A stretch of DNA of 64,000 nucleotides from a virus, in IMG/VR virus record IMGVR_UViG_3300030430_004034, positions 23,959-87,958 of that record. One strand, written 5' to 3'. Below, one piece after another: positions 1 to 64,000 of this stretch. The notes under the pieces are model-generated. The model did not search any database. It was given only the letters and a program-made list of their open reading frames with translations, and was not told the origin of the DNA. Both the position numbers and the translations under genes were made by a program. The number at the start of each line of letters is the position of its first letter. Within the stretch, counting starts at the first letter, position 1.

Positions 1-125
1 ATCGCCGTCTGATTGCAGGGACAGTAGAGGCTCTACAAGAAAAGTTGGATGAGATTCTTCAAGGATACCTAGAAGAACAGTATGCTTTTGAGAAGGCAGA
101 CCTTGACTTTATGGAGGGCTGAAAA

Positions 126-533
126 ATGTTCACCTGTAGCATTTGCAAGAAGGAACATCAGCCTTGGAGCCTTGCTTTTCAAGAGCGTAAAGGCGGTAAA
201 GACATCTGCCGAGAGTGCAAATCAATGATGAAGCAAAGCCGTGCAGTTACCTCTTCCAACAAGAGGAGTCAAAACGCTATGACTGCTCTTGAGAATAGAG
301 TCTGGAACCTTGAGCAGAAGCAAAAAGACATGAGTTTTGCCGTTGATGTTTCAGTAAAGCATGCAACCGAGCACTTGGATTGGAAAGAAATTCTAAGTCC
401 TATTGTTGATGAACTTGTTGCTGAGAAAATATCCACGATGGAAAAAGAGGTAAAGTCTATGCAAAAGCAACTATTGAAGATGCACAGCAGAATGAAAAAC
501 CTTGTAGAAAAAAGAATTTGGGGAGATGATTAA
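126..533 (+). CDS. Zn-finger (CxxC...CxxC) plus coiled-coil hypothetical protein
   Basis: CSIC...CREC at the N-terminus, heptad-rich C-terminus, GGAGG upstream. Confidence 0.6.
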   Translation: MFTCSICKKEHQPWSLAFQERKGGKDICRECKSMMKQSRAVTSSNKRSQNAMTALENRVWNLEQKQKDMSFAVDVSVKHATEHLDWKEILSPIVDELVAEKISTMEKEVKSMQKQLLKMHSRMKNLVEKRIWGDD

Positions 534-535
534 AA

Positions 536-1705
536 ATGGACATACCAAGAGAAGCAATTGAATTAAGTTATGAAAGAGAAGGATACGAAACTGTTCAAGC
601 AAAAAGAGAGTTGGGCAACGGGCGATGGGACCGTGCCTTGAAAAAGAATCTTGTTTTGTTTTCTGAGGCAGATAACTACGACGAGGCCAAACTAGAGTGG
701 TTAGCCACAGGGAATGTTTGGTGGAAACCTTATTACGAAAATTCTTCTGAAGCCCCGGATTGGGTTCTTAACTCGTATCAGGGATACGGCAAGTGTCTTT
801 GTGGGCATCCTGTCAAGTATCACTTTGAGATTCAAAACACAGTGAACGGTAACATTGAGTGTGTAGGTAGTGACCACATCAACACCTACCTGATTATCCG
901 GGCTATTCGTGAATCTACAGGTCTCGCTGATGAATACATCACGGATGAAATGATTGCGGAATGGATTGATGTTCGGGTTGAAGGTATGAAAAAAGATTCT
1001 TGGTGGGAGCAACATGGTTCGGTGTTTGAATTCAAATTCAACAAAATTAAGGATTTAGATTTGCGAATCAATGTCCGAACGAAGGGACAATACTACGATA
1101 ATACTTCAGGCATGATGCGGGACAAGACTTTCATTAGAAAGCGGGCTATGGATGGAGAAATGGCCTCTATTGTTTGGCGATGGAACCATCCCAACAATCC
1201 AAAGGCGCAAATCATTACTCGTGGTTATCCCAACCGTAAACTCTTGGAAGACTTGGATGATTTCTACTACGAGTCCAAGAAGTATCAGGCAATCGCTGAT
1301 GCAGAGGACGAAATGCTTGAGAATAGAGTCAATCAGTCAAGAGAAATGCGGAAACAAAAAGAAATGGACATGGTGGCCGCTAGAATGCAATTCTACGGCA
1401 TTACGCACTACCCAGTCAAGAGGAAGACTACTCCTCTCAACAATTGGGAGAGTAGTTATGTAGAAGACATTGAAAGGCGGTTTGTGCGGCATCCAAGCAA
1501 GGCATTGTCTCAACATCAAATTGACAAGTTGTGGGAAATTTTCTGTCCGGCTACGGATAAGCAAAAGTCCTTCATGGCAAAACTAGGTTTCACCGAGGAA
1601 GAAGCACGGGTGACAAAAAGAACGGCTTCATCCTTGATTTCAAAGGCATTAGAAAAACAGGATGGCTTAAATAGTGAAGACGAGGTAGATGAAACAGGAG
1701 AGTGA
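536..1705 (+). CDS. Hypothetical protein with a Zn-binding CxCGH...CVGSDH motif
   Basis: 389-aa ORF containing GKCLCGHPVKYHF...CVGSDHI, a motif type common in viral proteins; function not assignable. Confidence 0.6.
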   Translation: MDIPREAIELSYEREGYETVQAKRELGNGRWDRALKKNLVLFSEADNYDEAKLEWLATGNVWWKPYYENSSEAPDWVLNSYQGYGKCLCGHPVKYHFEIQNTVNGNIECVGSDHINTYLIIRAIRESTGLADEYITDEMIAEWIDVRVEGMKKDSWWEQHGSVFEFKFNKIKDLDLRINVRTKGQYYDNTSGMMRDKTFIRKRAMDGEMASIVWRWNHPNNPKAQIITRGYPNRKLLEDLDDFYYESKKYQAIADAEDEMLENRVNQSREMRKQKEMDMVAARMQFYGITHYPVKRKTTPLNNWESSYVEDIERRFVRHPSKALSQHQIDKLWEIFCPATDKQKSFMAKLGFTEEEARVTKRTASSLISKALEKQDGLNSEDEVDETGE

Positions 1706-1706
1706 T

Positions 1707-1916
1707 ATGATGATTACACTGACAATTATGAATGAAACAGGACACACGGAATTGATGCTTGAGGCTTCTCAGGTCATTGAACAGATTGAAACGAACCCAA
1801 CCCATTGGATTTTCATTGATGGGGAATTGGTTGTGAGGTCGGAAATCGGAGAAGTGAATTGGGACACCGTTCAGTCGGTCCAACTCAGCCCCGCTATCGT
1901 TGGAGGGTGCTACTGA
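1707..1916 (+). CDS. Ubiquitin-like (beta-grasp, ThiS/MoaD/SAMP-like) protein with C-terminal GG-CY
   Basis: 69 aa from ATG 1707; the pattern ITLTI...WIFIDGELV...VQLSPAIVGG matches ThiS/MoaD/SAMP, followed by a 2-aa extension. Confidence 0.75.
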   Translation: MMITLTIMNETGHTELMLEASQVIEQIETNPTHWIFIDGELVVRSEIGEVNWDTVQSVQLSPAIVGGCY

Positions 1917-1959
1917 GTTAGCGTCCCCTCATAACACTACATCCTGTAGCGAATCGCTA

Positions 1960-2035
1960 TGCCCCTCTACAGAAACTACGAACACTGTAGAGAGGTGGTA
2001 CTGTCACTACTACCTCAACTCCCTGTAGAGGGGCA
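1960..2035. repeat. 13-bp perfect inverted repeat enclosing a second stem
   Basis: TGCCCCTCTACAG (1960-1972) / CTGTAGAGGGGCA (2023-2035); inner GAGGTGGTA (1992-2000) / TACTACCTC (2008-2016). Confidence 0.8.
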
Positions 2036-2042
2036 AAATAAA

Positions 2043-2270
2043 ATGAGAGTCGCTTTGGCGGCTTCAAAATGCTTTGAAGAAAAAGAAGCAACTTACTACT
2101 TAAACAGCAAACTCTACGAACAATTGTTTGACATAGAAGATGCTCTCAATGAAGGGTTTTCTCAATTCATTGAAAACCAAATTAAAGAATTAGATAGATT
2201 CAACGCCTATCACAGAAAAAATTGTACCGGGGAAGGTTGTGAATTATGCCAAACGACCCTGATTACATAG
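2043..2270 (+). CDS. Small hypothetical protein with a C-terminal H/C cluster
   Basis: The ORF track starts at 1959, but that 5' part is the inverted repeat, so ATG 2043 is more likely; ends HRKNCTGEGCELC. Confidence 0.45.
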   Translation: MRVALAASKCFEEKEATYYLNSKLYEQLFDIEDALNEGFSQFIENQIKELDRFNAYHRKNCTGEGCELCQTTLIT

Positions 2271-2408
2271 AATACTCAAGAGGTGGCAAGGTTGCCACAA
2301 AATGTAGAGTGTGCGGAGGCAACCTTTACACAGCGCAAGACATCAAACAAGAAGCGCACGAATCATGCCTCAAAGAATACAAAACAAAATTTAGAATGAT
2401 GTGATGAA

Positions 2409-3662
2409 ATGTTTTACAAATTGATTAATTTAACAACAAGAGGAGTGGACCGCCGTTCCGATACAGTCCAACGAAGAATTGGAATTGAAGTTTATGAGGA
2501 GAGCGAATGGCGCAAGAATTCTCAATACCGCCTATCGTCCTACAATGGTTGGAGGCACTGGGCAATAAAAACTCCAAGTCCCAGTTTTAAAATGGATTTT
2601 ACCGTTGAAACAGTAGCAAACGGATTTAAATCACTATTTACTGCTCATCTTTCTAGCACCAATAATAGAAAAAACATCTTGCTGTTTGATTTTAACGACT
2701 TTCATATTAGCGTAAAAAACGCTAGAGGAAGCGTCGTCTTGAATGGACAAACAATGACTCGGACGATTGCGGCAAGACATCTTGCGGCGCTGTGTTTTCA
2801 AACAAAAGATACTTACACGAGAGAGGAGGTAAGAGATAAATTTTTCAAAATTATTAGTATCCCCCCTGATGTAAATTACGCTATAATAAATCGTGCGCCG
2901 TATTCATTCTACAAAGAAGGAAAATACATCAAATGCAGGCTCAATGTAAAGCAAATCTCCTCTAAAGAGGTCGCCTTGGAAATAAGCGAGGGAGTTTGGG
3001 GCACTTTAACGATAAAGCAATTTTTAGGTTATCTTTCTCATTATCTACACGGAACAAATCGAGGGAGTTGGGCTTTTACCTCCCCGGAAAGGCTGTACGA
3101 AAGAGTGATGGGTAAGGAAGGACGAGAATCGGACATCAAAGTTATGAAAAGTTTCCTTATTCAAAACAGGACAAGCGACCTTGTGAATGAACGAGCAGAA
3201 GTCCTTCTAAAAGAAACGCTTGAAAAGCACAGTGGAAAAATCAAACACTACAGCGTAAGAAGCAATAACATTCTCTTTGTCCAAGGAATAGAAAACGACT
3301 GGGTTATCCGGTGGTCTCCTTATAACTCTGATAAAGAAGGAAGACAGTTGGTTAGAACACAGTATCTTGAAACTTCAATGATGGATACAGCCGCATGTTC
3401 ACTGACGAAAGAAAAATCATATTCTATTGCTAGGGGAGAGGACGATAATTGGATTGGTGTTTGTGTGGATAATCTACAAACAAACTCCCCTCAAGTTGAC
3501 CAAGCCATTTCTAGAGTCCTTGTTTGTCTGAACGATAAAGCCACCAAGCAAATGGTTTCCACAATGAGAAGCATTGATTCTGCGAAATACAGAATAGATT
3601 TTGATTCGTTTATTCAAAAAGAAGAGAATGTCATATTTTCATTAAAAAGGATGGCGAAGTAG
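2409..3662 (+). CDS. Hypothetical protein with a candidate E2-like C-terminal domain
   Basis: 417 aa; GVCVDNLQTNSPQVDQAISRVL resembles the E2 active-site segment; lies between the Ubl and E1 genes. Confidence 0.4.
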   Translation: MFYKLINLTTRGVDRRSDTVQRRIGIEVYEESEWRKNSQYRLSSYNGWRHWAIKTPSPSFKMDFTVETVANGFKSLFTAHLSSTNNRKNILLFDFNDFHISVKNARGSVVLNGQTMTRTIAARHLAALCFQTKDTYTREEVRDKFFKIISIPPDVNYAIINRAPYSFYKEGKYIKCRLNVKQISSKEVALEISEGVWGTLTIKQFLGYLSHYLHGTNRGSWAFTSPERLYERVMGKEGRESDIKVMKSFLIQNRTSDLVNERAEVLLKETLEKHSGKIKHYSVRSNNILFVQGIENDWVIRWSPYNSDKEGRQLVRTQYLETSMMDTAACSLTKEKSYSIARGEDDNWIGVCVDNLQTNSPQVDQAISRVLVCLNDKATKQMVSTMRSIDSAKYRIDFDSFIQKEENVIFSLKRMAK

Positions 3663-4484
3663 ATGTTGCCGTGCATAGAGTGCGGAGAAACCTCGTTTCA
3701 TTTTGATGAGCATTTGGGAGAGAGAGTCTGCGATAGTTGCGGTCTTGTGGTCGTGACTGAACCATTTGAACAAGAGGTTAGACTCTACGATAAAGACGGT
3801 AATTCTATCCGTTCAGCAGACAAAATTGTAGGTTCTAAAGCGGTCAATAAATATGACCGGGTGATGTCAACGCATGTGCTTAGGGGTTTGACCTTGAGCA
3901 AAATGTGCATGGCCTCTCTCACACAATCCCGCTCATTGATGAGCAGGATAGAAAACGCCTATTTGTCCTGTTTCCGGGCCGGTGTTTTTGGAATGACTAG
4001 TTATGAATGTAGAGCCACTGCCTTGACGCTGTACCTTCTCAGAGAACGAGACCTACCATATACATTATCGCAAGTCTGTGAAGAGTTTGGCTCAAACAAA
4101 AAAGATGTTTCTAGGCTAACTAAAAGGATAGCAAAGCATTTCGGGACAGCAGGAACAAATCAAATGAATTATCTCGGTCTTGTAGAAAAGCATGCTCTTT
4201 CATTGAAAGACCTAAGTTTTTCTAACTCATGCGGAAGAGTGTTTTCTAAATTTGAAGGTCTTGTTCAAGAGAGAGGGCAAACGCTCAAGCCAAATTATGT
4301 GGCGGCTACCCTCTACATCACCAGCCTACTTGAATACAAAAGGTTCACTCAAAAGCAGATTGGACAGGAGTGCGGTTGTTCTAACAGAACCGTTCGGGAA
4401 ATGACAAAAGAATTACTCGCCATGATTGGCAAAACAGAAAAAGAAATTAAAGGAAAGGGAATACAATGGCTTACTTCGGTGTAA
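3663..4484 (+). CDS. tfb: Transcription initiation factor IIB (TFB) homolog
   Basis: N-terminal Zn ribbon CIECG...D...GERVCDSCGLVV; two cyclin-like repeats (ATALTLYL / VAATLYI) with an HTH (TQKQIGQECGCSNRTVR). Confidence 0.9.
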   Translation: MLPCIECGETSFHFDEHLGERVCDSCGLVVVTEPFEQEVRLYDKDGNSIRSADKIVGSKAVNKYDRVMSTHVLRGLTLSKMCMASLTQSRSLMSRIENAYLSCFRAGVFGMTSYECRATALTLYLLRERDLPYTLSQVCEEFGSNKKDVSRLTKRIAKHFGTAGTNQMNYLGLVEKHALSLKDLSFSNSCGRVFSKFEGLVQERGQTLKPNYVAATLYITSLLEYKRFTQKQIGQECGCSNRTVREMTKELLAMIGKTEKEIKGKGIQWLTSV

Positions 4485-4648
4485 AAAAGGGAACAGGCAG
4501 GACTTATTGCAGGTTATGTTTAGGGGATATAGAGAAAGGACAGCCCGCTATTTATGTTAGCGGCTACCGAGCAGGTGGACAGGTCCACGCTTTGCCTGAA
4601 CATTGTCCATATCTTAGGAAAAAATTAGAAGAATTAAAGGAGGAATAA
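4466..4648 (+). CDS. Small PARP-type zinc-finger-like protein
   Basis: GRTYCRLCLGDIEKG...HALPEHC resembles zf-PARP (R-x2-C-x2-C-x3-I-x-KG...H...C). Confidence 0.5.
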   Translation: MAYFGVKKGTGRTYCRLCLGDIEKGQPAIYVSGYRAGGQVHALPEHCPYLRKKLEELKEE

Positions 4649-4650
4649 TA

Positions 4651-4911
4651 ATGACGAAAAATAAGAATAACTTTGGAACTTTCTTCGTTACTACGACGGA
4701 TTTTTCAAAACGAATAGTGGAAACAAATGTGGACGAGCAAGGACCGGAGGACAAACTCAAGTCAGGCGAATGCCGTAATAAAATCATCCGCAAAATACTG
4801 AAAATGAAATTGACTCCTTCCGACTTAGCATGGTTGGCGGAGGGACTTATGGACATTGTTTCTGAAATGGATGAAGCGGGTGTTGACTACAGCGATGAGG
4901 TGGAAATATGA
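4651..4911 (+). CDS. Hypothetical protein
   Basis: GGAGG SD, tightly packed in the operon. Confidence 0.55.
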   Translation: MTKNKNNFGTFFVTTTDFSKRIVETNVDEQGPEDKLKSGECRNKIIRKILKMKLTPSDLAWLAEGLMDIVSEMDEAGVDYSDEVEI

Positions 4912-5078
4912 AAATCATAGTTACGACATTAAAGAAATGCAAGGAATGTGGAGAGTTGAAATTGACTCAACATGACCTTTGTAGAGAATGCAGAGGAACG
5001 CCAAACACCACTGGCGATGAAAAACAACGGGGCTTTCTCCGTCGCATCCTTGATGATGTGAAAAAGAAGGAGGAATAG
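4908..5078 (+). CDS. Small Zn-finger protein (not in ORF track)
   Basis: MKIIVTTLKKCKECGELKLTQHDLCRECRG...; ATGA overlap with the upstream gene; ends 2 nt before E1. Confidence 0.6.
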   Translation: MKIIVTTLKKCKECGELKLTQHDLCRECRGTPNTTGDEKQRGFLRRILDDVKKKEE

Positions 5079-5080
5079 AA

Positions 5081-5638
5081 ATGAAAAGAAAAATACTGAT
5101 AATTGGAGCAGGTGGCATCGGGAGTTTCCTTGTACCACTTTTAGATAAGACGGGCCTTTACGCCATCAGCGTTAGCGACCCCGATACTGTAGAAACGAAG
5201 AATTTGACTTACCAAAACTTCAATGAGGAAGATGTAGGTTCTCTCAAGGTCATGGCCTTGCAGAAAAAGCACATGATTAGCCCCAACAAATTTCCTATCT
5301 TGACAGAGGGACAACTTGCTGGCTACGACCTTGTGGTTTGCTGTGTAGACAATTTGACCGCACGACGCCTTCTCTACCGCTCTCAGGGCTTCCCTTGGCT
5401 TGACCTACGAGCACAGGGTAGAAACTGCGCTTACATCACCTACAAGGCCGACCCTGCTACTTACGACACTTTGCTGTCCGGTCCCGATGGGAGTTTTTCT
5501 TGTCAAGGGGATGCTTGGGATGGCTCCAATGAGGCTGTCCACTTCATGCAGGTGGCGATTGCGGGTATCGGTGCTGAATGGATTCAGCGTTGGTTTAACG
5601 ACGAAGAAGTGAACGGGTTTGGAACCCTTTTTGTTTGA
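5081..5638 (+). CDS. ThiF/MoeB/E1-family ubiquitin-like activating enzyme (minimal)
   Basis: GAGGIGS, D-x-D-x-VE-x-KNL-x-YQ, DLVVCCVDN...AR, DLRAQGR; candidate catalytic Cys in FSCQ. Confidence 0.9.
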   Translation: MKRKILIIGAGGIGSFLVPLLDKTGLYAISVSDPDTVETKNLTYQNFNEEDVGSLKVMALQKKHMISPNKFPILTEGQLAGYDLVVCCVDNLTARRLLYRSQGFPWLDLRAQGRNCAYITYKADPATYDTLLSGPDGSFSCQGDAWDGSNEAVHFMQVAIAGIGAEWIQRWFNDEEVNGFGTLFV

Positions 5639-5647
5639 GGTGAAAAC

Positions 5648-6232
5648 ATGGAAAAGAAAACAACAGGAGAATTGATAGAAGAAATACGAACCAAGAAATC
5701 TGCTCATCAAATGTGGCTTAGGCGTAAAGTTGCCCCCTACATAACAAGCATTTGGGAAGACTTGCTGGAATCAGATGAAGGGTCAGGAAAAGACACCATT
5801 CACAGTCTTGAATTTCATGAGGCTATTTGGATGGCTTCAACTTGGCTACTACCCGGTCTTGAAGTCCAAGTTGTAGTTGATGATAATTGGAACCTTTTCA
5901 TTTCTTCAGGAACCGCAGGTTTTGTAGGGTTTCCAAAAGAACCCAAAGGAATGAAGTTGCCTATCCGTTGCTGGATTCATACCCACCCGTTTGGGAGCGC
6001 ATACTTTTCCGGCATTGATTGGAAAACGGTGTCTGTATGGGAGAAACATATGGATTGCGCCTATGTTCTAGGTGGAGGCAACCATTACGGTTTTTGGGAA
6101 CAAAAAAATCCCAACGAATTGACAATCTACCATGAACCCGTTGATGGCTTCAAGGATGAATTTAGAGTGCAAGTAAAGAGTGAAAGTCTCAACATACCTG
6201 AACCCGAAGGTGAGTTAGATGACATATACTGA
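5648..6232 (+). CDS. JAB/MPN+ (JAMM) metalloprotease
   Basis: Intact E...H-x-H-x7-S-x2-D motif (LEVQV...HTHPFGSAYFSGID). Confidence 0.88.
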   Translation: MEKKTTGELIEEIRTKKSAHQMWLRRKVAPYITSIWEDLLESDEGSGKDTIHSLEFHEAIWMASTWLLPGLEVQVVVDDNWNLFISSGTAGFVGFPKEPKGMKLPIRCWIHTHPFGSAYFSGIDWKTVSVWEKHMDCAYVLGGGNHYGFWEQKNPNELTIYHEPVDGFKDEFRVQVKSESLNIPEPEGELDDIY

Positions 6233-6440
6233 AAAGGACATTGGAAAGGTTATAACTTACGAGGGACACAATGGAACCCTAAAAGACGAAAGAATCGTTC
6301 ATGTGTATTGTCAAATCTGCTCTGCTCAATTTATTGGGCCAATCAGAGAAGCCGGTGGTTTTCTTGGAGCGCACGAGTTGTTCCACAACTGGGAGTTTGC
6401 CGCTATGATTCAAGAGAATAAAGGAGGCTTGGTTCCTTGA
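6219..6440 (+). CDS. Small C2H2-type Zn-finger protein
   Basis: CQIC...HELFH. Confidence 0.55.
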   Translation: MTYTEKDIGKVITYEGHNGTLKDERIVHVYCQICSAQFIGPIREAGGFLGAHELFHNWEFAAMIQENKGGLVP

Positions 6441-6537
6441 CCGAACGCAGAAAAAGCATCTTATTTTTCACAAGAGTTTGTTTCTACTGCACTGGAAGTC
6501 TTGCGTTCCTTGTCAACATCGGTATGGAGGTGACGGC

Positions 6538-7179
6538 GTGAGCCTACACGAGAATTTCGGGAAGGGAAACAAAGACGCCAACGCAAACCTTACGGCCAAC
6601 GATGTAGTTTACACTCCTAGAGAAATTGCTAGACAAATGATTGCTTTCTACACCGGGGATTTGTTGAGTGATTTTAGACCTAAAATGCCTAGTTTGGGAA
6701 ATAATAGGGGACTTGTTGTTCTTGACCCATGCCGTGGCGATGGTGCATTCTACGACCAATACCCTTCCTACTGCCAAAAAGAATGGTGTGAAATTACAGA
6801 CGGTCGTGACTTTTTTGATTGGAATGTGAAAGTGGATTGGATTATAACCAACCCACCCTATAGCATCTACGAAGAATTCTGTAAAAAGGCGTTTGAAATC
6901 GCAGATAATGTTTGTTTTCTTGTTCCCTTATCAAAAGTTGTGTCAAGTTTAGGTCGCATTCAAGCCACCATGGACTACGGAGGTTTTGTTTCTATTCACA
7001 TCATTGGTGCGAGCCAATGCGGTTTTCCGTTCGGGTTTCCAGCGGCGGCTGTCCACATGAAGAGAGGCTACGAAGGAAAAACTGAAATTAAGATGTGGGA
7101 AGATAAAACACAGAGAAGCCTTCTAGACTACGCCTCAATCGTTGACGAAGATGAAGAAGCCTACAAATATTCAGTATGA
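6538..7179 (+). CDS. DNA amino-methyltransferase (N6-adenine type, orphan)
   Basis: VYTP...VLDPCRGDGAF (motif I) and ITNPPY (motif IV); GTG start at 6538 after GGAGGTGA. Confidence 0.85.
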   Translation: MSLHENFGKGNKDANANLTANDVVYTPREIARQMIAFYTGDLLSDFRPKMPSLGNNRGLVVLDPCRGDGAFYDQYPSYCQKEWCEITDGRDFFDWNVKVDWIITNPPYSIYEEFCKKAFEIADNVCFLVPLSKVVSSLGRIQATMDYGGFVSIHIIGASQCGFPFGFPAAAVHMKRGYEGKTEIKMWEDKTQRSLLDYASIVDEDEEAYKYSV

Positions 7180-7194
7180 CGGGAGAGTATTTCA

Positions 7195-7380
7195 ATGAAT
7201 AAAATTCAGTATTGCTTTGATTGCGGAAACAGAATCAAGCGTTATCATAACTCAAGGTGGAACTTGCGACCTCATGAGGCTAAGCATTTAGATGATGTGT
7301 GCGAATGCGATGTGCCTTTGACTCAATACTCCGATTATGCGATTGCATTATTGGCTCAAATGAAGGTTCGTGATTTGTGA
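7195..7380 (+). CDS. Small Cys-rich hypothetical protein
   Basis: CFDC...CEC. Confidence 0.5.
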   Translation: MNKIQYCFDCGNRIKRYHNSRWNLRPHEAKHLDDVCECDVPLTQYSDYAIALLAQMKVRDL

Positions 7381-7607
7381 TGTTTAAGGAAAAGAGTGAT
7401 ACCATGAAATGCTACAAATGCAAAAGCGTGAATCTAGAAGTTTTCTATCCAAAGGATAGGAAGAGGAAAAAAATGAATCATATCGTTTACTGTCAGGACT
7501 GCAAGGCGATGAAATATGTTTTCATTTTAGGCAAAGACTCTGCGAAAATCAGAGAATACATGCAGATAGACGACTACATCAAAAGAGGAGACAATATATA
7601 TCGCTGA
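7377..7607 (+). CDS. Small Zn-ribbon protein
   Basis: CYKC...CQDC. Confidence 0.55.
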   Translation: MMFKEKSDTMKCYKCKSVNLEVFYPKDRKRKKMNHIVYCQDCKAMKYVFILGKDSAKIREYMQIDDYIKRGDNIYR

Positions 7608-7622
7608 AAATCTATTTTTCAC

Positions 7623-7835
7623 ATGAAGCATGTGGGAGACTGGGTAGTTGTGCAAATAGAAGAAAATGAGACATCTCATGGAATTATTTCAACCGATGAA
7701 AACAGTGGGAGAGTTGTCTCGTGTTCCGATAAGACACTGATTGGAAAAAAGGTGTTTTATTCCATTGGAGGGGCAAAGAAAACCGAGGGGTATGTCTTTG
7801 TTCCCTATGCCGATATTTACGGGGTGATAGAATGA
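7623..7835 (+). CDS. groES: GroES-like co-chaperonin
   Basis: VGDWVVV...ETSHGII...GRVVS...GKKVFY...YADIYGV; upstream of GroEL. Confidence 0.75.
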   Translation: MKHVGDWVVVQIEENETSHGIISTDENSGRVVSCSDKTLIGKKVFYSIGGAKKTEGYVFVPYADIYGVIE

Positions 7836-7926
7836 CAAAAATAAAAGAAATGACAGAAGAACAAAAGAAAATTTGGAAGAACGAAATTCAAAAACTCAAG
7901 AAGAAACTTCGCAAAGAGGAATGAAA

Positions 7927-9450
7927 ATGATTAAATTTGGGGATGAAGTCAAAGAAAAACTACTACAAGGAATCAACCTTGTAGCCGATACGGTGAGTCC
8001 AACTCTTGGACCCCAAGCAAGAACAGCGATTCTACAGGGCACTCCACCCGTCATTATCAACGATGGAGTGACAATCGCAAAACATGTTTCTCATGAGGAC
8101 CCTTATGTTCAAATGGGGGTTCAACTCGTTCAGAATCTAGCATTCAAAGCCCAATCAAAGGCTGGCGACGGAACAACGACTGCTTGTATTTTAGCACAGT
8201 CTCTATGCAACTCTTTGATGTCCCTAAACATCTCCAACATTCATGAGTTTAGAGAAGAGTTAGAAATGACAAGAGAGGCCATGCTTAACGAGTTAGACGA
8301 AGTTTCAATTCCTGTAGAAAGTGGAGAAAAAATCCTAGAGGTGGCAACGATAGCCGCCAACAATGACCCCGTTTTAGGTCAACTGATTTCCGATGTCTTT
8401 TCCTTCGTTGGAAAGGACGGCGTTATTTCTGTTGAAGAAGGGCACGGATTAACCACAGAATACGAATTGAAGCAAGGTCTTGAACTAGAAAACGGCTACA
8501 TTTCTCATCTGTTCGCAAATCAAGACAACGGCGAATGTGTTTTAGAGAAGCCTCTGATTTTAACTACAAACAAAGTCATTCTAAACTTTGCAGATTTACT
8601 TCCTTCTCTTGAGTATGCTTCATCACAAGGGCGACCACTCCTTATTATTTGTGCAGACTTACAAGGCTCTGCCCTTTCCAATGTTTTAGCAAATGTGGTT
8701 CAGGGTAGAATACAAGTCGGTGTTTGTAGAGCACCCAATCATGGAGACGCTAGACTGGATGAATTGAAAGACATCATCTCTGTTGTTGGTGGCAAGTTGT
8801 TTTCAAACGAAGCCAAAGACGACATGAAAATAATTGATGCATCTTGTTTCGGCTCTTGTGAAAGGTCAGTGCTAAACCAAGTAAACACAACTTTGGTCGG
8901 AGGAACGGGAAGAGAAGAAGAGGTCCAAGAGAGAGTAGATTCCTTGACAGAACTCTACAAGTCTGCAAACAACGATTGGATTCGTGAAAGACTCACAACG
9001 AGGATAGCACGGCTGAAAGGCGGTGTCGCCGTCATTCGTGTCGGTGGGGGTTCTAGCGTAGAATTGCGAGAGACAAAGGAACGCCTTGACGACGCTCTCA
9101 ATGCAACGAAGGCCGCTCTACAAGAGGGTGTGATTGTTGGGGGTGGCTTAGGAATTATCATGGCGTTCTCTTCGCTCAATTCCAAAAAGAAACTACATTC
9201 TCTCTTCACAGATGTTTTCTTGACGCCAACATCTGTGCTCTTAACAAACGCTGATGCTTCCCCCAAACTCTGGGATGATATTCACGCTGAACAAATGATT
9301 GGCTTCAATGCAAAAACGAGAAAGATAGAGAACCTTTGGGATGCTGGCGTGATTGACCCCGTGAAGGTCACCAAGAGCAGTTTATCTGCGGCTTTCTCAA
9401 TCGCCCTCATGTTTTTAACCACAGAAGTTGCCGTACTTTTGGAGGAGTAA
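7927..9450 (+). CDS. groEL: Group I chaperonin GroEL
   Basis: TLGP, INDGVTIAK, AGDGTTTA, GGVAVIRVG, DALNATKAA, GVIDPVKV; likely start MIKFG at 7927. Confidence 0.95.
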   Translation: MIKFGDEVKEKLLQGINLVADTVSPTLGPQARTAILQGTPPVIINDGVTIAKHVSHEDPYVQMGVQLVQNLAFKAQSKAGDGTTTACILAQSLCNSLMSLNISNIHEFREELEMTREAMLNELDEVSIPVESGEKILEVATIAANNDPVLGQLISDVFSFVGKDGVISVEEGHGLTTEYELKQGLELENGYISHLFANQDNGECVLEKPLILTTNKVILNFADLLPSLEYASSQGRPLLIICADLQGSALSNVLANVVQGRIQVGVCRAPNHGDARLDELKDIISVVGGKLFSNEAKDDMKIIDASCFGSCERSVLNQVNTTLVGGTGREEEVQERVDSLTELYKSANNDWIRERLTTRIARLKGGVAVIRVGGGSSVELRETKERLDDALNATKAALQEGVIVGGGLGIIMAFSSLNSKKKLHSLFTDVFLTPTSVLLTNADASPKLWDDIHAEQMIGFNAKTRKIENLWDAGVIDPVKVTKSSLSAAFSIALMFLTTEVAVLLEE

Positions 9451-9499
9451 TGTGGCGAGTTGATGGGGACTTTTGCTCCGATTTTTGAGAGGGTTAAAA

Positions 9500-9937
9500 A
9501 TGGATTGGAAAGAAGTGATGAAATCGGATGGGCTTTACCATCCAATTTCATATGAACATGGCTATTTTGATGAAGTTAGATTTATTGACGACGAATTAAA
9601 TCAGATGGGTGACCAAATCATCCTACATCTTAAATTCAGAAATTGGTCTAGTTTAGACCGCTACAAAGACTTTAACGGAGGACGAATAGCCGAGATTCAC
9701 CTATCAATCTCTCCTTCCCTACAAGGAAAGGGGGTTGCGGAAAAAGCGATTGTTGGTTCTATTCTTGATAAAGAAGAAGTCTTACGCTATACACCTTTAT
9801 ACTTAAATTATAGACGAATCATCAATGACCGAGTTTTTTCAGTAGTTGAAAAACTGAAAAAGAATAGTCTAGTAAAAACCACTGAAATTGTTAATGATGA
9901 AAATAAACCTATTGGGCTTATGGTGGAGAGGAAATGA
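9500..9937 (+). CDS. GNAT-like acetyltransferase with a WxxVMK leader
   Basis: IHLSISPSLQGKGVA matches GNAT motif A; starts MDWKEVMKS at ATG 9500. Confidence 0.5.
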   Translation: MDWKEVMKSDGLYHPISYEHGYFDEVRFIDDELNQMGDQIILHLKFRNWSSLDRYKDFNGGRIAEIHLSISPSLQGKGVAEKAIVGSILDKEEVLRYTPLYLNYRRIINDRVFSVVEKLKKNSLVKTTEIVNDENKPIGLMVERK

Positions 9938-10329
9938 AGAGAGCAGTTACAGTCACTCTTCCTGCACCACACAAGGCGCAAATTAAATGCCCTATTTGTG
10001 AAGGCAACAAGTGCAAGGTCTGCAACATGACTGGACATTTGAAAATAGATGTAGCCCCTAAAATCCCTATTCAACGAGCGCACATCATTAAGTATGTAGT
10101 TGATAACATTCATGATGTTGCTTCTGAAATTACACGCTCTTACGGATTGACTCCGGAAATAAACACAAAGGAAGTTATCAAAATAGAGGATGCTCAGTAT
10201 GAAATTGTCCAAATCTCTTCGCTGGGTGGAACCTGTTGGGCTGTTAATCGTTTAGATGAATTAGAGACACCGAGATATTTTGTTTCAAGAAAGGAGTTGA
10301 AGAAATTTTCTGAGGGATGGATTGAATGA
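9934..10329 (+). CDS. Zn-finger hypothetical protein
   Basis: CPICEG...CKVCNMTG (DnaJ-like CxxCxG repeats). Confidence 0.55.
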   Translation: MKRAVTVTLPAPHKAQIKCPICEGNKCKVCNMTGHLKIDVAPKIPIQRAHIIKYVVDNIHDVASEITRSYGLTPEINTKEVIKIEDAQYEIVQISSLGGTCWAVNRLDELETPRYFVSRKELKKFSEGWIE

Positions 10330-10460
10330 CCTTTGGTGGATACTTTTTGTTGCTCTGTATTTTTGCAGGGCTGTATTGGCTTGGATTGAAAATCAATCCC
10401 CCTATGGAAAACACCATTATTCCTGAACCCAACAATTTTCTGAGGAGTGATGAAGAATGA
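10326..10460 (+). CDS. Small membrane protein (not in ORF track)
   Basis: MTFGGYFLLLCIFAGLYWLGL...; ATGA overlaps at both ends. Confidence 0.55.
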   Translation: MTFGGYFLLLCIFAGLYWLGLKINPPMENTIIPEPNNFLRSDEE

Positions 10461-10669
10461 CGGACACTTTAGATTTTCAAGGAAGAATCGTCAGAGATGA
10501 AATGAACCAAATCAAGATTCATCAGGGAACCTACTACGGAAAAGAAGTGGTGGACATTCGCTGGTATAAAGACGACAAGCCAACAAGAAAAGGAATACGA
10601 TTGAACAAAATGGAATTCAATACAATGTTGAAATTATTGAAAAATATGGAGGAATTGAAGAATGAATAA
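10457..10669 (+). CDS. PC4/YdbC-like ssDNA-binding protein
   Basis: GTYYGKEVVDIRWY...PTRKGIRL is the PC4 signature. Confidence 0.8.
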   Translation: MTDTLDFQGRIVRDEMNQIKIHQGTYYGKEVVDIRWYKDDKPTRKGIRLNKMEFNTMLKLLKNMEELKNE

Positions 10670-10802
10670 AAAGCGGATTGAAAAGCAAATAAATTCTCTT
10701 ATGAAGAAGGGACTCATCCCTGAAATATATGACCCCTCCCTCAACCCTGCCTCACCATTTTTCCGACCCCCGGCAAGCAAAAAGAAAAAGGAGGAATGAA
10801 AT

Positions 10803-11174
10803 ATGAAACTAAGCAAAATCAAACTTTTAGCAAAGTCAAAGGTAGAATTTGAAAAGTGGGCAAAGGAAGTCTCTAATGCCAAAAACTCTCCATTGAGTGA
10901 AGAGATGCAAGCAGACTTCAACAACTCATGGCCTGTAGTCTTGGACACCAATGATGCCCTCCGTGGAGCCTTTGTCGTCCATTGGCTACTCGTCCACAAA
11001 AACCCCATCATTGATGTGAGCCTACCCTTTGTCATGGGTTCTTTGACCTATATGCAGTTGGCCGCTACATCCGTTGGTAGGCCCGACCTTGCAGAAGCAA
11101 CTCAAACCCTGCTTCAAAACTTTACACGGATAAATCAAATGATTCTCAACGAAAATATAAATGAAGAGGAATAG
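10803..11174 (+). CDS. Hypothetical protein
   Basis: GGAGG SD, operon-embedded ORF. Confidence 0.55.
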   Translation: MKLSKIKLLAKSKVEFEKWAKEVSNAKNSPLSEEMQADFNNSWPVVLDTNDALRGAFVVHWLLVHKNPIIDVSLPFVMGSLTYMQLAATSVGRPDLAEATQTLLQNFTRINQMILNENINEEE

Positions 11175-11176
11175 AA

Positions 11177-12706
11177 ATGCAAAAACTAGCGATGAATTTA
11201 GAAACACTAGAAAAATTAGAAGGAACAAACAACAAGGTTTCGTATGTTGCATCAATGCTCAATCATAGCGAAAGCGCCGACCTACCCTTGCTGGTCAAAC
11301 TCTTGACTCTTGACTTGAAGAAAAACAATGTAGGTTTGGCTAAGGCCAAATCGTGGATATGCCGATTCTTTGGTATTTTTGAAGAAGAGTTTGAAATGCT
11401 TTATGAGTCCACAGGAGATTTCGGAGAGACTGTAAGAATCATGGAGCCTATGGACGAATACGAGACAATCTCCATCAAAGAATTGATTCTTTTCCTTGAG
11501 AAAGATTTCTCAAAGGAAGCAGATTTTACAGAATTCAAGACTTTCTTTGAAGGTCTTTCGGATATTGGTAGAAAATGGTTCTCCAAGTTTTGGATTAGAA
11601 CACCAAACATCGGAATACAAACAAAAGGAGTCCACAAAGCCATAGCAGAAAGATGGGATATTCCTTTGGCTACTGTGGAATTAGATTGTGCTTTCAATGA
11701 CATTTCTTTTGTTGTTGAATGCTACATCGGGAATAAAATTGTTCCAACAAGCCTCCAACATGGGAAGTTTATCAAGCCCATGCTGGCCAAAGTAAAGCCC
11801 ATCAACAAGTGGCCTAGCGAAGTTATGTACGATGTTAAATACGATGGTAATCGTTATCAAATCCACAGAGAAGGCGATTCTGTTATCATCTTCAACAGAA
11901 GAGGAAAGGTTGTCACTCATCAATTCCCTGATGTCGTAGAGAGCATAAAATCCTACGAAGCAGACAACTTCATTCTTGATGGAGAAATTTATCCTATCCG
12001 AAGCGACGGGTCTCCAGACGAACACAAAAAAATGGGAACGAGAGTCCATTCCAAGACTTGGGAAAAGGCTTCTACCGTTGATGTGAAATGGGTTGTTTTT
12101 GATTGCTTGAAGTGGGAGGGCATGTCCATGCTTGACTTTACTTTGCGAGAAAGACACCAAAGAATTTCTTTTTCAAACATAGGAGACATAGCCACCCACC
12201 AAATAGGGGGCGACCCCATGGCATTTTACAACCGGGCCATATCAGAAGGCTTTGAAGGCATCATGGTGAAGGACCTTGACTCATTTTATCGGCCCGGAAA
12301 GCGGGACTGGATTAAATACAAACCAAGCCGTGTGGATTTAGATGTTGTAATCATCGGTGCAAAACAAGGCGAGAATTCTAATTCAAACCTTCTAACAAGT
12401 TTTGAAATCGCTGTAAAGGACGACTCTTCGGACAGTGGACTAACATCCATTGGAAGAGTGGGTAATGGATTCACAGACGAAGAATTGTATTCTCTTACAA
12501 ATAGATGTAAGAGAATTGTGCATTCTTGGAATAGCAAAGACGGATATAAACTGCATCCACAAATCATTATTGCAGTAGATGCTGATGCAGTTTCTAGAAA
12601 TAAGCAGGGAGAGTATGGCCTACGGTTTCCGAGAAAAACACGATTCAGAGAGGACAAAGTATTGTCGGAAATCAACACAATTACTGATGTTATCAATTTA
12701 CATTAG
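11177..12706 (+). CDS. lig: ATP-dependent DNA ligase (replicative type)
   Basis: PMLA, KYDGNR, LDGE, VFD, EGIMVK, WIKYK, LRFPR. Confidence 0.95.
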   Translation: MQKLAMNLETLEKLEGTNNKVSYVASMLNHSESADLPLLVKLLTLDLKKNNVGLAKAKSWICRFFGIFEEEFEMLYESTGDFGETVRIMEPMDEYETISIKELILFLEKDFSKEADFTEFKTFFEGLSDIGRKWFSKFWIRTPNIGIQTKGVHKAIAERWDIPLATVELDCAFNDISFVVECYIGNKIVPTSLQHGKFIKPMLAKVKPINKWPSEVMYDVKYDGNRYQIHREGDSVIIFNRRGKVVTHQFPDVVESIKSYEADNFILDGEIYPIRSDGSPDEHKKMGTRVHSKTWEKASTVDVKWVVFDCLKWEGMSMLDFTLRERHQRISFSNIGDIATHQIGGDPMAFYNRAISEGFEGIMVKDLDSFYRPGKRDWIKYKPSRVDLDVVIIGAKQGENSNSNLLTSFEIAVKDDSSDSGLTSIGRVGNGFTDEELYSLTNRCKRIVHSWNSKDGYKLHPQIIIAVDADAVSRNKQGEYGLRFPRKTRFREDKVLSEINTITDVINLH

Positions 12707-12714
12707 GTGAGAGC

Positions 12715-13005
12715 ATGAACAAAAAAATGTTTAACCAACTACTAAACAAAAGGTTGGTTAGATATTCTTTAGATAAGGAATTGAATGTTTTTCAACAACA
12801 AGTTTTGTCCATGTGTTTAGGTAAATGGCTCCTACACAAAAAATCGCCCACGAGATTTCTTTTTGATTTTAACCAAAAAGGAATTGTGGTTTACTTTTCA
12901 GGGCTTGAAATAAGCGAAGGAAAATTCGCAATAGAAAAATTTCTTGAAGTAGAGAAAATACAATACAAATTGATTATTGAAATGGGTGTGAAAAATGTTA
13001 GATAG
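12715..13005 (+). CDS. Hypothetical protein
   Basis: GGTGA SD, operon-embedded. Confidence 0.5.
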   Translation: MNKKMFNQLLNKRLVRYSLDKELNVFQQQVLSMCLGKWLLHKKSPTRFLFDFNQKGIVVYFSGLEISEGKFAIEKFLEVEKIQYKLIIEMGVKNVR

Positions 13006-13399
13006 AAATATGGTTTTGGGTATTTTCTTAGCCAAGGGAAACTTTGTTGTGAAAATTGAAGCCAGCGAAACAGCCGCTATTGGATACCAAATAATGATGC
13101 AGGCGAATGTCTCTTTCAGAACAAAAGAAATGCTAACAGCCTTTTCTAGAACTTTGGAAATGCTCAACATCAAGCACCACCAACACCATGTGAACGGTCT
13201 CCGATTAGGGAAAAAATCCGCCGCCACGGTCATGAAGATGATTCCGGAGACCCTACACTATTTGAACCCCAAATTATCTACATTCAAAATGGTGTGGGAC
13301 ATTGTGGAAAATAAAGAGCACAAAACTCTTCGGGGACTCAACAGAGTTATTGAAATATTATACGGTGAAAATAATGGGATTAACAACAATGAATACTAA
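12995..13399 (+). CDS. Degenerate single-motif LAGLIDADG-like protein
   Basis: VLGIFLAKGNF (acidic residues lost) and a C-terminal EHKTLRGLNRV typical of LAGLIDADG_1. Confidence 0.5.
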   Translation: MLDRNMVLGIFLAKGNFVVKIEASETAAIGYQIMMQANVSFRTKEMLTAFSRTLEMLNIKHHQHHVNGLRLGKKSAATVMKMIPETLHYLNPKLSTFKMVWDIVENKEHKTLRGLNRVIEILYGENNGINNNEY

Positions 13400-14222
13400 G
13401 AGAAGTGAAATATATGTCGGTAAGACAGGGACAGGCAAAACAACCCTTGTAAAATCTCTTTTGCCTAACGCTCTATACTATTATGCGAATGAAGTAGAAA
13501 TTGCAGATATTTATTCTATTCCTATTGAATTAGGTATAATCATAGAAGATTTAGATTTTAAACCGAACACGAAAGAAATTGTAAATGTTATTCGCTCTTA
13601 TCGTGGTACTGTAGTTTTGACATCAAAGAACCGAAAAAGCATCCCAAAAGAAATCCTCAACATATGTAAAATCAAAAATGTAGGTACGAAGAGACATCTC
13701 CGAGAATCCATCAAGGGCTTCGCACCGAGGAGCGAAGAACCGTTCTCCTTTGAACGGGATGTTTTTACTCTGATAAACGACTACTTACGAAACAGCGACC
13801 GTGAGTTGGTCAAAGACTTGCTCCTTTTCAACAAGCCCTCCGATACACAAATGATTTCTTGGTTGACAAACAATCTTCATCCGAACAAATTGTTGTTTAT
13901 TGATGGAGTGGTTAAACGGCGTTGGCCTCAACAGTATTTTTACGAAATGTTGTCATACACTCACGATGGCAAATTATTCCGTAAAACCAACATGGCAAAA
14001 AAAGGTAAATACTCAAAAGCACCTCGTTTGTTAAAGAGAGTGGGCTTGAAGCCCGATGAAGAACGAGTGTTTAGGCAACTAATAAACGATGAAGATTTTG
14101 TGAAGTTTGCAAAAAGAAAATACAACAATGAAGAATGCCGACTCATGGGGTTAGGAGAAAAGAGAATCCGTAGAGAAAAACCCAAAAAGCCTAAAATGAA
14201 AACACTGGAGGAATTTCTTTGA
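13374..14222 (+). CDS. Clamp loader large subunit-like AAA+ protein
   Basis: Walker A GKTGTGKT, IIIEDLD, C-terminal PIP-like MKTLEEFL; start MGLTT after GGTGA. Confidence 0.65.
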   Translation: MGLTTMNTKRSEIYVGKTGTGKTTLVKSLLPNALYYYANEVEIADIYSIPIELGIIIEDLDFKPNTKEIVNVIRSYRGTVVLTSKNRKSIPKEILNICKIKNVGTKRHLRESIKGFAPRSEEPFSFERDVFTLINDYLRNSDRELVKDLLLFNKPSDTQMISWLTNNLHPNKLLFIDGVVKRRWPQQYFYEMLSYTHDGKLFRKTNMAKKGKYSKAPRLLKRVGLKPDEERVFRQLINDEDFVKFAKRKYNNEECRLMGLGEKRIRREKPKKPKMKTLEEFL

Positions 14223-14446
14223 CAAAAAGAATAATAGATGCTGTTAGAGACTCCCTCAAGAAGGGCGCTAAGTCAACTCAAGAAGTCTATGAATACATCA
14301 ATAGAACGACAAAACACGGGATTACTAGCAGTCAACTAGGCTCAATCTTGAAACGAAAAGAATTCGTAAGAGAATCAAAAAAGAAAAATTCAATTTGGAA
14401 ATGGAGAGATGAAAATGACGAAGAATGTAAGAATAAAGAGGAATAA
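14219..14446 (+). CDS. Small winged-helix DNA-binding protein
   Basis: STQEVYEYI...TSSQLGSIL...F...W pattern. Confidence 0.55.
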   Translation: MTKRIIDAVRDSLKKGAKSTQEVYEYINRTTKHGITSSQLGSILKRKEFVRESKKKNSIWKWRDENDEECKNKEE

Positions 14447-15011
14447 GAACATAAGAGAAGATTTAATTTCCATTTTAAGTATGGAAAACCCCATGTCTGC
14501 AAAAGACTTATGCAAAAAATTGTTAGAGAGAAATTCTAACAGAACAGTGACGGTTAATCAGGTGTCTCAAATCCTTAGAGTTAAGGAGTTCAAAAAGGCA
14601 CAAATAATGCCGGATAAAACTGCTCTTTGGACCCTCAGCGAATACGCTAACGAAAAAAGAGCATATCCTACTTGGACAAAATTACAACGAGACACTTTCC
14701 TAAAGGAAGTATTTAGTGTTCCTGATGAAGACCTTGGCATCTTCAATGAAGAAAAATACCTAGCAAAACTTAGCATATGGAAATACATAACGAAGGAAGA
14801 ATATGACTCTCTAAAAGTCCTTGTTGACGAAAAGAAATATTCGGAATTCCTTGAAAAAGCGAAGGAAATGAATGCCGAATCAAAGAGAAAAAGAGCGAGT
14901 GCTCGGAGAGTAGAGTATTTCAAAAATCGTTATCACAACGACCCGGAATTCAAGAAAAGAAAACTTGAACAACACAAAAGATACAGAGAAAGGAAAAGAA
15001 TGGAGAGATAA
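14409..15011 (+). CDS. Winged-helix protein with a basic C-terminus
   Basis: SAKDL...TVNQVSQILRVKEF...W, similar to the upstream gene. Confidence 0.5.
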   Translation: MKMTKNVRIKRNKNIREDLISILSMENPMSAKDLCKKLLERNSNRTVTVNQVSQILRVKEFKKAQIMPDKTALWTLSEYANEKRAYPTWTKLQRDTFLKEVFSVPDEDLGIFNEEKYLAKLSIWKYITKEEYDSLKVLVDEKKYSEFLEKAKEMNAESKRKRASARRVEYFKNRYHNDPEFKKRKLEQHKRYRERKRMER

Positions 15012-15013
15012 AA

Positions 15014-15928
15014 ATGCTATGGACAGAAAAATACAGACCGACAAAACTTTCCGAGGTTGTAGGACAAGAACATTTTGTTATGGATGCAGAGAATTGGGTT
15101 TTGATTAAAGACATGCCGAATATTCTCGTTTATGGAACACCGGGAACAGGAAAGACAACGATTGCTCTTGTGCTAGCAAAAGCAATTTTAGGAGAAGAAA
15201 CAGACGCTAATTTCTTTGAAGTCAACGCATCTGACGACAGAAAACTAGAGACCGTAAGAACAAAAATTAAGGATATTGCACAGAGCGCAGTTATTGGCGA
15301 CAATGTTCCATTCCGTATCGTTCTTCTAGACGAAATGGACGGAATGACAAGAGACGCACAGAACGCCATGAAAAGAATCATGGAGAAGTATTCTACGAAC
15401 ATCCGATTCATCATTACTTGTAACGATAGAAACAAAATCATACACGCACTGCAAAGCCGATGTGCAAATTATCGGTTTAATCCTCTTCCTTTGGATTTAG
15501 TGGGCCGTATTGTGAAGCAGGTTTTGCAGAAGGAGGGTCACAGAATCCCGCCCGAAGAAGAATTAGGAGCGTTCATATACTCTTTGCAAGGTGATTTGCG
15601 TAGAACGCTCACGGAATTGCAGGCCAGCATCGTATCGGGAACAACATTGACGAGACAGATTGAGAAAGGCCTACAAGAGTATGAAGAAATAACAACACAA
15701 ATCGTAAACAAAAATACCAATGAAGCACTAGATAAAATCCATAATGCAATCTATGCAGGCCGTTCCGCTAAGGAAATCTGCATTGGTTTGCATGAATACA
15801 TTATCCGGTGCGATATGGAGGCTAAAATGAAACTGAAATTCCTGCGAGTGATTGGAGAGGGGGAGTGGCGTTCCACCACCATGACCCCTAAATTACTTGC
15901 TTCATGGATGGTGGGACAACTAATATAA
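15014..15928 (+). CDS. rfcS: Replication factor C small subunit
   Basis: LWTEKYRP, GTPGTGKT, NASD, LDEMD, SRC, GDLR. Confidence 0.95.
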   Translation: MLWTEKYRPTKLSEVVGQEHFVMDAENWVLIKDMPNILVYGTPGTGKTTIALVLAKAILGEETDANFFEVNASDDRKLETVRTKIKDIAQSAVIGDNVPFRIVLLDEMDGMTRDAQNAMKRIMEKYSTNIRFIITCNDRNKIIHALQSRCANYRFNPLPLDLVGRIVKQVLQKEGHRIPPEEELGAFIYSLQGDLRRTLTELQASIVSGTTLTRQIEKGLQEYEEITTQIVNKNTNEALDKIHNAIYAGRSAKEICIGLHEYIIRCDMEAKMKLKFLRVIGEGEWRSTTMTPKLLASWMVGQLI

Positions 15929-15941
15929 GAGGTGAAAAAAA

Positions 15942-17150
15942 ATGCAAAACGAAATTGCAAAAGCGGCAGAGAAGTTGGGTATTTCCGAAGAGGAAGCCCA
16001 ACTGAAATTTGATGAAATACGAGCGGAGAACGGTGGCTTGGCGGCGGATAATCCCGTTGCTATTGCCATGTGGCGAAGTTATGCGGCACAAGTTATCCGA
16101 AGTCGTAAATCTACGAACAACGAAAACAGCAGTGGAGGAGGCCTTGCAAAGCAAGCCTTTGGCTTCTTCATTTCTCTAGAACAACCTAGAGACTTGAACG
16201 AATACAGCCGACGACGAGCAGTGGAGGAGTGGAAGGAAGACCCCTTCAATGCCCACAAGAACGGCTTTGTTGCCATTGTTGAAGAGGGAGAGAACGGGTT
16301 CTATTCTGTTTCCCGATACCACAACGAAGAGGTTCAAAACAAAATGGTGAAGAAACTACCCGACTGTGTTCAAGAGTTAGAAGACGGTTCTATCATCATT
16401 CCTCTTGACAACACCCCCCGATACCAAAACGGAGGAGAGAACGCCAACTACGGTAAACCTCTCAATCCCGTTATGCGTAGAAGCGGTGTGTTTGTAGGAA
16501 AGGTTCACGACGATGATGAGTACCAACTCTACAGGTTTTCTTACAAGAACAAGGGTGGGATTGATTTCCAGCCTGAAACCTTCAAGTGGTTGAACATGGT
16601 TGTTATCAAAGACTCAAACAGAGAAGGATACATCTACGGATTCACGGACAAGACCATTGGAAGTCTTCGCTTCAATGATGAACAAGACCCGGAAGGCGAA
16701 TTGTACCGGGATACTTCTTCCCTGAACAAGCATAATTTGATTGCTTCTGCGGCTCCAAACCATGTTGTGTACCTTGGCAATCTACAAGAAGCACACTCTA
16801 CCATGATGGACAAGCCAGCGGCAGACCGATTCGTGATTACAAACGGAACAGTGTGCAACATCAACATGACTCCTACCGCTAACGGAAATCGTATCATCAA
16901 CATTACCGACCTCACGGCGGAGTTTGATTACGAGGAAGAGGGTATGGTCACTTGTTGGATTCCCGAAGACATTGAAATTGACTTCGGAATCGGTTCAACC
17001 GTCACTGTTGTAGGGCGAACCTCTCAGCGAGAAACGGACGAAGGACTACAACCCGTCACGATAAATGTGAGCGGTATGTTTGTCAAAGAACGCCGTGGTC
17101 AAGTCGTTGAAATTGAGCAGGCGACGGAGGAAGACTTGGACTGGTTTTGA
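15942..17150 (+). CDS. RPA/SSB-like OB-fold ssDNA-binding protein
   Basis: C-terminal OB-like strands (GSTVTVVGRT...INV), acidic-aromatic tail EEDLDWF, replication-module context. Confidence 0.6.
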   Translation: MQNEIAKAAEKLGISEEEAQLKFDEIRAENGGLAADNPVAIAMWRSYAAQVIRSRKSTNNENSSGGGLAKQAFGFFISLEQPRDLNEYSRRRAVEEWKEDPFNAHKNGFVAIVEEGENGFYSVSRYHNEEVQNKMVKKLPDCVQELEDGSIIIPLDNTPRYQNGGENANYGKPLNPVMRRSGVFVGKVHDDDEYQLYRFSYKNKGGIDFQPETFKWLNMVVIKDSNREGYIYGFTDKTIGSLRFNDEQDPEGELYRDTSSLNKHNLIASAAPNHVVYLGNLQEAHSTMMDKPAADRFVITNGTVCNINMTPTANGNRIINITDLTAEFDYEEEGMVTCWIPEDIEIDFGIGSTVTVVGRTSQRETDEGLQPVTINVSGMFVKERRGQVVEIEQATEEDLDWF

Positions 17151-17155
17151 TACTG

Positions 17156-17273
17156 GTCACCTTTCCCAAGGGTAGGAGTTCGGTTGCCTCCTATTCCTTC
17201 TCATTGGCGTAAGCATGGGTCAAGGGGAAACTGATGCTCGGATGGGTGCGAGGCCCTATCCATTCAAGGTGAT
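17156..17273 (+). promoter_or_regulatory. Predicted multibranch structured RNA element occluding the downstream SD
   Basis: Outer stem GTCACCTT/AAGGTGAT plus three internal hairpins in an unusually long intergenic gap. Confidence 0.45.
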
Positions 17274-17276
17274 ACA

Positions 17277-17525
17277 ATGATTATTTTAAGAACAGCAATA
17301 CAGACAACAAGAGCGTTTATTCGCTACAAAAACATACAACATATTTCTTGGGAATTTAGAGAACATAAAACAAGAGTGCTTGTAAAAATACATTCTTCTG
17401 CCCAAGATAAAATAATTGAAGAGTGTGATTTAGAAGACTACAATGAATTTCTTAAGTCGTACAGAAGTTGGCAGGCGGATATGGACAATTACTTCCAGTA
17501 TTCTGTCGCTAAAGGAGATGAGTAA
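17277..17525 (+). CDS. Small hypothetical protein
   Basis: AAGGTGA SD; beta-rich with a C-terminal helix. Confidence 0.55.
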   Translation: MIILRTAIQTTRAFIRYKNIQHISWEFREHKTRVLVKIHSSAQDKIIEECDLEDYNEFLKSYRSWQADMDNYFQYSVAKGDE

Positions 17526-17750
17526 ATGTTGGAATACGATGGACATTTTCTCTCTTGCGACGATAAGTGGGTAGTAGATTTGAGAAGAGTCAATTTCATA
17601 ACTCTCAAGCAAAACTGGGAGGACCAAAACTACCATGTGAAATTGCACATCGGAACAAAAGAAGTTAGGCTCATTTTAAGCACACAAAGTCTTTTGGAAG
17701 AGTTGAAAGAAGAATGGAAAAAAGCAAATGAAGGTGAAGAATATGAATAA
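17526..17750 (+). CDS. Small hypothetical protein, possible paralog of the upstream gene
   Basis: Similar VK(I/L)H and C-terminal helix pattern. Confidence 0.55.
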   Translation: MLEYDGHFLSCDDKWVVDLRRVNFITLKQNWEDQNYHVKLHIGTKEVRLILSTQSLLEELKEEWKKANEGEEYE

Positions 17751-18531
17751 AAAAGAAGAAACAGAAATTAAGTTAGAAGGATTTGACGCAATCCTAAAAG
17801 CACAACAACAAGAATACATGTCTCAGAAGCATTTGCTTCTAGCAGGCATTGAAGGCGAGGCAAAAACGGGTAAGTCCGGATTAGCGATGGACACGAACCT
17901 CAAGACCTTCTATTTGGATTGTGATGTCGGAGCGGTCCCTACTTGGAAAACCAATCACAACTCCACGAATCGGATTGTGATTTACAATCCCAACGCTAAG
18001 GACGAAAATGGAGACTCCGACCCTTACAAAACACAAGGAAACATTAGGACCTTCATCGCCCATGTGCGAAAGCAAATTGAAGGTAGCGAAGAACCCATTC
18101 TCTTTGTTTGGGACGGCGTAGATTCTTGGCTTGACGATTGCACCACTTACATGACTGGGATGGAAAACTCAAGGATGCGCCCCTACAAACCACAAAAGCA
18201 ACAGGAATGGCATCAGAGAAACAATCCTTTCAAGACTGTTATTGGTGAAGCCATTTCTCTTGAATGCCACCGCTTGTTTATCACACACACAAAAGAACCG
18301 TTTAGAGACGAACCGGCAAAGGCGATTTGGAACCGAGTAGATTCTAAACTGCATACAGTTATCCGAACAAATCAGCGTATGACAATCAAAGGTTCTCAGT
18401 ATGTGGCTACAATCAAAAGTAGCAAATACTTCCCTAAAATGGTCGGTAAAAAAATCCCATTCTGTACCTTTGGAAATGAAGGTGAAGTTAAGTGGGACGG
18501 TATTCTAGAACTTGCGGAGATGAAAATTTGA
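17743..18531 (+). CDS. RecA-fold ATPase (Sak4/AAA_24/RadA-like recombinase)
   Basis: GEAKTGKS, YLDCDVG, VWDGVD, FITH. Confidence 0.7.
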   Translation: MNKKEETEIKLEGFDAILKAQQQEYMSQKHLLLAGIEGEAKTGKSGLAMDTNLKTFYLDCDVGAVPTWKTNHNSTNRIVIYNPNAKDENGDSDPYKTQGNIRTFIAHVRKQIEGSEEPILFVWDGVDSWLDDCTTYMTGMENSRMRPYKPQKQQEWHQRNNPFKTVIGEAISLECHRLFITHTKEPFRDEPAKAIWNRVDSKLHTVIRTNQRMTIKGSQYVATIKSSKYFPKMVGKKIPFCTFGNEGEVKWDGILELAEMKI

Positions 18532-19316
18532 ATTTTAGAGTAGATGCAAAAGAGTTTAGGCAGGCAGTAGAAGACTGTATGTTGAAGGGTAAGTATTACA
18601 ATAAGAGCGGAGACCTCGGACAATATATCTGTCTTGAAGCAATTCAAAGGGACTTGGGATATGTCTTGAATGTTTGGAACGCCGATATGTCTACAATTAC
18701 TATGTGTTCTATTCCAGCAACACCTGTTGGCAATACAGATATGTTGTTATTGAATACCAAAATTGTTTTTGATACTGCCAATACGAATGGTTTCTTGAAA
18801 GGTTTCGGAGAGACCATTACTTTTCAAACACAAAAAGGTAGACTCTATCTCTTCGGCGGGAATACTGAACTCACAATCTCTCTCATGACCGAACATCCGT
18901 ATGAGTCGTCCATTGACATGGTTAAGAAAAATTCTATGCCATTATCAAGCGACATTCAAGGTTATTTTGACCAAGATATTCTCCCTTCTTTTGGAAAAAC
19001 TGTCTTTGAAACGGCTCTAAAGATGGACAATGAACCATTCGCAAGCGCAGTAAAAATGGCTGAAAGAATTGGAACGGGATTTAAGTTAAGTTATAATGAA
19101 ACAGACGGATTAGCAATTAGCGCAGATTCTAATTCTCAACACTTTACGAAGCATATCCAGCCATTGGTTTGGTACGGTGATGATAGTATCGTTGAAATCT
19201 CAGCACCAATTTACAAATTCTTCAACGAACCGTTTTGGCTTTTCTTGAAGGACGAGTCCCCAGTATTTGCTTGTTCAAACAACCGTATTCTCATCCGTGC
19301 CCCTAGAATTGATTGA
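18528..19316 (+). CDS. Sliding clamp (PCNA-like)
   Basis: Two-domain clamp pattern (FRVDAKEFRQAV / MDNEPFASAVK ... PVF...LIRAPR); about 260 aa; directly upstream of PolB; RFC nearby. Confidence 0.65.
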   Translation: MNFRVDAKEFRQAVEDCMLKGKYYNKSGDLGQYICLEAIQRDLGYVLNVWNADMSTITMCSIPATPVGNTDMLLLNTKIVFDTANTNGFLKGFGETITFQTQKGRLYLFGGNTELTISLMTEHPYESSIDMVKKNSMPLSSDIQGYFDQDILPSFGKTVFETALKMDNEPFASAVKMAERIGTGFKLSYNETDGLAISADSNSQHFTKHIQPLVWYGDDSIVEISAPIYKFFNEPFWLFLKDESPVFACSNNRILIRAPRID

Positions 19317-19325
19317 GGGTGAACC

Positions 19326-21095
19326 ATGATAATTGCTAACAATGAAAATCAAATATACAAATCTTGGAGAAACGAAAACGGGGAGTTGGTGATTGAAGAA
19401 GATGAACATCGCCCCTATTTTTTCATTCCCGCTTCGTATAAAGAAGTAAAATTCTACAGAGTAGGGTTTATGAGTAGATACCTTTCTTACGAAAAAGGAG
19501 AATGGTATAGCATTGATGGGAAGAAGTTGAAGAAAGTTTACTACGAATTACCTCGCCATGTTGATGATGCGAAGAAGCCGTTTATTCATCCAACGAATGG
19601 AGACATGACCTACGAAGCCGATGTATCGGTTGTCAATCGCTATGCTGTGGACAACATCAACGACATGCCAAACTACAAACTCAAGAAATTTTATTGGGAC
19701 ATGGAATGGCAACAAGGTGGAGAACACGACGGCAAGGTTACATCTATTGGCCTTTACAACAATGAAACGAAAGAGTTTCTCACTTGGGTTTGGTATCCTG
19801 AAGAATCCTTTGAACTGATTGATACTCCTATTGTGGAAGACTATCTATGCACTTTGCAGTACGCTGAAAGCGAAGCAAAAATGCTAGCCGACTTCATTCA
19901 ATACCTAACGAAAGAAAAACCTGACATGATGATTGCTTGGTTTGGCCTTAAGTTTGACTTACCCAAATTGTTGAGCCGCTGTATTTCTAACAACATTGAC
20001 CCAAGAGTAATCTCTCCTATGGGAATCATTGAAGGCGTCAAAGAAGATATGGAAGGGGAGTTGTCTTTTTCTAAACAAAATGGATATTCTCAAATTTCAC
20101 AGCCCGTTAAAGGTATGCTAATGCTCAACCTTGATGTTGCTTTTGAGCGACAATGGAACGATGCACAGAGAGGAACCTTGCCTAGTCTAGCACTAGACTT
20201 CGTTTCAAAGACTCTTTTTGGAGAAGGTAAGCACATTGAAACAAAGTTTACTGACCCAAACGAGTTCTACTCTAGGGCTTGGCTGGAAGACAAAGAATCG
20301 TATCTGCAATATACGATTACCGATGTTGAATTGCTCCGTAGAATTGACGAAGAGAACCATTGTAGTGAGGCTATTATTGCGCTACAAAGATTGCTAAAGG
20401 CTCCGTTTGAATCCTGCTTTTTTGCTTCACACATGGGTTCTATTTACTTTATGCGTAATGCTTCTTGGAAATGTAAGACAGGAGTTAGACTGAAAACGAA
20501 GAAGTGTGAAGCATGTGGATTTGAGAATCCCAAAGACAAACAATTGAAGAATTGCAAAAGGTGTGGTGCTTCCCTTTCGTATTCAGGTGCTATGATTTAC
20601 CATCCTCTGAAAGAAGGAGGAACCAACGGATTGCATCTGAATGTAGCGGCCTTTGACTTTGCTGGCCTCTATCCTTCCATGATAGTGGCCCGGAACATCA
20701 GTTTTGAAACCGTCAGCGAAACACCCACCTTGTTCGGGGCAGATTTGAACACACCTCAAAATCTCCAGCCCGTGCCCGAGGGCTACACAGAGGACATGGT
20801 TTACTTCAAGACGGATGAGTTGGGGCTACTCCCTCGCTCCATTCTTGAATTGAAGTCCTTGAGGAACGACTACAAAGCCGAAATGAAGAAGGCCCGAGAG
20901 AACGGTTTGGAGGATGATGTCGTGAAGTGGAACAACAACCAAATGGCCGTGAAGAGGCTCATGGCTTCTTTCTATGGCATCCTCGCCTTCAAGGGCTTCG
21001 GATGGGCAGATTCAAAACTAGCGGCTAGCATAACAGCAAGTGCTAGAGAGGCTATTCGTGAAGCGGCTAGAGTCGCTAAGGAGATGAAAATATGA
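19326..21095 (+). CDS. polB: Family B DNA polymerase, N-terminal part (exonuclease, motifs A and B)
   Basis: DMEW, FDLP and YTITD exo motifs; DFAGLYPS; KRLMASFYG; ends before motif C. Confidence 0.9.
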   Translation: MIIANNENQIYKSWRNENGELVIEEDEHRPYFFIPASYKEVKFYRVGFMSRYLSYEKGEWYSIDGKKLKKVYYELPRHVDDAKKPFIHPTNGDMTYEADVSVVNRYAVDNINDMPNYKLKKFYWDMEWQQGGEHDGKVTSIGLYNNETKEFLTWVWYPEESFELIDTPIVEDYLCTLQYAESEAKMLADFIQYLTKEKPDMMIAWFGLKFDLPKLLSRCISNNIDPRVISPMGIIEGVKEDMEGELSFSKQNGYSQISQPVKGMLMLNLDVAFERQWNDAQRGTLPSLALDFVSKTLFGEGKHIETKFTDPNEFYSRAWLEDKESYLQYTITDVELLRRIDEENHCSEAIIALQRLLKAPFESCFFASHMGSIYFMRNASWKCKTGVRLKTKKCEACGFENPKDKQLKNCKRCGASLSYSGAMIYHPLKEGGTNGLHLNVAAFDFAGLYPSMIVARNISFETVSETPTLFGADLNTPQNLQPVPEGYTEDMVYFKTDELGLLPRSILELKSLRNDYKAEMKKARENGLEDDVVKWNNNQMAVKRLMASFYGILAFKGFGWADSKLAASITASAREAIREAARVAKEMKI

Positions 21096-21274
21096 AATGC
21101 AGTATTTGTGGAAATGAAATTGATAAGCACTATCACAACGGAAAAATGTATTGGGATAAAGGCCATAACGCCCAGCCTGTAAACAACGGAAGGTGTTGCG
21201 ATGCTTGTAATTCAGAAGTGGTTATTCCCCGTAGGTTGACTGATATGTTGTTGGGTAGGGGGAATGAAGAATGA
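21092..21274 (+). CDS. Small Cys-rich viral protein between the PolB halves
   Basis: CSIC...GHNAQPV..GRCCDACN. Confidence 0.65.
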   Translation: MKCSICGNEIDKHYHNGKMYWDKGHNAQPVNNGRCCDACNSEVVIPRRLTDMLLGRGNEE

Positions 21275-21435
21275 ATTTTCAAGAATTCAGTGAGTGGTAT
21301 TTAGATAACTATCTTGAAGAGTCCTTTTACATCTGGCTATTTTTAGCATGCCTAACTTTCTTTATTTTTTTAAGAGAGTTAAAGAAAAAACCCACATCAA
21401 TTTATGATTTCTCAAATCAAACTTTGGAGGAATAG
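21271..21435 (+). CDS. Small membrane protein between the PolB halves (not in ORF track)
   Basis: MNFQEF...FYIWLFLACLTFFIFL...; ATGA overlap; ends 2 nt before PolB-C. Confidence 0.55.
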   Translation: MNFQEFSEWYLDNYLEESFYIWLFLACLTFFIFLRELKKKPTSIYDFSNQTLEE

Positions 21436-21437
21436 TC

Positions 21438-22334
21438 ATGAAGGTAGTTTACGGCCATACTGATTCTATTTATGTTCAGATTGATTCTGTAGAGAAAGCA
21501 CAAGAAGCAGTCAAGAATATTAATGAAGAAGTCAGAAAGAAGTTTCCGAATGTTTTGGGTCTTGAAGAACATCCCGTAGTCCTAGAATTTGAGAAATTTT
21601 ATTCTTCTCTTGGAGTAGGAAATACAAAAAATAGAAATGCTGGACTTGTTTCTTGGTTAGATGGAGTTTGGCTTGAAGAACCAAAGTTTGCCATGACAGG
21701 ATTTTCAGCAAAAAAAATCTCTGAAACGAAATTCGCTAAAGGAATACAGCAAGAAGTATTGAAAATGTGGGTTGAACAAAAATCATTTGATGAAATCAAT
21801 ACACATTTGAGAAGAAAATATCAGGAGGCACTGGACGGAAATGTGGATTTTGAAAGTCTCATCAAGAGGAGAAGGTTTGACAAAGACAAGTTTCTTCTCA
21901 AGTGCAAATGCAAGAAACAGGTTTCAGCACTGCGTTTAAGCAACGGAGAAGATTTGATTCAAGGTCTGTATTGTTCAAGGTGCGGTGAACCCCGCACTTC
22001 TTTTACAACCAAAGAAGGAAAAAACCCCACCTATTCAGAAGGGAACGCCGCTATCTTGTTCAGCATACAAAACGGACTACTCTCAGAAGACATTGACTCG
22101 TATGTTTTCCTCAAGGTTGAACCTGTAGGTTTCTACACTCACCCGATTACGGGTAAGAAGATTGAAGGAAACTACATCGCTAGGAGAACATACGATGAAT
22201 TGCGAGAATACATGCCCGACTATGAACACTACGCAGAGCAAGTTTTGAAGAAAGCCAAGCCTGTGTATGAGGCTATGGGCTGGGATTTACTACAAATAAA
22301 AAACAAAAAACAAGCATTGGAGGAATGGTTTTGA
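21438..22334 (+). CDS. polB: Family B DNA polymerase, C-terminal part (motif C and thumb)
   Basis: VVYGHTDSIYV, LEFEK, KNRNAG, PIP-like KQALEEWF; own GGAGG SD. Confidence 0.9.
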   Translation: MKVVYGHTDSIYVQIDSVEKAQEAVKNINEEVRKKFPNVLGLEEHPVVLEFEKFYSSLGVGNTKNRNAGLVSWLDGVWLEEPKFAMTGFSAKKISETKFAKGIQQEVLKMWVEQKSFDEINTHLRRKYQEALDGNVDFESLIKRRRFDKDKFLLKCKCKKQVSALRLSNGEDLIQGLYCSRCGEPRTSFTTKEGKNPTYSEGNAAILFSIQNGLLSEDIDSYVFLKVEPVGFYTHPITGKKIEGNYIARRTYDELREYMPDYEHYAEQVLKKAKPVYEAMGWDLLQIKNKKQALEEWF

Positions 22335-22513
22335 CTAAAATAGAGCAAGCAGTATGTCAAAAAATACTAGGCAGAGCAAAAATTGGAATGGCTAAATATG
22401 GCGTTTCAATGGATAAAGAAAATTTAACAAGAAAAGAGTGGTTAATTCATGCACAAGAAGAAGCCATGGATTTAGCAATCTACTTACAAAAATTAATTGA
22501 AATGGAGGAATGA
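22325..22513 (+). CDS. MazG-like / all-alpha NTP pyrophosphatase-related small protein
   Basis: R...G..KYG...W..HAQEEAMDLAIY. Confidence 0.55.
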   Translation: MVLTKIEQAVCQKILGRAKIGMAKYGVSMDKENLTRKEWLIHAQEEAMDLAIYLQKLIEMEE

Positions 22514-23415
22514 AAATGAATACAGAAGAAAAATACGAAGCAGAAATAAACAGCATGGATGAATACACCTATCAGTGGTTGCCTGAAAACTATGAGGACC
22601 CGAGTGAACCGATTTTGAAAGTCACCAAGTCCTCTCTTACAACTCATCTTTGGTGTCCGAAAAAATACGAATTCCAGTATGTAGAGCGTAGGCCCATTGA
22701 CCAAACAGAAGCGATGAAAAAAGGAACCATCATGCACAATGCACGAGAGGATTTCTTTAACGCATTTGACATCAAGAAAGCAGAAAACATGACCACCGAT
22801 GAAGTGATTGATTACTGTTCATCACTTTTTCCACTTGACGAATATTTTGATGAGTATTCCCACATGGCGGTATTTGAAGCGCAACGATTTGTTGACGCAA
22901 GAAGAGAGGGTAAAATTGATGAGTTTTTGCCCGTATGCAACGAGGGCAAGTTTGATTGTGAAATCGTCATTGAAGCAAACACCGACCCAAAATATCCTTT
23001 GAGACGAGACTACAAGATTCACCTTCAGGGAATCATTGACCGAATCTTTCAAGAAGAATCTGGATACATACCAATGGAATTCAAAACTGGCGCTTGGAAA
23101 GACCACAAGAAAACTTCTATGAGAAAAGAAATGGCGTTTTACCAAATCATGATTGAAAATTGTTCCCCAACGGTTCTAGAAAAGAATGGACTACAGGAAG
23201 GCATTCCTGTATCTCATTGGGCTTGGTATTATCCAATATCAAATCACTTCTTCGTTGAGAAAATCGTTAAGGCTTCAAAAACTTCCGTGTTTAGGTCAAT
23301 TGCTAGATTAATCTACGCCTATGAAAACAAAGAGTTTCCAATAAAATTCTATGCTCCCACTTGTTCTCATTGTAGTTTCTTTCCTATTTGTGATGAAGAA
23401 ACTTGGTTAATGTGA
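22510..23415 (+). CDS. Cas4/AddB-like PD-(D/E)XK exonuclease with an Fe-S cluster
   Basis: WCPKK, GTIMH, GIIDR, EFKTG, CSHC...C. Confidence 0.85.
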   Translation: MKMNTEEKYEAEINSMDEYTYQWLPENYEDPSEPILKVTKSSLTTHLWCPKKYEFQYVERRPIDQTEAMKKGTIMHNAREDFFNAFDIKKAENMTTDEVIDYCSSLFPLDEYFDEYSHMAVFEAQRFVDARREGKIDEFLPVCNEGKFDCEIVIEANTDPKYPLRRDYKIHLQGIIDRIFQEESGYIPMEFKTGAWKDHKKTSMRKEMAFYQIMIENCSPTVLEKNGLQEGIPVSHWAWYYPISNHFFVEKIVKASKTSVFRSIARLIYAYENKEFPIKFYAPTCSHCSFFPICDEETWLM

Positions 23416-23424
23416 GGCTCAGTT

Positions 23425-23799
23425 ATGTACGAAGAAAAGATAAAAGAAAAAATTCTAGAAAGGAATTGGTCATTCCATGAAATTACAAATCTAAACGATA
23501 CTCTTTACAATTTATCTGTAGAGATTTACAATGAATTAACTCTTCTTGAACGATTTGAATTAGTTAGAGAAAGGAAAGTGGCTAAAGAATATGTAGGTTT
23601 CAGCATTGAAAACTTCTTCAGAGAAAATGTCAAGTTTGCGCTTAAAGCAAAAATAGCAGAGACCGTAAAGAACATGCTTGAAAATGCAACAATTAATTTT
23701 GGAGGTAATACAAATGAAGTTTCCGAGAGAAGTGTGGGCGGGAAGTCACATAAAGAACGCCCCACAAATGAAAAGAAAAATAGTGAAGACGAAGAGTGA
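23425..23799 (+). CDS. Hypothetical protein
   Basis: Operon-embedded ORF. Confidence 0.5.
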   Translation: MYEEKIKEKILERNWSFHEITNLNDTLYNLSVEIYNELTLLERFELVRERKVAKEYVGFSIENFFRENVKFALKAKIAETVKNMLENATINFGGNTNEVSERSVGGKSHKERPTNEKKNSEDEE

Positions 23800-24763
23800 A
23801 TACATTAGTTTTGTGAAATCACAAAACAACAGAACCAATGTTTACACGAGCGTTTACGATTTTGCCGAGTTTGCTGAAACTGCAAAAATTGAATCTTCGG
23901 TTATTTTGGATAGAGTCTTTCTTGATTTTGACGCTCATGAAGGAAATCTAGAACAGGCTTTAGAGGATTTGAAAATCGTTGTTGAGTTTGTAAATAAGAA
24001 CGATTACCAATACACAATGTTCTTCTCAGGAAAAGGATTCCACATGTTTGTGTTTGGGGAAGAGACCGGCGACATTCGCAATATACAGGAATTCCATAGG
24101 CAAATAAAATCCTTGCTACCTGAAGAATCTACTTTGGATGATAGAGTGGGGCAAGCCACGAGACTTCGTAGAGTGCCGAACACTGTGAACCTCTCTTCCT
24201 CTGACGAAAATGGCATACCTTACTACTGCATACCGATATTTGAAAATGACCTAAAATCAGGCCTTCAAGAAATCAAAAAATTGGCCTCCACCCCTAGACT
24301 CGGAGGGAGAAAAGTGCAAAACTTGAACCTCGTAAAATGGCCTGATTTGCCACCCATTGAGTATGTGGGCGAGGAAGTCAAAGTCACACCGATTGAGGGG
24401 TCTCTTCCTCTTCTCCCTTGCATCTACAACGCCATAATGGTGGAGAATCCAAGCCACATGGCGAGGGCCTACCTTGTTTCTTGGTATAGAGACCTACTCT
24501 CCCAAAGGACCATGCTTGAATCCACAGAACAGAAGACCAAGGTTCTAGACTTGGTGGTTGAAGAGATTGAAAAAATCGCTGAGATTGATGGGGTGTGGCT
24601 TGATTGGGACAAAGCGACAACGAGAAAACACGCCAAGTTTACCGTTTTCAACAACTACAAAACTCCAAACTGTAAAACAAAGTTGATACCCGAGGGGTAT
24701 TGTGTTGGTAAGTGTTGGAGATACCCTGACTATTTAGATAAAGGAAGTGAAAAAAATGAATGA
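23714..24763 (+). CDS. Archaeo-eukaryotic primase, PriS fused to a PriL-type Fe-S domain
   Basis: LDFD, SGKGFH, RLRRVPNT; C-terminal LPCI...H..R...C...C...C. Confidence 0.85.
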   Translation: MKFPREVWAGSHIKNAPQMKRKIVKTKSEYISFVKSQNNRTNVYTSVYDFAEFAETAKIESSVILDRVFLDFDAHEGNLEQALEDLKIVVEFVNKNDYQYTMFFSGKGFHMFVFGEETGDIRNIQEFHRQIKSLLPEESTLDDRVGQATRLRRVPNTVNLSSSDENGIPYYCIPIFENDLKSGLQEIKKLASTPRLGGRKVQNLNLVKWPDLPPIEYVGEEVKVTPIEGSLPLLPCIYNAIMVENPSHMARAYLVSWYRDLLSQRTMLESTEQKTKVLDLVVEEIEKIAEIDGVWLDWDKATTRKHAKFTVFNNYKTPNCKTKLIPEGYCVGKCWRYPDYLDKGSEKNE

Positions 24764-24923
24764 AAGAAAAAAAATTATTTGCCCGAAATGCAAAGAGCCG
24801 AGAGGACTTTTCAAAGTCTTTCTAACAGTAAAAAAAGAAAAGTCTTCTAAAGAATATACGAATGTTAAGACATTAGTTTGCAATTCTTGTGAACATATGT
24901 TTACTTTTACAACCAGCGAGTGA
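24756..24923 (+). CDS. Small Zn-ribbon protein (not in ORF track)
   Basis: CPKC...CNSC. Confidence 0.5.
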   Translation: MNERKKIICPKCKEPRGLFKVFLTVKKEKSSKEYTNVKTLVCNSCEHMFTFTTSE

Positions 24924-25207
24924 TTTACATGCTATTTGAAATCGTAATAGCAACTATTCTGTCCTTGCTACTCTTGCTTATTTTGGGAGGGCTTATGTCA
25001 ATTTATGACAATGCACAATTCCATTATGGAAGAATAGCATCACTCCAAGCCCTCACAATAAAAATTCTAGTAGCATTAACAGATATACCGATGGAAGAAG
25101 TAGAAGATATATCGCAGTGCCCCCAGTGTTTTGATGAGGGAGGACTGTGCGAAAAACACGAAGTAGAAGCAAGAAAGACCCTACGAATCATGGAGGAATC
25201 AAAATGA
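24920..25207 (+). CDS. Membrane-anchored protein with a Cys cluster
   Basis: N-terminal hydrophobic helix; CPQC...C..H. Confidence 0.5.
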   Translation: MIYMLFEIVIATILSLLLLLILGGLMSIYDNAQFHYGRIASLQALTIKILVALTDIPMEEVEDISQCPQCFDEGGLCEKHEVEARKTLRIMEESK

Positions 25208-25539
25208 GATGGAATAAACAAGGATGGAATAAAATGATTTGCGCCCCGTCTTACTACGACGACGACCCTTATGAAAAACACCCCGAACCTGACACCCTAA
25301 TGAATGTAGATGGGTGGGAGGTAAAGAAAGAAGGACATCGTGTGGTGTGGAGAAGATACCCCCTCTACATGGGCGAGTTTATTTATTCTCCAAAATCATT
25401 CTCTGATGAGGGAAGTGAGTTTCCGGAAGAATGGCCCCCGTGGTTGGTTAGTTTGTTTATCGCCAAAATGCGAGACTACTATCCAGTGAATTTGCTCACC
25501 TCGTTTAAATACCGAAGCCTACTGACATGGACAGATTGA
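25204..25539 (+). CDS. Hypothetical protein
   Basis: ATGA overlap at 25204 after GGAGG. Confidence 0.5.
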   Translation: MRWNKQGWNKMICAPSYYDDDPYEKHPEPDTLMNVDGWEVKKEGHRVVWRRYPLYMGEFIYSPKSFSDEGSEFPEEWPPWLVSLFIAKMRDYYPVNLLTSFKYRSLLTWTD

Positions 25540-25540
25540 A

Positions 25541-26236
25541 ATGCTAATCATTGACAGTAGGGAAGGGGACAGGTCAAAACTGTTCGGAAGGCTTGTTTTG
25601 TTGTGCAACAAAATGGGTGTTCCGTGGGAAAAACGGTGGATAGAGGTTGGGGACTATGTTTTTGGCGACATGTGTTTTGAAGCAAAATCCAGCGTGGACT
25701 TCTTGGCCTCGGTAATGAACAAGAGAATTTGGAACCAAATAGACAACATGGACAGAAACTACAAACACAATTTTGTTATCGTATACGGTAGCATTACAGA
25801 AGCGGTTGCTACAGTCCTTGAGAATTCTAAAACGAAAATGTCCCCACAAGGTAGAGCGTTGGTTTTGCACAACAAATTCATAGGAGCCATCGCTACTATC
25901 TCTCTAGATACAGATACGCAGGTTATGTGGCTTGAAGATGAAAACCAAGCCGCAGAAATTATTGCTAGTTTCTGCAAAGTGAAGCCTCTTAACAGAAAAA
26001 TACCAAGCCCCGAAATCATCAAAAGAGTGGCTACTGATGATTTACGGGTGGATGTTCTTTGCACTATCAAAGGCATATCCAACAAAAAAGCAAAACTGCT
26101 ACTCAACAAATTCGGTTCCATACAGGAAATCGGAATGCACTCCAAACAAGACCTGATGAAAATAGAAGGGATTGGAGAAAAAACAGCATCCATGTTATTG
26201 GATGTTCTTTACAATGAAAGGAAAGTGAAAATATGA
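25541..26236 (+). CDS. ERCC4/XPF-Mus81 family nuclease with (HhH)2
   Basis: IIDSRE, GDY...EAK...DF..S...RI..Q, two HhH motifs (IKGIS, IEGIGEKTA). Confidence 0.88.
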   Translation: MLIIDSREGDRSKLFGRLVLLCNKMGVPWEKRWIEVGDYVFGDMCFEAKSSVDFLASVMNKRIWNQIDNMDRNYKHNFVIVYGSITEAVATVLENSKTKMSPQGRALVLHNKFIGAIATISLDTDTQVMWLEDENQAAEIIASFCKVKPLNRKIPSPEIIKRVATDDLRVDVLCTIKGISNKKAKLLLNKFGSIQEIGMHSKQDLMKIEGIGEKTASMLLDVLYNERKVKI

Positions 26237-27738
26237 ATGAAGAAGAAGAAATAATTGAAGAAAACGAAACCAAAGAAGGAACCAAGTTGCCTGCTTTGAT
26301 TAAGGAATGGATGCAGGAATCGCTCAAGTATTCCAAATACAACGATGTTCCAGCGGCCCTTACATGTCTTGTTTTGCTAGGTCAAGCAGTGAAGGACTTC
26401 GTGCATATCCCAAGAGGAAAGTCGAGCGATGATTCTAGACTTCATTTTGTTTGGATTCAAAACTCAGGAACCGGAAAAACTGCTATTATGGACTTTGTTA
26501 TCCCAGTATCAGAATCTCTTTGGAGCAAAATTAACTCCGAAGAAAAGTATCTCCCGAGAGAAGAAATTCAAAGAATACAGCGTGAAACCAACCAAGAATT
26601 GGAGGAGCATGAATCACCGATGAGTATACCTCTACAACAATACGACAATTTCGATGTTGTAGAATACACGGACGCCGCACTTATTGGTTATCAAGACCCC
26701 TTCATTGATGAAGACGGGAGGACTCGTTGGAATCACATCAAGGGAGAATTGGACGGCCACGGACTTGCTCGCTGGGATGAGTTTTCTAACTCCGGTATCT
26801 TCAAGCAAACTCAACACAAAGAGGGTATCGTCACTTATTTGAACACGCTATGCAACAGTCTTTGTGGGTCTTCTTGGATTATTACCAAGAAATTGAAGGA
26901 AGGGCCAAAAGTAGAGTGCCGCTCACAGCGTTCTATTTTGGCGACAACCTTTCACCCCGAAAACTTGGATAAGGCCATTGTCAATACGGGTCTTTTCCAA
27001 CGGGCTTTGGTTCTTGTGAAGTTTGTTCCCGAAGAGAAACAAAGAAAAATCCGTGAAACGATTGTTGATAACTTCGGTGAAATTGAAGAGTCGGACTTAC
27101 CGATTGACCGTTTTTCTAATGCTCTTTTCAAAGTGTATCAAACAACGAAGAAACGATTTGAACAGACATCACAAGACCCTAGAAACTCTACAGGAAAGGC
27201 TGATGCTCGCTACACCATTCGCTTTGCACCCAACTTCAAAGATGCTTTGATGATGCGTCTTGATGATATGGATGCTTGGAGCCATTCAACCGTTGGTACA
27301 ATCAGGGACATTGTGAAAAATTTCCAAACACGGTGGCTTGGCTTGCTTGGTAAAATTTCAATCCTTTGCTGTGTTGCAGAGGCAAACTCAATCAAGAAAG
27401 AAGAAGAAAGGTTTGTTGTCAATGCTAGGAATGTCAACCAAGCGGCTTTTATCGTCCGTAACTGCTATAAATCATTGATAGAGTGGTTAGAATTGACCCT
27501 GCAACAAGGCAGAACAGAGGCACTGAATGCGACGATGAACGGTTCAATCATGAAAGCCTACGAACAACTTGAGAAAAACGAAGAGGGGTATGTCCCGAAA
27601 AAAGAATTCCTCAATAAAATAATGGAGATTTCAAAGCGAAAACAGGCAATCGTGTATCGCCACTACAAGAAAATTTCAAGCAACTTTGAGGAGAAGAAGA
27701 TTGACAAGAAAGCATTCGTGCGACTAAAGGGTGAGTAA
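26233..27738 (+). CDS. MCM-like AAA+ replicative helicase (divergent)
   Basis: SGTGKT, WDEF, SILATT, GLFQR; C-terminal wHTH-like region. Confidence 0.65.
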   Translation: MNEEEEIIEENETKEGTKLPALIKEWMQESLKYSKYNDVPAALTCLVLLGQAVKDFVHIPRGKSSDDSRLHFVWIQNSGTGKTAIMDFVIPVSESLWSKINSEEKYLPREEIQRIQRETNQELEEHESPMSIPLQQYDNFDVVEYTDAALIGYQDPFIDEDGRTRWNHIKGELDGHGLARWDEFSNSGIFKQTQHKEGIVTYLNTLCNSLCGSSWIITKKLKEGPKVECRSQRSILATTFHPENLDKAIVNTGLFQRALVLVKFVPEEKQRKIRETIVDNFGEIEESDLPIDRFSNALFKVYQTTKKRFEQTSQDPRNSTGKADARYTIRFAPNFKDALMMRLDDMDAWSHSTVGTIRDIVKNFQTRWLGLLGKISILCCVAEANSIKKEEERFVVNARNVNQAAFIVRNCYKSLIEWLELTLQQGRTEALNATMNGSIMKAYEQLEKNEEGYVPKKEFLNKIMEISKRKQAIVYRHYKKISSNFEEKKIDKKAFVRLKGE

Positions 27739-27979
27739 GATGGCAAAGTGGGAAAACAAATTCATTATTTTTCAAGCAACACATGGACCGAAGGTTATCA
27801 TTGAATCGTTAAACACCTACGGAGAAGAAGGCTGGGAGTGCTGTTCAATGCTCACCGTTGCCAACACGAAGATTGTAGCCTTCCTTAAGCGTAGAGTGGA
27901 TGAACCCGTTTTGACGGTGGATGAAACCACCCAAAAAATTGAGGACGCTTGGGTAAACGAAAACGGCAAAAAGAAGTGA
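27731..27979 (+). CDS. DUF4177-like protein
   Basis: KWE...LNTYGEEGWE...FLKR. Confidence 0.65.
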   Translation: MSKMAKWENKFIIFQATHGPKVIIESLNTYGEEGWECCSMLTVANTKIVAFLKRRVDEPVLTVDETTQKIEDAWVNENGKKK

Positions 27980-27983
27980 TGGC

Positions 27984-28577
27984 ATGAATGTTCTTGCTCT
28001 TGACATTGAGACAAAAAACATGTCTCATGAAATAGGTGGCTTTGGGAACACTCACATGTTCCAAGTATCCACTGTAGCAACTTGGGATGGACAAAGAGGA
28101 ACAGTCTATGTTGACGAACCTCTAGACTCCTTCGCAAAATCAGGACACATCATCAAATCTCTTAGAGAGTTGAAATATGACTTGGATAAACACTTTGAGT
28201 CCGGCGGCTACCTTCTTGGCCACAACATCGCTTCATTTGATTTAGCGATTCTCAAGGACGCTATGGACATCTATTGCATCAATAAATATCTGAACCAAAA
28301 GAAATACATTGATACTAGTAGAATATTAGTTAAAGAACACGGGGAACGATTCCCCTTGCAAAATCTAGGGGTAAACACTCTTAACGAAAGTAAAACGATG
28401 GAAAGTGCTGATGCACCTAGATTATGGAAAATGGGAGAATACGATAAGGTGGTTGAATATTGCATGAAGGATACAAAAATTGTTTACGATGTTTGGATGC
28501 ATGGAAAAGAGAATGGGTTCGTAAAAGCGTTCTCTGTTGAAAAAGAAAAATTTGTAGATTTGGAGGTTGATTGGTGA
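27984..28577 (+). CDS. DEDD/RNase H-like 3'-5' exonuclease
   Basis: LDIET, GHNIASFD, YIDT, YCMKD. Confidence 0.85.
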   Translation: MNVLALDIETKNMSHEIGGFGNTHMFQVSTVATWDGQRGTVYVDEPLDSFAKSGHIIKSLRELKYDLDKHFESGGYLLGHNIASFDLAILKDAMDIYCINKYLNQKKYIDTSRILVKEHGERFPLQNLGVNTLNESKTMESADAPRLWKMGEYDKVVEYCMKDTKIVYDVWMHGKENGFVKAFSVEKEKFVDLEVDW

Positions 28578-28726
28578 TGTCTACTTGGGAATGGATTGGA
28601 TTACTTTTCTTTGTCTTGGCAACTGTCCTTCTTTTCTTTGCGGCGTTCGGCGGTTCTAAACTGACTGAACAATCCGTTGAGGATTACATGAAGAGACTTC
28701 TGCACAGCAGGGAAGAGAGAAAATGA
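28577..28726 (+). CDS. Small membrane protein (not in ORF track)
   Basis: MSTWEWIGLLFFVLATVLLFFAAFGG...; TGATG coupling. Confidence 0.6.
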   Translation: MSTWEWIGLLFFVLATVLLFFAAFGGSKLTEQSVEDYMKRLLHSREERK

Positions 28727-28854
28727 GTTTGAAAAAGGCCTGTCCTTATTGTGATGCTAGAACCATCGCAATAAGAATCCAAGGTTTTTACATCGGTAGC
28801 GATGATACAGTCAAACTTTGGGAATGTCGTAATTGTGGAGGCATATGGAAATGA
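28723..28854 (+). CDS. Small Zn-ribbon protein, last gene of the + block (not in ORF track)
   Basis: CPYC...WECRNCGGIW. Confidence 0.6.
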   Translation: MSLKKACPYCDARTIAIRIQGFYIGSDDTVKLWECRNCGGIWK

Positions 28855-28871
28855 AGGGTCGTGTTATCGTC

Positions 28872-29720
28872 TTAACAGACGATTTCACGGCCCGGATTTT
28901 TTAATGCAAATTTTTGTATCTCCGCACTGATTTTAGTAGGTTCTTTAAGAGCCTCACTAGGAATCCCACAATCAAAACCCCACGCTTCTAGATGTGTAAT
29001 GAGTGTTTCAGTGGATAGATTCTGACCGCTCAATTCGGCAAATGGGCATCCTCCTAAACCTCTGAGACTCGTATCAAATTCGTGTATTCCATGAAACAAT
29101 GCAGTTTTAACAAGGGAAATTGCTGGCTCCTCTCTCCCTCTGTGGTGTAGGTGTAGGGCGGGTTTAACTCCCATTTGTTTAGAAATATCGGCAAACATTT
29201 CAACATCTTGGCGAATACCCACTCCCACAGTATCACAAAATACAACTGTATTACCAAACATTCTAGCATCTCTAACACAGGATTCTATTTTTCTTCTTGA
29301 AAACTCTCCTGAGTATGGACTTCCGAAAGCCATAGAAATGTAAACTCGCACATTTTCTTTAGGTACTTTATCCATGAATGTCTTATACATGAGAACAATT
29401 TCGCTTCTCGTTTTACCCATGTTCTTCATATTGAATTCTTCACAAGGAGAAAATACGATGTTTATTTTATCAACGCCCAGTTTCTTGGCTCTGTCGTATC
29501 CTCTTTTATTCATAACAAGAGCAGAGCCTTTCATGTAGACTTCTTCTGCATCTGCCATTTGCGGAAGGAGTTTAGGATTTGCAAAACTGACTTCTTCTAT
29601 TTCGTCAAAGCCAGCAGAATACAAAGAAGAAATTAATTTCCTTTTCATTTCTGTAGGTACTATCTGTTTCATAGATTGTAGTCCGTCTCTCGGGGAGACT
29701 TCTACAATCTTCACTTTCAT
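28872..29720 (-). CDS. Hydroxymethylglutaryl-CoA lyase (DRE-TIM family)
   Basis: EVSPRDGLQ, SF..PK..PQMAD, YIS.AFG.PY, DTVG, LHLH, GLGGCPFA, NLSTE. Confidence 0.88.
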   Translation of the reverse strand: MKVKIVEVSPRDGLQSMKQIVPTEMKRKLISSLYSAGFDEIEEVSFANPKLLPQMADAEEVYMKGSALVMNKRGYDRAKKLGVDKINIVFSPCEEFNMKNMGKTRSEIVLMYKTFMDKVPKENVRVYISMAFGSPYSGEFSRRKIESCVRDARMFGNTVVFCDTVGVGIRQDVEMFADISKQMGVKPALHLHHRGREEPAISLVKTALFHGIHEFDTSLRGLGGCPFAELSGQNLSTETLITHLEAWGFDCGIPSEALKEPTKISAEIQKFALKNPGREIVC

Positions 29721-29872
29721 TGTGGCCCTCTCCGTAGGCCACTCCAGCACATTTCATCCAACTCTTCCGGGCTGTCAAAGATAATGAAAGAGTCTTGGGA
29801 AGAAGGGCTTGAGAACCAAATAACTGCAAAACCAACAACAAAGGAGGCCCAAAATAAAACCCAAAGACTCAT
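29717..29872 (-). CDS. Small membrane protein coupled to HMG-CoA lyase (not in ORF track)
   Basis: MSLWVLFWASFVVGFAVIWF...; ATGA overlap with the lyase. Confidence 0.55.
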   Translation of the reverse strand: MSLWVLFWASFVVGFAVIWFSSPSSQDSFIIFDSPEELDEMCWSGLRRGPQ

Positions 29873-29926
29873 GAGTGGACCAGTCCGGTGTAGAAAATAA
29901 ACTTTACTGAAATCCGACTAAGAGCA

Positions 29927-31657
29927 TCAAGAGATTAGACCCGTCAATTGCAATTTATCTATCAACAAGTCCACTTTAGTTCTAAGGAATCCTATTTCAT
30001 CCTCTAGAGTTTGAAGGTAAGCCCCGGCGCTCGGCTCAAATCCCGGCGGCAAAGAGGGGTCGTCGGCAGGTCTTGAACCAATAGTGCTTGAGCCTAAATT
30101 ACCTACAGCCCCCCTTGTAGTAGGAGTGACGCCATAAAATCCGACATTTGAACCATCGTGGTTTAGATTGCCGTTGATTTCTATTTCTCCAACTGTCCGA
30201 ATAGTTCCAACACTCAACAATCCAGAAAGATGTTGCCCATTACCACTTATTGCGGTGAGGTCGGTTGTAGCGGTAGCAGAAAATGATGAGTAGTCGTTAG
30301 CACTACCAACACCTAAATTATTGTGTCCGGTGTTATCTGAATCTGCCACAGCGTCATTCAAAACCCAACCATCATCTTGAAAGTTATTTTTAAGAAAAAC
30401 CTCAATATTATTTGTTGCATCTGCTATTTGTATTTGCAGAACTGCCCCATCATAAGTAGATGCTTCTTTAATTCTTACCGAAGAAATACCAACTGTGGAA
30501 AAATGACTAACATGTTCAACACTTATGCCATTTCCATTTCCTGCACCAAACAAATGGCTGGCTGTTAAAATAATGCTTTGATGTCTTGAAGAATCTGTAT
30601 TCCTAATGAAAAATTTTCCTATACCTCTTTGTTTTTGGTTTGCTGATGAACCATGACTACCTGCGCCGTTCCACCCGTCAATATGAGCAATCGTATGAAA
30701 GCCGGTTGCTATATCGTCTGATAAATCTTGAAACTGGTTGTATTGAACACCACTAGTTTGAATATCGCTTGATATTACGACCTTTCCTGTTCCATTTGGA
30801 GATATGTTAATGTCTCGATTAGATGTAGAAACAATTGAATTTGTTTGAACATCCAAATTACCACCTAATTGCGGAGAGGTGTCTTCTACCACATTTGCTA
30901 AACCTGAAGTTGGTAAAACAGCCAATGCCGCTTTTGCGTTTGAATGAGTGTAAGTTAAGACATATCCATCTTGTCCTGAGCCAACGGTTTGGTCCCCGTC
31001 AATCGGTAGTGTTCCTATTTTGACATCACCTGTTCCGTGTGGCGTCAAATTAATGTCGGCATTTGAATTCGTTGTGGCTATGTCTATACTATCTGCATCC
31101 GAAGAAATCGTACCCATTTCAGTATAAACTCCTGAATTATTTCTTGCGATGCTCAGAGAGTTAGAAGTTTTAGTAGTAGTCAAAAATTGAATGTGTCTCT
31201 GTGTAGTGGTTTCTCCAGCACCCAATCGAATAACAGCGATGGGAATATCCGTCGTAGCAGGGTTGGGGACCGTATCAGTAATAATCGTCCCTCCGTTGTC
31301 TTTCAAGGCGAGAGCGTTTGAAGAGTTTACAACAAGAAGATAGTAGGCAAATCCTGAAGTTGGTTCCTCAAAAGAAGAAGGCGTTCCTTGTGTAAAGTTT
31401 GCAGTGGATACTGCCGCTTGGAGAGCACCCTCTCGTACAACTCTTCCTGCCGCTACAGCAAACTGAGTTTTACCTCCAGAATCGCTTTGTGTGATGTCAA
31501 AATCGTTTCCTTCAATGACAGCATAGTTTCCTTGCGTAGCGATATTCAAGGCGTGAAACAGTGCGCTGTGCGGGAAATCTGTTCCATCTACAAGTCCACT
31601 CACTGTAGGGTCAACGCCCATTCTGCTAAATCCTCTGTTGTTTGCACTGCTTGTCAT
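29927..31657 (-). CDS. Tail fiber / receptor-binding protein
   Basis: S/T/G/N-rich; repeated DINL.P.GTG.V and DTSPQLGGNLD fiber motifs; C-terminal coiled coil. Confidence 0.7.
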   Translation of the reverse strand: MTSSANNRGFSRMGVDPTVSGLVDGTDFPHSALFHALNIATQGNYAVIEGNDFDITQSDSGGKTQFAVAAGRVVREGALQAAVSTANFTQGTPSSFEEPTSGFAYYLLVVNSSNALALKDNGGTIITDTVPNPATTDIPIAVIRLGAGETTTQRHIQFLTTTKTSNSLSIARNNSGVYTEMGTISSDADSIDIATTNSNADINLTPHGTGDVKIGTLPIDGDQTVGSGQDGYVLTYTHSNAKAALAVLPTSGLANVVEDTSPQLGGNLDVQTNSIVSTSNRDINISPNGTGKVVISSDIQTSGVQYNQFQDLSDDIATGFHTIAHIDGWNGAGSHGSSANQKQRGIGKFFIRNTDSSRHQSIILTASHLFGAGNGNGISVEHVSHFSTVGISSVRIKEASTYDGAVLQIQIADATNNIEVFLKNNFQDDGWVLNDAVADSDNTGHNNLGVGSANDYSSFSATATTDLTAISGNGQHLSGLLSVGTIRTVGEIEINGNLNHDGSNVGFYGVTPTTRGAVGNLGSSTIGSRPADDPSLPPGFEPSAGAYLQTLEDEIGFLRTKVDLLIDKLQLTGLIS

Positions 31658-31995
31658 TATTCAACCTCCAAAGTCACGAAGAAATCTACATCCTCTGTAG
31701 AGAATGGCCCAATCCCTTCAAAATTTATTCTTGTCAACATTTTGCTAAAGTCTGAGTTGAAAATACCCAACTCTCGTATCGTGTATCCGGCAATAGATGC
31801 TCCGGCCACTGTGAATTTGAAGTCCACTACATTCTCATCAGATTTGGAAGAGACAATGGTTGAGACATCAAATATTGGGACATCTAGATTCGTAGAGGTA
31901 GGGCTACCGTTGTTTCCCCCTACCCCGATTCTAGCCTTTGTGTAGGTTGTTTTGAGATGAGTTGCCATGTCTTGTCTTGCCGCATCGGTAATCAA
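31657..31995 (-). CDS. Tail tip / fiber-attachment protein
   Basis: MITD...IGVGG...IRELGIF...MLTR pattern seen in baseplate and collar domains. Confidence 0.55.
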   Translation of the reverse strand: MITDAARQDMATHLKTTYTKARIGVGGNNGSPTSTNLDVPIFDVSTIVSSKSDENVVDFKFTVAGASIAGYTIRELGIFNSDFSKMLTRINFEGIGPFSTEDVDFFVTLEVE

Positions 31996-34900
31996 AAGTC
32001 CACCTCCCTAACCGTAGTCGTTGTGATTGTCCCCGTTGACAGTGGGGCGCTAAACCCAATTGTTCGGACGAATCCAATCTTATTAGTCGTTGCTGAGGAT
32101 TCTCTCTTTTGGACCATAAGTTTTCTCTCTCTCAGCGAAACGAGGTCTAAAAGGGATGCATTTTCGTTTGGTCTGGATAACTCTTTTGACCGGAGATTCG
32201 CTCTGTTTGCATTTGTTGATATGAGAAGTTCTGCGAACCTGTCTTCCATTCCCTTTGAAAACCTACCAAGTTCCAACTTGACGAAGCCATCAATGCGATG
32301 CTCCATTTCCAGTATTTGATATTCATTTTTCGGAACATTTTCTTGAACGAGTTCAAGTGATATAGTATCCCCGGCTCGCAATTGGCTTAGACCGCTATGA
32401 CCCAACTCTACACTGACCTTTTCATTCAATTTAGAATGAAGCCTTAGAAGTTCAATGGCCTTTTCGTCAACATCTTCTTGAGTGAAAATGCTAGGGTCCT
32501 CTACCTCTAAGGTCTTTTTCCCAATCCTTTGGATACTACGGAGGTTTCTTTTTTCAGAAACATGCGATGCCCCGTAAACGATAATTTCATTGTAGAAATC
32601 AAACAACCCGGAAGATTTCTTGAAGTCTTTAATTTGTATTTTTTGATTTCTATCTGATATGAAAAGAGAAGGGTGCAAGTCTGCATCATCGGATTCTTTG
32701 ACCTTGAAACTGCTGTCTTCAAATATCAAATCTCTATCCTTTCTGTTCAAGACATAATTTACAGCAGAGAACAAATCCACACTCTTGAAATTGGGTGCTA
32801 AAAATAAAGGATAAGTTGAATCAGGTATCTCATGCTCTATGTCGTTTGATTCTAATAAGTCATTTACGATGTCGTCGGCTTCATGACTTATGTTCACAAC
32901 TGAGCCTATCATCGCCCTTTTAGCGGTGTTGGTAATGTTTTGTGGAGTAGTTATGGTAAAGGTTTCAGATATGGAGACTACACCGTGCTTCTCTTTCATT
33001 TCACCTATTTCTAGATAACTACCTAAATTTGTGCCTAAAATCTTCATGTTTATAGGAGATTTATGGGTGTTTATACCATCAGAAATACAGGCTGAAAAAT
33101 CTACTTCATTTCTAAATGGAAACTCATTAAAAGTAGTGAATGCGAAAAAATGGTTTCTAGCAACAACTTCATCCTTTTCTTGAGTGACATTTGAATCTTG
33201 TTTATCAGGGTCAACCACTACATACATTGAAAGAACGGCTTCATTGTTTCCAGCGTTTGTAGAAATAGGACTATCTCTTCCTCCGGTTCCATATGCTAAG
33301 GAGTAATCTCTCATACCGTCGTATGTTTTGTTCTCGTAGGCAACCTTAGTGTATTCACTAGACATAACATTCAATTTGATTCTATTTGGCGTGAAATCGT
33401 AGAATGTAGTTTCGTTGGGTTGCATCACCCGATAAAATCCATTTGTCAAATCAGAATCAACTTGAATAATATGCGTCAATGTAGTGTTATCTGTTTCTAT
33501 TTCATGACTTAGAACATAACCTATCTTATTGGGCATCGTGTTGTTTATTCCGCCCACAGAACCGCTTGCTCCTGTTGCTGTTCCAGTTTCGTATTCAAGC
33601 CCTGCTTCAGAAACCAAGTAGCAACCTGTTAAATCAGAAATGAAATCCAAAATTTCAGAGTTAGTTATGCGATAAAAATAAATTGACTTGTTTCCGGGTC
33701 CGACATTATCTTCTCTAGTTATGTTCGATTGTGAAGTATCCAATTCTATTCTTGCTTTGAATCCCATAAAGACGCCTTCTCCATCTGAAGAAGTGGCGGT
33801 CCTACTGCCACCACTTGGTCCATCGTGAGTCATAAATTGACGACTTAGCCCCATGTTCAAGGTAGTGATGTTGTTTGAATATTTTCTCAAATGAGTGTTG
33901 TCGTTATTGGGGAAAACAGTCCCCTTTGAAAGTTGAAATCCTCCTCTATTTCCCGATTCTATATTGTACCTATCAAAAATAAATCCGGTCAAAGAATCTT
34001 TGAACCCATCATCTGGACTGGAATTGGTGTTATCCGTCAAAGCATCTATTTTCTTCAATAATCTACTAGGATGGCCCGATATATTATTTCCTATTCTGTC
34101 ATTATCGTTAAAACTTATTGGCAAAATCAGATTAGAGAAAGAATTGGTATGTGTTGTTGTTCCAGCCGGACTGTCCAAGGCATGTCCAAATATCGTAAAT
34201 GGTGAAGACTCAGGCCTGTAAGTATCGTTATGAATTGTTCCTTTGTGGAAAGTAATCCCTTCTTCAAACCGCAAGAAAGAATCTTTCTCCCCATGACCCT
34301 TAATTGTGGTCTTTTTGGTTGTTGCTTTATGAAGAACTCCGGTATAAGCAGAGCCGCTGTTTGTAGGTATCGGGTCTTCATCAAGAGTTATGGTAGAACC
34401 CGTTTGGTTTCCATTTACAACACCTATCAATTTACCGTTAGCATCTACGAGAAGGTCGTTATCGCTTAGTGTAACGCTCGCACTCAAAGTAATGTTGGAC
34501 GAACCATAACTACTTACTGAAACATTTGACCCCCCGCTATCTGTCACTGCGGCAATAGAATGATATTGGTAGATAAGAGAAGGAATACTTCTAGATTTTT
34601 TAGGGGGTTTTTCAGGGTTAAATTGATTAAAAGCAAAATCAAAAACCACTTCTGTTAGTCTCATAATAGCCCCTGCCTTAAGTGAAGCCGGGTTCTTATC
34701 TACCTCGCTGATTGAACAATCAATGTAGTTTTCATCAGTGTATTTGATTGCTGAACCATTTGAAGAATATTTTGATTGATTCTCTGAAGTAGCCCCCTCT
34801 ACAGGAGCAGTGAGCAACATTACTTTGTATTTTTTCAAATCCTCTTTATCTGTTAACACAGATGTTGAAAGGAGACTATCCGTTCTTCTTTTAGAGTAAG

Positions 34901-37900
34901 GCGTTAAATCACTTGTAGAAAACAAAAACAATCTTCTAGATTTTGCGTCAAATTGTTCTAGGTAATCTTTAGAGACATATTTTGACTTCTTTACTTCTTC
35001 GCTTATCGTAGGAGGATGGACATCTACAATCACTGGTTTAGTATGTCCTGATTCGTAAACATTGTAATCAAAGAACAAGGAGCCACCCGCAGGGAAGTTT
35101 CCTCTCATTTCAATAGGCAAATGGTTGCTGTTGCTAAATGTGAACTTCCTACCAATCGTTCCGTCATAATAGATTGATGAGGTAAAATGCTTGATTGGGT
35201 TTACTTTGTAACAAGAAGCATAATATTTGATTTTGCTACCACCCTCATAGAAATTACCAAACTTTAATGCTATATCGGTTATTGCTAAAGAGGTGAAATC
35301 AAAAACACCCTTTTCCAAGTGCATTATTCTGTATTGAGGTGTTCCATATCTTTCTGTTGTAGTTGTGCTTTGCGACCTTTGCGCCGTGTAAGTATTGAAA
35401 GTGGCTGGCAAATCATTAGAAGTGAACAAAGGATGTAAGAGTGAAACAAATTTACCCCCATGCAAGTGTTCCCCGTTCACGAGATACAAGTCCTGAGTGT
35501 ATTTCTCTTGGTAGTTTTGTCCAGATAAAGGGCTGAAATCGTCAAGTCTTTCTACTCTTTCTGATGCGCCATGAGAAACTACCCTATCCACATATATTCT
35601 GTAATTGGTGCTTGTGCTAGGCTTTGTTATCTGCGTAATATAGCCTACAAAAACACCTTCGTCACTGATGCTGGGTCTAATATAAATCGGGTCTCCTTCG
35701 GACGGAGAGTTTCCGAAAGAAGTGACTTCAATGTATCTACGCTCAGAAGCCGTAGTCACAGTCCCTACTGTTTGGCCAACTAATTCCAAATCTAAATCTG
35801 TGCTATCTGCATCGTTAAAATCCAATCTACCTAATGAAACAGGTATGTAAGGCGCTAACTCAATAAGTGTTTTACCGTCCTTTGTGCTTTGTGAAACAAC
35901 TGTGAAATCAATCAAACTGTTCACTGTATTGAAGTTCGCTAAACTTGGCGATGAAGCCCCATCGCTTAATTCGGCTTGGAAATCATTGTCCTTATCAATG
36001 TTTGAAACATTGTGTAGATGGTATCCTATTGCTTTATCATCGGTGGATTTACTCGTTTTTATCAGGCTGGAATTATCAGAAAGGTCCAGACCCGACTCAA
36101 AAAATATCCCTTTTTCAGATGCTCCAACAAGACTTGTTGTAGTTTCTTCTAACCTATTGTTTGAAGTGAGTGCTTTATTGAAAACATATGGCTTGGTGTT
36201 TGTTTTGTATATATTGAAAGTAGTGTGAGCAACGCTAGAACCTAGAGTCAATTTTCCAGTTGTAGCCAAAGATTTACCCTCTAAAGTAACGACCTTAGTT
36301 GAAGAATTGTAGGCTTGGACTCTTCCTGCATACGAGAAATTTAGGTTACTATAATAAACGAATATTTCATCTCCCACTTCTGGAGCAGAGGCTACAGAAG
36401 CCAAAGTTAGAGTGTTTGAGGAGAATAAAACTGTGTTAGATGTCCCACAAAAAACCCCTAATTTATGTGGACTGTGTGATGAATAAATCATGTCCTTTGA
36501 ATGCAAGAAATTTTTAGTTATTATTGGAGATATGAGTTTAGAATAAGTGCTACGACCAAACAACTTCATGAAGTTTTGACCAAACTCTCTTTCGGTATTT
36601 ATTTGTTCTATCGTTCCTTCAAACCTTTCAATTTCTATTGAATAGGCTCCCTCAATAAACCCTATACTAGATTCAGACTCATAAAGCGAATCATCAAAGG
36701 AGAGAGACAGAGTTTTTGTTGTAGCGTTGGACGAAGAAACGCTTGCTTCCACTAAATCGTTGAAAATGACTTTTACATTGTGATGTCGGTTTTCTATGAT
36801 TTTAAAGGTCGTCAAAAGATTTCCTTTTGATTGACTCCACGCTCTTCTAAATAATCTATCTCCCGAGTTTGTTATTCCTGTAAGGCTAGTAGCCGCAAAA
36901 ATATTTGAAGACTCCAAACGAGTAGATGTGGTCATAACAATAGTTTGTTGGTTGGAAGAAAAGGAACCTATGGCGCTTCCTGTTGAAGCGATGATGTAGA
37001 TTCTATCAGCAATTTTGACCTCATCTCCTTCCGCTAAGAGTGTGGACAAATCGTACTCTGTATTGAATACAAAGTTTGTCCCAGATTGAGAAGATATGGT
37101 AGCCTTTAGCGGGAAAAACTCTGATAGGTTCGCAGAGTGTAGGCGATGCCGTATTCTCAATAAATCGTCTTTCTTTATTTTAGAAGGGAGTATGCGTTGA
37201 GTGTCAATGAGTTTCACTTCCGCATAGCCGCCCTTTGAACCAACAGATTCAAACACATTAAAATCCGCTAAGGTGAAATTCGTGTTGGCCTTCTCTGGGG
37301 AAAAAGAATAATGTGCATAACGAGAGGGTCCAGTCAACGCTAAAGTTGACGCATCGGTTTGGTCGTAAACATCGTTTGCATCTCTTCTTGCGTTAAAGAA
37401 ACATTTACTGTAATCTGTAAAATCATTAGAAGGCAAAGTAAATCCTTCGCTGGAAGTTATTGCATTTTCTGTAGGGTCATCTAAATCTCTCAATTTATCC
37501 ACAAGAACGGCTTTCATTGTGTATTTACTGTAATCAATAATTCGTTTTGAAAAATCTGTCGTAGTGACGAAGGCGTTGTTTATATTAGGAGTAATTGTTG
37601 TTGCGGGTGTAGCATCAATATATTTAATGAAATATTTTGTATTATGGTCTAATTCATTTTCTTTATCTAATCTTTCTGAATAAAAATAGAAAAGAGGTCT
37701 AGCACAAGTATAGGATTTATCGTATTTGTATGTAGAAGAACCAGAAGTAATATTTTCATTTTTGATACCAATAGAAAGCGCAACGATAGAAGTCTCTGTT
37801 TTCAAAGGGCCACGAAAAACCATAAACTTTGTATCTTTAGGTATTTGCTTACCCAGTCTTGGCTCAAAGTCGAAACGGTCCCCGGATACTTCGTCTTGCT

Positions 37901-38306
37901 TTATTTCTGTGATTTTTGCAAAATGGTGTTGCAATAAATCATCTGAATGTAAAAGAACGAAGTAGTCGTATGTTTGATTAGAGAGTGGTGAAATGCCGTC
38001 AAGTTGTAGTCCGGTTTGAGAGTTTTCATCCCAACAATGAATCGTATATCCTTCCGTGTTGCTTAAATTGGAATACTCCGTTCCTGCTGAATCACTACCC
38101 TGTAGTTGCTGAACAAAGTTTTGGCTATGAGAGCCGTCTGTTGAAATGTAGGCATAAAGTCTCGGATTGGATGGCGAAGAACCAGCGTTGCTAACGAACA
38201 GAGGGTTAGTAGGACAGTCAAAATTGACATTGTTCGTAGCGTCATTGATTGTTGTGACAATCGTGGGATTCGGGGAAGTCCCTTTACGCATAGCGAATAC
38301 TGCCAT
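31992..38306 (-). CDS. Giant tail-tip / hub protein
   Basis: 2104 aa, beta-rich; hub-like C-terminus (NEIIVYG...SI..IG...LRAGDTI...ILEMEH...LELG). Confidence 0.65.
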   Translation of the reverse strand: MAVFAMRKGTSPNPTIVTTINDATNNVNFDCPTNPLFVSNAGSSPSNPRLYAYISTDGSHSQNFVQQLQGSDSAGTEYSNLSNTEGYTIHCWDENSQTGLQLDGISPLSNQTYDYFVLLHSDDLLQHHFAKITEIKQDEVSGDRFDFEPRLGKQIPKDTKFMVFRGPLKTETSIVALSIGIKNENITSGSSTYKYDKSYTCARPLFYFYSERLDKENELDHNTKYFIKYIDATPATTITPNINNAFVTTTDFSKRIIDYSKYTMKAVLVDKLRDLDDPTENAITSSEGFTLPSNDFTDYSKCFFNARRDANDVYDQTDASTLALTGPSRYAHYSFSPEKANTNFTLADFNVFESVGSKGGYAEVKLIDTQRILPSKIKKDDLLRIRHRLHSANLSEFFPLKATISSQSGTNFVFNTEYDLSTLLAEGDEVKIADRIYIIASTGSAIGSFSSNQQTIVMTTSTRLESSNIFAATSLTGITNSGDRLFRRAWSQSKGNLLTTFKIIENRHHNVKVIFNDLVEASVSSSNATTKTLSLSFDDSLYESESSIGFIEGAYSIEIERFEGTIEQINTEREFGQNFMKLFGRSTYSKLISPIITKNFLHSKDMIYSSHSPHKLGVFCGTSNTVLFSSNTLTLASVASAPEVGDEIFVYYSNLNFSYAGRVQAYNSSTKVVTLEGKSLATTGKLTLGSSVAHTTFNIYKTNTKPYVFNKALTSNNRLEETTTSLVGASEKGIFFESGLDLSDNSSLIKTSKSTDDKAIGYHLHNVSNIDKDNDFQAELSDGASSPSLANFNTVNSLIDFTVVSQSTKDGKTLIELAPYIPVSLGRLDFNDADSTDLDLELVGQTVGTVTTASERRYIEVTSFGNSPSEGDPIYIRPSISDEGVFVGYITQITKPSTSTNYRIYVDRVVSHGASERVERLDDFSPLSGQNYQEKYTQDLYLVNGEHLHGGKFVSLLHPLFTSNDLPATFNTYTAQRSQSTTTTERYGTPQYRIMHLEKGVFDFTSLAITDIALKFGNFYEGGSKIKYYASCYKVNPIKHFTSSIYYDGTIGRKFTFSNSNHLPIEMRGNFPAGGSLFFDYNVYESGHTKPVIVDVHPPTISEEVKKSKYVSKDYLEQFDAKSRRLFLFSTSDLTPYSKRRTDSLLSTSVLTDKEDLKKYKVMLLTAPVEGATSENQSKYSSNGSAIKYTDENYIDCSISEVDKNPASLKAGAIMRLTEVVFDFAFNQFNPEKPPKKSRSIPSLIYQYHSIAAVTDSGGSNVSVSSYGSSNITLSASVTLSDNDLLVDANGKLIGVVNGNQTGSTITLDEDPIPTNSGSAYTGVLHKATTKKTTIKGHGEKDSFLRFEEGITFHKGTIHNDTYRPESSPFTIFGHALDSPAGTTTHTNSFSNLILPISFNDNDRIGNNISGHPSRLLKKIDALTDNTNSSPDDGFKDSLTGFIFDRYNIESGNRGGFQLSKGTVFPNNDNTHLRKYSNNITTLNMGLSRQFMTHDGPSGGSRTATSSDGEGVFMGFKARIELDTSQSNITREDNVGPGNKSIYFYRITNSEILDFISDLTGCYLVSEAGLEYETGTATGASGSVGGINNTMPNKIGYVLSHEIETDNTTLTHIIQVDSDLTNGFYRVMQPNETTFYDFTPNRIKLNVMSSEYTKVAYENKTYDGMRDYSLAYGTGGRDSPISTNAGNNEAVLSMYVVVDPDKQDSNVTQEKDEVVARNHFFAFTTFNEFPFRNEVDFSACISDGINTHKSPINMKILGTNLGSYLEIGEMKEKHGVVSISETFTITTPQNITNTAKRAMIGSVVNISHEADDIVNDLLESNDIEHEIPDSTYPLFLAPNFKSVDLFSAVNYVLNRKDRDLIFEDSSFKVKESDDADLHPSLFISDRNQKIQIKDFKKSSGLFDFYNEIIVYGASHVSEKRNLRSIQRIGKKTLEVEDPSIFTQEDVDEKAIELLRLHSKLNEKVSVELGHSGLSQLRAGDTISLELVQENVPKNEYQILEMEHRIDGFVKLELGRFSKGMEDRFAELLISTNANRANLRSKELSRPNENASLLDLVSLRERKLMVQKRESSATTNKIGFVRTIGFSAPLSTGTITTTTVREVDF

Positions 38307-39466
38307 TATTCATCCACCTCTTCAAATCTGAAATACAGCAAAACTTCTGCGAATCTAGGGTTCAATGTGGTTAAGTCAAATGTTTCTCTAGCACCGTTGG
38401 TAAAAGCAAACTCGTGCATTTCTCCCATAAATTGATTGTTGCTATGTGAGGTATCTCTACCTGTAGCACCAACACCGTTTGCTCCTAGAAACATATCGGT
38501 TTGCGTAAAAGAAAAGTCTCCTGTTTCTGTGTGTTCTGTAGAAGCCACTTCCTTTCCGCCATAATATATTCTCATTTCTCGTGTTAAGTCATTAAATGTA
38601 GCCGCTATGTGGTGAATCTGATTAACATAAAATGGATTTTGTGTTGTGTGTATGAAGATGCTTTTTCCAGCAAGAGAAGTAATACTGCTATCTATGTCAC
38701 GCATGGTCAAAGTGGAGCCGCTTACAGTATTTATGCGTCCTATTTCTATGAAGTCAAACCCTTCCTGAACGAAAATTGTTTGTTCGTCGTGAAAATCTGA
38801 TTCTATGTTAGAAGCGAAAGTTATGAGATTACCGATACTGGAAAATCCCGAAACTGCTACAGAAGTAGCGACCTGAAACTTAACCTTTCCATCAAAGTTG
38901 AAGCCCGTTGCAGAAAGAGTTGAACCTGTTTGTGGTTTACCAGAAATAGGAGATATGACAATAGGGCTTGTCAAGGAAGTGTTCGTACCGTTAATATCAA
39001 CTTCAAACTTTATTCTGTAAGCCGATGGGTTGTTGAAACCATGTTCCGTAGCATTCAAAAGAGATAATTTCACCTTCTCGCTATGGAAAATACGCATCTC
39101 GTATCCATTAAGAGTGCTAGCAGTCCCGTACTTGTTTGTGTTATTGAGATAGCGAAAAGAGGGTCTTTGTTCTCTATTTGTTGAATTATCAAGAATCGTT
39201 TTGCTGATTCCCGGCATCATTTTTTTGCTATTTGTCGTTGAAGGAATACTTGACACTAGCCCATGTCCGTTAATATCGTAAGGAGTGATAGTCGTTTCAA
39301 TTGTAAAGGAGTCTTTATGGTTCCAAATACCATAACGAACATCGTCCGTAGAAATCGCCCCGTCAGCCCCTAGAGGAATATTATCTGAATAATCAATTCT
39401 TACGAATGAATTACACATGACAGGAAAAACCAAACTTCGTTGTTTTCCGGTCAAAAGACGATACAT
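38306..39466 (-). CDS. LamG/concanavalin A-like tail protein
   Basis: FTIETTI...HHIAATF...IYYGG...FLGA...FMGEMHEF. Confidence 0.7.
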   Translation of the reverse strand: MYRLLTGKQRSLVFPVMCNSFVRIDYSDNIPLGADGAISTDDVRYGIWNHKDSFTIETTITPYDINGHGLVSSIPSTTNSKKMMPGISKTILDNSTNREQRPSFRYLNNTNKYGTASTLNGYEMRIFHSEKVKLSLLNATEHGFNNPSAYRIKFEVDINGTNTSLTSPIVISPISGKPQTGSTLSATGFNFDGKVKFQVATSVAVSGFSSIGNLITFASNIESDFHDEQTIFVQEGFDFIEIGRINTVSGSTLTMRDIDSSITSLAGKSIFIHTTQNPFYVNQIHHIAATFNDLTREMRIYYGGKEVASTEHTETGDFSFTQTDMFLGANGVGATGRDTSHSNNQFMGEMHEFAFTNGARETFDLTTLNPRFAEVLLYFRFEEVDE

Positions 39467-39470
39467 GCAA

Positions 39471-40157
39471 TCACTCCAAAGCGTCTTCTATTTTGGTAAT
39501 CAGGTTTCCTTGAGGGAAAACACTCGCAACTTCAAATTGCAAAGTAAACGCAATATCAATCGTCGTAGAATCAATTGTTGTGTTGAAAGAACGAATAAAT
39601 CCTTTGAGTCCTTCTGAGTATTCATTAACAGGGAACGGTTTAGGAAACGCCACCCCCTGATTATCCAATGTTCCTGAAGTTATTCCTCCTTCTCCTCTTG
39701 CGCTAAAGGTAAACGGAATTAATTGAGTAGCACCATCGGGTGTCCGTTGCGCGTAATTTTCATCCACCTTTGAATCAAAAAGAAAAATTAATTCATTGAT
39801 GGCTTGGAAAGACTGTAGGCCCGTGGAGTCTACACTGGAATGAATTAATTGTGCAATTTCAATCGCAGTGAATGTTCTAGTTATAGCACTACTTCCCTTT
39901 GAGAATTTTTTTGTTATGGTGTCTTCTAGAATAAACCCAGTCACAGAAACAGTTTTGCTAGACATACCCAAGTCCAAGGCGGCTGTAACAGATTCTCCGG
40001 TCAATAACCCACTGAATGGTACATCCAAAGAAGGAATAGTTTTGCTTGTGCTGATGTCCACACTTGTTGCCTTCAAAGGAATGATGTTATCTGTCAATTC
40101 ATTTCCCGAGTTTGCCCCGGCCCCAATCCGCAAAAAGACATAATGTTGTGCTGGCAT
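39471..40157 (-). CDS. Distal tail protein-like
   Basis: Immediately after the tape measure gene; tube-like beta pattern. Confidence 0.5.
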   Translation of the reverse strand: MPAQHYVFLRIGAGANSGNELTDNIIPLKATSVDISTSKTIPSLDVPFSGLLTGESVTAALDLGMSSKTVSVTGFILEDTITKKFSKGSSAITRTFTAIEIAQLIHSSVDSTGLQSFQAINELIFLFDSKVDENYAQRTPDGATQLIPFTFSARGEGGITSGTLDNQGVAFPKPFPVNEYSEGLKGFIRSFNTTIDSTTIDIAFTLQFEVASVFPQGNLITKIEDALE

Positions 40158-40161
40158 TTAA

Positions 40162-41568
40162 TCACCCTAATGTTCCTCTAGAAGAAGTTGTTCTGTTCAC
40201 TTCTTTGTTTATCATACTGCCAATCTTGGATGCAATCTGTCTTAATTCAGTATCAGAAGCACCAATTCTTCCTTGAACATTGACGGTAATGTTGTTGGTT
40301 GAACCCGACATTATCTTCTTACTGTCTCTGTTTGAATGCACTCTAGAACCAGTAGGTAACTTAACGATTTCCGGACCCCTTTCTCCAACTAGTTGCAATC
40401 CAGAACCGACGACACCTCCATTAGCAAAGGGATTTAATTTTGCCAAAAGAAGCCCTATTGCGGCAACAACAACGCCCCCTATGGCGATAGGCAAAGCGAC
40501 AAGAAGAGTGGATACTGTGGTTGCAAAAACCATGATGAGACCAATTATTGTAGTGATGGTCCCAATAAGTAAAAAAAGAACGGCTATGCCTTCAAAGTTT
40601 CTTTCTACAAATTGTGCGCCTCTTGCCTTTATTTCGGCTAATGTCTTATCCAATTTTAAACCCAAAACTCCAACAACAAATGCTATTCCTGCCCCAACAG
40701 TTGCCACTAGAACTCCAAATAATCCTGTTAATATGCCTCCTGCTATGGAAAGCAAACCCGAAAAAACTAATTTGAAATTTTCATAAAGAGAGCCTCCCCC
40801 TGTTATGGCTCTAGAAATCAAAGAGAGTCCCTTTTTTATGAAACCAAATGCGGTTCTGAATATTTTAAAAGCAACCTTTAACGCAACTAAAATATTAAAT
40901 ATGCCTTTTTGGAAGTTTTTACTCCTGAAAAATGCGATAAGAAGAGGTATGAGAAGACTGCCGATGAAAATATATTTCAACAACACAGCGGCCACGGCTC
41001 CTATATTCTTGAGAATCCCTCTGAAGCCTATTCTTGACCTCTCTTCTCCTTCTCTTTGGCTTCTTTTGAAAAAGTTTCTTGCGCTTTTGATTAAATCTCC
41101 GCCCATGAAGTTTCCGAAAGCCTTCACTCTAGAAATTTTATTTCCTTCTGCATCAACTCCTGAGATAATCTCTTTGGCTTTGGCGAAATTTTTAGCAAAG
41201 TTTCTTCCCGCACTTAGTAGTAGGCCTCCAGCGGAAGGGTCCTTGATTTTATCAATGAATTTCCCTATTGCTAAGGTGCTTATCTCTACAGCATTTTTCA
41301 CTCGGAAAAACATTGGAATAAATGCGTATCCAAATTTCAAAATCGGCTGTATGTTTACCCCAAACACTTTACCTTCGGGACTACCTAAAGCCCTACCGAA
41401 TCTAGTGAATGCATTCGCTGTCTCTTCTGCTTGGTCGCCTATGTCTTCCATGGCCTCACCCACTTCTGTTTGCGCTTGAATAAGGGGGCGCATTTCAGAA
41501 GTAAGATTTCTCATTACCCTTGTTAGATTTTGAATGGCCGCAGTTTGACGCTGTATCTCATCGGCCAT
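40162..41568 (-). CDS. Tape measure protein
   Basis: Helical and hydrophobic; C-terminal FANGGVV...LVGERGPEIV.LP.GS.V; follows the tail chaperones. Confidence 0.85.
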   Translation of the reverse strand: MADEIQRQTAAIQNLTRVMRNLTSEMRPLIQAQTEVGEAMEDIGDQAEETANAFTRFGRALGSPEGKVFGVNIQPILKFGYAFIPMFFRVKNAVEISTLAIGKFIDKIKDPSAGGLLLSAGRNFAKNFAKAKEIISGVDAEGNKISRVKAFGNFMGGDLIKSARNFFKRSQREGEERSRIGFRGILKNIGAVAAVLLKYIFIGSLLIPLLIAFFRSKNFQKGIFNILVALKVAFKIFRTAFGFIKKGLSLISRAITGGGSLYENFKLVFSGLLSIAGGILTGLFGVLVATVGAGIAFVVGVLGLKLDKTLAEIKARGAQFVERNFEGIAVLFLLIGTITTIIGLIMVFATTVSTLLVALPIAIGGVVVAAIGLLLAKLNPFANGGVVGSGLQLVGERGPEIVKLPTGSRVHSNRDSKKIMSGSTNNITVNVQGRIGASDTELRQIASKIGSMINKEVNRTTSSRGTLG

Positions 41569-41776
41569 CTTTCTTCACCTTCTTCATTTCCTGTTCTATT
41601 GTATCAGACTTCAATTCTTCAAAGTTTCTATGAATGTAGAGAAAATCCATAACCATGCTAGCGGGCATTTTCATAATTTCTAATGGACTCACTGCTAAGG
41701 CTTTACTCACAATGTAAGTAATCAAGAGAGAAGCGGTCGGCAAGTCTTTGGGACCTTGCCTAATCGCCTCTCTCAT
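41558..41776 (-). CDS. Tail assembly chaperone T part (reached by -1 frameshift)
   Basis: In the -1 frame relative to the upstream gene at a slippery site; SPLEIMKMP motif. Confidence 0.7.
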   Translation of the reverse strand: MREAIRQGPKDLPTASLLITYIVSKALAVSPLEIMKMPASMVMDFLYIHRNFEELKSDTIEQEMKKVKKDGR

Positions 41777-42132
41777 TCTTCGTTTTTTTGGCCATCCTCC
41801 GAAAACGCTTCAAGAGGATTTGGTAATATGGCCTTCAACTGTGTTCCAATGAAGGGGTTGAGTCTTACAAGTTCAATCGTAGTCAAACTGGGTTCTGTTT
41901 TGGTGACAAAGTTTTCTACAAGATAACGATACATAGCATTCAAATCAATGTCCATGTCTTGTTTCTTTGCGTCAATTTTCATCAGGGTGGTAAGAGCCTT
42001 TTCTACTTCTAACCAAGTAGGTTCTCTAATCCAAACCTTGAGGCATTCATCGCTTTGTGGCGCTACTTTGAGTTCGTAGCACTTCTCTTCTGTGTGTGCA
42101 AAAAGCACCGATTTATCTTTTACAGTATTCAT
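41773..42132 (-). CDS. Tail assembly chaperone G
   Basis: Between tail tube and tape measure; ends at the slippery site; start MNTVK at 42132. Confidence 0.75.
   Translation of the reverse strand: MNTVKDKSVLFAHTEEKCYELKVAPQSDECLKVWIREPTWLEVEKALTTLMKIDAKKQDMDIDLNAMYRYLVENFVTKTEPSLTTIELVRLNPFIGTQLKAILPNPLEAFSEDGQKNEE
41782..41788 (-). promoter_or_regulatory. -1 programmed ribosomal frameshift heptamer A_AAA_AAC
   Basis: CAA AAA AAC GAA GAA TGA; -1 slippage reads K-R-R-M-R-E-A-I into ORF 41558-41776. Confidence 0.75.
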
Positions 42133-42183
42133 GTTTCTTCCACCTTCATAAAACCAACAAACAAACAATGTTGGTGGAATGCA

Positions 42184-42345
42184 TCACTCTTCTTCGTCTT
42201 TCACGGGTTCCTCCGCTTTGACTTTGGGCTTTCTACCCCTCTTTTTCGGGGCAGGTTTTGCCTTAGCCTCTTCCTGTTCTCTATGCTTTCGCTCACGGTA
42301 TTCTTGCATCTTCGTGTAGCGGTCTTTTCCCTCAATGGTTGCCAA
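42184..42345 (-). CDS. Small charged protein
   Basis: TTG start after GGGGTGA; KPAPKKRGRKPK. Confidence 0.45.
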   Translation of the reverse strand: MATIEGKDRYTKMQEYRERKHREQEEAKAKPAPKKRGRKPKVKAEEPVKDEEE

Positions 42346-42349
42346 GGTA

Positions 42350-44320
42350 TCACCCCTGCAAAATCCAATGCGTCTTGACCGTACATGAGTTGAGCGTCCT
42401 TGGGATGATTGTAGCCTCAACCATGACAGGTCCTTTGTCTTCAGGGATTGGCCAGTTGTTCGTCGTCAGCATGTAGTTGTCAAATTTGAGTCTGATTTGC
42501 TCTCCGTTTTCTTTATCAAAAATCAAATCAATGAGAGCACCACTGTTTGCTAGTTGATTCTCATCCTGATTTTTCAATTCATTGAACAGTTTATCATCGG
42601 TGACAAGTGCAGTAAATGACAACTCGTAGGTTCGCTGTGCAGGAATTGCGTCTTTAACGCTCTTATTTCCAATACCAATGAATCTCTTGTCCGTCAAGGT
42701 GTTATTCATGGTCAAAGTAAAGTTTGTAATTTTCAAGAAGTTTTGCCCAAACAGACTGATTGAACCTCCAGAAAAGAAGAACGGTTCTAGGAATTTATCG
42801 TTATCAGAATAATTCTTGAACGAAGTTTCATCCGTGACTGAGCGACGAGCCGCATACTTTTCTCCCTTGGTTAAGTTGTGAAGTTTACGAGGCATGGTAT
42901 CAAGAGTCATTTTCAACTCTTCGTTTTCGTTGGCTGTCATGGTAAGAGTGTTGATTCTGTTTCCTGTAGCGATGAGAACGAAGTTGGTATCTTCGTCGGC
43001 ATCAGCAGTATTTGTGCTGTAAGTATTCGCAGAGGGTAATTTAGAAAAGACTTGCTCCATAGCAAAGGAAGGAAGGTCGTCCCCGTCTTGTTCAGAAAAA
43101 GTGTAAGTGATTGGATTTGAAATGGTAGTGGTTCCACTAGGTTCTGTCAATTTATGAACATCAGCAGAAGCGTCCTGCCCTCTTAGAAGGGGCGGGTTGA
43201 ACGCAAATTGTTCAGTTGTCCCACTACCTTTCACAAGAGTCCTGTAAAATAAAGGCCCAGTATCCGTGACTGAACTTGAATTAAGATAGTATCCTTCTGT
43301 ATTTGCTCCGACAAAATCGGTGATGGTTGCTGTTATCGTAATACTGCTTCCAGTTCCAGTAGCCGCCGAACTTAATTCAAATGTAGTGGCATTAGTGACC
43401 GAAGCCACAGTTGCGCCAGCAGGGATGTTTGTTCCGGATACCGCCATCCCCGTTTTCAAACCAGCAGTAGAAGTTACTGTAACTGTTGCATCTGTGTTAG
43501 TGGTCGCTCCTCCCGCAAGAACGAGGTCAGGGTCTACCAAAGTTGCAGAAATAGCAGAACACTTACCAAAGAAATAGTAAAGCCAAGCACCATGATTAGC
43601 GACAACATTTACGCTAGCATTTCCGGCAGTCTCAATGCCTTTATACTGGTAAGTGAAGTTTCTACTACCGCCAACGAATAAGTTTTGTTGCTTGAATTCT
43701 ACTTCAAGAGAGGGGAAAGTTAAGGATTCTAGAATCCCCATCCAATAATCAGCGTTCAAATGTTTTAGGTTAGAAGAACCACTGTTTGCGGGGCAAGGAG
43801 CACCATACCCCTTTAGGTGAAAATAATCATTTGAGGTATCTAGAACAACGCTTGAAGGGTGTATTCCGGGGTGGAATGTCAGAGTCGTCGAATCATTGGA
43901 AGTAACTCTGTGACTCGTTGTATGTGTTCCATTATCATAAAACTCAAGAACGCAACCCACATACAAATCATCTACTAAATCAAATCGGCTTGTAAAATCG
44001 GTATCTAAATTCAAGGTCTTGATATTTGTAGCCGTAAAAGTGATGCTACTTCCCGTCCCAGTAGCGGCTTTATCCAAGGTTGCTTGGGTGGCGCTATCAA
44101 CGGTGACAACAACTGCCCCATCCGGTATATTTGTCCCCGTTATTGCCATACCGACAACAACATTTGTATTTGAACCGTATGTAACGACTTTACTATCACT
44201 AGTTGTAGCGCCGGTAGAAAGAGATACGCTCGTAAAAGCCGCAGGTTTCAGATAAATATCAACTTCGGGAACAAATGTTACCGATGCACCGCTTCCTAAA
44301 AATATATTCGTGTTGGTCAT
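42350..44320 (-). CDS. Major tail tube protein with inserted repeat domains
   Basis: Position; tube motifs (LPSFAME...G.RINTLT, NFTLTMNN.L, RTYELSF); two 62-aa inserts. Confidence 0.75.
   Translation of the reverse strand: MTNTNIFLGSGASVTFVPEVDIYLKPAAFTSVSLSTGATTSDSKVVTYGSNTNVVVGMAITGTNIPDGAVVVTVDSATQATLDKAATGTGSSITFTATNIKTLNLDTDFTSRFDLVDDLYVGCVLEFYDNGTHTTSHRVTSNDSTTLTFHPGIHPSSVVLDTSNDYFHLKGYGAPCPANSGSSNLKHLNADYWMGILESLTFPSLEVEFKQQNLFVGGSRNFTYQYKGIETAGNASVNVVANHGAWLYYFFGKCSAISATLVDPDLVLAGGATTNTDATVTVTSTAGLKTGMAVSGTNIPAGATVASVTNATTFELSSAATGTGSSITITATITDFVGANTEGYYLNSSSVTDTGPLFYRTLVKGSGTTEQFAFNPPLLRGQDASADVHKLTEPSGTTTISNPITYTFSEQDGDDLPSFAMEQVFSKLPSANTYSTNTADADEDTNFVLIATGNRINTLTMTANENEELKMTLDTMPRKLHNLTKGEKYAARRSVTDETSFKNYSDNDKFLEPFFFSGGSISLFGQNFLKITNFTLTMNNTLTDKRFIGIGNKSVKDAIPAQRTYELSFTALVTDDKLFNELKNQDENQLANSGALIDLIFDKENGEQIRLKFDNYMLTTNNWPIPEDKGPVMVEATIIPRTLNSCTVKTHWILQG
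43325..44212 (-). repeat. Two copies of a 62-aa domain within the tail tube gene (44027-44212 and 43325-43510)
   Basis: Both read GATT...GMA(I/V)(T/S)GTNIP.GA.V..V..AT...L..AATGTGSSIT.TAT. Confidence 0.9.
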
Positions 44321-44343
44321 AATCCCACTTCCTTACAAACAAA

Positions 44344-44853
44344 CTAAGGGACTGTCTGAGCGAACCGTTTTGCTTCCAAATTGACTTTGTATCCGAATAG
44401 TCGTTTTGCTCTATCATTTGATTCACTTCTCGAACCGATAAATAGTTGATTGAACTTAGAACTATCCGAAGCCTCGTACCCCCTGCGCTTGCTCTCAACC
44501 ACATGACGGGTTATCAAGTATAAAGCCCTTAGCCTGTCTTTCCCAAAATCAGCATCCGTTCCGGCTCTTTCGTCTTGGACGGTCCTAATATGGAGGGTGA
44601 AGGTGTAGATTTCATTTCGTACATCATAAAATACGGTTGGGTACTCAACGGTGTTTGCGTCTTCAAAAACGATGATAACATCCTTTGAGGATAGGTCGTA
44701 TCTAACGCCCTTATTTTTTTCCAAAGAGCGAACATCAACAAAATTTGGTTTTGCTGAATGTGAAACGCTAATCGTCCCAGCGTCTACTAAAGCGGTAGAA
44801 GATGTCGTCCATTGAGTGTTCAACAAATCAATGACAAGACTTACTTCATCCAC
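44344..44853 (-). CDS. Tail completion / terminator-like protein
   Basis: Immediately upstream of the tube gene; GTG start MDEVS at 44853. Confidence 0.55.
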   Translation of the reverse strand: MDEVSLVIDLLNTQWTTSSTALVDAGTISVSHSAKPNFVDVRSLEKNKGVRYDLSSKDVIIVFEDANTVEYPTVFYDVRNEIYTFTLHIRTVQDERAGTDADFGKDRLRALYLITRHVVESKRRGYEASDSSKFNQLFIGSRSESNDRAKRLFGYKVNLEAKRFAQTVP

Positions 44854-45061
44854 GGAACATCCCCTCAATCTTCTTCTGTATTTCTTTGCTAACATGTTCG
44901 GCGTAAGCCATTTCAGCATTCTCAATCATTTCTTCATTTGAAAAGGAAACATCAAAACCTAGCAATCTAGATAACTCAATCATTTGGATATTTCTTTTCT
45001 TCTCTCTTTCTAGAAACCTATTGAAAATATCGGTGGCTTCTCGGAATGACATATCAATCAA
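44846..45061 (-). CDS. Hypothetical neck-region protein
   Basis: Operon-embedded. Confidence 0.5.
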   Translation of the reverse strand: MIDMSFREATDIFNRFLEREKKRNIQMIELSRLLGFDVSFSNEEMIENAEMAYAEHVSKEIQKKIEGMFRG

Positions 45062-46178
45062 TTAGATATAGGAGGTCTTTCTTTCCATCAAGTATTTCCA
45101 TAGCCTCTTTGCGAAGAATATCATATTTCTCTTTTGTAGAAATGTTTCCTCCAGTTTCGGCAATCAGAATCGTTTGGTCGTCATGTCTCAGTATTTCTGC
45201 CGCCGCTAATTTTGTAGCGGCTTCGTGAATGGCAGAAGGCACTCTTCCGTCGCCAGCGACATAATTTACAATCACTGAGTTTTTGTTGTGATAAGGATAC
45301 CTCTTTAGGAAAAAGATTCTACCATCATCGCCCATCATCCAAAAATCCCCTAAACGCTTCATGTCCTGTTTATCGGTGAAACCCTCAACGATGGTGTTAG
45401 AGTTTTCACCGGCTTGGTCAGAAACGGTAATTTGACAATCGGAACCATCCTCTCCTTCCAATAGGCTAGAGATGTGTATTTTTGTGCCGTCGTTGTGGTC
45501 AGTGTAAGCGTAGAAAAAATCAGAAATGTTCAGAGAGTTTGGTGAAGAAGTCAATGCCTTTTCAGAAGTTGCTCCTGTGAATTGTGCTGTCTTTGAAGGA
45601 AATTGTTCATTGATAAGTGCGACGATTTCCTTTGCTGTCGTTTTAGCACCAAAAGTAGAATTGAATCGTGATGAGGCAACAACTGGAGTATCCGCATGGG
45701 CGTGATATTTCAATTCAAAAACATCGCCTGAATTTGGAAGTTGTATTGAAATCTTGTTGATTTTAGTATAGGCGCTACTGTCCAAAGTTATGCTGGCCTG
45801 AGCAGAAGCCAATTCTCTGTAGTTGGTTCCTTCCCAAACTTGGAGACTCACAATCTTCCTAACCTTCATTTGGTGGAGTTGAACGAACCCTACATATCCA
45901 CCATAATACGAATGTATTGGGTGTCTTGAAAACTCAAAATCCTTAAACTCGTCTTTGTGGATAATAGGGCGATAAGAACGACCCACCTTATCATCAATCA
46001 TTCCTTCTACCCTTTTTATGATGCTACCTATTTGGGCGTGTGTAGGGTTGGTTAAAGAGGTAAACTCCGGTATTTGCAAAAGGTCGGATACAGCACCCTT
46101 GTTCGTATAGAATCCCTTTCCTTGGGTGTAGTCAACATCAATTTCTGTGTAATCGCTTGGTGATGATGAGACAGGCAT
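45054..46178 (-). CDS. Head-tail adaptor/connector with an insertion
   Basis: YT....V.DLL...I.R.E..ID...GR and VNYVAG...VPSAIHEAA, typical adaptor motifs. Confidence 0.7.
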   Translation of the reverse strand: MPVSSSPSDYTEIDVDYTQGKGFYTNKGAVSDLLQIPEFTSLTNPTHAQIGSIIKRVEGMIDDKVGRSYRPIIHKDEFKDFEFSRHPIHSYYGGYVGFVQLHQMKVRKIVSLQVWEGTNYRELASAQASITLDSSAYTKINKISIQLPNSGDVFELKYHAHADTPVVASSRFNSTFGAKTTAKEIVALINEQFPSKTAQFTGATSEKALTSSPNSLNISDFFYAYTDHNDGTKIHISSLLEGEDGSDCQITVSDQAGENSNTIVEGFTDKQDMKRLGDFWMMGDDGRIFFLKRYPYHNKNSVIVNYVAGDGRVPSAIHEAATKLAAAEILRHDDQTILIAETGGNISTKEKYDILRKEAMEILDGKKDLLYLID

Positions 46179-46180
46179 GA

Positions 46181-47599
46181 CTAGTCCTCCAATGCTTCTT
46201 CTAACTCGTAAGTGTTTGCAAGAAGATTCTGTAAGAAATTTGTTGCTTCATCCCTTGAAGCATTCACTTGTTCTGTAAATGCTCCTGTTTTTGACCCCTC
46301 TTCCTGTTCTGCAATCTCTGCTAAACTTGCTCCTTCTGAAACTTCTGTGCTAACGGTAAAGTATTCAGGGATGTTTCTTGAGACTCTTTTTTCTCTAGCG
46401 AACCCCCCTCTTCCTTCTGTTCTAACAGGGACTCTTGTGAATCTTAGTTCGCCAGTCCTGATAACTTCAACTCTAGCAGTGATTTCATCAAACGAAAATT
46501 CTTCCTTCCTCAACTCGTTTTTGTAAGGGTCAAGAATAATTTCATCAGGCAGAATAACTTTCACATCAGCCAATATTTTGAAATCCGATAGAGCACCAAT
46601 TATTCTTCTTCTCCTGTTCCCTGCGTCTCTAGGGAAGAGACAGTGCATCAATAATTTAAACGCTGTATTCTTGTCTATGTTTTTGAGAGAAAGAATTACT
46701 CTACCTTCACTTACAACAGATACTCTTTCTTCCCCAACCTTCACACTTGTTTTTTGCTGTGAAGCATCAAACTCTACATCGTACAAATCCATTAAATTAA
46801 ATCCGTTAATATCGTCTCTTAATTTTTCATCTAATCCGTATATTTTGAGAAATGTTTTGCCTTTGGGGTCTTCCGCTCTACGCCACGCTGTAGGAGATAA
46901 TGAAGACCCTTCTTTGCCAGTTATTTTCTCCATCAAAACAACATCTTCCTTGAAAATATCGTCCTTTTTTGTTCTAGGATAATCTACTCTAAATAGCGAA
47001 CTGGGCTTGTAATCTGCTAGAACCTGTTCAGTAAACGATTTCTTTTCATCGTCTCCAAATGAAATTATCAAATTACCTCGGCCTGTCGTTACTTCCATGT
47101 TCTTTTTCATTGTGTCAATAAGAGTTTTGAACGGGTATTCTTCAGATTCTTCTTCCAATATTTCTTCCATATTTTCGATGATAATATCAGAATCTTCTCC
47201 CGTTTCAGTCAATTTTTCGTACTCTTCCGTTTCCTCTCCTCTACCGAGAATCGTAGCAAAGGTATTAGGATTTTTTAAATCATCAATGGTAAAGTCCATT
47301 TTTGTAAAGTCAATCAACTTACCTTTGAATTTCTTGATAGTGTTCAACTTGCTAATCTTGGTAGATGTTATTCCTGATAACTTATTTTTGATTATTTTCT
47401 TAGCCTCATCAACATTTTCTTCATATGCCCCGAGTCTATTTATTCGCTCTAAATCTTCAATTTTTTCATCAAGAAGTTGGTCCTCTGTATTGCTACCTTC
47501 TTCTAGAAATCCGTAAGCCAAGTTTCTCAAAATAATGGCTTGTCCTAAAGTCTCAACATCCGTCACTTCTTCACGGCTAAACAGTAGAACCTTTACCAT
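46181..47599 (-). CDS. Acidic hypothetical protein
   Basis: 472-aa ORF with no recognisable motif. Confidence 0.55.
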   Translation of the reverse strand: MVKVLLFSREEVTDVETLGQAIILRNLAYGFLEEGSNTEDQLLDEKIEDLERINRLGAYEENVDEAKKIIKNKLSGITSTKISKLNTIKKFKGKLIDFTKMDFTIDDLKNPNTFATILGRGEETEEYEKLTETGEDSDIIIENMEEILEEESEEYPFKTLIDTMKKNMEVTTGRGNLIISFGDDEKKSFTEQVLADYKPSSLFRVDYPRTKKDDIFKEDVVLMEKITGKEGSSLSPTAWRRAEDPKGKTFLKIYGLDEKLRDDINGFNLMDLYDVEFDASQQKTSVKVGEERVSVVSEGRVILSLKNIDKNTAFKLLMHCLFPRDAGNRRRRIIGALSDFKILADVKVILPDEIILDPYKNELRKEEFSFDEITARVEVIRTGELRFTRVPVRTEGRGGFAREKRVSRNIPEYFTVSTEVSEGASLAEIAEQEEGSKTGAFTEQVNASRDEATNFLQNLLANTYELEEALED

Positions 47600-47609
47600 T
47601 TATACCAAC

Positions 47610-48287
47610 TCACATCAACCATTTACCCCAAGCCGCCGCTTTTTGTATCGCAGAGCCTAGGTGAAGACCGCTTGATGGGGGTTCGTAACTTGTTTGTCCA
47701 GTGTTCGGGTCAACCCAATATGGCCTTCCGTATCCGTCAGTACCGCTAGGGGGGACTGGATAGCCACTGCCATTGTTTACTGCTCCCTGCATCTGTTGGT
47801 ATTGCTGAGTATGTCCAGTCACTCCGGCAATAGCCATACCTGCTGTCGGCTGGGCAGGCGCACCCCCTCCCATATTAGAAGAGAATCCTTGAGATTCAAG
47901 GTATTGCTGTTTTGCCATTTTTCTTTGCATAACTACCTCAGTATCAATTGCTGAGTTCACAATAGCATTAATGTCCAACTGTATGTTTTCTTTTGTAATC
48001 CTTTCGTACTCTCTGAGACAATCAGGATGAACAGTCATTTTGCCAGTGGTAGAGTCCTGAACAAACTCTAGTTTAGAAAGCATTTCGCTAACCACTCGCT
48101 CGGTGACATCTTCCATCAACTTTTCAAAAGTCATTAAAAATTTATGACCATGATATTGGAAAAACTCCTCCACATGGTTGTCTTGTAGAGAAAGCAAATT
48201 GTTTACAGTTTTGAATTGTGTGTCCTGAGAGGCGCTGATTGCACCTACAATGTCTCTATTGTTTGGGCCAAAAACCATTTCACTCAC
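47610..48287 (-). CDS. Hypothetical protein with a Q/G/P-rich region and C-terminal amphipathic helix
   Basis: Ends LGSAIQKAAAWGKWLM; in the GTPase cluster. Confidence 0.6.
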   Translation of the reverse strand: MSEMVFGPNNRDIVGAISASQDTQFKTVNNLLSLQDNHVEEFFQYHGHKFLMTFEKLMEDVTERVVSEMLSKLEFVQDSTTGKMTVHPDCLREYERITKENIQLDINAIVNSAIDTEVVMQRKMAKQQYLESQGFSSNMGGGAPAQPTAGMAIAGVTGHTQQYQQMQGAVNNGSGYPVPPSGTDGYGRPYWVDPNTGQTSYEPPSSGLHLGSAIQKAAAWGKWLM

Positions 48288-48921
48288 CCTTTCCTTGTAT
48301 CAAAAACTCCATTCTTTCCATTGATGCTCTTACTTCTTGTGCCAACCTAACGACTTCTTCTGGAGCAGTTTCTTCTGTTTCTACACGAGGAGATTTGATT
48401 ATCCATCCAGCACTTGTAAGAGAAATAATATCGTCCCTTGTCAATGTGGTGGCTGGCCCTTTAGATAAGACTTGTGGCAATCTAGGTTTTGGAATAAACG
48501 CCTTGAATTCCAGCCCGTGGTCTTCTGCCATGATTTGTTGTTGTAGCATTTCCATTTGTCGGTGAAAACCTGCATGTTTTGGGCAATAGGTTCCTCGCAT
48601 TGGTCTACCTTTTTCTACATGAGTTAATGGAATAGGTGGTCGCATGTAGTCTCCTGCTTCCCAAATATGGTGGGTTCCACAAACAACACAACGCTCTTTC
48701 AGATTAAATTTCCACCCGTAATTTACAAACAAAAACTTCTTCTTTTCTGCCATCAAAACCTTTCTAATTTCTTTCAACCTTTTCTTTGGTTTGAGCGTTC
48801 GATATTTGTATTCCTCTACCGGGCCACTTGCTCTTGCTTGAACAAGAGGTGGTAGGAACGGGTTGCTCGTCTGTGCTGATTGTGCGCCTATCAAGTTTGG
48901 TTGTTGATACATTTCTTTCAC
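48280..48921 (-). CDS. Zn-finger protein with a C-terminal coiled coil
   Basis: CVVCG...YCPKH. Confidence 0.6.
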   Translation of the reverse strand: MKEMYQQPNLIGAQSAQTSNPFLPPLVQARASGPVEEYKYRTLKPKKRLKEIRKVLMAEKKKFLFVNYGWKFNLKERCVVCGTHHIWEAGDYMRPPIPLTHVEKGRPMRGTYCPKHAGFHRQMEMLQQQIMAEDHGLEFKAFIPKPRLPQVLSKGPATTLTRDDIISLTSAGWIIKSPRVETEETAPEEVVRLAQEVRASMERMEFLIQGKGE

Positions 48922-49584
48922 CTAGTAATCCTTAATCATCGTAGTGACTCCACGGTAAACCATTTCCGGTTGGGACTTAGCCGATACTATGTATTTGAAT
49001 GTCGGTATCCCTCGTTCATTTAGTTTTTGCATACCATAATGGAAGGGGTCAAAAATAGGATGTTTGTTGATGTCTCCATCGTGTTTGTATTTTTCTCCCC
49101 ACATGTCGTACTTGTTTGCCCAAATACTGATTGCCAAGGGGTATTCTTCGTCTCTTTTCTTTTTTCCATTAGGCCACCTTGAAAGACAGATAGCATCAAC
49201 GAGAAACTTCCATGCCAGTTGATGGTCTAAGTTGGCTGGGTTGTCCAAATGCCTGTGGTCTATCATGAAGATAATGTATTTTACCCGTCTATTTTTCATG
49301 TCCTTAATCCATTCTTTCCAATAGATGGACTCTCCGCCAATGTCAGCAGAGCGTAGGGTATGGACTTCTCCTTCAAACTTGATTCTTTTTCGGGTGGCCC
49401 TATGCACTCCAACCGTTCGTTCTTTGATTTGTGCAACTTCTCCCCTTGTCCTTAACTGATGTCCGAGAGTGGTTTTTCCAACCATTGTAGCCCCGTAAAC
49501 TCCGAAATTGATTGCATGAATTTTTTTGTAGAAACCAATAATTGCTTCACCGACAAGGATAGCAAAGCCTGTCATTAGCGACAT
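48922..49584 (-). CDS. Ras-superfamily small GTPase (Arf/Sar-like)
   Basis: G1 GATMVGKT, G2 RT, G3 DIGG, IIFMID, G4 NKYD, G5 SAK; hydrophobic N-terminal helix. Confidence 0.85.
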   Translation of the reverse strand: MSLMTGFAILVGEAIIGFYKKIHAINFGVYGATMVGKTTLGHQLRTRGEVAQIKERTVGVHRATRKRIKFEGEVHTLRSADIGGESIYWKEWIKDMKNRRVKYIIFMIDHRHLDNPANLDHQLAWKFLVDAICLSRWPNGKKKRDEEYPLAISIWANKYDMWGEKYKHDGDINKHPIFDPFHYGMQKLNERGIPTFKYIVSAKSQPEMVYRGVTTMIKDY

Positions 49585-49596
49585 TCATTTAACCAC

Positions 49597-50100
49597 CTAA
49601 AAATATTTATCTAATATTTTCTTTAAATGTTCTTGGACTCTTAAATCATCGAATCTTAACATCGCTGAATCTCTCAATGCCTCTATTACTTCGGTTTTTC
49701 TATTGTCATATTCTAAATCACGCAGTAATTTTTTTCCTAATTCCTTAACTCTTGAATCGGGTAAATATTTGTATTCTAAATTAAAATATGCTGGTCTTCC
49801 TCTTGGAGTAGAGCCTTTTTTTCTACTAATCCACCCATAGTCACTATCGTAGGTCAAAAACATTTTTTCTTTTGTAGGGATTGTTTGTTTTATCATTGGC
49901 TTAGAAATGTCTTTTAATTCATCTGCTCTTGAGCCAAAAAACGCATAAACCAATGCTTCTGTTAATCTTGGTGTCCAATATCCTGTGTCCTCATCACCTT
50001 GGGAACCTTGAAATAATCTATTAAATTTCCAAGAATAATCTTTGCCGTATTCTTCATCTGTTTGAATAATATATGGTTTTTTTAAGATGTTCCACCACAT
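49597..50100 (-). CDS. WxxILK-leader protein, possible ADP-ribosyltransferase-like fold
   Basis: Starts MWWNILKK; RLFQG...GYWTP...ALVYA. Confidence 0.45.
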   Translation of the reverse strand: MWWNILKKPYIIQTDEEYGKDYSWKFNRLFQGSQGDEDTGYWTPRLTEALVYAFFGSRADELKDISKPMIKQTIPTKEKMFLTYDSDYGWISRKKGSTPRGRPAYFNLEYKYLPDSRVKELGKKLLRDLEYDNRKTEVIEALRDSAMLRFDDLRVQEHLKKILDKYF

Positions 50101-50101
50101 A

Positions 50102-50317
50102 TCAATGCCCCCACCCGTTTAACAAAGTGTCAAACAGGAAACCCATAACATTCATGTCAAAAACACCCATGATGTTTCCAACAAGGAAACCGGAAAGACA
50201 GGCACAAAAGCCCCAAAACCACGCTCTCATTTTCAAAAAGAAAATGTCAGCAGAATGTGCTCTTTGTTGATTGTAGGCGTAATCCGAATCGGAAAAGCCC
50301 ATTATGTCTCCAAGCAT
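50102..50317 (-). CDS. Small membrane protein
   Basis: Hydrophobic stretch AWFWGFCACLSGFLVGNIMGVF. Confidence 0.65.
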   Translation of the reverse strand: MLGDIMGFSDSDYAYNQQRAHSADIFFLKMRAWFWGFCACLSGFLVGNIMGVFDMNVMGFLFDTLLNGWGH

Positions 50318-50328
50318 GTAGCCTCACC

Positions 50329-50727
50329 TCATTGGAGTTGGGCTAAAAATTCTGCTCCTAATTCATTTTCTTCTTGGTAAGATGAAATTTCTGGAATTCT
50401 AGTGGTATTGAAATCCGTTTGGAAAGTCTTCAAGGAGTCTTGCATTCTCTTTCTTTGCTGTTCTTCCTTGTTTTTCATTTTCCAATAGGATTCAATTCTT
50501 CGGTCAAGAAGTCCTTGTTCTATGTAGTCGTTAAGGAACAAGTCATTGAGAGCCTTCATGATGAGAATAGCACCGACGGTAATCAGTCCGAATAGAACAC
50601 CGTGGGCTAAATGAGTGTATGGAAACTGCGTACCAAACTCAGCATAAAAGAAAACATTTGCTCCGCTCACCACCCCAACAAAAAGGATGGTCATAATCAG
50701 CCTTGTATCTGCGTTAAGAGCCGCCAA
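50329..50727 (-). CDS. Two-TM membrane protein with a C-terminal coiled coil
   Basis: Two hydrophobic helices followed by a charged helix; start codon uncertain. Confidence 0.65.
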   Translation of the reverse strand: MAALNADTRLIMTILFVGVVSGANVFFYAEFGTQFPYTHLAHGVLFGLITVGAILIMKALNDLFLNDYIEQGLLDRRIESYWKMKNKEEQQRKRMQDSLKTFQTDFNTTRIPEISSYQEENELGAEFLAQLQ

Positions 50728-50736
50728 GAAAACACC

Positions 50737-51063
50737 TCAAGAGAATTCAACGGACACAGCCGCCCCTTCACCTGAACCCGAAGAAATGCTTAGGAACAGC
50801 CCATTCGTCGCTAGGACACCGTGCATGTCATATTCCATCATTGTTGGACCGAACACTGCCCCGGAACCCGGAGGATTATCGCCCTGAACAATCATTCTTG
50901 CTAATTCTGTACCGCTTGCGGCAGAAGCATTGTCAAAGACCTTTATCGTTGTTGGAGCGGTTCCTGTAAGAACAGCATGAATTGAAACCAATTTACACTG
51001 TCCTTTGAAAACCACTGCGCTTGCCGATAATACGCCGCTTGTCCTGCTGGTTTGACTTGCCAT
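50737..51063 (-). CDS. Small beta-rich virion protein (decoration/fiber-like)
   Basis: IKVFDNASAASGT...NGL pattern; head module. Confidence 0.5.
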   Translation of the reverse strand: MASQTSRTSGVLSASAVVFKGQCKLVSIHAVLTGTAPTTIKVFDNASAASGTELARMIVQGDNPPGSGAVFGPTMMEYDMHGVLATNGLFLSISSGSGEGAAVSVEFS

Positions 51064-51113
51064 ATGAACACCTAAATAATCCTAGAAAACTTCCTTTAAT
51101 GAAGGTTGCGCCT

Positions 51114-51449
51114 TCATTCAGAAGTTTCTGTCTTCTTCGGGGTTGCCTTCTTTGCTGTAGTTTTCCTTCGGATGGTCTTCTTCTTTGGAAGAAGAGTAGA
51201 AACCACTTCATCAGGTTGACACTCTAAAGCAGAGCAGAGCATGGCTAATTCTCGTTCGGGAAGGCTCTCTAATTCTTTTCTATCTGATTCAGAAAAAACC
51301 ACTACGACATTTTTACCGCCATAGTAATGAGAAGCGTCATAGGCCGAGACCTTCACAGCCCCGGCCTTTGACACCTCAAATTTTCCTTCTCTTCCTGAAA
51401 GTTTCAGAGAATCCGCCCAACAGAATTCACTCAATTGGATGGTAGCCAA
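51114..51449 (-). CDS. Hypothetical protein with a basic tail
   Basis: Downstream of the capsid genes. Confidence 0.5.
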   Translation of the reverse strand: MATIQLSEFCWADSLKLSGREGKFEVSKAGAVKVSAYDASHYYGGKNVVVVFSESDRKELESLPERELAMLCSALECQPDEVVSTLLPKKKTIRRKTTAKKATPKKTETSE

Positions 51450-51458
51450 AGAAACACC

Positions 51459-51809
51459 TCAAATGTTTCCGTATGCTCTGATTCTTAACATTCCCAAATC
51501 GGAGTTAGCAGATTCAGCACCGGAACTAGCAGTCGTTCCCACTAGTTTGAAGGAACTGGAACTTGCGTACTCCCCGGCAGTGCTGAGTTCAACTACGAAC
51601 CTCTCAAGAGCAACACCGGAAGCCGTTTCAGCGCCAGTAAGCACAACTGCGGTGATGGTATCAAGACCCAAAGAGGCGGCAGTAATGACTTCCCCGTCTT
51701 CGGTATATGAAGTGATGTTGATGTTTGCATCAACGACATATTCGTCACCCACAACTCTAGGACTGGTAATGCCTTTGTGGTTAGCCAACAATGTTACTGT
51801 GTGTGTCAT
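51459..51809 (-). CDS. Capsid decoration/cement protein
   Basis: Directly after the MCP; SY..DGE...A.SLGL pattern. Confidence 0.55.
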   Translation of the reverse strand: MTHTVTLLANHKGITSPRVVGDEYVVDANINITSYTEDGEVITAASLGLDTITAVVLTGAETASGVALERFVVELSTAGEYASSSSFKLVGTTASSGAESANSDLGMLRIRAYGNI

Positions 51810-51818
51810 TAAAACACC

Positions 51819-53150
51819 TCAAGCGACATTGGTGATTTTACCTTGGCCCAAGAAGAAGGAACAGCCCGTCTCCGCAATCGTGCGGTAAAGGGCTTGGTTT
51901 CCAAGACGACCCACACCGAATGGGTTTCCGTTGCTGATACCGTCCTCAAAGTATTGGGTTGGCTTCATCACTTGGAGCCACAGATGGTCCGTATCAAGGA
52001 ACAGAAGGTCGCTGATACCCGTATCAGAAGAATTGGTAGTAGAAGTCATTTCCTTCACAGGGATGAGAGGAATGTCGTAGTAGGTTGCCACACGGAAACC
52101 AACTTCTGCACCCTTGATACCTCGGACACCGTTTACGGTAGGAATAACTTCCTTTCGGTCCATGAATCGCTCTTGCGACTGGAGCAAGTCAGCGATTGTC
52201 TGAATGGTATCGTATCCCGTAAGAATGACTTTAGGAGAACCACCAGCAACACGAAGTCTGCGAATCATGTCGTTAATCAAAGTCAAGGTAAGAGGTCGGA
52301 CAGAACTGGATGCGTAAGAACCACCAAAGTCCACCTCTGCGTCAAGGAAAGAAGCAGAGTTTCTGTTGTCTCCAAAGATTTTACCAAGGTTGTTTGATGC
52401 GCTCAAAGTGTCCGTAGCAAGAACGCCACCATCTAGTGCGGCCAATTCTGCGTTGCTCGTAACAATCTTCAACAGCGAGGTGTAGTTTCTCTCAATGTCT
52501 CCAAGAGCCGAGGCTTCACCGTAGAATTCAAGAGGCATAACCAGCATCTTGTTCTGTGCTTCTGCGTGAGCCTTACCCATATCTTCACGGATAATAGCAC
52601 GGATGTCTCCCAGTCCATCGTCAATCTGTGCCATTTCCATAGCAAGTTCGGAAATGTCAAACTGATGAGCAATCGTCTTTGGACTCATGAAGAGTTGAGC
52701 GTAGGTTGGAGCCATGCTACCGAGACCATCAGCCGCAGTAGAAAGGCCAGCGTTCTCAGGAACGCCACCGATTTCGTCGGCTTGTGGCGAATCGTCACCG
52801 ATACCGCCGCCGCTACCGTCGCTCTGCAAAGACAGAGTGGAACCGCTACCACCAAATGGTCGGCTCTTGAGGATTCTCCAACCGCTGGAGTTGTAAGGTC
52901 GCTTTGACAGAATAGCCAAGGCGTTTACTTCACGGTTGAGCATTGACCAAACTTTCTGTCCGTAAAGAACATTGTAGAGGCCAGTAGTGGTTCCGATACC
53001 GGAAACCCCACTTGCCCCTGCGTCGGCAATATCGTGAGCCGTATGTAGGCCCTGAACGACACCCGCTTGCTTAAGCAAGGAGTTTCCGCCGAAGTTTGGT
53101 AGTCCGTAAGTTGATGCTTCTAAGTCTCTAATCGTGTTAATGTATCCCAT
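51819..53150 (-). CDS. Major capsid protein (HK97 fold)
   Basis: Follows protease/scaffold; 443 aa; HK97-type pattern (PKTIAH...SEL, PKVILTG, YYDIPLI, LFLDT). Confidence 0.85.
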   Translation of the reverse strand: MGYINTIRDLEASTYGLPNFGGNSLLKQAGVVQGLHTAHDIADAGASGVSGIGTTTGLYNVLYGQKVWSMLNREVNALAILSKRPYNSSGWRILKSRPFGGSGSTLSLQSDGSGGGIGDDSPQADEIGGVPENAGLSTAADGLGSMAPTYAQLFMSPKTIAHQFDISELAMEMAQIDDGLGDIRAIIREDMGKAHAEAQNKMLVMPLEFYGEASALGDIERNYTSLLKIVTSNAELAALDGGVLATDTLSASNNLGKIFGDNRNSASFLDAEVDFGGSYASSSVRPLTLTLINDMIRRLRVAGGSPKVILTGYDTIQTIADLLQSQERFMDRKEVIPTVNGVRGIKGAEVGFRVATYYDIPLIPVKEMTSTTNSSDTGISDLLFLDTDHLWLQVMKPTQYFEDGISNGNPFGVGRLGNQALYRTIAETGCSFFLGQGKITNVA

Positions 53151-53159
53151 GTAATCACC

Positions 53160-54374
53160 TCAAATGTTTCCGCCAGCCATCTTGTGAATGTCGCTCCAAG
53201 ACATGTCAGCGACTTCCTCCAAGGAGAAGGTCTTGACCTCTTGAGCGGCCTCAGTAGCCTTGCGAATTTCCTCGTTGCCGGACTCCAAAGACTTTCGGAG
53301 TTGGCTAAATTGTTCTTGAAGACTTGCGATTTCGGTCTGAGCGTCGTACTCAGACTTAGCGACCGCTTCGTTTCTGCTAGAAACTTCTGCTTCAAACCTC
53401 TTAGCGAAGGTGTCTTGGAGGTTGTCAAAAGCCAACTTCTCAAGTTGTTCTGCTCGGAATTGAGCGTATGCCTTCTCAATGTTTTCACGAGAAAGGTTCA
53501 GGGTAGAAAACTCCTCGTTTCCAAAAGCCTTTGAAACTTCTCCTTCATTGGTTGCTTGCGAATCGCCAACAGGACGGCCACCCATAACCACATAGCGGTC
53601 TGCGGGTTCGCCAGTTTCAACGGAGCCTCCGTCAAGGGTGGGCGTAGGACCTTTTGCTTCGTCGTCCTTGTATTCTCCCATACCCTTTTCTTCGTCCATC
53701 ATTTCCTTGTCGTCCATCATTTCCTTGTCGTCCATCATCTCCTCTCCCATGGCTCTTTCCATAGCGGGGTCTTTTTCTTCCTTGCGGAGAGTGTTCACTT
53801 CTTGAAGAAGCGTATCCAATTCCGCCAATGCTTTTTCCAGTTTGTTCATGTCTTTCACATCCTCTTGTTTTAGTATGTCAAATTTCGCTTCGGGATTGAT
53901 TCCTTTCTCACAGATGGTTACTTCGTGTAATTCAAGTTTGCTAATTTCGTTGTATTCGCCCAACTCTTCATTACGCTTTTTCACTTTTTGTAGTGCTTGC
54001 CCTCCTATGCTAAAACTCCTCAGTGTACCCTTGCGAATCCCTCGTCCTATTTCTTTGGCTTTCTCTATGTCGTCTCTCAGTTTTATTACTACAAAAAATC
54101 CGACATCATCTACTTCTGTTTTGAATAGTCTCCCTTGGCTGTCTCTATAACTTTCTACAACTTCCCCGACTTGAACATTTGAATGGTTGGTCATTACATT
54201 TCTAAACTTGGGGTTCTCCATGTATTTTTTTACTGCCTCGTTAAGTGCTTTGAGTGTGATAAGGTCGTTTTGTTTGTCCACCATTTCAATTGAAGCATAT
54301 CCACCAATCATTAATTCGTCGGACTTTAGAATTTGAAACTCCTGATTAAGTTCTGCCTTGATGATAGAAGACAT
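53160..54374 (-). CDS. Prohead protease fused to a scaffold domain
   Basis: GYAS...DKQND, NH...VG, SFSIGG, EVTI...NPEA.F; acidic coiled-coil C-terminus. Confidence 0.88.
   Translation of the reverse strand: MSSIIKAELNQEFQILKSDELMIGGYASIEMVDKQNDLITLKALNEAVKKYMENPKFRNVMTNHSNVQVGEVVESYRDSQGRLFKTEVDDVGFFVVIKLRDDIEKAKEIGRGIRKGTLRSFSIGGQALQKVKKRNEELGEYNEISKLELHEVTICEKGINPEAKFDILKQEDVKDMNKLEKALAELDTLLQEVNTLRKEEKDPAMERAMGEEMMDDKEMMDDKEMMDEEKGMGEYKDDEAKGPTPTLDGGSVETGEPADRYVVMGGRPVGDSQATNEGEVSKAFGNEEFSTLNLSRENIEKAYAQFRAEQLEKLAFDNLQDTFAKRFEAEVSSRNEAVAKSEYDAQTEIASLQEQFSQLRKSLESGNEEIRKATEAAQEVKTFSLEEVADMSWSDIHKMAGGNI
53691..53741 (-). repeat. 18-nt tandem repeat (about 3 copies) encoding EMMDDK
   Basis: EMMDDKEMMDDKEMMDEEK in the scaffold linker. 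Confidence 0.85.
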
Positions 54375-54402
54375 CCTTCCCAGCCCCTCGTTGACAATTT
54401 GA

Positions 54403-56904
54403 CTATTTAACGCTATCCGTATTATCGCCCAATTTTATCGTTCTATACTTATCTTCATAAATATTCCAAAGGCCATCATCTGTGTCCTTATCTACAGGTT
54501 TTTGTTCGTATCCTGTAAACGCAATCCAAACTTTTTCTCCTTCGTAATCAACTACACGGAAATGCAACTTTGTTTCAAACTTGTTACCGTTGAGGATATA
54601 TTCGTGGTATCCATGTCGTTGGACACCAATAGTGACATCCCCCTCATCTATCAACTGATGTGTATCCTGTTGTTCGGATATTTCAGCAGGGTACTTTACA
54701 GCCTTACCAAAGAGTGCGAAAATATCATCATCAGTTTCTAAATCAATGGTCCACATGAGCAATTCGTCTTTGTAGTTTACAGAAAAGTTGAGGTTTCCGT
54801 CCTTACGAAGATAAACTTTGAATTGTGCTTGGCTTTTTTGTAAGACTGAATCATCAATAGTAATTTCATTGTTTGATACATTGATGTATTCACTAGCATT
54901 CAAGAAATTGCTAAACGATTCCTTGTCTTCAAATAAATTATCGAACTCTTTCGGGTAATTTCTTACGAGGTATTCTTGTAATTCCTTAACTTTGGTTTTC
55001 TTCCCTCTGTCCATATTATCTTTGGCAAATCGGATTGTAGCAGACCGAATCTGACTCTGATAAGTCTTCATCGTTTTCTCTGCTTCTTGTTTCCACATAT
55101 CTAAATCATTGAGAGCGTTCTTTGCCATGAGGTTGTTTTCTTTGAAACCGTAAAGGACGAACCCGTCCATACTCTTGGCAATAATTGTAGCCTCTCCATG
55201 AATGCCATCAGTAATTGTAATTCCTTTCTCCAAAGAAAGAGCCTTGTATTTTACGCTGGGTTTTGTGTCTTGGGATAACATTTGTAGCGTGACTATTTTA
55301 TCAGGAAGAATCGCTTCGGGAACCTCAATAACTTTTGCAGAGTAAAGAGAATACCTTCCATTGTCTTCTTTAACCTCATCCACCTTTACACGAATGATGT
55401 CTCCAACACCAACCTTGATTTTTGTATTGAGAGCCTTACCCACATTCATGTATTTACGACCGTTCATTTCTACGATAAACTTCCCTTCTTGTTCCTCGTC
55501 TACCGGACCAGCCCCTAAAGTGTAGGAGTAAAGCCCTGACTTTGTAGATTTTTTATCCAGAACCAACATGTCCAAATCAACAAACTTCTTCCATTTCACC
55601 CACTTTGGATTCTTTTTTGTTCCAATAAAATAAGTAGATTCAATGTCCTTAATGACCACGCCTTCGGCTGTAGGCATGTCCATGATTTCTTTTGCGTATT
55701 CGTCAATGTCTTTCAATGAATCTGCAATTCTCGTATCTTTCTTGGAAGGGAAGAATAGATTTCCAGATGATTTAGCAGAGTAATTGTTGAACAAGAGATT
55801 TATTCTGTCTCTCAAAGGTTCCTCTGTCATGTTTCTAGATTCGTGTCGCATAATGTCAAAGACATGGGCTTTCAATTCCATGTCTTGGTACTTGTCTTTG
55901 AAAACATGGGCCACTGTATCTGCTCTATGTAGTGCCTTGTCGCCGTCAAAAAGAATCAATTCAGCATCTAAAATACAGTCTCCGTATGATTTTTTCTTCA
56001 ACTCTTCAACTTGTTCTTTGCATTTCTCGGTGATGTCCTTTTCATTGTAGGAAAACACTTGGACTCTTCCATCAATTTTGTGTAATTGTATTCTCATGCC
56101 ATCGTATTTTTCTTGGACGACATACTCTCCACTGAAACCTTTCAATTCATTCATGTCCTCAATATCAAAAATCCGATACATTGGCTTATTGGGCACGATA
56201 AATTGAGTGATTGCTTTTTCTTCCTCGGACTTTTCGGCTTTTTCTAAATCTACCTCTTGTAATTCTTCAAGAGTTTCTTCAGATGAATTTTCAAGCATGA
56301 TGTCTTCTAGAATATCATTTGCTCTGTTGAATTGTGCTTCCACCTTTTTGGAATCCTTTCCATCACCATAATGCTCAATGATATACAAAGGAACATCATC
56401 AACTTCCAAATCCATTCCTTCTAATCCATCTGTAATTCCATCTTCTTTCAAATCCTTAGAAGAATAGAATTTTCGGGGTAAAGCCTTGTTGTCGGAGCGG
56501 ATAGCATAATGAATAAATTTCACCATTGTTCCGACATCAGAAAGAAGTGCTTCCAAAACATCCCCCTTGAAAGCGTCTGCGAAGGGGTCTGTGACTTCTT
56601 CGGATTCAAAGCGCATGTCCTTGATTCCTTCGTAGATAATTCTAGCCGTGTTGCTTTCAGGGTCTTTTGCGTTGTTATCCTCAATGTGTTTCTCATCTAC
56701 GAACCTCTTGATTTCTTTACCAAGAGGGGATAGGGCATCAAACGCTTCTTTGATTTCTTCAAGAGCGTTTCTCCAACGCCCCCCGTACTCTTTCTTGTCC
56801 TCTCTAGCAGAGAGGTAGGCCACCCTTGTTTTTTCAAAAAGCGCAAGGATTTCGTCGGAAACAGGCGCTTTGACCTTTCCAAACATGAGGCCAGTTGAGG
56901 GCAT
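54403..56904 (-). CDS. Second ATP-dependent ligase, multidomain, in the head module
   Basis: EKYDGMR, LDAE, VFD, EGVVIK, WVKWK and an OB domain; extra N- and C-terminal domains; start MPSTG. Confidence 0.85.
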   Translation of the reverse strand: MPSTGLMFGKVKAPVSDEILALFEKTRVAYLSAREDKKEYGGRWRNALEEIKEAFDALSPLGKEIKRFVDEKHIEDNNAKDPESNTARIIYEGIKDMRFESEEVTDPFADAFKGDVLEALLSDVGTMVKFIHYAIRSDNKALPRKFYSSKDLKEDGITDGLEGMDLEVDDVPLYIIEHYGDGKDSKKVEAQFNRANDILEDIMLENSSEETLEELQEVDLEKAEKSEEEKAITQFIVPNKPMYRIFDIEDMNELKGFSGEYVVQEKYDGMRIQLHKIDGRVQVFSYNEKDITEKCKEQVEELKKKSYGDCILDAELILFDGDKALHRADTVAHVFKDKYQDMELKAHVFDIMRHESRNMTEEPLRDRINLLFNNYSAKSSGNLFFPSKKDTRIADSLKDIDEYAKEIMDMPTAEGVVIKDIESTYFIGTKKNPKWVKWKKFVDLDMLVLDKKSTKSGLYSYTLGAGPVDEEQEGKFIVEMNGRKYMNVGKALNTKIKVGVGDIIRVKVDEVKEDNGRYSLYSAKVIEVPEAILPDKIVTLQMLSQDTKPSVKYKALSLEKGITITDGIHGEATIIAKSMDGFVLYGFKENNLMAKNALNDLDMWKQEAEKTMKTYQSQIRSATIRFAKDNMDRGKKTKVKELQEYLVRNYPKEFDNLFEDKESFSNFLNASEYINVSNNEITIDDSVLQKSQAQFKVYLRKDGNLNFSVNYKDELLMWTIDLETDDDIFALFGKAVKYPAEISEQQDTHQLIDEGDVTIGVQRHGYHEYILNGNKFETKLHFRVVDYEGEKVWIAFTGYEQKPVDKDTDDGLWNIYEDKYRTIKLGDNTDSVK

Positions 56905-56912
56905 GTAAATCC

Positions 56913-57176
56913 TCAACCTTGTGTTTCTTCACCAGCCGAACCGTATCCTGAATGTGTCCCAGTGCTGTTCTCAATTTTTGTCTTGTCTTTATCCCCGGTC
57001 TTTTTGGGACGCTTAACTTTGACTTCTTCCCCGAGGGAGTCGTATGCGATTCTCTCTCTGTTCTCTGGAACCTCACGATAACTTTCTTTCTTTTGAATCA
57101 ATTCTTTTACAATTCTCAACTGGCTGATTGCTTGTGCAATTACGGTTTCTTCTTTGGTCATTTTTTCAGGCATGTG
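56913..57176 (-). CDS. Hypothetical head-module protein
   Basis: Start MPEK after AAGGTGA. Confidence 0.5.
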   Translation of the reverse strand, partial: HMPEKMTKEETVIAQAISQLRIVKELIQKKESYREVPENRERIAYDSLGEEVKVKRPKKTGDKDKTKIENSTGTHSGYGSAGEETQG

Positions 57177-57177
57177 T

Positions 57178-57402
57178 TCACCTTCCGCTAACAAATTTTT
57201 CTATGTCGTCCCATGACATTTTATGAATGGTATCGCCCGTGGGCATAACAGAGTTGGTCATGGATGGAGTAGGAGATTCAGCGACAACAAACCCTGATTT
57301 CATCAAAAGGTTGTCTTGATGATAAACTGTTTTTTCAAGAGACTGAATTCGCTCAACAAGTGCCTTTAGAACACCCAACATTTCTTCTTCTGTTTCACTC
57401 AC
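57178..57402 (-). CDS. Hypothetical scaffold-like peptide
   Basis: C-terminus IHKMSWDDIEKF resembles the scaffold C-terminus VADMSWSDIHKM. Confidence 0.55.
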   Translation of the reverse strand: MSETEEEMLGVLKALVERIQSLEKTVYHQDNLLMKSGFVVAESPTPSMTNSVMPTGDTIHKMSWDDIEKFVSGR

Positions 57403-57745
57403 TTCTCAAGTCCCCCTTTCTTTTTGGATAAACGATTTCACGAAGTTGTCGGTAAAGCAATTCGTATTCCTTACGGAGTTTGCTAGATAAGGCCAACATA
57501 TCAATGTTCCTTTCATCTATGGATTTGAAACGCTTAACCATTTTTTCATCAGACTTAATGAGTTCCAACTCCTTAAGCATGTCAATTAATTCGCCAAGTT
57601 GCGTAAAGTCTTGTCCAAAATATTCAGTTGGTTCAGCCGTCTGTAGCGTTTTCTTAACTCGCTTTCTTTTCTTTTCGTCCAGAGATTCAAGAATAGGACT
57701 ATTCTCTTTCTCTATCTTTTCTTCTTTGAGTATTAATTCCCACAT
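57395..57745 (-). CDS. WxxILK-leader coiled-coil protein
   Basis: Start MWELILK at 57745 after GGAGG. Confidence 0.6.
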   Translation of the reverse strand: MWELILKEEKIEKENSPILESLDEKKRKRVKKTLQTAEPTEYFGQDFTQLGELIDMLKELELIKSDEKMVKRFKSIDERNIDMLALSSKLRKEYELLYRQLREIVYPKRKGDLRSE

Positions 57746-57746
57746 A

Positions 57747-59390
57747 TCATTCTTCCTCCTCTTTGGCTTCCCTTCTTTCACGCATTTCTTCTACGGTAAT
57801 AAAATCCCCTGCTCTTTCTTGTTCGATTCTTTCTGCTTCTTCTTCTGAGACTACTCTACTTTCTCCAGTTTCAGCATCAATAATACGAGTCATTCCTTGT
57901 GGAATATTTCTTCTGTCTCTTTCTGAAATTGCTCTTTCCGCACCAAAACCTAAAGGCCTACTTTCTTTGATTCTAGCAATCCTTCTTCTCCTCTCATCTC
58001 TGAATTTTCTTTGGAGTTTTTTATCCGCTCCAATGTCCAAAATCTGGCCGGTCATTGAACGATAAACATCTCTCAAAGTTTGAAGAAGAGTTTTTTCTTC
58101 TTCTTCTGTATTCAACAAGTCATGTATGTCTTGTCCCAAATCGCCTAATTCTTTGTACCTCTCCATGTCTTCTCCGGGTTTTTTGGGCCTATTGTATCGG
58201 TTCGCACGGACCTTCTTTTCAACAACAGAAAGAGGAGCCAAGAATTTTTCATTTCTTGGAACGCCGACATAAAATACGGATTGCGGGCTTCTTGCTATTT
58301 TTTTGAGTTCAGAAAAAGTATTCTTTGCAGGATTACCCTTACCTAAAACCTCAAGAATCATCAAATCTTCGTCTCTTGACCTTTCTAATCTTTCAAGCAT
58401 TTTTTTGATGTCCTTTAATTTTGTAAGGGTCTTCGGCGTAATTTTCACTCCTTCGGGTTCTTCAAATTCTTGAAGCCTTTCGGTGATTGGGCTTATTTGA
58501 GATTCTAAACCATCTGTATTCCTATTATTTTTCTTTAATTCCCTAGAAATAGAAATTAATACTTTTCGGAGATTACGCAAAGAATCTACATCTCTGTTTC
58601 CCATTCCGGAGAGTATGTTTCCTGCAAGAGAAACATTGTCTTGTAATTCATCTGTAATCGTAGCCATTTCTTCCTGTTGTTCAGGAGTTATTGCACCCTC
58701 TCTTTCAAACAATTCAGACATCAATGCCGATTTTAACTCATTCACTAATTTTTCATAACTAAAATTGTCGAAATTTCTTGACTCCCCAAAAGGTTCATTG
58801 ATGAATTCTTCTATGTTTTTTGCTCTAGGTTTTTCCCGACCTATTTCCTGAACGACTTCTTTTATTTCTTCCGGGTCCGTTTCTTCTGCTGTTTGAAATC
58901 TAGCCAAATCTGCCTTTTCTTGTTTGATGGCTTCGTTCAGAACTTGAAGGAGAGAGCCTGTTTTTCTTTCTACAGTGTAGGATAACTTGTCTCCATAAAG
59001 ACCAGTTTCAGTAACTAATTCCGAAGAGAACATCATTGGCTTCAATAATTCTCTAGATGTTCTCGGAAGATTGTTTACGACATACTCTTCTGCTTGGTCT
59101 TTAATTTCCTTAGCGGAAGAATTCAAGTCTGCAAAAAACCCTAAAACAGAAACAGAATCCTTCTTATCATCTTCTTCTGCTGTTTTATTTTTTTCTTTTT
59201 GCTCTTTAATGGCACTTTTTATTTTATTTTGCGTCTCAGAAATTGCAGTGCTGACAGTCCCCTTTGCCTCTTCTAAGGCCTGAATATTTTTTTCCGTGGA
59301 ATCAATGATTGCTTCTTTTGCTTCAGGAGAAAGCCTAGGAACATCCCTAGGTCGTCGTTGGACTTTCTCCAAAATCAAAAAAATCACCAC
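57747..59390 (-). CDS. Large charged helical protein (possible internal head protein)
   Basis: 547 aa, E/K/R-rich, located between portal and protease. Confidence 0.55.
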   Translation of the reverse strand: MVIFLILEKVQRRPRDVPRLSPEAKEAIIDSTEKNIQALEEAKGTVSTAISETQNKIKSAIKEQKEKNKTAEEDDKKDSVSVLGFFADLNSSAKEIKDQAEEYVVNNLPRTSRELLKPMMFSSELVTETGLYGDKLSYTVERKTGSLLQVLNEAIKQEKADLARFQTAEETDPEEIKEVVQEIGREKPRAKNIEEFINEPFGESRNFDNFSYEKLVNELKSALMSELFEREGAITPEQQEEMATITDELQDNVSLAGNILSGMGNRDVDSLRNLRKVLISISRELKKNNRNTDGLESQISPITERLQEFEEPEGVKITPKTLTKLKDIKKMLERLERSRDEDLMILEVLGKGNPAKNTFSELKKIARSPQSVFYVGVPRNEKFLAPLSVVEKKVRANRYNRPKKPGEDMERYKELGDLGQDIHDLLNTEEEEKTLLQTLRDVYRSMTGQILDIGADKKLQRKFRDERRRRIARIKESRPLGFGAERAISERDRRNIPQGMTRIIDAETGESRVVSEEEAERIEQERAGDFITVEEMRERREAKEEEE

Positions 59391-59605
59391 TTGTTTTCCG
59401 TTCTAGGTCTTCTTTTGACAGGGAGTTGAACAACATCGGGCGTATCCGCAGAGCCTCTTTTCGCCTTGTGCGTAGTGTCGGGAGGCAACCCACCCAAAGA
59501 GAAGTCCCGATTCTTTCTAACCGCTCTATCTTCTGCCGCTCTTTGTGAACGAATCTTTGCTAATTCTCTTGACAACTCTCTTTCTCTTCTTGCTGTATCA
59601 GTCAT
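59384..59605 (-). CDS. Small basic protein
   Basis: Abuts the portal gene; GGAGG SD. Confidence 0.55.
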   Translation of the reverse strand: MTDTARRERELSRELAKIRSQRAAEDRAVRKNRDFSLGGLPPDTTHKAKRGSADTPDVVQLPVKRRPRTENKW

Positions 59606-61240
59606 TTAACCAATCCTCCTTTCGCTTCTTCTATCTACATTTTGGTTTCCGGCTTCTTGTGGTAAACCTGTAAGTCGCTTATCTGGCCCTACGCTATTCC
59701 TCGCTTTATTCCTTGTGGCTGGAGGGTTCTCTTGTGGCGTAGAACCTCCACCATCTAACATGGCCATTTGTGCCTCTGCTAAATCTCTCTGGTCCACATT
59801 AGAACCGGCTAATGGGTCCGTTTCAATTTGCTCTCCTTCTCCTTCCATAGTTTCTTTTGGTTCAGGCTTTTTGAAGGTAAAGTTTCCGTCTTCATCCATG
59901 TCCACATCAAATCCTAGATTCTTTGTAGAGGCGGCAATATTGACTTCTAACTCTCTCTTACGGAGAACGGCGACTTCATCCTCTTCTTCGCTTGGAGGCA
60001 ACTTGAGAACCCAATCAGTAATTCCGAATTGTTTGACAAGGAAAGGAAACACATACTCATTGTAGACATTTTGAGCCATCTGAACGGCTCTGTTGGTGAC
60101 AAGAATCTGCATTCCTTCGTTGTTCAAACCACCGCTTGTAGTGTTGTCAGCCATGAAGACTTTACTTACACCGTAAAATGCCGATATTCGGTCTCGTAAG
60201 TCGTCTTTGACAGCGACATATTCCATTTCTTTGAGACTATCCATGAACTTAATCCACTCAACAGAACCCTTACCGTTTTCTGCTTCAATGCCCATAACAG
60301 GGATATAGTGGGGGTCTTGTTCCATTTTTTCTTTGACACCCCTCCAAAATGCGGCCATAGAATCCATGTTTCTTGTTTGAACAGCGAGAAGACCTCTTGG
60401 CATACGACTCTTAGTGTAAGAAGAATTGACATAATTTTCCATGGCGATGAGCGTCATAATGTTGTTGAACAAGGTGAGGATTGGAGACTGCCCATAGAGT
60501 CTGCTTGGACTGTATTTGCTAAAGTGTAGCACTTCACCATCAATGAAATACTGCTCCTCTCCGTTAGCCCGGTTGACATAATGGACAGGATAAAGAGGAC
60601 TTCCGCATTCTTGACAATTTTCGTGAGGCTCCGTAGATAATTGGTCTCGGTGATTAATACAAGTGAAACCTTTGGTCCCACGAACCCCTACTTCATCTGC
60701 GTAGATACTCATCGTCACTGGGTCGCCACGGTAAATCTCTTTGATACGATGCATGCGGATTTTTCCGTTGCCATCTAAATAGTATTCTTTGACAAGAACG
60801 ATGTAAGCATCATCCATAATGTTGAGGTCGTCTTCCAATTCTTTGAAGACATCAATGAATTTCTGCTCCGACTTGTTGACATAAGTTTCAATGAATCTTT
60901 CTGCAAATTCTAGTTGTTTTGGGTCGGGTCTTTCAAGTTCCAAAGAACCACACCTAGCACATTCTTGGACGGGTCTTTTGTGTGTTTTTTGACACACTTT
61001 GCATTTTGACTCAAACGCCTTTTCCCAAACATAGCCTCTTCTGAAGACCTCTTGTTTGAGTTGGGTTATGCATGTTCGTACAATAACAGATTGCTGAACG
61101 ACGCTGTAAACCAGCGGCGCTGTCATCATATATGACTGCTCACGCTCTTGAATCCCGACATTGTATACCTTTCTGTCGTAGGGTTTTGGGGTTGTTCTTC
61201 GGAACAGATTTGTGAAGCCGAATCGTCTTTTTTCAGCCAT
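59606..61240 (-). CDS. Portal protein
   Basis: V..CI..L, DL...DDAY, EVLH...YGQSPI, PRGLL, I...YGV portal motifs; upstream of protease and MCP. Confidence 0.85.
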   Translation of the reverse strand: MAEKRRFGFTNLFRRTTPKPYDRKVYNVGIQEREQSYMMTAPLVYSVVQQSVIVRTCITQLKQEVFRRGYVWEKAFESKCKVCQKTHKRPVQECARCGSLELERPDPKQLEFAERFIETYVNKSEQKFIDVFKELEDDLNIMDDAYIVLVKEYYLDGNGKIRMHRIKEIYRGDPVTMSIYADEVGVRGTKGFTCINHRDQLSTEPHENCQECGSPLYPVHYVNRANGEEQYFIDGEVLHFSKYSPSRLYGQSPILTLFNNIMTLIAMENYVNSSYTKSRMPRGLLAVQTRNMDSMAAFWRGVKEKMEQDPHYIPVMGIEAENGKGSVEWIKFMDSLKEMEYVAVKDDLRDRISAFYGVSKVFMADNTTSGGLNNEGMQILVTNRAVQMAQNVYNEYVFPFLVKQFGITDWVLKLPPSEEEDEVAVLRKRELEVNIAASTKNLGFDVDMDEDGNFTFKKPEPKETMEGEGEQIETDPLAGSNVDQRDLAEAQMAMLDGGGSTPQENPPATRNKARNSVGPDKRLTGLPQEAGNQNVDRRSERRIG

Positions 61241-61294
61241 GAAGAAGTCCCCTAATCAAAATGTAGAGTTTCGCCTTTTTAATTGCTTTGGGCT

Positions 61295-61648
61295 TCACGA
61301 ACCCTTTCGCCATTTTTTGTTCTTCTTTTCTTTGGTCTTACTTGGACTCCACTTTTCTTTATTAGCCCAATAAGCGGCAGACATTTTTCCACGCTTGATG
61401 TTCTTTGCATGGCGTGATTTGAAGGCTTCCCGTTGTCCGGCAGTTTGATTTGTCCTGACTCCTTTCTGTCCAAACTTAATGTATTTGGCTTTGTTGTTCT
61501 CAAAAGCCATAACATGGTGAGATTTGCCGGAATCGTCGTTTAACCTTTGAGCCTGATTGAGTCCTTTAAGTCCCTTTTTCTTGGCCCTCTCTAAAGCCTT
61601 TGACCTTACGCTCTTTGGCTTCTTCTTGAGAATTTGTTGCCAACTCAT
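61295..61648 (-). CDS. Basic WxxILK-leader protein
   Basis: MSWQQILKK; FGQKG...AFKSRH...AAYWA...W domain. Confidence 0.7.
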   Translation of the reverse strand: MSWQQILKKKPKSVRSKALERAKKKGLKGLNQAQRLNDDSGKSHHVMAFENNKAKYIKFGQKGVRTNQTAGQREAFKSRHAKNIKRGKMSAAYWANKEKWSPSKTKEKKNKKWRKGS

Positions 61649-62076
61649 GCTCTCATCCTCCGGTAATACGCTTCCTCTTCATTAACGGTAAGTGGCCTGC
61701 CTTCTTCCCTTTTGATGTCGTTAAGTGTAGGTTTTCCTTTACCTTGATTTCTATACATTTCAAAGTAGTTATCAACAACTGTTCTTGCGGGGATTTGTCT
61801 TTTTGGTTTAGGAGTAGGTTTTGGTTTAGGGGTGGATGCGGGTTTAGGTCCCGCATACAAAGTATATGCTTCCGATTCGGGAATATATCGGGAAGTAGGT
61901 TTTTCCCCTTGCCATTTATTTCTAGCATATCTTTGTTTCTGCGCCGAACCCATGTAATATGCACTACGGGGTTTAAATGCCTTTTTTCTTTTTTTGTCCC
62001 TCTTACTAGGGTTATTGAACCAATCACGAAGACTATCTCTTTTGAGAATGTCTCTCCAACTCATGCTCTCATCCTC
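61640..62076. repeat. 21-nt direct repeats at gene junctions (61640-61660 and 62056-62076)
   Basis: CCAACTCATGCTCTCATCCTC twice, each preceded by TTGAGAAT; a related copy at about 63031-63053. Confidence 0.9.
61645..62064 (-). CDS. Basic WxxILK-leader protein
   Basis: MSWRDILKR; PK-repeat linker. Confidence 0.7.
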   Translation of the reverse strand: MSWRDILKRDSLRDWFNNPSKRDKKRKKAFKPRSAYYMGSAQKQRYARNKWQGEKPTSRYIPESEAYTLYAGPKPASTPKPKPTPKPKRQIPARTVVDNYFEMYRNQGKGKPTLNDIKREEGRPLTVNEEEAYYRRMRA

Positions 62077-62543
62077 TTTGTTTTTCTTTTCAATTGCTGT
62101 CTCTTCTTTTCAGCCTCGTCCTCTGCTTCTGCTAAATCTTTTTTCTTTTCAGCATCTTTGGCTCTTTTTTTAGCCGCCCTTGCTCTTTGTTCTGTAACTC
62201 CTACAACTAGAGTTTGTCTTTGATGGCTTGCGTTTTTGAATGCAGAACTATTGAAAGTATCTTTAACTGCTTGCCTATTTTTGAAACTAATTGGGACGGT
62301 ATCGCTCTTATCCCTATCCACATATAAATCTGTATTTTTTTTAGAAGTTTCAGGTTCACCCTTTTTTCTATGTATTCTCTTATTAGATTTTTTCTTTAGA
62401 ATATCCCGCCAACCCTTTTTGACATATCCCGAAGCGTAAGCGGCGGCGGCTTGTCTTTCAGCATCTTTACGATTTCTGTAAACTTTACCTTTGCTACCCC
62501 ATTTGTAGCCGCCTTTGACTTTTCTAATGGGAATAGGAATCAC
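62061..62543 (-). CDS. Basic two-domain protein with an internal WRDILK
   Basis: PIRKVKGGYKWG..GKVY domain, then GWRDILKK, then a second domain. Confidence 0.7.
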   Translation of the reverse strand: MIPIPIRKVKGGYKWGSKGKVYRNRKDAERQAAAAYASGYVKKGWRDILKKKSNKRIHRKKGEPETSKKNTDLYVDRDKSDTVPISFKNRQAVKDTFNSSAFKNASHQRQTLVVGVTEQRARAAKKRAKDAEKKKDLAEAEDEAEKKRQQLKRKTKRMRA

Positions 62544-62656
62544 CTTTTCATTTGTTTGCTACGACAATGCGCCCTACAAGTGAACCCCTTCGTTTTATTT
62601 GGACCGCTACAGACACAATACGACATGTCTCTTTTGAGAACATTTTTCCAACTCAT
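62540..62656 (-). CDS. 38-aa WxxVLK-leader Cys-rich peptide (not in ORF track)
   Basis: MSWKNVLKRDMSYCVCSGPNKTKGFTCRAHCRSKQMKR; translationally coupled at both ends. Confidence 0.7.
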   Translation of the reverse strand: MSWKNVLKRDMSYCVCSGPNKTKGFTCRAHCRSKQMKR

Positions 62657-63039
62657 CAGAGTCCTCTCAAATCTATTAAATCGCCATCCTTGTGTTTTCC
62701 GACAATTTTTCTACGCATTAAATCATCTAAGACTCTATTAATCGTTGAACTGGGAGCGATGTCTTTCAAATTCTTCATGCCCAAAGCACCTCCTTCTGGC
62801 GGGAATGTGGCTAAAATTTCTTTCTCTACTTGAGAATCGGTCTTATCTGCTTTCTTTGCGCCATCTCTAAGAACCTCAAAATCCTTAGCAGTAATTTTGT
62901 CCTTGGGCGGGGCCACCCTTGCAATTTTATGTTGGCCCCCTACCAATTTCTTTTCAAAATCGTACTGCCCTTCTTTTTCGTCGTCAGCCTTTTCTCTATG
63001 GCTTCCACAACTTCCTTTCAATATATCCTTCCAACTCAT
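62656..63039 (-). CDS. WxxILK-leader protein with a C-terminal wHTH-like region
   Basis: MSWKDILKG; LVGGQHKI...DFEVLR; internal FEKK and VEKE. Confidence 0.7.
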   Translation of the reverse strand: MSWKDILKGSCGSHREKADDEKEGQYDFEKKLVGGQHKIARVAPPKDKITAKDFEVLRDGAKKADKTDSQVEKEILATFPPEGGALGMKNLKDIAPSSTINRVLDDLMRRKIVGKHKDGDLIDLRGL

Positions 63040-63461
63040 TCTTCCTCATCCTCCGCTTCTTCTTTTCGCATTTGGTTCTTTTTGGACTTTTCATCCTTCG
63101 TTATTGGACCGCCTTTTGCCCAAGTATAACATGCTCTATCTTCGTGGCACTTGAAATCGTGCATCCAACAATACCCAAGACCACCTTTAACATCTTCAAT
63201 CGGCATACAGTCTTTCATTCTTGGGCTGATGTCAAAGGCAATACAATTTGCACACTTTGATTTCTTAGCGGCTTCTATCGTTGTATCCCAATGTTCTGCA
63301 ATTTCTTCCCAGTAGTCTCCGGGTTCGTCAATGTTCAATGGACCATATTTAATGTCCTCATCTTTAATCGCCCTGTTGCGATTTTTTGTATTGAACTTAA
63401 GGTCCTTTGTTGCCCTAGGACACTGTAATTCTTTTAGTATAATCATCCAATCGTCTATCAT
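63036..63461 (-). CDS. WxxILK-leader Cys-rich (HiPIP-like pattern) protein
   Basis: MIDDWMIILKE; CANC..F...C...YC...C...C..W. Confidence 0.65.
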   Translation of the reverse strand: MIDDWMIILKELQCPRATKDLKFNTKNRNRAIKDEDIKYGPLNIDEPGDYWEEIAEHWDTTIEAAKKSKCANCIAFDISPRMKDCMPIEDVKGGLGYCWMHDFKCHEDRACYTWAKGGPITKDEKSKKNQMRKEEAEDEEE

Positions 63462-63751
63462 CTTCCTTCAATCCTCCGATAAACTTTTTTTCCTGCTTTT
63501 GTTCTAGGAACATGTTGTTTTCCTTTTTTACGGCCTTCTCTTTTCTTTCTATTTTCTGCGGCTCTTTGCTTTGGAGTCAATCTTTCAGCAACGGCTTTAG
63601 GAGCATATCTTCCTCTTTTGTATGTCCCCTTCTTTTTCTTTCCTTTGGGATTAGCCATATCTACCCAATTCTCTTTATTCCATTCCACCATATCTTTTTG
63701 CTTATCCGTTAAGCCTTTGATAGTGTTCCACCAATCACTTTTTGTTGACAA
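63458..63751 (-). CDS. Basic protein with a WWNTIK leader
   Basis: Q...EW..ENW...RYAPKA...LT...NRKKREG..KGKQHV; likely start 63751 or 63757. Confidence 0.6.
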   Translation of the reverse strand: MSTKSDWWNTIKGLTDKQKDMVEWNKENWVDMANPKGKKKKGTYKRGRYAPKAVAERLTPKQRAAENRKKREGRKKGKQHVPRTKAGKKVYRRIEGR

Positions 63752-63968
63752 AGCCACCACCTGCCTCTTGATATAATCGGTTGAGTTCTTGGGATTTACG
63801 AGCAGACCATTTATATTTTCCAGTTCCATGAGTTTTTTTACCCCACAATCTCCTATGTATTTTGGCTCTTAGCGACGGTTTAGTATAAACGCCTTTAGGA
63901 ACTTTGTAAGTGTATTTAGGCGTTTGTCGTTGCCTCCTATTTTTTTTCTTAAGAATCTCAAACCACAC
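63735..63968 (-). CDS. Basic WxxILK-leader protein
   Basis: GTG start MWFEILKK after GGAGGTG; YTKPSLR...WSARKSQ...Y..AGGGF. Confidence 0.7.
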   Translation of the reverse strand: MWFEILKKKNRRQRQTPKYTYKVPKGVYTKPSLRAKIHRRLWGKKTHGTGKYKWSARKSQELNRLYQEAGGGFVNKK

Positions 63969-64000
63969 TCTGCACACCTCCAATCTGTTCTAGACTATCC

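Follow-up and report, generated by a model that had tools for sequence, protein, structure and literature searches.

A conserved five-gene cassette with an Arf-branch small GTPase in the late operon of magroviruses, a candidate membrane GTP switch for virion release

What a small GTPase and two small membrane proteins do among the virion genes of a tailed archaeal virus is the question raised by positions 47610-50727 of the 64,000-nucleotide stretch of viral DNA analysed here (the window). The window comes from a magrovirus, whose record is 88 kb long and 96% complete; the host group of these tailed viruses is Marine Group II, which comprises abundant ocean archaea. Magroviruses belong to the most numerous viruses of surface ocean waters (PMC5434244, PMC11706807), and the way in which tailed viruses of archaea exit the cell is described as completely uncharacterised (PMC10791045). 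An earlier note had described in this interval five genes, all of which were found on the minus strand where that note had placed them. They form a real gene cluster, far beyond chance, as confirmed by 388 homologues (68-96% identity) and by a confident small-GTPase fold. The cassette has no mention in the searchable literature.

The order of the genes begins with a 132-aa protein with two transmembrane (TM) segments (50329-50727) and a 71-aa single-pass membrane protein (50102-50317), both defined by their open reading frames and hydropathy. These are followed by a 220-aa small GTPase (48922-49584), recognised by its G motifs, AF2 model, Foldseek matches and family profile; by a 213-aa Cys/His (zinc-type) protein (48280-48921), recognised by its conserved Cys and His residues and by hhalign comparison between lineages; and by a 225-aa Q/G/P-rich protein (47610-48287), defined by its composition, hhalign comparison and conserved C-terminal helix. 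The Cys/His gene probably starts at ATG 48912 (210 aa) and the Q-rich gene probably at ATG 48278 (222 aa), each with GGTGA upstream, and the GTPase gene is preceded by the Shine-Dalgarno (SD) sequence AGGTGG. The count of five holds for the core genes, but a sixth open reading frame on the same strand had been overlooked (49597-50100, 167 aa). As only 5 of the 40 related loci carry it, it is to be regarded as a variable insert and not as a core member; it has no family match in Pfam or PHROG, and its N-terminus bears a leader (MWWNILKK) of a kind that is present on 10 of the 127 genes called in the genome. Taking into account that the intergenic gaps are of 0-12 nt and that each gene has its own SD within the structural (late) operon, late expression of the cassette is indicated. 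In this genome the capsid gene lies about 1 kb away, and the flanks are head-accessory genes on one side and head-tail connector genes on the other.

In all 40 close relatives with full flanks, the five genes are arranged in this order. Over these loci the GTPase, with a mean identity of 77% versus 72% for the capsid protein, is the slowest-evolving gene of the region; the 71-aa protein (71%), the Q-rich protein (70%) and the 132-aa protein (60%) are likewise present in all 40. Conservation extends to a second, distant magrovirus lineage (lineage 2), in which the GTPase is 34% identical to that of the window and the order of the cassette is kept in the 50 loci analysed (50/50), amid unrelated flanking genes, for which Pfam and PHROG scans returned only an HTH protein. 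The GTPase, the Cys/His protein and the Q-rich protein are homologous between the lineages when profiles are compared with hhalign, all off-diagonal comparisons failing, and membrane proteins of similar topology precede the GTPase gene in lineage 2. Thus, the predicted conservation of the cluster is borne out in close and distant relatives, the partners being visible across that distance only by profile comparison. In lineage 2 the capsid gene is about 22 kb from the cassette (G001), so the location between head and neck genes, correct for the window, is not a general tie. That the cassette has shifted relative to the capsid gene (1 kb versus about 22 kb) and yet is intact argues for a self-contained unit. 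The gene order is also retained in two further variants of the cassette, of which one comes from a single-cell genome of Poseidoniales.

No relatives of the cassette were found outside magrovirus-like contigs, cells and deposited phages included. Synteny had been suggested across magroviruses and haloviruses; it holds in the former, but in tblastn searches the cassette was shared neither with haloviruses nor with any deposited phage, an absence which speaks for a task specific to the host and against a universal step of morphogenesis. The cassette is shown to be a conserved, virus-specific five-gene set of magroviruses, inside the late (virion) operon.

The most informative member of the set is the GTPase, whose five motifs (G1 GATMVGKT, G2 T57, G3 DIGGE, G4 NKYD, G5 SAK) are intact and invariant in 21 relatives, as is consistent with the earlier description; seven residues (G31, G36, K37, D81, G84, N157 and K158) remain invariant in 22 sequences, down to 21% identity. 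The AF2 model from a diverse alignment (pLDDT 88.6), which superseded a poor one from a shallow alignment (pLDDT 67), shows the canonical order of six strands and five helices. With G1 to G5 in order and this fold, the protein belongs to the Ras-superfamily small GTPases (TRAFAC class). The DIGG...W...IIFMID string is present as reported, and its aspartate, D109, is invariant at the end of strand beta-4; in this it resembles the VVD of Arf and Sar. The catalytic Gln of G3 is replaced by Glu, and this residue, E85, is invariant in the lineage of the window, the motif being DIGGQ in lineage 2 and DIGGH or DxPGx in other relatives. Two family-specific insertions were detected, one of them a basic loop (NGKKKR) ahead of strand beta-5. 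Longer, fused forms of the GTPase were searched for and none was found, which is weak evidence.

The N-terminus, MSLMTGFAILVGEAIIGFYKK, is hydrophobic, and a helix is predicted by AF2 at residues 2-22, with G6, F7, A8, E13 and A14 invariant in 21 relatives. An Arf/Sar1-like helix had been proposed here; its hydrophobicity was confirmed, but not its amphipathicity, the hydrophobic moment (muH 0.37) being reached by 15% of shuffled sequences. The helix exceeds the TM threshold in 55 of 57 lineage-1 proteins versus 11 of 38 from lineage 2. Since amphipathicity is not above that of shuffles and the lineage-2 helix is mostly under the threshold, attachment of the GTPase to a membrane is something that we can only infer.

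When the family profile was compared with the PDB, the first match was Asgard ArfR (8OUN, E 5.7e-11), followed by Arl3 chains, the Arl3 alignments spanning profile positions 26-221 and Ras matching only in the N-terminal half. In a Foldseek search of the PDB, the best target-normalised TM-scores (0.75-0.78) were obtained with Arf6 (0.78), Arf3 (0.76) and Arl3 (0.75), Arf1 being also in this best set; there were 1391 matches at E <= 1e-3, and all of the approximately 45 listed were small GTPases or G-alpha subunits. The identity to solved Arfs is only about 15-19%. In Pfam, every match of the window GTPase is below cut-off, with none to the Arf family (PF00025) at E <= 1, the top ones being MMR_HSR1 (19.6 bits versus a cut-off of 21.9), Roc and SRPRB; PF00025 is matched by 6 of the 22 family members (best E 1.9e-15). 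The family profile, the Pfam matches of relatives and the PDB fold matches all uphold the placement nearest the Arf/Arl/Sar branch, of which the viral GTPase is a very divergent member: its closest solved full-length relatives are Arf and Arl proteins, its own sequence stays under the PF00025 cut-off, and the catalytic Gln is missing.

It shares with Arf1, Arf6, Arl3, Sar1 and Asgard ArfR (8OUN; bioRxiv 10.1101/2024.02.28.582541) a fold with the canonical order of strands and helices, the double glycine of G3 (DxGGQ in lineage 2, DIGGE here), a Trp after switch II, and an N-terminal helix before beta-1. Unlike these proteins, it has Glu in the position of the catalytic Gln, no Gly2 myristoylation site, an N-terminal helix more hydrophobic than amphipathic, and the two insertions; moreover, it belongs to a tailed virus of a non-Asgard archaeon, and none of the Arf GEFs, GAPs or coats corresponds to any of its partners.

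No closer relative of the GTPase was detected outside magrovirus-like contigs. A phmmer search of the PDB with the single sequence gave no meaningful match, and neither GTPase type found a match by tblastn in 50,697 phage records, a set from which near-identical records may be missing. The A3 GTPase profile retrieved, from about 186,000 species genomes, no relative outside magrovirus-like contigs, and among 1.84 billion representatives there was no ordinary cellular small GTPase at E <= 1e-3. Two host-type genomes, both incomplete, contained no Arf-family match, and the most distant subfamilies, A4 and A5, yielded just one further magrovirus-like locus from the viral and genome collections. 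NCBIfam gave only a sub-threshold small_GTP match, and PADLOC none for six window proteins or two lineage-2 proteins. Among the viral fold matches listed, all 50 with a named source are giant viruses and 2 are unnamed.

The Cys/His protein contains the motifs C78-x2-C81 and C113-x2-H116 in a conserved core, RC..(C)G ... GR.[ML]RGTYCP.H, with K47, L56, C78, G82, G105, C113 and H116 invariant in both lineages, between which its profiles match with 95.9% probability (E 5.6e-9). The family comprises 509 homologues in a metagenome protein set, those listed having no Pfam family and being named at most "hypothetical protein". GPN-loop GTPase 3 was rejected as a relative, its PDB profile match being at chance level (E 0.049). 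The Q-rich protein (11% Q, 10% G over 225 aa) consists of a conserved helical domain (about 38-131), a Q/G/P-rich low-complexity region and a C-terminal Trp-rich helix with the conserved sequence GLxLGSAIQKxAAWxKWLM. Its helical domain matches that of lineage 2 with 89.7% probability (E 1.9e-6), and it bears a lineage-specific WW-like motif, GRPYWVDPNTGQTSYEPP, with an under-cut-off match to Pfam WW (E 1.3e-4). Atlas look-ups provided no usable lead for either protein.

The TM segments of the 132-aa protein, at residues 10-28 and 39-57, are followed by a 75-aa tail, 33% charged, which is predicted to be helical and to lie in the cytoplasm; hydropathy indicates two TM segments in 44 of 51 relatives. 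The protein has no family in Pfam, PHROG, PADLOC or NCBIfam. Judged by sequence, its architecture resembles that of a class II holin, and it fits the account of holins cited in PMC10791045, as a small protein with TM domains and a charged tail at its C-terminus, with no adjoining lytic enzyme and no match to a holin family. The 71-aa protein has its TM segment at residues 34-52, after K29 and R31, and one TM segment is predicted in 48 of 48 relatives. At the equivalent positions, lineage 2 encodes a protein of about 185 aa with TM plus coiled coil and a TM protein of about 80 aa. No significant similarity of the 132-aa protein to its counterpart was detected with hhalign, so that homology of the membrane proteins between the two lineages is not demonstrable, their topology appearing alike.

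Taking these features together, it is proposed, tentatively and with somewhat less than even confidence, that the cassette is a candidate GTP switch, tethered to the membrane and acting late, with virion release as its most likely purpose. Both small membrane proteins would be embedded in the cytoplasmic membrane of the host, their charged tails facing the cytoplasm, and the GTPase would be anchored to that membrane by its basic loop and its hydrophobic N-terminal helix. When GTP-bound, the GTPase would recruit or release the two soluble partners. Given that the Glu-for-Gln replacement in switch II suggests slow intrinsic hydrolysis, the Cys/His protein would be the likeliest regulator, with a GAP-like role; the Q-rich protein, which ends in a Trp-rich helix, would most likely serve as effector or scaffold. 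The output would be a timed permeabilisation or rupture of the membrane of a host without murein wall, releasing the virions, the two-TM protein acting in the holin-like part and the GTP switch setting the trigger. What we infer for this machine is that its proteins bind the membrane and one another, that GTP is hydrolysed and that lysis results.

No other lysis candidate was recognised among the proteins scanned, for which the reported lack of a holin/endolysin pair holds, and no lytic or S-layer-degrading enzyme adjoins the cassette. The only other multi-TM late protein, of 468 aa and five TM segments (40162-41568), was discarded as a lysis candidate, being the tape measure. Further small TM open reading frames exist in the genome, and true holins could be among them. 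The cassette resembles the holin/antiholin cassettes of phages (lambda S, P2 Y/LysA/LysB; Young 2000 and 2014, as cited in PMC10791045) in its small proteins of one or two TM segments located in a late operon and in the highly charged C-terminal tail. Unlike these cassettes, it contains neither endolysin nor spanin, its three soluble partners, the GTPase included, have no counterpart in known lysis cassettes, and its proteins show no sequence similarity to Pfam or PHROG holin families. To our knowledge no holin works with a GTPase, and the mechanism would be unprecedented. In P2, too, the lysis genes stand between head and tail genes. The late-gene position fits any late function equally well.

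A rather less probable explanation, although a serious one, is that the cassette remodels membranes without lysis, through vesicle budding, a membrane-bound platform for assembly or replication, or a block to superinfection, release being left to other genes; the holin role is open to the other small TM open reading frames. The action of Arf-branch GTPases and of haloarchaeal ArvA on membranes is bending or vesiculation, not rupture (PMC10927574; bioRxiv 10.1101/2024.02.28.582541), and the earlier remark on a small GTPase in haloarchaeal vesicle formation proved right, a small GTPase with a Zn-ribbon partner driving vesiculation (PMC10927574). The layout of GTPase, zinc-type and third protein parallels arvA-arvC-arvB, and the low-complexity Q-rich protein is scaffold-like. 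ArvABC/OapABC of Haloferax volcanii, which acts on the cytoplasmic membrane and whose Zn protein has been proposed as a GAP, likewise has a small GTPase with a hydrophobic N-terminal helix beside a zinc-type and a third small protein (PMC10927574). This likeness comes from layout, as the partners are not sequence-related and the viral set is larger by two integral membrane proteins and the Q-rich protein. A relationship of the viral zinc-type protein to OapC/ArvC was not supported: PF09845 (OapC), searched across all 88 kb of the genome at a threshold of E <= 0.01, matched neither it nor anything else, the controls (Methanocaldococcus jannaschii, Haloferax volcanii and Methanosarcina acetivorans) being positive, above cut-off in two of three, and in the Pfam scans neither DUF2072 nor DUF2073 matched any cassette protein. 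A comparison with ArvA through the OapC locus of an Asgard MAG was abandoned, there being no GTPase adjoining OapC there. Remodelling is further disfavoured by the lack of a membrane in tailed virions, by expression in the middle of the structural operon, which fits poorly with superinfection exclusion or replication platforms, as these are usually early, and by the absence of PADLOC matches.

Ejection proteins of T7 and P22 form a DNA entry channel in the host membrane, and it may be asked whether the cassette proteins are likewise packaged in the virion and then form such a channel, with the GTPase as assembly factor or injected effector. The cassette here lies between head-accessory and head-tail connector genes, its proteins have the hydrophobic segments and low-complexity regions that one typically finds in ejection proteins, and the leader-tagged gene inserted within the cassette possibly encodes packaged cargo. 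Nevertheless, this explanation is unlikely: the leader (MSW.DILK) is found on none of the five core proteins, which were therefore rejected as leader-tagged cargo, the lineage-2 cassette is placed far from the capsid gene and among unrelated genes, none of the proteins matches a PHROG structural family, and no tailed virus is known to us to package a GTPase.

Slightly harder still to credit is a host-takeover switch: through mimicry or competition, the viral GTPase would interfere with a GTPase pathway of the host membrane (for example division, envelope or S-layer biogenesis, or protein targeting) and keep the cell favourable for virion production. In its favour are the high conservation of the GTPase, as would be required for a fit with a conserved partner in the host, its weak SR-beta and MMR_HSR1 similarities, and the Rab/Ras GTPases with which giant viruses, its sole named viral fold matches among those listed, manipulate eukaryotic hosts. 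This is opposed by relatives confined to magrovirus-like contigs in the A3-profile search, by the lack of a cellular small GTPase in the searches above and of an Arf-family match in the two incomplete host-type genomes, by four fixed viral partners that suggest a self-sufficient machine, and by a poor fit with late-operon placement. Giant viruses (Nucleocytoviricota) do resemble the magrovirus in encoding a Ras-superfamily GTPase; theirs are of eukaryotic origin, taken up from the hosts, and their target is eukaryotic trafficking, whereas the magrovirus enzyme belongs to a prokaryotic tailed virus, with no detectable cellular source and with dedicated viral partners.

Returning to the GTP switch for virion release, its fullest form is a possibility to be held more loosely than the general proposal: the cassette may be what lets a major group of tailed viruses of archaea leave the cell, a holin-like protein under the control of an Arf-type GTP switch, which would have a regulator and a scaffold of its own. 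Being compact, strongly conserved and formed by five genes, the cassette is amenable to synthesis and testing. It extends Arf-branch GTPases with predicted membrane-targeting helices to viruses of Thermoplasmatota-type hosts, and bears on the debate over eukaryote-like membrane switches outside Asgard archaea. If the egress reading is true, it would represent a principle of lysis timing without bacteriophage counterpart and an Arf-like membrane switch at work in a non-Asgard archaeon; if its function is not egress, the cassette would still be a virus-specific membrane GTPase machine without a described counterpart.

The window virus, whose record comprises 87,958 nt in all (positions 23959-87958 being the window) and is 96% complete, is a magrovirus, that is, a tailed virus of Marine Group II archaea. 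The window encodes a thermosome-type chaperonin, a split family-B DNA polymerase and two ATP-dependent ligases, together with a portal, an S78 prohead protease, an HK97-type capsid protein, a tail-tube-like protein and a tape measure, and a protein of Poseidoniales virus YSH_150918 is found among the relatives of its small GTPase. One ligase is a regular ATP-dependent enzyme (11177-12706), and a second ATP-dependent DNA ligase domain lies within an 837-aa protein encoded on the minus strand (54403-56916), with the portal region on one side and the prohead protease on the other. The tape-measure match (phrog_1538 in PHROGs, E 9.5e-9) belongs to a minus-strand 468-aa protein (40162-41568) with five hydrophobic segments.

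The five genes described in the earlier note are in place, forming a tight minus-strand run of ORFs with gaps of 0-12 nt, flanked by the capsid gene (51819-53150) and by head-tail genes (45054-47599). The first encodes a 132-aa protein (2-TM; 50329-50727) with two hydrophobic segments followed by a 75-aa tail, 33% charged, and the second a single-pass protein of 71 aa (1-TM; 50102-50317). These are followed by the 220-aa small GTPase (48922-49584), a 213-aa Cys/His protein (48280-48921) and a 225-aa Q/G-rich protein, here called Q-rich (47610-48287). A GGTGA-type Shine-Dalgarno sequence lies 5' of the GTPase ATG, and since such sequences also precede ATG codons located 9 nt inside the Cys/His and Q-rich ORFs, these codons are the likely starts. 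A further minus-strand ORF of 167 aa (49597-50100), missing from the earlier list, separates the 1-TM gene from that of the GTPase. It is one of the genes that open with the leader M(S)W.[DN]ILK, found in 10 of the 127 genes called in the genome (among them 57395-57781, 61295-62064, 62656-63039, 9473-9937 and four upstream of the window, at genome positions 7210-13262). This leader may serve as a signal for targeting or processing.

Taken alone, the window GTPase falls below every Pfam and NCBIfam cut-off, and a phmmer search of the PDB with this single sequence gave no meaningful match. All five G motifs are present (GATMVGKT, T57, DIGGE, NKYD and SAK), as had been read from the sequence, and are invariant in 21 relatives. 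A profile of the GTPase found 75 matches among 1.84 billion representatives, including full-length relatives with 21-36% identity; the distant ones keep the P-loop, G3, G4 and the Asp ending strand beta-4, and G31, G36, K37, D81, G84, D109, N157 and K158 are invariant across the diverse alignment. With this alignment, AlphaFold2 (pLDDT 88.6) predicts a canonical small-GTPase topology preceded by an N-terminal helix (residues 2-22).

In the PDB, the family profile ranks 8OUN first (E 5.7e-11) and Arl3 next, over the full length, while matches to Ras are confined to the N-terminal half. The entry 8OUN is cited in a bioRxiv preprint (10.1101/2024.02.28.582541) on crystal structures of two Asgard ArfR proteins, HodArfR1 and GerdArfR1. 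The top Foldseek TM-scores of the model correspond to Arf6, Arf1/3 and Arl3, and Pfam Arf is matched directly by six of the 22 family members (best E 1.9e-15). Taking into account these three lines, the window GTPase is assigned to the Arf/Arl/Sar branch, which backs the Arf-like assignment first proposed, yet it is not a regular member. It is 15-19% identical to solved Arfs, lacks the myristoylation glycine, carries two family-specific insertions, one of them a basic loop, and has Glu at the position of the catalytic Gln, which is Gln in a second magrovirus set (lineage 2; the window virus and its close relatives being lineage 1) and His in other relatives. The Arf/Sar1-like hydrophobic N-terminal helix of the earlier note stands in part: it is hydrophobic and conserved, but its hydrophobic moment is no higher than that of shuffled controls. 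The TM threshold is passed by this helix in most lineage-1 and few lineage-2 GTPases, and it can be read either as an in-plane helix of the Arf type or as an SR-beta-type anchor. Fusions of the GTPase into a longer protein were looked for and none turned up.

Conservation was studied in 80 IMG/VR loci encoding a GTPase at least 75% identical, gene order being scored in the 40 with full flanks. The order 2-TM, 1-TM, GTPase, Cys/His, Q-rich is kept in all 40, whereas only five of them have the 167-aa ORF, in the same place as in the window. Some close relatives (loci L003, L006, L065 and L068) carry ~400-560 bp of added sequence between the end of the GTPase gene (~6660) and the start of the Cys/His gene (~7070-7220), so that insertions are tolerated at two cassette junctions. 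The GTPase is the best-conserved gene of the region, with a mean identity of 77%, versus 72% for the capsid protein.

In lineage 2, the GTPase has 240 aa and is ~34% identical to that of the window; 297 stretches encode a relative, on contigs of up to 118 kb. These viruses are magroviruses too, because the chaperonin is present and their capsid protein shows 44-46% identity. A tblastn comparison of the surroundings of their GTPase with the window revealed no other resemblance. A common architecture was found in all 50 loci analysed: a TM plus coiled-coil protein (~185 aa), a TM protein of ~80 aa (34/50), the GTPase, a Cys/His protein (~300 aa) and a Q-rich protein (~200 aa), usually followed by one further membrane protein of ~80 aa. 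Profile-profile comparison of both lineages with hhalign paired GTPase with GTPase (probability 99.3%, E 3.7e-20), Cys/His with Cys/His (95.9%, E 5.6e-9) and Q-rich with Q-rich (89.7%, E 1.9e-6); every off-diagonal pair remained below 16% and was not significant, and the membrane proteins of the two lineages showed no significant similarity. In most of the lineage-2 loci L084-L160, the place directly upstream of the cassette is taken by a ~2000-aa protein without a Pfam match, which is followed by a ~230-aa HTH protein; the 2104-aa protein of the window (31992-38306) has no detectable similarity to any lineage-2 locus, although the ~2000-aa protein is part of their flanks.

The capsid gene of a complete lineage-2 genome (G001, 106.9 kb) is ~22 kb away from the cassette. 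The same order recurs in a third variant (L163) and, with the full cassette, in L168, a 106-kb contig (CACGHY010000002.1) of the Poseidoniales single-cell genome AG-422-I20. Synteny across magroviruses, which the earlier note proposed to check, is therefore borne out in close relatives, lineage 2, L163 and L168. Since gene order was kept while genomic position and neighbours changed, the cassette bears the signature of a functional unit.

Sharing with haloviruses, the other comparison proposed in the earlier note, did not hold, as tblastn of the GTPase against 50,697 deposited records of phages and archaeal viruses gave no match. In ~186,000 species genomes, the family appeared only on contigs of MAGs or single-cell genomes that are short or of viral size, and no Arf-family match was obtained in two incomplete host-type genomes of ~1.2 Mb each. 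From these searches, the family looks virus-specific and restricted to magroviruses. Magrovirus-type GTPases also occur on short contigs in MAGs labelled Maricaulis and Parvibaculum (L164, L166, L167) and in a Promethearchaeati MAG (L165); such contigs, binned to bacterial and Asgard MAGs, are most simply mis-binned viral DNA. Among the BFVD fold matches listed, all 50 with a named source (two are unnamed) come from giant eukaryotic viruses and are GTP-binding proteins, of the Ras/Rab type or other.

Regarding the partner proteins, K47, L56, C78, G82, G105, C113 and H116 are present in every Cys/His sequence of both lineages, and nearly all of these also carry the motif GR.[ML]RGTYCP.H. This family has 509 homologues, all hypothetical and devoid of Pfam domains among the matches listed, and the profile of the Zn-ribbon protein OapC (ArvC; PF09845) has no match anywhere in the viral genome. 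The Q-rich proteins of both lineages have in common a helical domain of ~90 residues. In lineage 1, they end in a WW-like motif (residues 183-204, GRPYWVDPNTGQTSYEPP; E 1.3e-4 to Pfam WW, which is below cut-off) and a Trp-rich helix that is conserved; the WW-like motif is present in the eight aligned lineage-1 proteins and absent from lineage 2. Searches of PHROGs, PADLOC and NCBIfam gave no match for any cassette protein.

The cassette, placed in the late operon and under strong purifying selection, combines a GTP switch of the membrane-associating Arf branch with two predicted integral membrane proteins bearing charged cytoplasmic tails and two soluble partners. These features suggest a membrane-tethered GTP-switch complex, which would act late in infection on the cytoplasmic membrane of the host. 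A host-interaction task is favoured over a morphogenetic one, because head and tail assembly is common to all tailed viruses, the cassette is found only in magroviruses and it is not tied to head genes.

Phage lysis cassettes commonly lie within late operons, and P2 has them between head and tail genes. Virion egress is tentatively put forward as the likeliest candidate function on account of this placement, and also because no other lysis candidate was recognised: among the proteins scanned there is indeed no recognisable holin/endolysin pair, and the tape measure is the sole other late protein of multi-TM type. In addition, the features of the 2-TM protein agree with those by which holins are classically described (PMC10791045), and Glu-for-Gln in switch II, with a fixed Zn-type neighbour, recalls the GTPase-GAP logic proposed for ArvA-ArvC of Haloferax volcanii (PMC10927574). 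Non-lytic membrane remodelling is a rather unlikely role. That these are virion or ejection proteins is improbable; the cassette adjoins structural genes in the window, but its five core products lack the MSW.DILK leader, which speaks against this role. Takeover of a host process seems the most doubtful proposal.

No paper describing the cassette was found by full-text searching on magroviruses or Poseidoniales and GTPases, and the main magrovirus papers do not mention a GTPase. For viruses of Poseidoniales, the sole egress proposal found deals with holin-like genes of another viral order, Adrikavirales. L168 is probably a magrovirus inside an infected cell, and would thus provide a direct tie between cassette-bearing viruses and a Poseidoniales host.

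Follow-up and report, generated by a model that had tools for sequence, protein, structure and literature searches.

A short leader on unrelated late proteins of a magrovirus-like archaeal virus: a possible prohead-docking tag

A leader of the form M-x-W-x-x-[IV]-L-K begins 9-10 genes within the window analysed here (the whole stretch of DNA studied, 64 kb), which belongs to a magrovirus-like archaeal tailed virus from the ocean. By analogy, we lean towards the reading that this leader is a prohead-docking tag comparable to the capsid-targeting sequence (CTS) of phage T4. We hold more tentatively, at slightly less than even credence, a broader proposal: that magroviruses run a large cargo-loading system, in which about 20 fast-changing proteins per genome would reach the prohead interior through a copy, 8 residues long, of the scaffold's own docking motif, and in which the bodies would be traded with T4-like bacterial phages via leader swap. 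The 88-kb genome contains 14 strict leader matches, or about 20 when mis-called starts and terminal copies are counted. Tagged genes are concentrated on the late/structural strand (14 of 72 genes on the minus strand vs 1 of 65 on the plus strand; Fisher p = 6e-4) and form two hypervariable arrays, one flanking the terminase and one just upstream of the portal, whose gene content varies even among close relatives, the bodies being exchangeable. The portal gene comes right after the latter array, where the earlier note on this DNA had placed it. The tagged genes and the portal gene of the window are as follows.

63735..63968, minus strand: tagged gene 1 of the portal-proximal array, MWFEILK from a GTG start; body matches phrog_17747
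63458..63829, minus strand: SDWWNTIK gene, motif at residue 41 of the ATG-called ORF
63036..63461, minus strand: Cys-rich "HiPIP-like" protein, leader MIDDWMIILK
62656..63039, minus strand: 127-aa tagged protein, leader MSWKDILK
62540..62656, minus strand: 38-aa Cys-rich tagged protein, leader MSWKNVLK
62061..62543, minus strand: 160-aa protein, a 40-aa phrog_31267 module, then internal GWRDILK and a basic body
61645..62064, minus strand: 139-aa basic tagged protein, leader MSWRDILK
61295..61648, minus strand: 117-aa basic tagged protein, leader MSWQQILK; phrog_7595 on residues 18-100
59606..61240, minus strand: portal protein, Pfam Phage_portal; 30% identity to a halovirus portal
57395..57745, minus strand: conserved tagged head-module protein, leader MWELILK
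49597..50100, minus strand: dispersed tagged gene, 167 aa, leader MWWNILK
9500..9937, plus strand: the one tagged gene on this strand, leader MDWKEVMK, right after the chaperonin gene

The leaders that the earlier note had read at 61648, 62064, 62656, 63039, 63461, 57745 and 50100 were all found there on the minus strand, and MDWKEVMK at 9500 is present on the plus strand. MWFEILK at 63968 was likewise located, at a GTG start behind a Shine-Dalgarno sequence (GGAGGTG, 6-nt spacer, GTG TGG TTT GAG ATT CTT AAG), as were the internal GWRDILK, after the 40-aa module, and SDWWNTIK, with GTG/TTG starts just upstream. The true start of 63458..63829 is probably the GTG/TTG immediately 5' of SDWWNTIK, because the phrog_14910 match begins at residue 40 and homologues in relatives start M(x)WWNIIK. 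Homologues of the 63036..63461 protein carry W..ILK in 104 of 120 cases and other leaders in the remaining 16; its AF2 model is mediocre (mean pLDDT 65) and places the leader in a short low-confidence helix at residues 4-8, followed by coil. Orthologues of 57395..57745 start either MWE[LR]ILK or MTWD[YF]Y..G..FILK. The phrog_31267 match spans residues 4-38 of the 62061..62543 protein, and this module plus the motif is joined to three different bodies at four loci; the body of 62540..62656 reaches 125-147 aa in relatives, where it is either tagged or fused behind the 40-aa module. A scan of 10 tagged proteins, from the array or dispersed, gave no significant Pfam match, and the PHROG matches are all to families of unknown function; 9500..9937 has no PHROG family. 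The label "ART-like" given earlier to 49597..50100 is without support, no Pfam or PHROG family matching this protein, and "GNAT-like" has behind it one Pfam match, sub-threshold and outside the window. RiPP precursor leaders were considered and rejected: the tagged bodies are 38-550 aa long, leaderless homologues exist, and the Pfam scan was negative as above.

The leader is widespread among relatives. In 80 related contigs, 295 of 1699 called genes begin with it, and tryptophan at residue 3 of their N-termini is enriched 20-fold. The bodies fall into 78 unrelated BLAST clusters, 64 of which are fully tagged, bearing out the earlier claim that the proteins are unrelated behind the leader. When W..[ILVM][ILVM]K was scanned in six frames of the window, 9 of the 12 matches followed the start codon of a real ORF, vs an estimated 0.03 or so by chance. 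Complete relatives contain 5-15 matches to the DNA pattern per genome, nearly all on one strand, and a reversed-pattern control gave 0-1. A position-specific scoring matrix (PSSM) of the leader, applied to 413,557 non-N-terminal positions, gave 68 matches vs 1 in shuffled sequences; 36 of the 68 lie at the C-terminus, as tails of either the S78 protease-scaffold or a head protein of 67-82 aa, and nearly all others are mis-called starts. The motif is flexible in position, with copies at C-termini and between modules besides N-termini. A family beginning MSYCVCS.., which might have represented orthologues without the tag, was set aside, its members being fusions or contig-end truncations and not cases of tag loss. 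Magrovirus papers and a full-text search yielded no published description of the leader, in agreement with the earlier note, which knew of none in archaeal viruses.

The likeness to head assembly comes from the C-terminal tails, which are carried by the first two of the following proteins.

53160..54374, minus strand: S78 prohead protease with a fused acidic coiled-coil scaffold region, C-terminus ..DMSWSDIHKMAGGNI
57178..57381, minus strand: 67-aa head-module protein, C-terminus ..HKMSWDDIEKFVSGR; C-terminal motif conserved in relatives
51819..53150, minus strand: major capsid protein, Pfam SU10_MCP barely above cut-off; directly after the protease-scaffold gene

Pfam Peptidase_S78 covers residues 20-177 of the protease-scaffold, which is also assigned by PHROG to head maturation protease. 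Both this protein and the 67-aa protein terminate in M-[DES]-W-S-D-I-H-K, and the scaffold tail MSWSDIHK noted earlier is real; it is kept in relatives and also in homologues whose identity is 32-59%. In all four clades each genome encodes two tail-bearing proteins with the motif at the extreme C-terminus, and in the PSSM scan the sole non-leader copies, mis-called starts aside, are on head-assembly proteins. The earlier comparison of leader and scaffold tail holds as a likeness to the C-terminal tail, but it is a loose one, only M-S-W-x-[DE]-[IV] being common across clades. At positions 7-8 the leader has LK vs HK, HN, NE or HQ in the tails; Lys ends the leaders and the clade-A tail, and the tails of other clades end HN, NE or HQ. 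In leader-positive clade X the tail scores a median of -4.5 bits against the leader profile, and clade Y2 (5 records of 86-107 kb, two at least 90% complete) has the tail and no leader, nor was an alternative shared leader found within 10 kb of its protease. Tight co-variation of leader and scaffold tail across clades was rejected on the poor tail of clade X and the tail-only state of clade Y2. The protease of the cultured halovirus HVTV-1 has no clear MSW tail at its C-terminus. C-terminal capsid-binding tails common to a protease and a scaffold are known from lambda C/Nu3, herpesvirus UL26/UL26.5 and the HK97 gp4 tail. The protease-scaffold and small head protein described here similarly share an extreme C-terminal motif, but they are two separate genes and not nested reading frames, and their motif is also copied to the N-termini of many non-assembly proteins. 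By analogy with those phages and herpesviruses, the scaffold tail would be a capsid-binding element, and the major capsid protein is presumed to be the receptor of both tail and leader.

Further evidence comes from bacterial viruses. T4-like marine myoviruses contain the same cargo bodies at 66-67% identity behind leaders of the form MKxLLxxWRK[FY]LxE, likewise in side-by-side arrays of unrelated bodies behind one leader. The body of 63036..63461 is 66% identical to a T4-like phage homologue, the alignment beginning right after the leader, and that of 62656..63039 aligns over 80 aa, at 39% identity, with a T4-like-phage protein that has an MKxT-type leader. The marine myovirus and archaeal leaders share a W-x-x-hydrophobic-L core; the former differ in having 14 residues and a gp21-type Glu site at the end, and in belonging to viruses with S77 proteases, a gp21-type protease being present in 5 of 5 of these records. 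Glu stands at W+6 in 109 of 125 such leaders, in keeping with the T4 [LI]-x-E cleavage rule. Among other phages, the body of 61295..61648 has roseophage and cyanophage homologues, the leader being absent from both N-termini read, including that of a roseophage homologue, which has no leader of any kind; and the head module of an unrelated actinophage includes the Cys-rich body. As judged by sequence comparison, lineage-specific leaders are swapped on shared bodies between virus lineages, a pattern suggestive of cargo-gene exchange between the viruses of archaea and those of bacteria.

The N-termini of T4 IPII and IPIII are identical (MKTYQEFIAE), and this sequence is an experimentally shown capsid-targeting signal (PMC9024508). 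The magrovirus leader resembles it in several respects: a short N-terminal peptide on small proteins that are otherwise unrelated, in a tailed virus that has a prohead protease, genes in variable loci, an aromatic-x-x-hydrophobic-hydrophobic pattern (Y-Q-E-F-I in T4, W-K-D-I-L here), and homologous bodies behind T4-type leaders in T4-like marine phages. It has, however, no sequence identity to MKTYQEFIAE, and by that measure the two are not alike; it ends in Lys and not in [LI]-x-E; the protease is S78 (HK97 type), whereas the T4 CTS is removed by S77/gp21; tagged genes number about 20 per genome, vs a handful in T4; the host is archaeal; and packaging and any cleavage are, for the magrovirus proteins, predictions. 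In phage P1, an N-terminal signal on DarB suffices to load a non-structural protein into the capsid (PMC9024508). That signal is likewise N-terminal and the P1 capsid has an HK97-type assembly pathway, but no more than one protein is known to have it, and it does not form a recognisable motif common to many. Encapsulin cargo-loading peptides also send diverse cargo into an HK97-fold shell by a short terminal peptide; they differ in being usually C-terminal, with another consensus, and in serving shells without DNA, portal or protease. No sequence likeness was found between the leader and these peptides, and an encapsulin-type system was rejected on the different consensus and on the portal, terminase and protease genes present here.

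In the mechanism that we favor, M-[STN]-W-x-[DE]-[IV]-L-K would serve for docking; this short peptide probably forms an amphipathic helix turn with an N-cap, W3, I6 and L7 lying on the same side, and is put on the starts of many unrelated late proteins, mostly small and highly charged, and occasionally at C-termini or between modules. The leader would most likely bind the same inner prohead site as the tails of the S78 protease-scaffold and of the second small head protein, so that the procapsid may come to enclose the tagged proteins, in the manner of the T4 sequence; as cargo they may later remain with the DNA or be delivered along with it, and the earlier note had proposed that they condense DNA or act as effectors. 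The S78 protease may remove the leader after the Lys; nothing marks a cleavage site, since no conserved residue follows. At least 20 cargo species per capsid would be many for an 88-kb virus, and one tagged gene lies in the replication arm; both observations count against capsid loading.

The behavior of a short linear motif, N-terminal, C-terminal or between modules, would equally suit a tag that docks proteins to a common non-capsid partner, for example a factor of the host, a hub of viral transcription or replication, or a site of assembly or egress; the scaffold-tail likeness would in that case be due to chance or to a common partner that is not the capsid protein. The tagged gene of the replication arm, the loose co-variation of leader and tail and the leaderless clade Y2 agree with this reading, which we nonetheless consider unlikely, given the strong bias of tagged genes to the late/structural strand, the restriction of non-leader copies to head-assembly proteins, and the T4-type capsid-targeting-like leaders on the same bodies in T4-like phages. 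It is improbable that the motif is mainly a recognition or cut site of the S78 prohead protease, cleaved after Lys for maturation or timed destruction and not for loading. The HK97 protease is also of the S78 family, and the HK97 major capsid protein has Lys103 before Ser104, at which the mature protein starts; this is the sole precedent for a cut after Lys. Lys is the last residue of leaders and clade-A tail alike, and the T4 sequence unites targeting and cleavage; against this, P1' is not conserved, the tails of the other clades lack the Lys, and a cut 8 residues from the N-terminus would be of little use unless the peptide also acts, for example in docking.

A small membrane-binding amphipathic helix that carries proteins to the host membrane is a very unlikely explanation. 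Frog dermaseptins, a group of membrane-active amphipathic helices, have WKDILK as their N-terminal motif, Trp with Ile-Leu and Lys is typical of interfacial anchors, and a polybasic stretch continues in several bodies. With eight residues the leader is, however, rather short to form a stable helix in a membrane; roughly one in three bodies is acidic, many of them directly after the tag; and the same motif is found on the scaffold tail of a capsid that assembles in the cytoplasm. A dermaseptin-like helix proper, of 25-34 continuous residues, was rejected: 8 residues are shared, followed by unrelated, often acidic sequence. Highly improbable, too, is a nucleotide-level role in translational coupling, as an efficient frame start, or as a microhomology linker for cassette exchange. 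ATGA gene overlaps, A after ATG in 136 of 168 cases, the hypervariable arrays and a motif at a recombination junction (one module, three bodies) speak for such a role. The leader nevertheless uses all six Leu codons (CTA 64, TTA 52, TTG 34, CTT 34, CTC 17, CTG 6), thus both the TTR and CTN families; its Ile and Lys codons vary freely among synonyms, Lys near background and Ile shifted toward ATA; and its wobble positions carry 0.2-0.6 bits. All 104 members of one orthologous family have the same W, L and K, while neighbouring positions vary. The constraint acts on the protein level, and because the codons are diverse and copies occur also at C-termini and internally, the conservation at nucleotide level only that the earlier note had envisaged as a counter-case is largely refuted. 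Docking to the Cpn60-family chaperonin that the virus encodes, whose gene is directly followed by the tagged gene at 9500, has a negligible probability and was rejected, leader and Cpn60 being uncoupled across clades: Cpn60 is missing from clades X and X2 (0 of 5), whose genomes contain 5-12 leaders each, and is encoded in 5 of 5 records of the leaderless clade Y2.

Few archaeal viruses of the surface ocean are as abundant as the magroviruses, which have no cultured member and most of whose small genes lack an assigned function. The tag would label about 15-20% of magrovirus genes as one functional class with a single partner, probably the capsid interior, and the members of this class are candidates for injected proteins of host takeover or anti-defence. 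A loading tag of 8 residues would be a useful tool for HK97-type shells. If the proposal is true, a pool of packaged and probably injected proteins is common to marine viruses of both domains.

The short N-terminal leader M-x-W-x-x-[IV]-L-K, which the earlier note had listed on a series of unrelated proteins, is a real, family-wide tag that exists at the protein level. Each of the leaders named in that note was found in the sequence, and the pattern W..[ILVM][ILVM]K has 12 six-frame matches in the window, nine of which open real ORFs, directly behind the start codon. A second array lies upstream of the terminase in the full genome (MSWQNILK, MSWKDILK, MKWEDILK, MKKWWNLLK, MWKDILK, MWFDILK, MWKGILK and MSWEDILK), where the strict pattern tags 14 of 72 minus-strand (late) genes vs 1 of 65 plus-strand genes (Fisher p = 6e-4). 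In the 80 related IMG/VR contigs that the portal retrieved, we found 614 motif matches, 583 on the portal strand and 367 right after Met; by a simple gene call, 295/1699 genes were tagged, and Trp at residue 3 was enriched 20-fold. The tagged proteins, stripped of their leaders, formed 78 BLAST clusters, 64 of which were fully tagged, and the seemingly untagged members of one family were fusions or lay on truncated contigs. Complete relatives carried 5-15 matches each to the DNA pattern, nearly all on one strand, vs 0-1 for a reversed-pattern control. Spacing within the leader can vary: three paralogous small genes in two loci (L239:3375-3800 and L240:4055-4577) start with MWKDEI[RK]K, in which the W-to-I spacing is one residue longer. 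Orthologues, in the portal-fetched contigs, of the conserved tagged head-module protein at 57395-57745 start with MWE[LR]ILK or MTWD[YF]Y..G..FILK, the latter with an 8-residue insertion between W and ILK, a hint that these two elements come together in the folded protein.

The constraint acts on the peptide and not on the DNA. Conservation at the nucleotide level only had been named in the earlier note as an outcome that would refute the idea, and the test for it came out negative. In a sample of 250 distinct tagged genes, all six Leu codons were used in the leader (CTA 64, TTA 52, TTG 34, CTT 34, CTC 17, CTG 6), Ile was encoded by ATT (96), ATA (77) and ATC (20), and Lys by AAA (172) and AAG (78), near the genome background, with only 0.2-0.6 bits of information at leader wobble positions. 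Tagged genes have a G-rich Shine-Dalgarno sequence at -12 to -7 and, therefore, ordinary translation starts. One orthologous family has 104 tagged homologues, all of which keep the leader W, L and K; the residue after W was E, Q, K or H. At position 2 the leader has S, T, N or D, and at position 5 usually D, E or N, which we read as a helix N-cap or capping box that would place W3, I6 and L7 on one face. A mediocre AF2 model of one tagged protein (mean pLDDT 65) has the leader as a short low-confidence helix at residues 4-8, followed by coil. Clipping at ILK, as had been proposed, is a guess, because no residue after the leader Lys is conserved; the only precedent for a cut after Lys is the HK97 major capsid protein, in whose sequence Lys103 directly precedes the mature start.

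The full contig is 87,958 bp long, of which the window covers 64 kb, and is circular or terminally redundant, since the opening ~300 bp are found again at the end (position 87653). The contig encodes a large terminase, a major capsid protein and a fusion of an S78 prohead protease with a scaffold region that is acidic and coiled-coil, as well as a Cpn60-family chaperonin plus a replication arm of archaeal type on the opposite strand; this content agrees with what has been published on magroviruses, which infect Marine Group II archaea (PMC5434244). Two minus-strand genes of the window are:

59606-61240, minus strand: portal (Pfam Phage_portal; 30% identity to the halovirus HCTV-5 portal)
54403-56904, minus strand: second ATP-dependent DNA ligase, 833 aa (Pfam DNA_ligase_A_M, E = 1e-27)

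Cys-x2-Cys pairs in the N-terminal third of the portal (CKVC...CARC, then C...CQEC) resemble zinc-ribbon insertions. The ligase, which has no leader, sits in the head module, with the portal region on one side and the protease on the other, and is possibly a packaged enzyme. Positions 1-7200 of the full contig, between the two tagged arrays, encode in transcription order 561-aa and 813-aa proteins, the terminase large subunit and a 448-aa protein; no Pfam family was found for the 561-, 813- and 448-aa proteins, and GMSWKELEKG occurs inside the 813-aa one. A 10-N run at about 12.0 kb of the contig breaks a 296-aa ORF, the true start of which is probably an internal MWKGILK.

Judged from homologues, the tag is an add-on to the bodies that follow it. 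The body of 61295-61648 belongs to phrog_7595, with homologues of up to 60% identity in roseophages, Celeribacter phage P12053L and cyanophage S-CBS2; the matches begin after the leader, and W..ILK was absent from both phage-homologue N-termini inspected. In a T4-like phage, the phrog_7595 domain forms the end of a 623-aa protein (L260:8122-9993), and thus this small cargo domain also occurs as part of a much longer one. The gene at 62061-62543 has the motif internally, with a 40-aa phrog_31267 module preceding GW[RK][DE][IV]LK. The same module and motif were joined to three different bodies in four loci; the motif therefore marks a module boundary, and the arrays act like exchangeable cassettes. 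Array gene content differs between close relatives.

Most homologues of the Cys-rich body (63036-63461) start with W..ILK, and 16/120 have other leaders. Loci fetched with one of these other-leader homologues (L243-L322) lay on IMG/VR contigs as long as 190 kb. All 5/5 long records tested (157-191 kb) encode a prohead protease of gp21 type, over the PF03420 cut-off; they are T4-like myoviruses. These phages have side-by-side arrays of unrelated genes starting with MK[LK]L[LM][ET][NE]WR[KQ][FY][LI]xE (125-141 distinct proteins; Glu at W+6 in 109/125; examples in marine phages are L255:10001-13993 and L249:10001-14647), and a second leader, MK[IL]Txxx[LI]xx[IL]IxEE, starts 55 proteins. The T4 protease cuts after [LI]-x-E, the pattern in which both leaders end, and T4 IPII and IPIII both start with MKTYQEFIAE; the arrays look like internal-protein sets of very large size. 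Behind their T4-type leaders, the T4-like phages carry several of the magrovirus cargo bodies, and the Cys-rich protein has 66% identity to its T4-like homologue from the first post-leader residue onward. Two unrelated virus lineages therefore place the same bodies behind leaders of their own, and in the T4-like lineage this type of leader is an established capsid address. The same Cys-rich domain was found in an unrelated actinophage inside the head module, adjoining the maturation protease and major capsid protein.

A protease and scaffold with a common C-terminal capsid-binding end are a recurring design (lambda C/Nu3, herpesvirus UL26/UL26.5, HK97 gp4 tail). A leader-built profile, scanned over 413,557 non-N-terminal positions at a threshold of at least 14 bits, gave 68 matches vs 1 in shuffled proteins: 31 mis-called starts, 1 internal and 36 within 15 residues of the C-terminus. 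All 36 come from two proteins of the head module, namely the S78 protease-scaffold (window virus, ..DMSWSDIHKMAGGNI) and a 67-82 aa protein (..HKMSWDDIEKFVSGR). Two upstream-array genes also bear C-terminal copies, kept in relatives (..KSW[AV]DIVRV and ..MKKSWFK[VG]LK..). In a search of 1.8 billion representative proteins, protease-scaffold homologues down to 32% identity ended in ..M[ST]W.[ED][IV][HNE].L... Of the proposed mimicry of the scaffold tail, the shared M-S-W-x-[DE]-[IV] stands, whereas positions 7-8 differ. Leaders number 5-12 per genome in clades X2 (tail MSWGDIHN) and X (tail LSWEEVNE, a poor match to the leader profile), and no leader was found in five clade Y2 records of 86-107 kb (tail MSWEEVH.; two at least 90% complete). 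We read the tail as old and general and the leader as a later invention of some clades that copied only the tail core; the argument that the leader mimics the tail is therefore suggestive and not tight.

The distribution of the leader among clades also contradicts a role as a docking signal for the viral chaperonin: clade A combines the leader with Cpn60, leaders occur in clades X and X2 with Cpn60 in 0/5, and in clade Y2 Cpn60 is present without a leader. Among complete relatives, the Cpn60 match was weak in clade A (125-151 bits in four records, and two pieces of 64-66 bits in G006) and strong and thermosome-like in clade Y2 (392-417 bits). A membrane anchor, suggested by the resemblance of the leader to dermaseptin N-termini (ALWKDILK..), fits poorly with a leader of only 8 residues and with the many acidic bodies. 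The tag may instead dock to a partner outside the capsid, or be mainly a protease site.

The magrovirus papers PMC5434244 and PMC11706807 do not mention the leader, and a full-text search for leader strings gave no virus paper, in agreement with the earlier note, whose author knew of no description in archaeal viruses. As far as can be told, the leader swap on bodies shared between magroviruses and T4-like phages is new, as are the clade distribution of leader vs tail and the rejection of the chaperonin explanation. Loading of foreign proteins into heads by a short N-terminal peptide has been proven for T4 and P1 (PMC9024508). By analogy, and from the sequence comparisons, the magrovirus tag is most likely a prohead-docking address; an archaeal virus whose protease is of the S78 family would then use the principle of the T4 CTS in a variant form.
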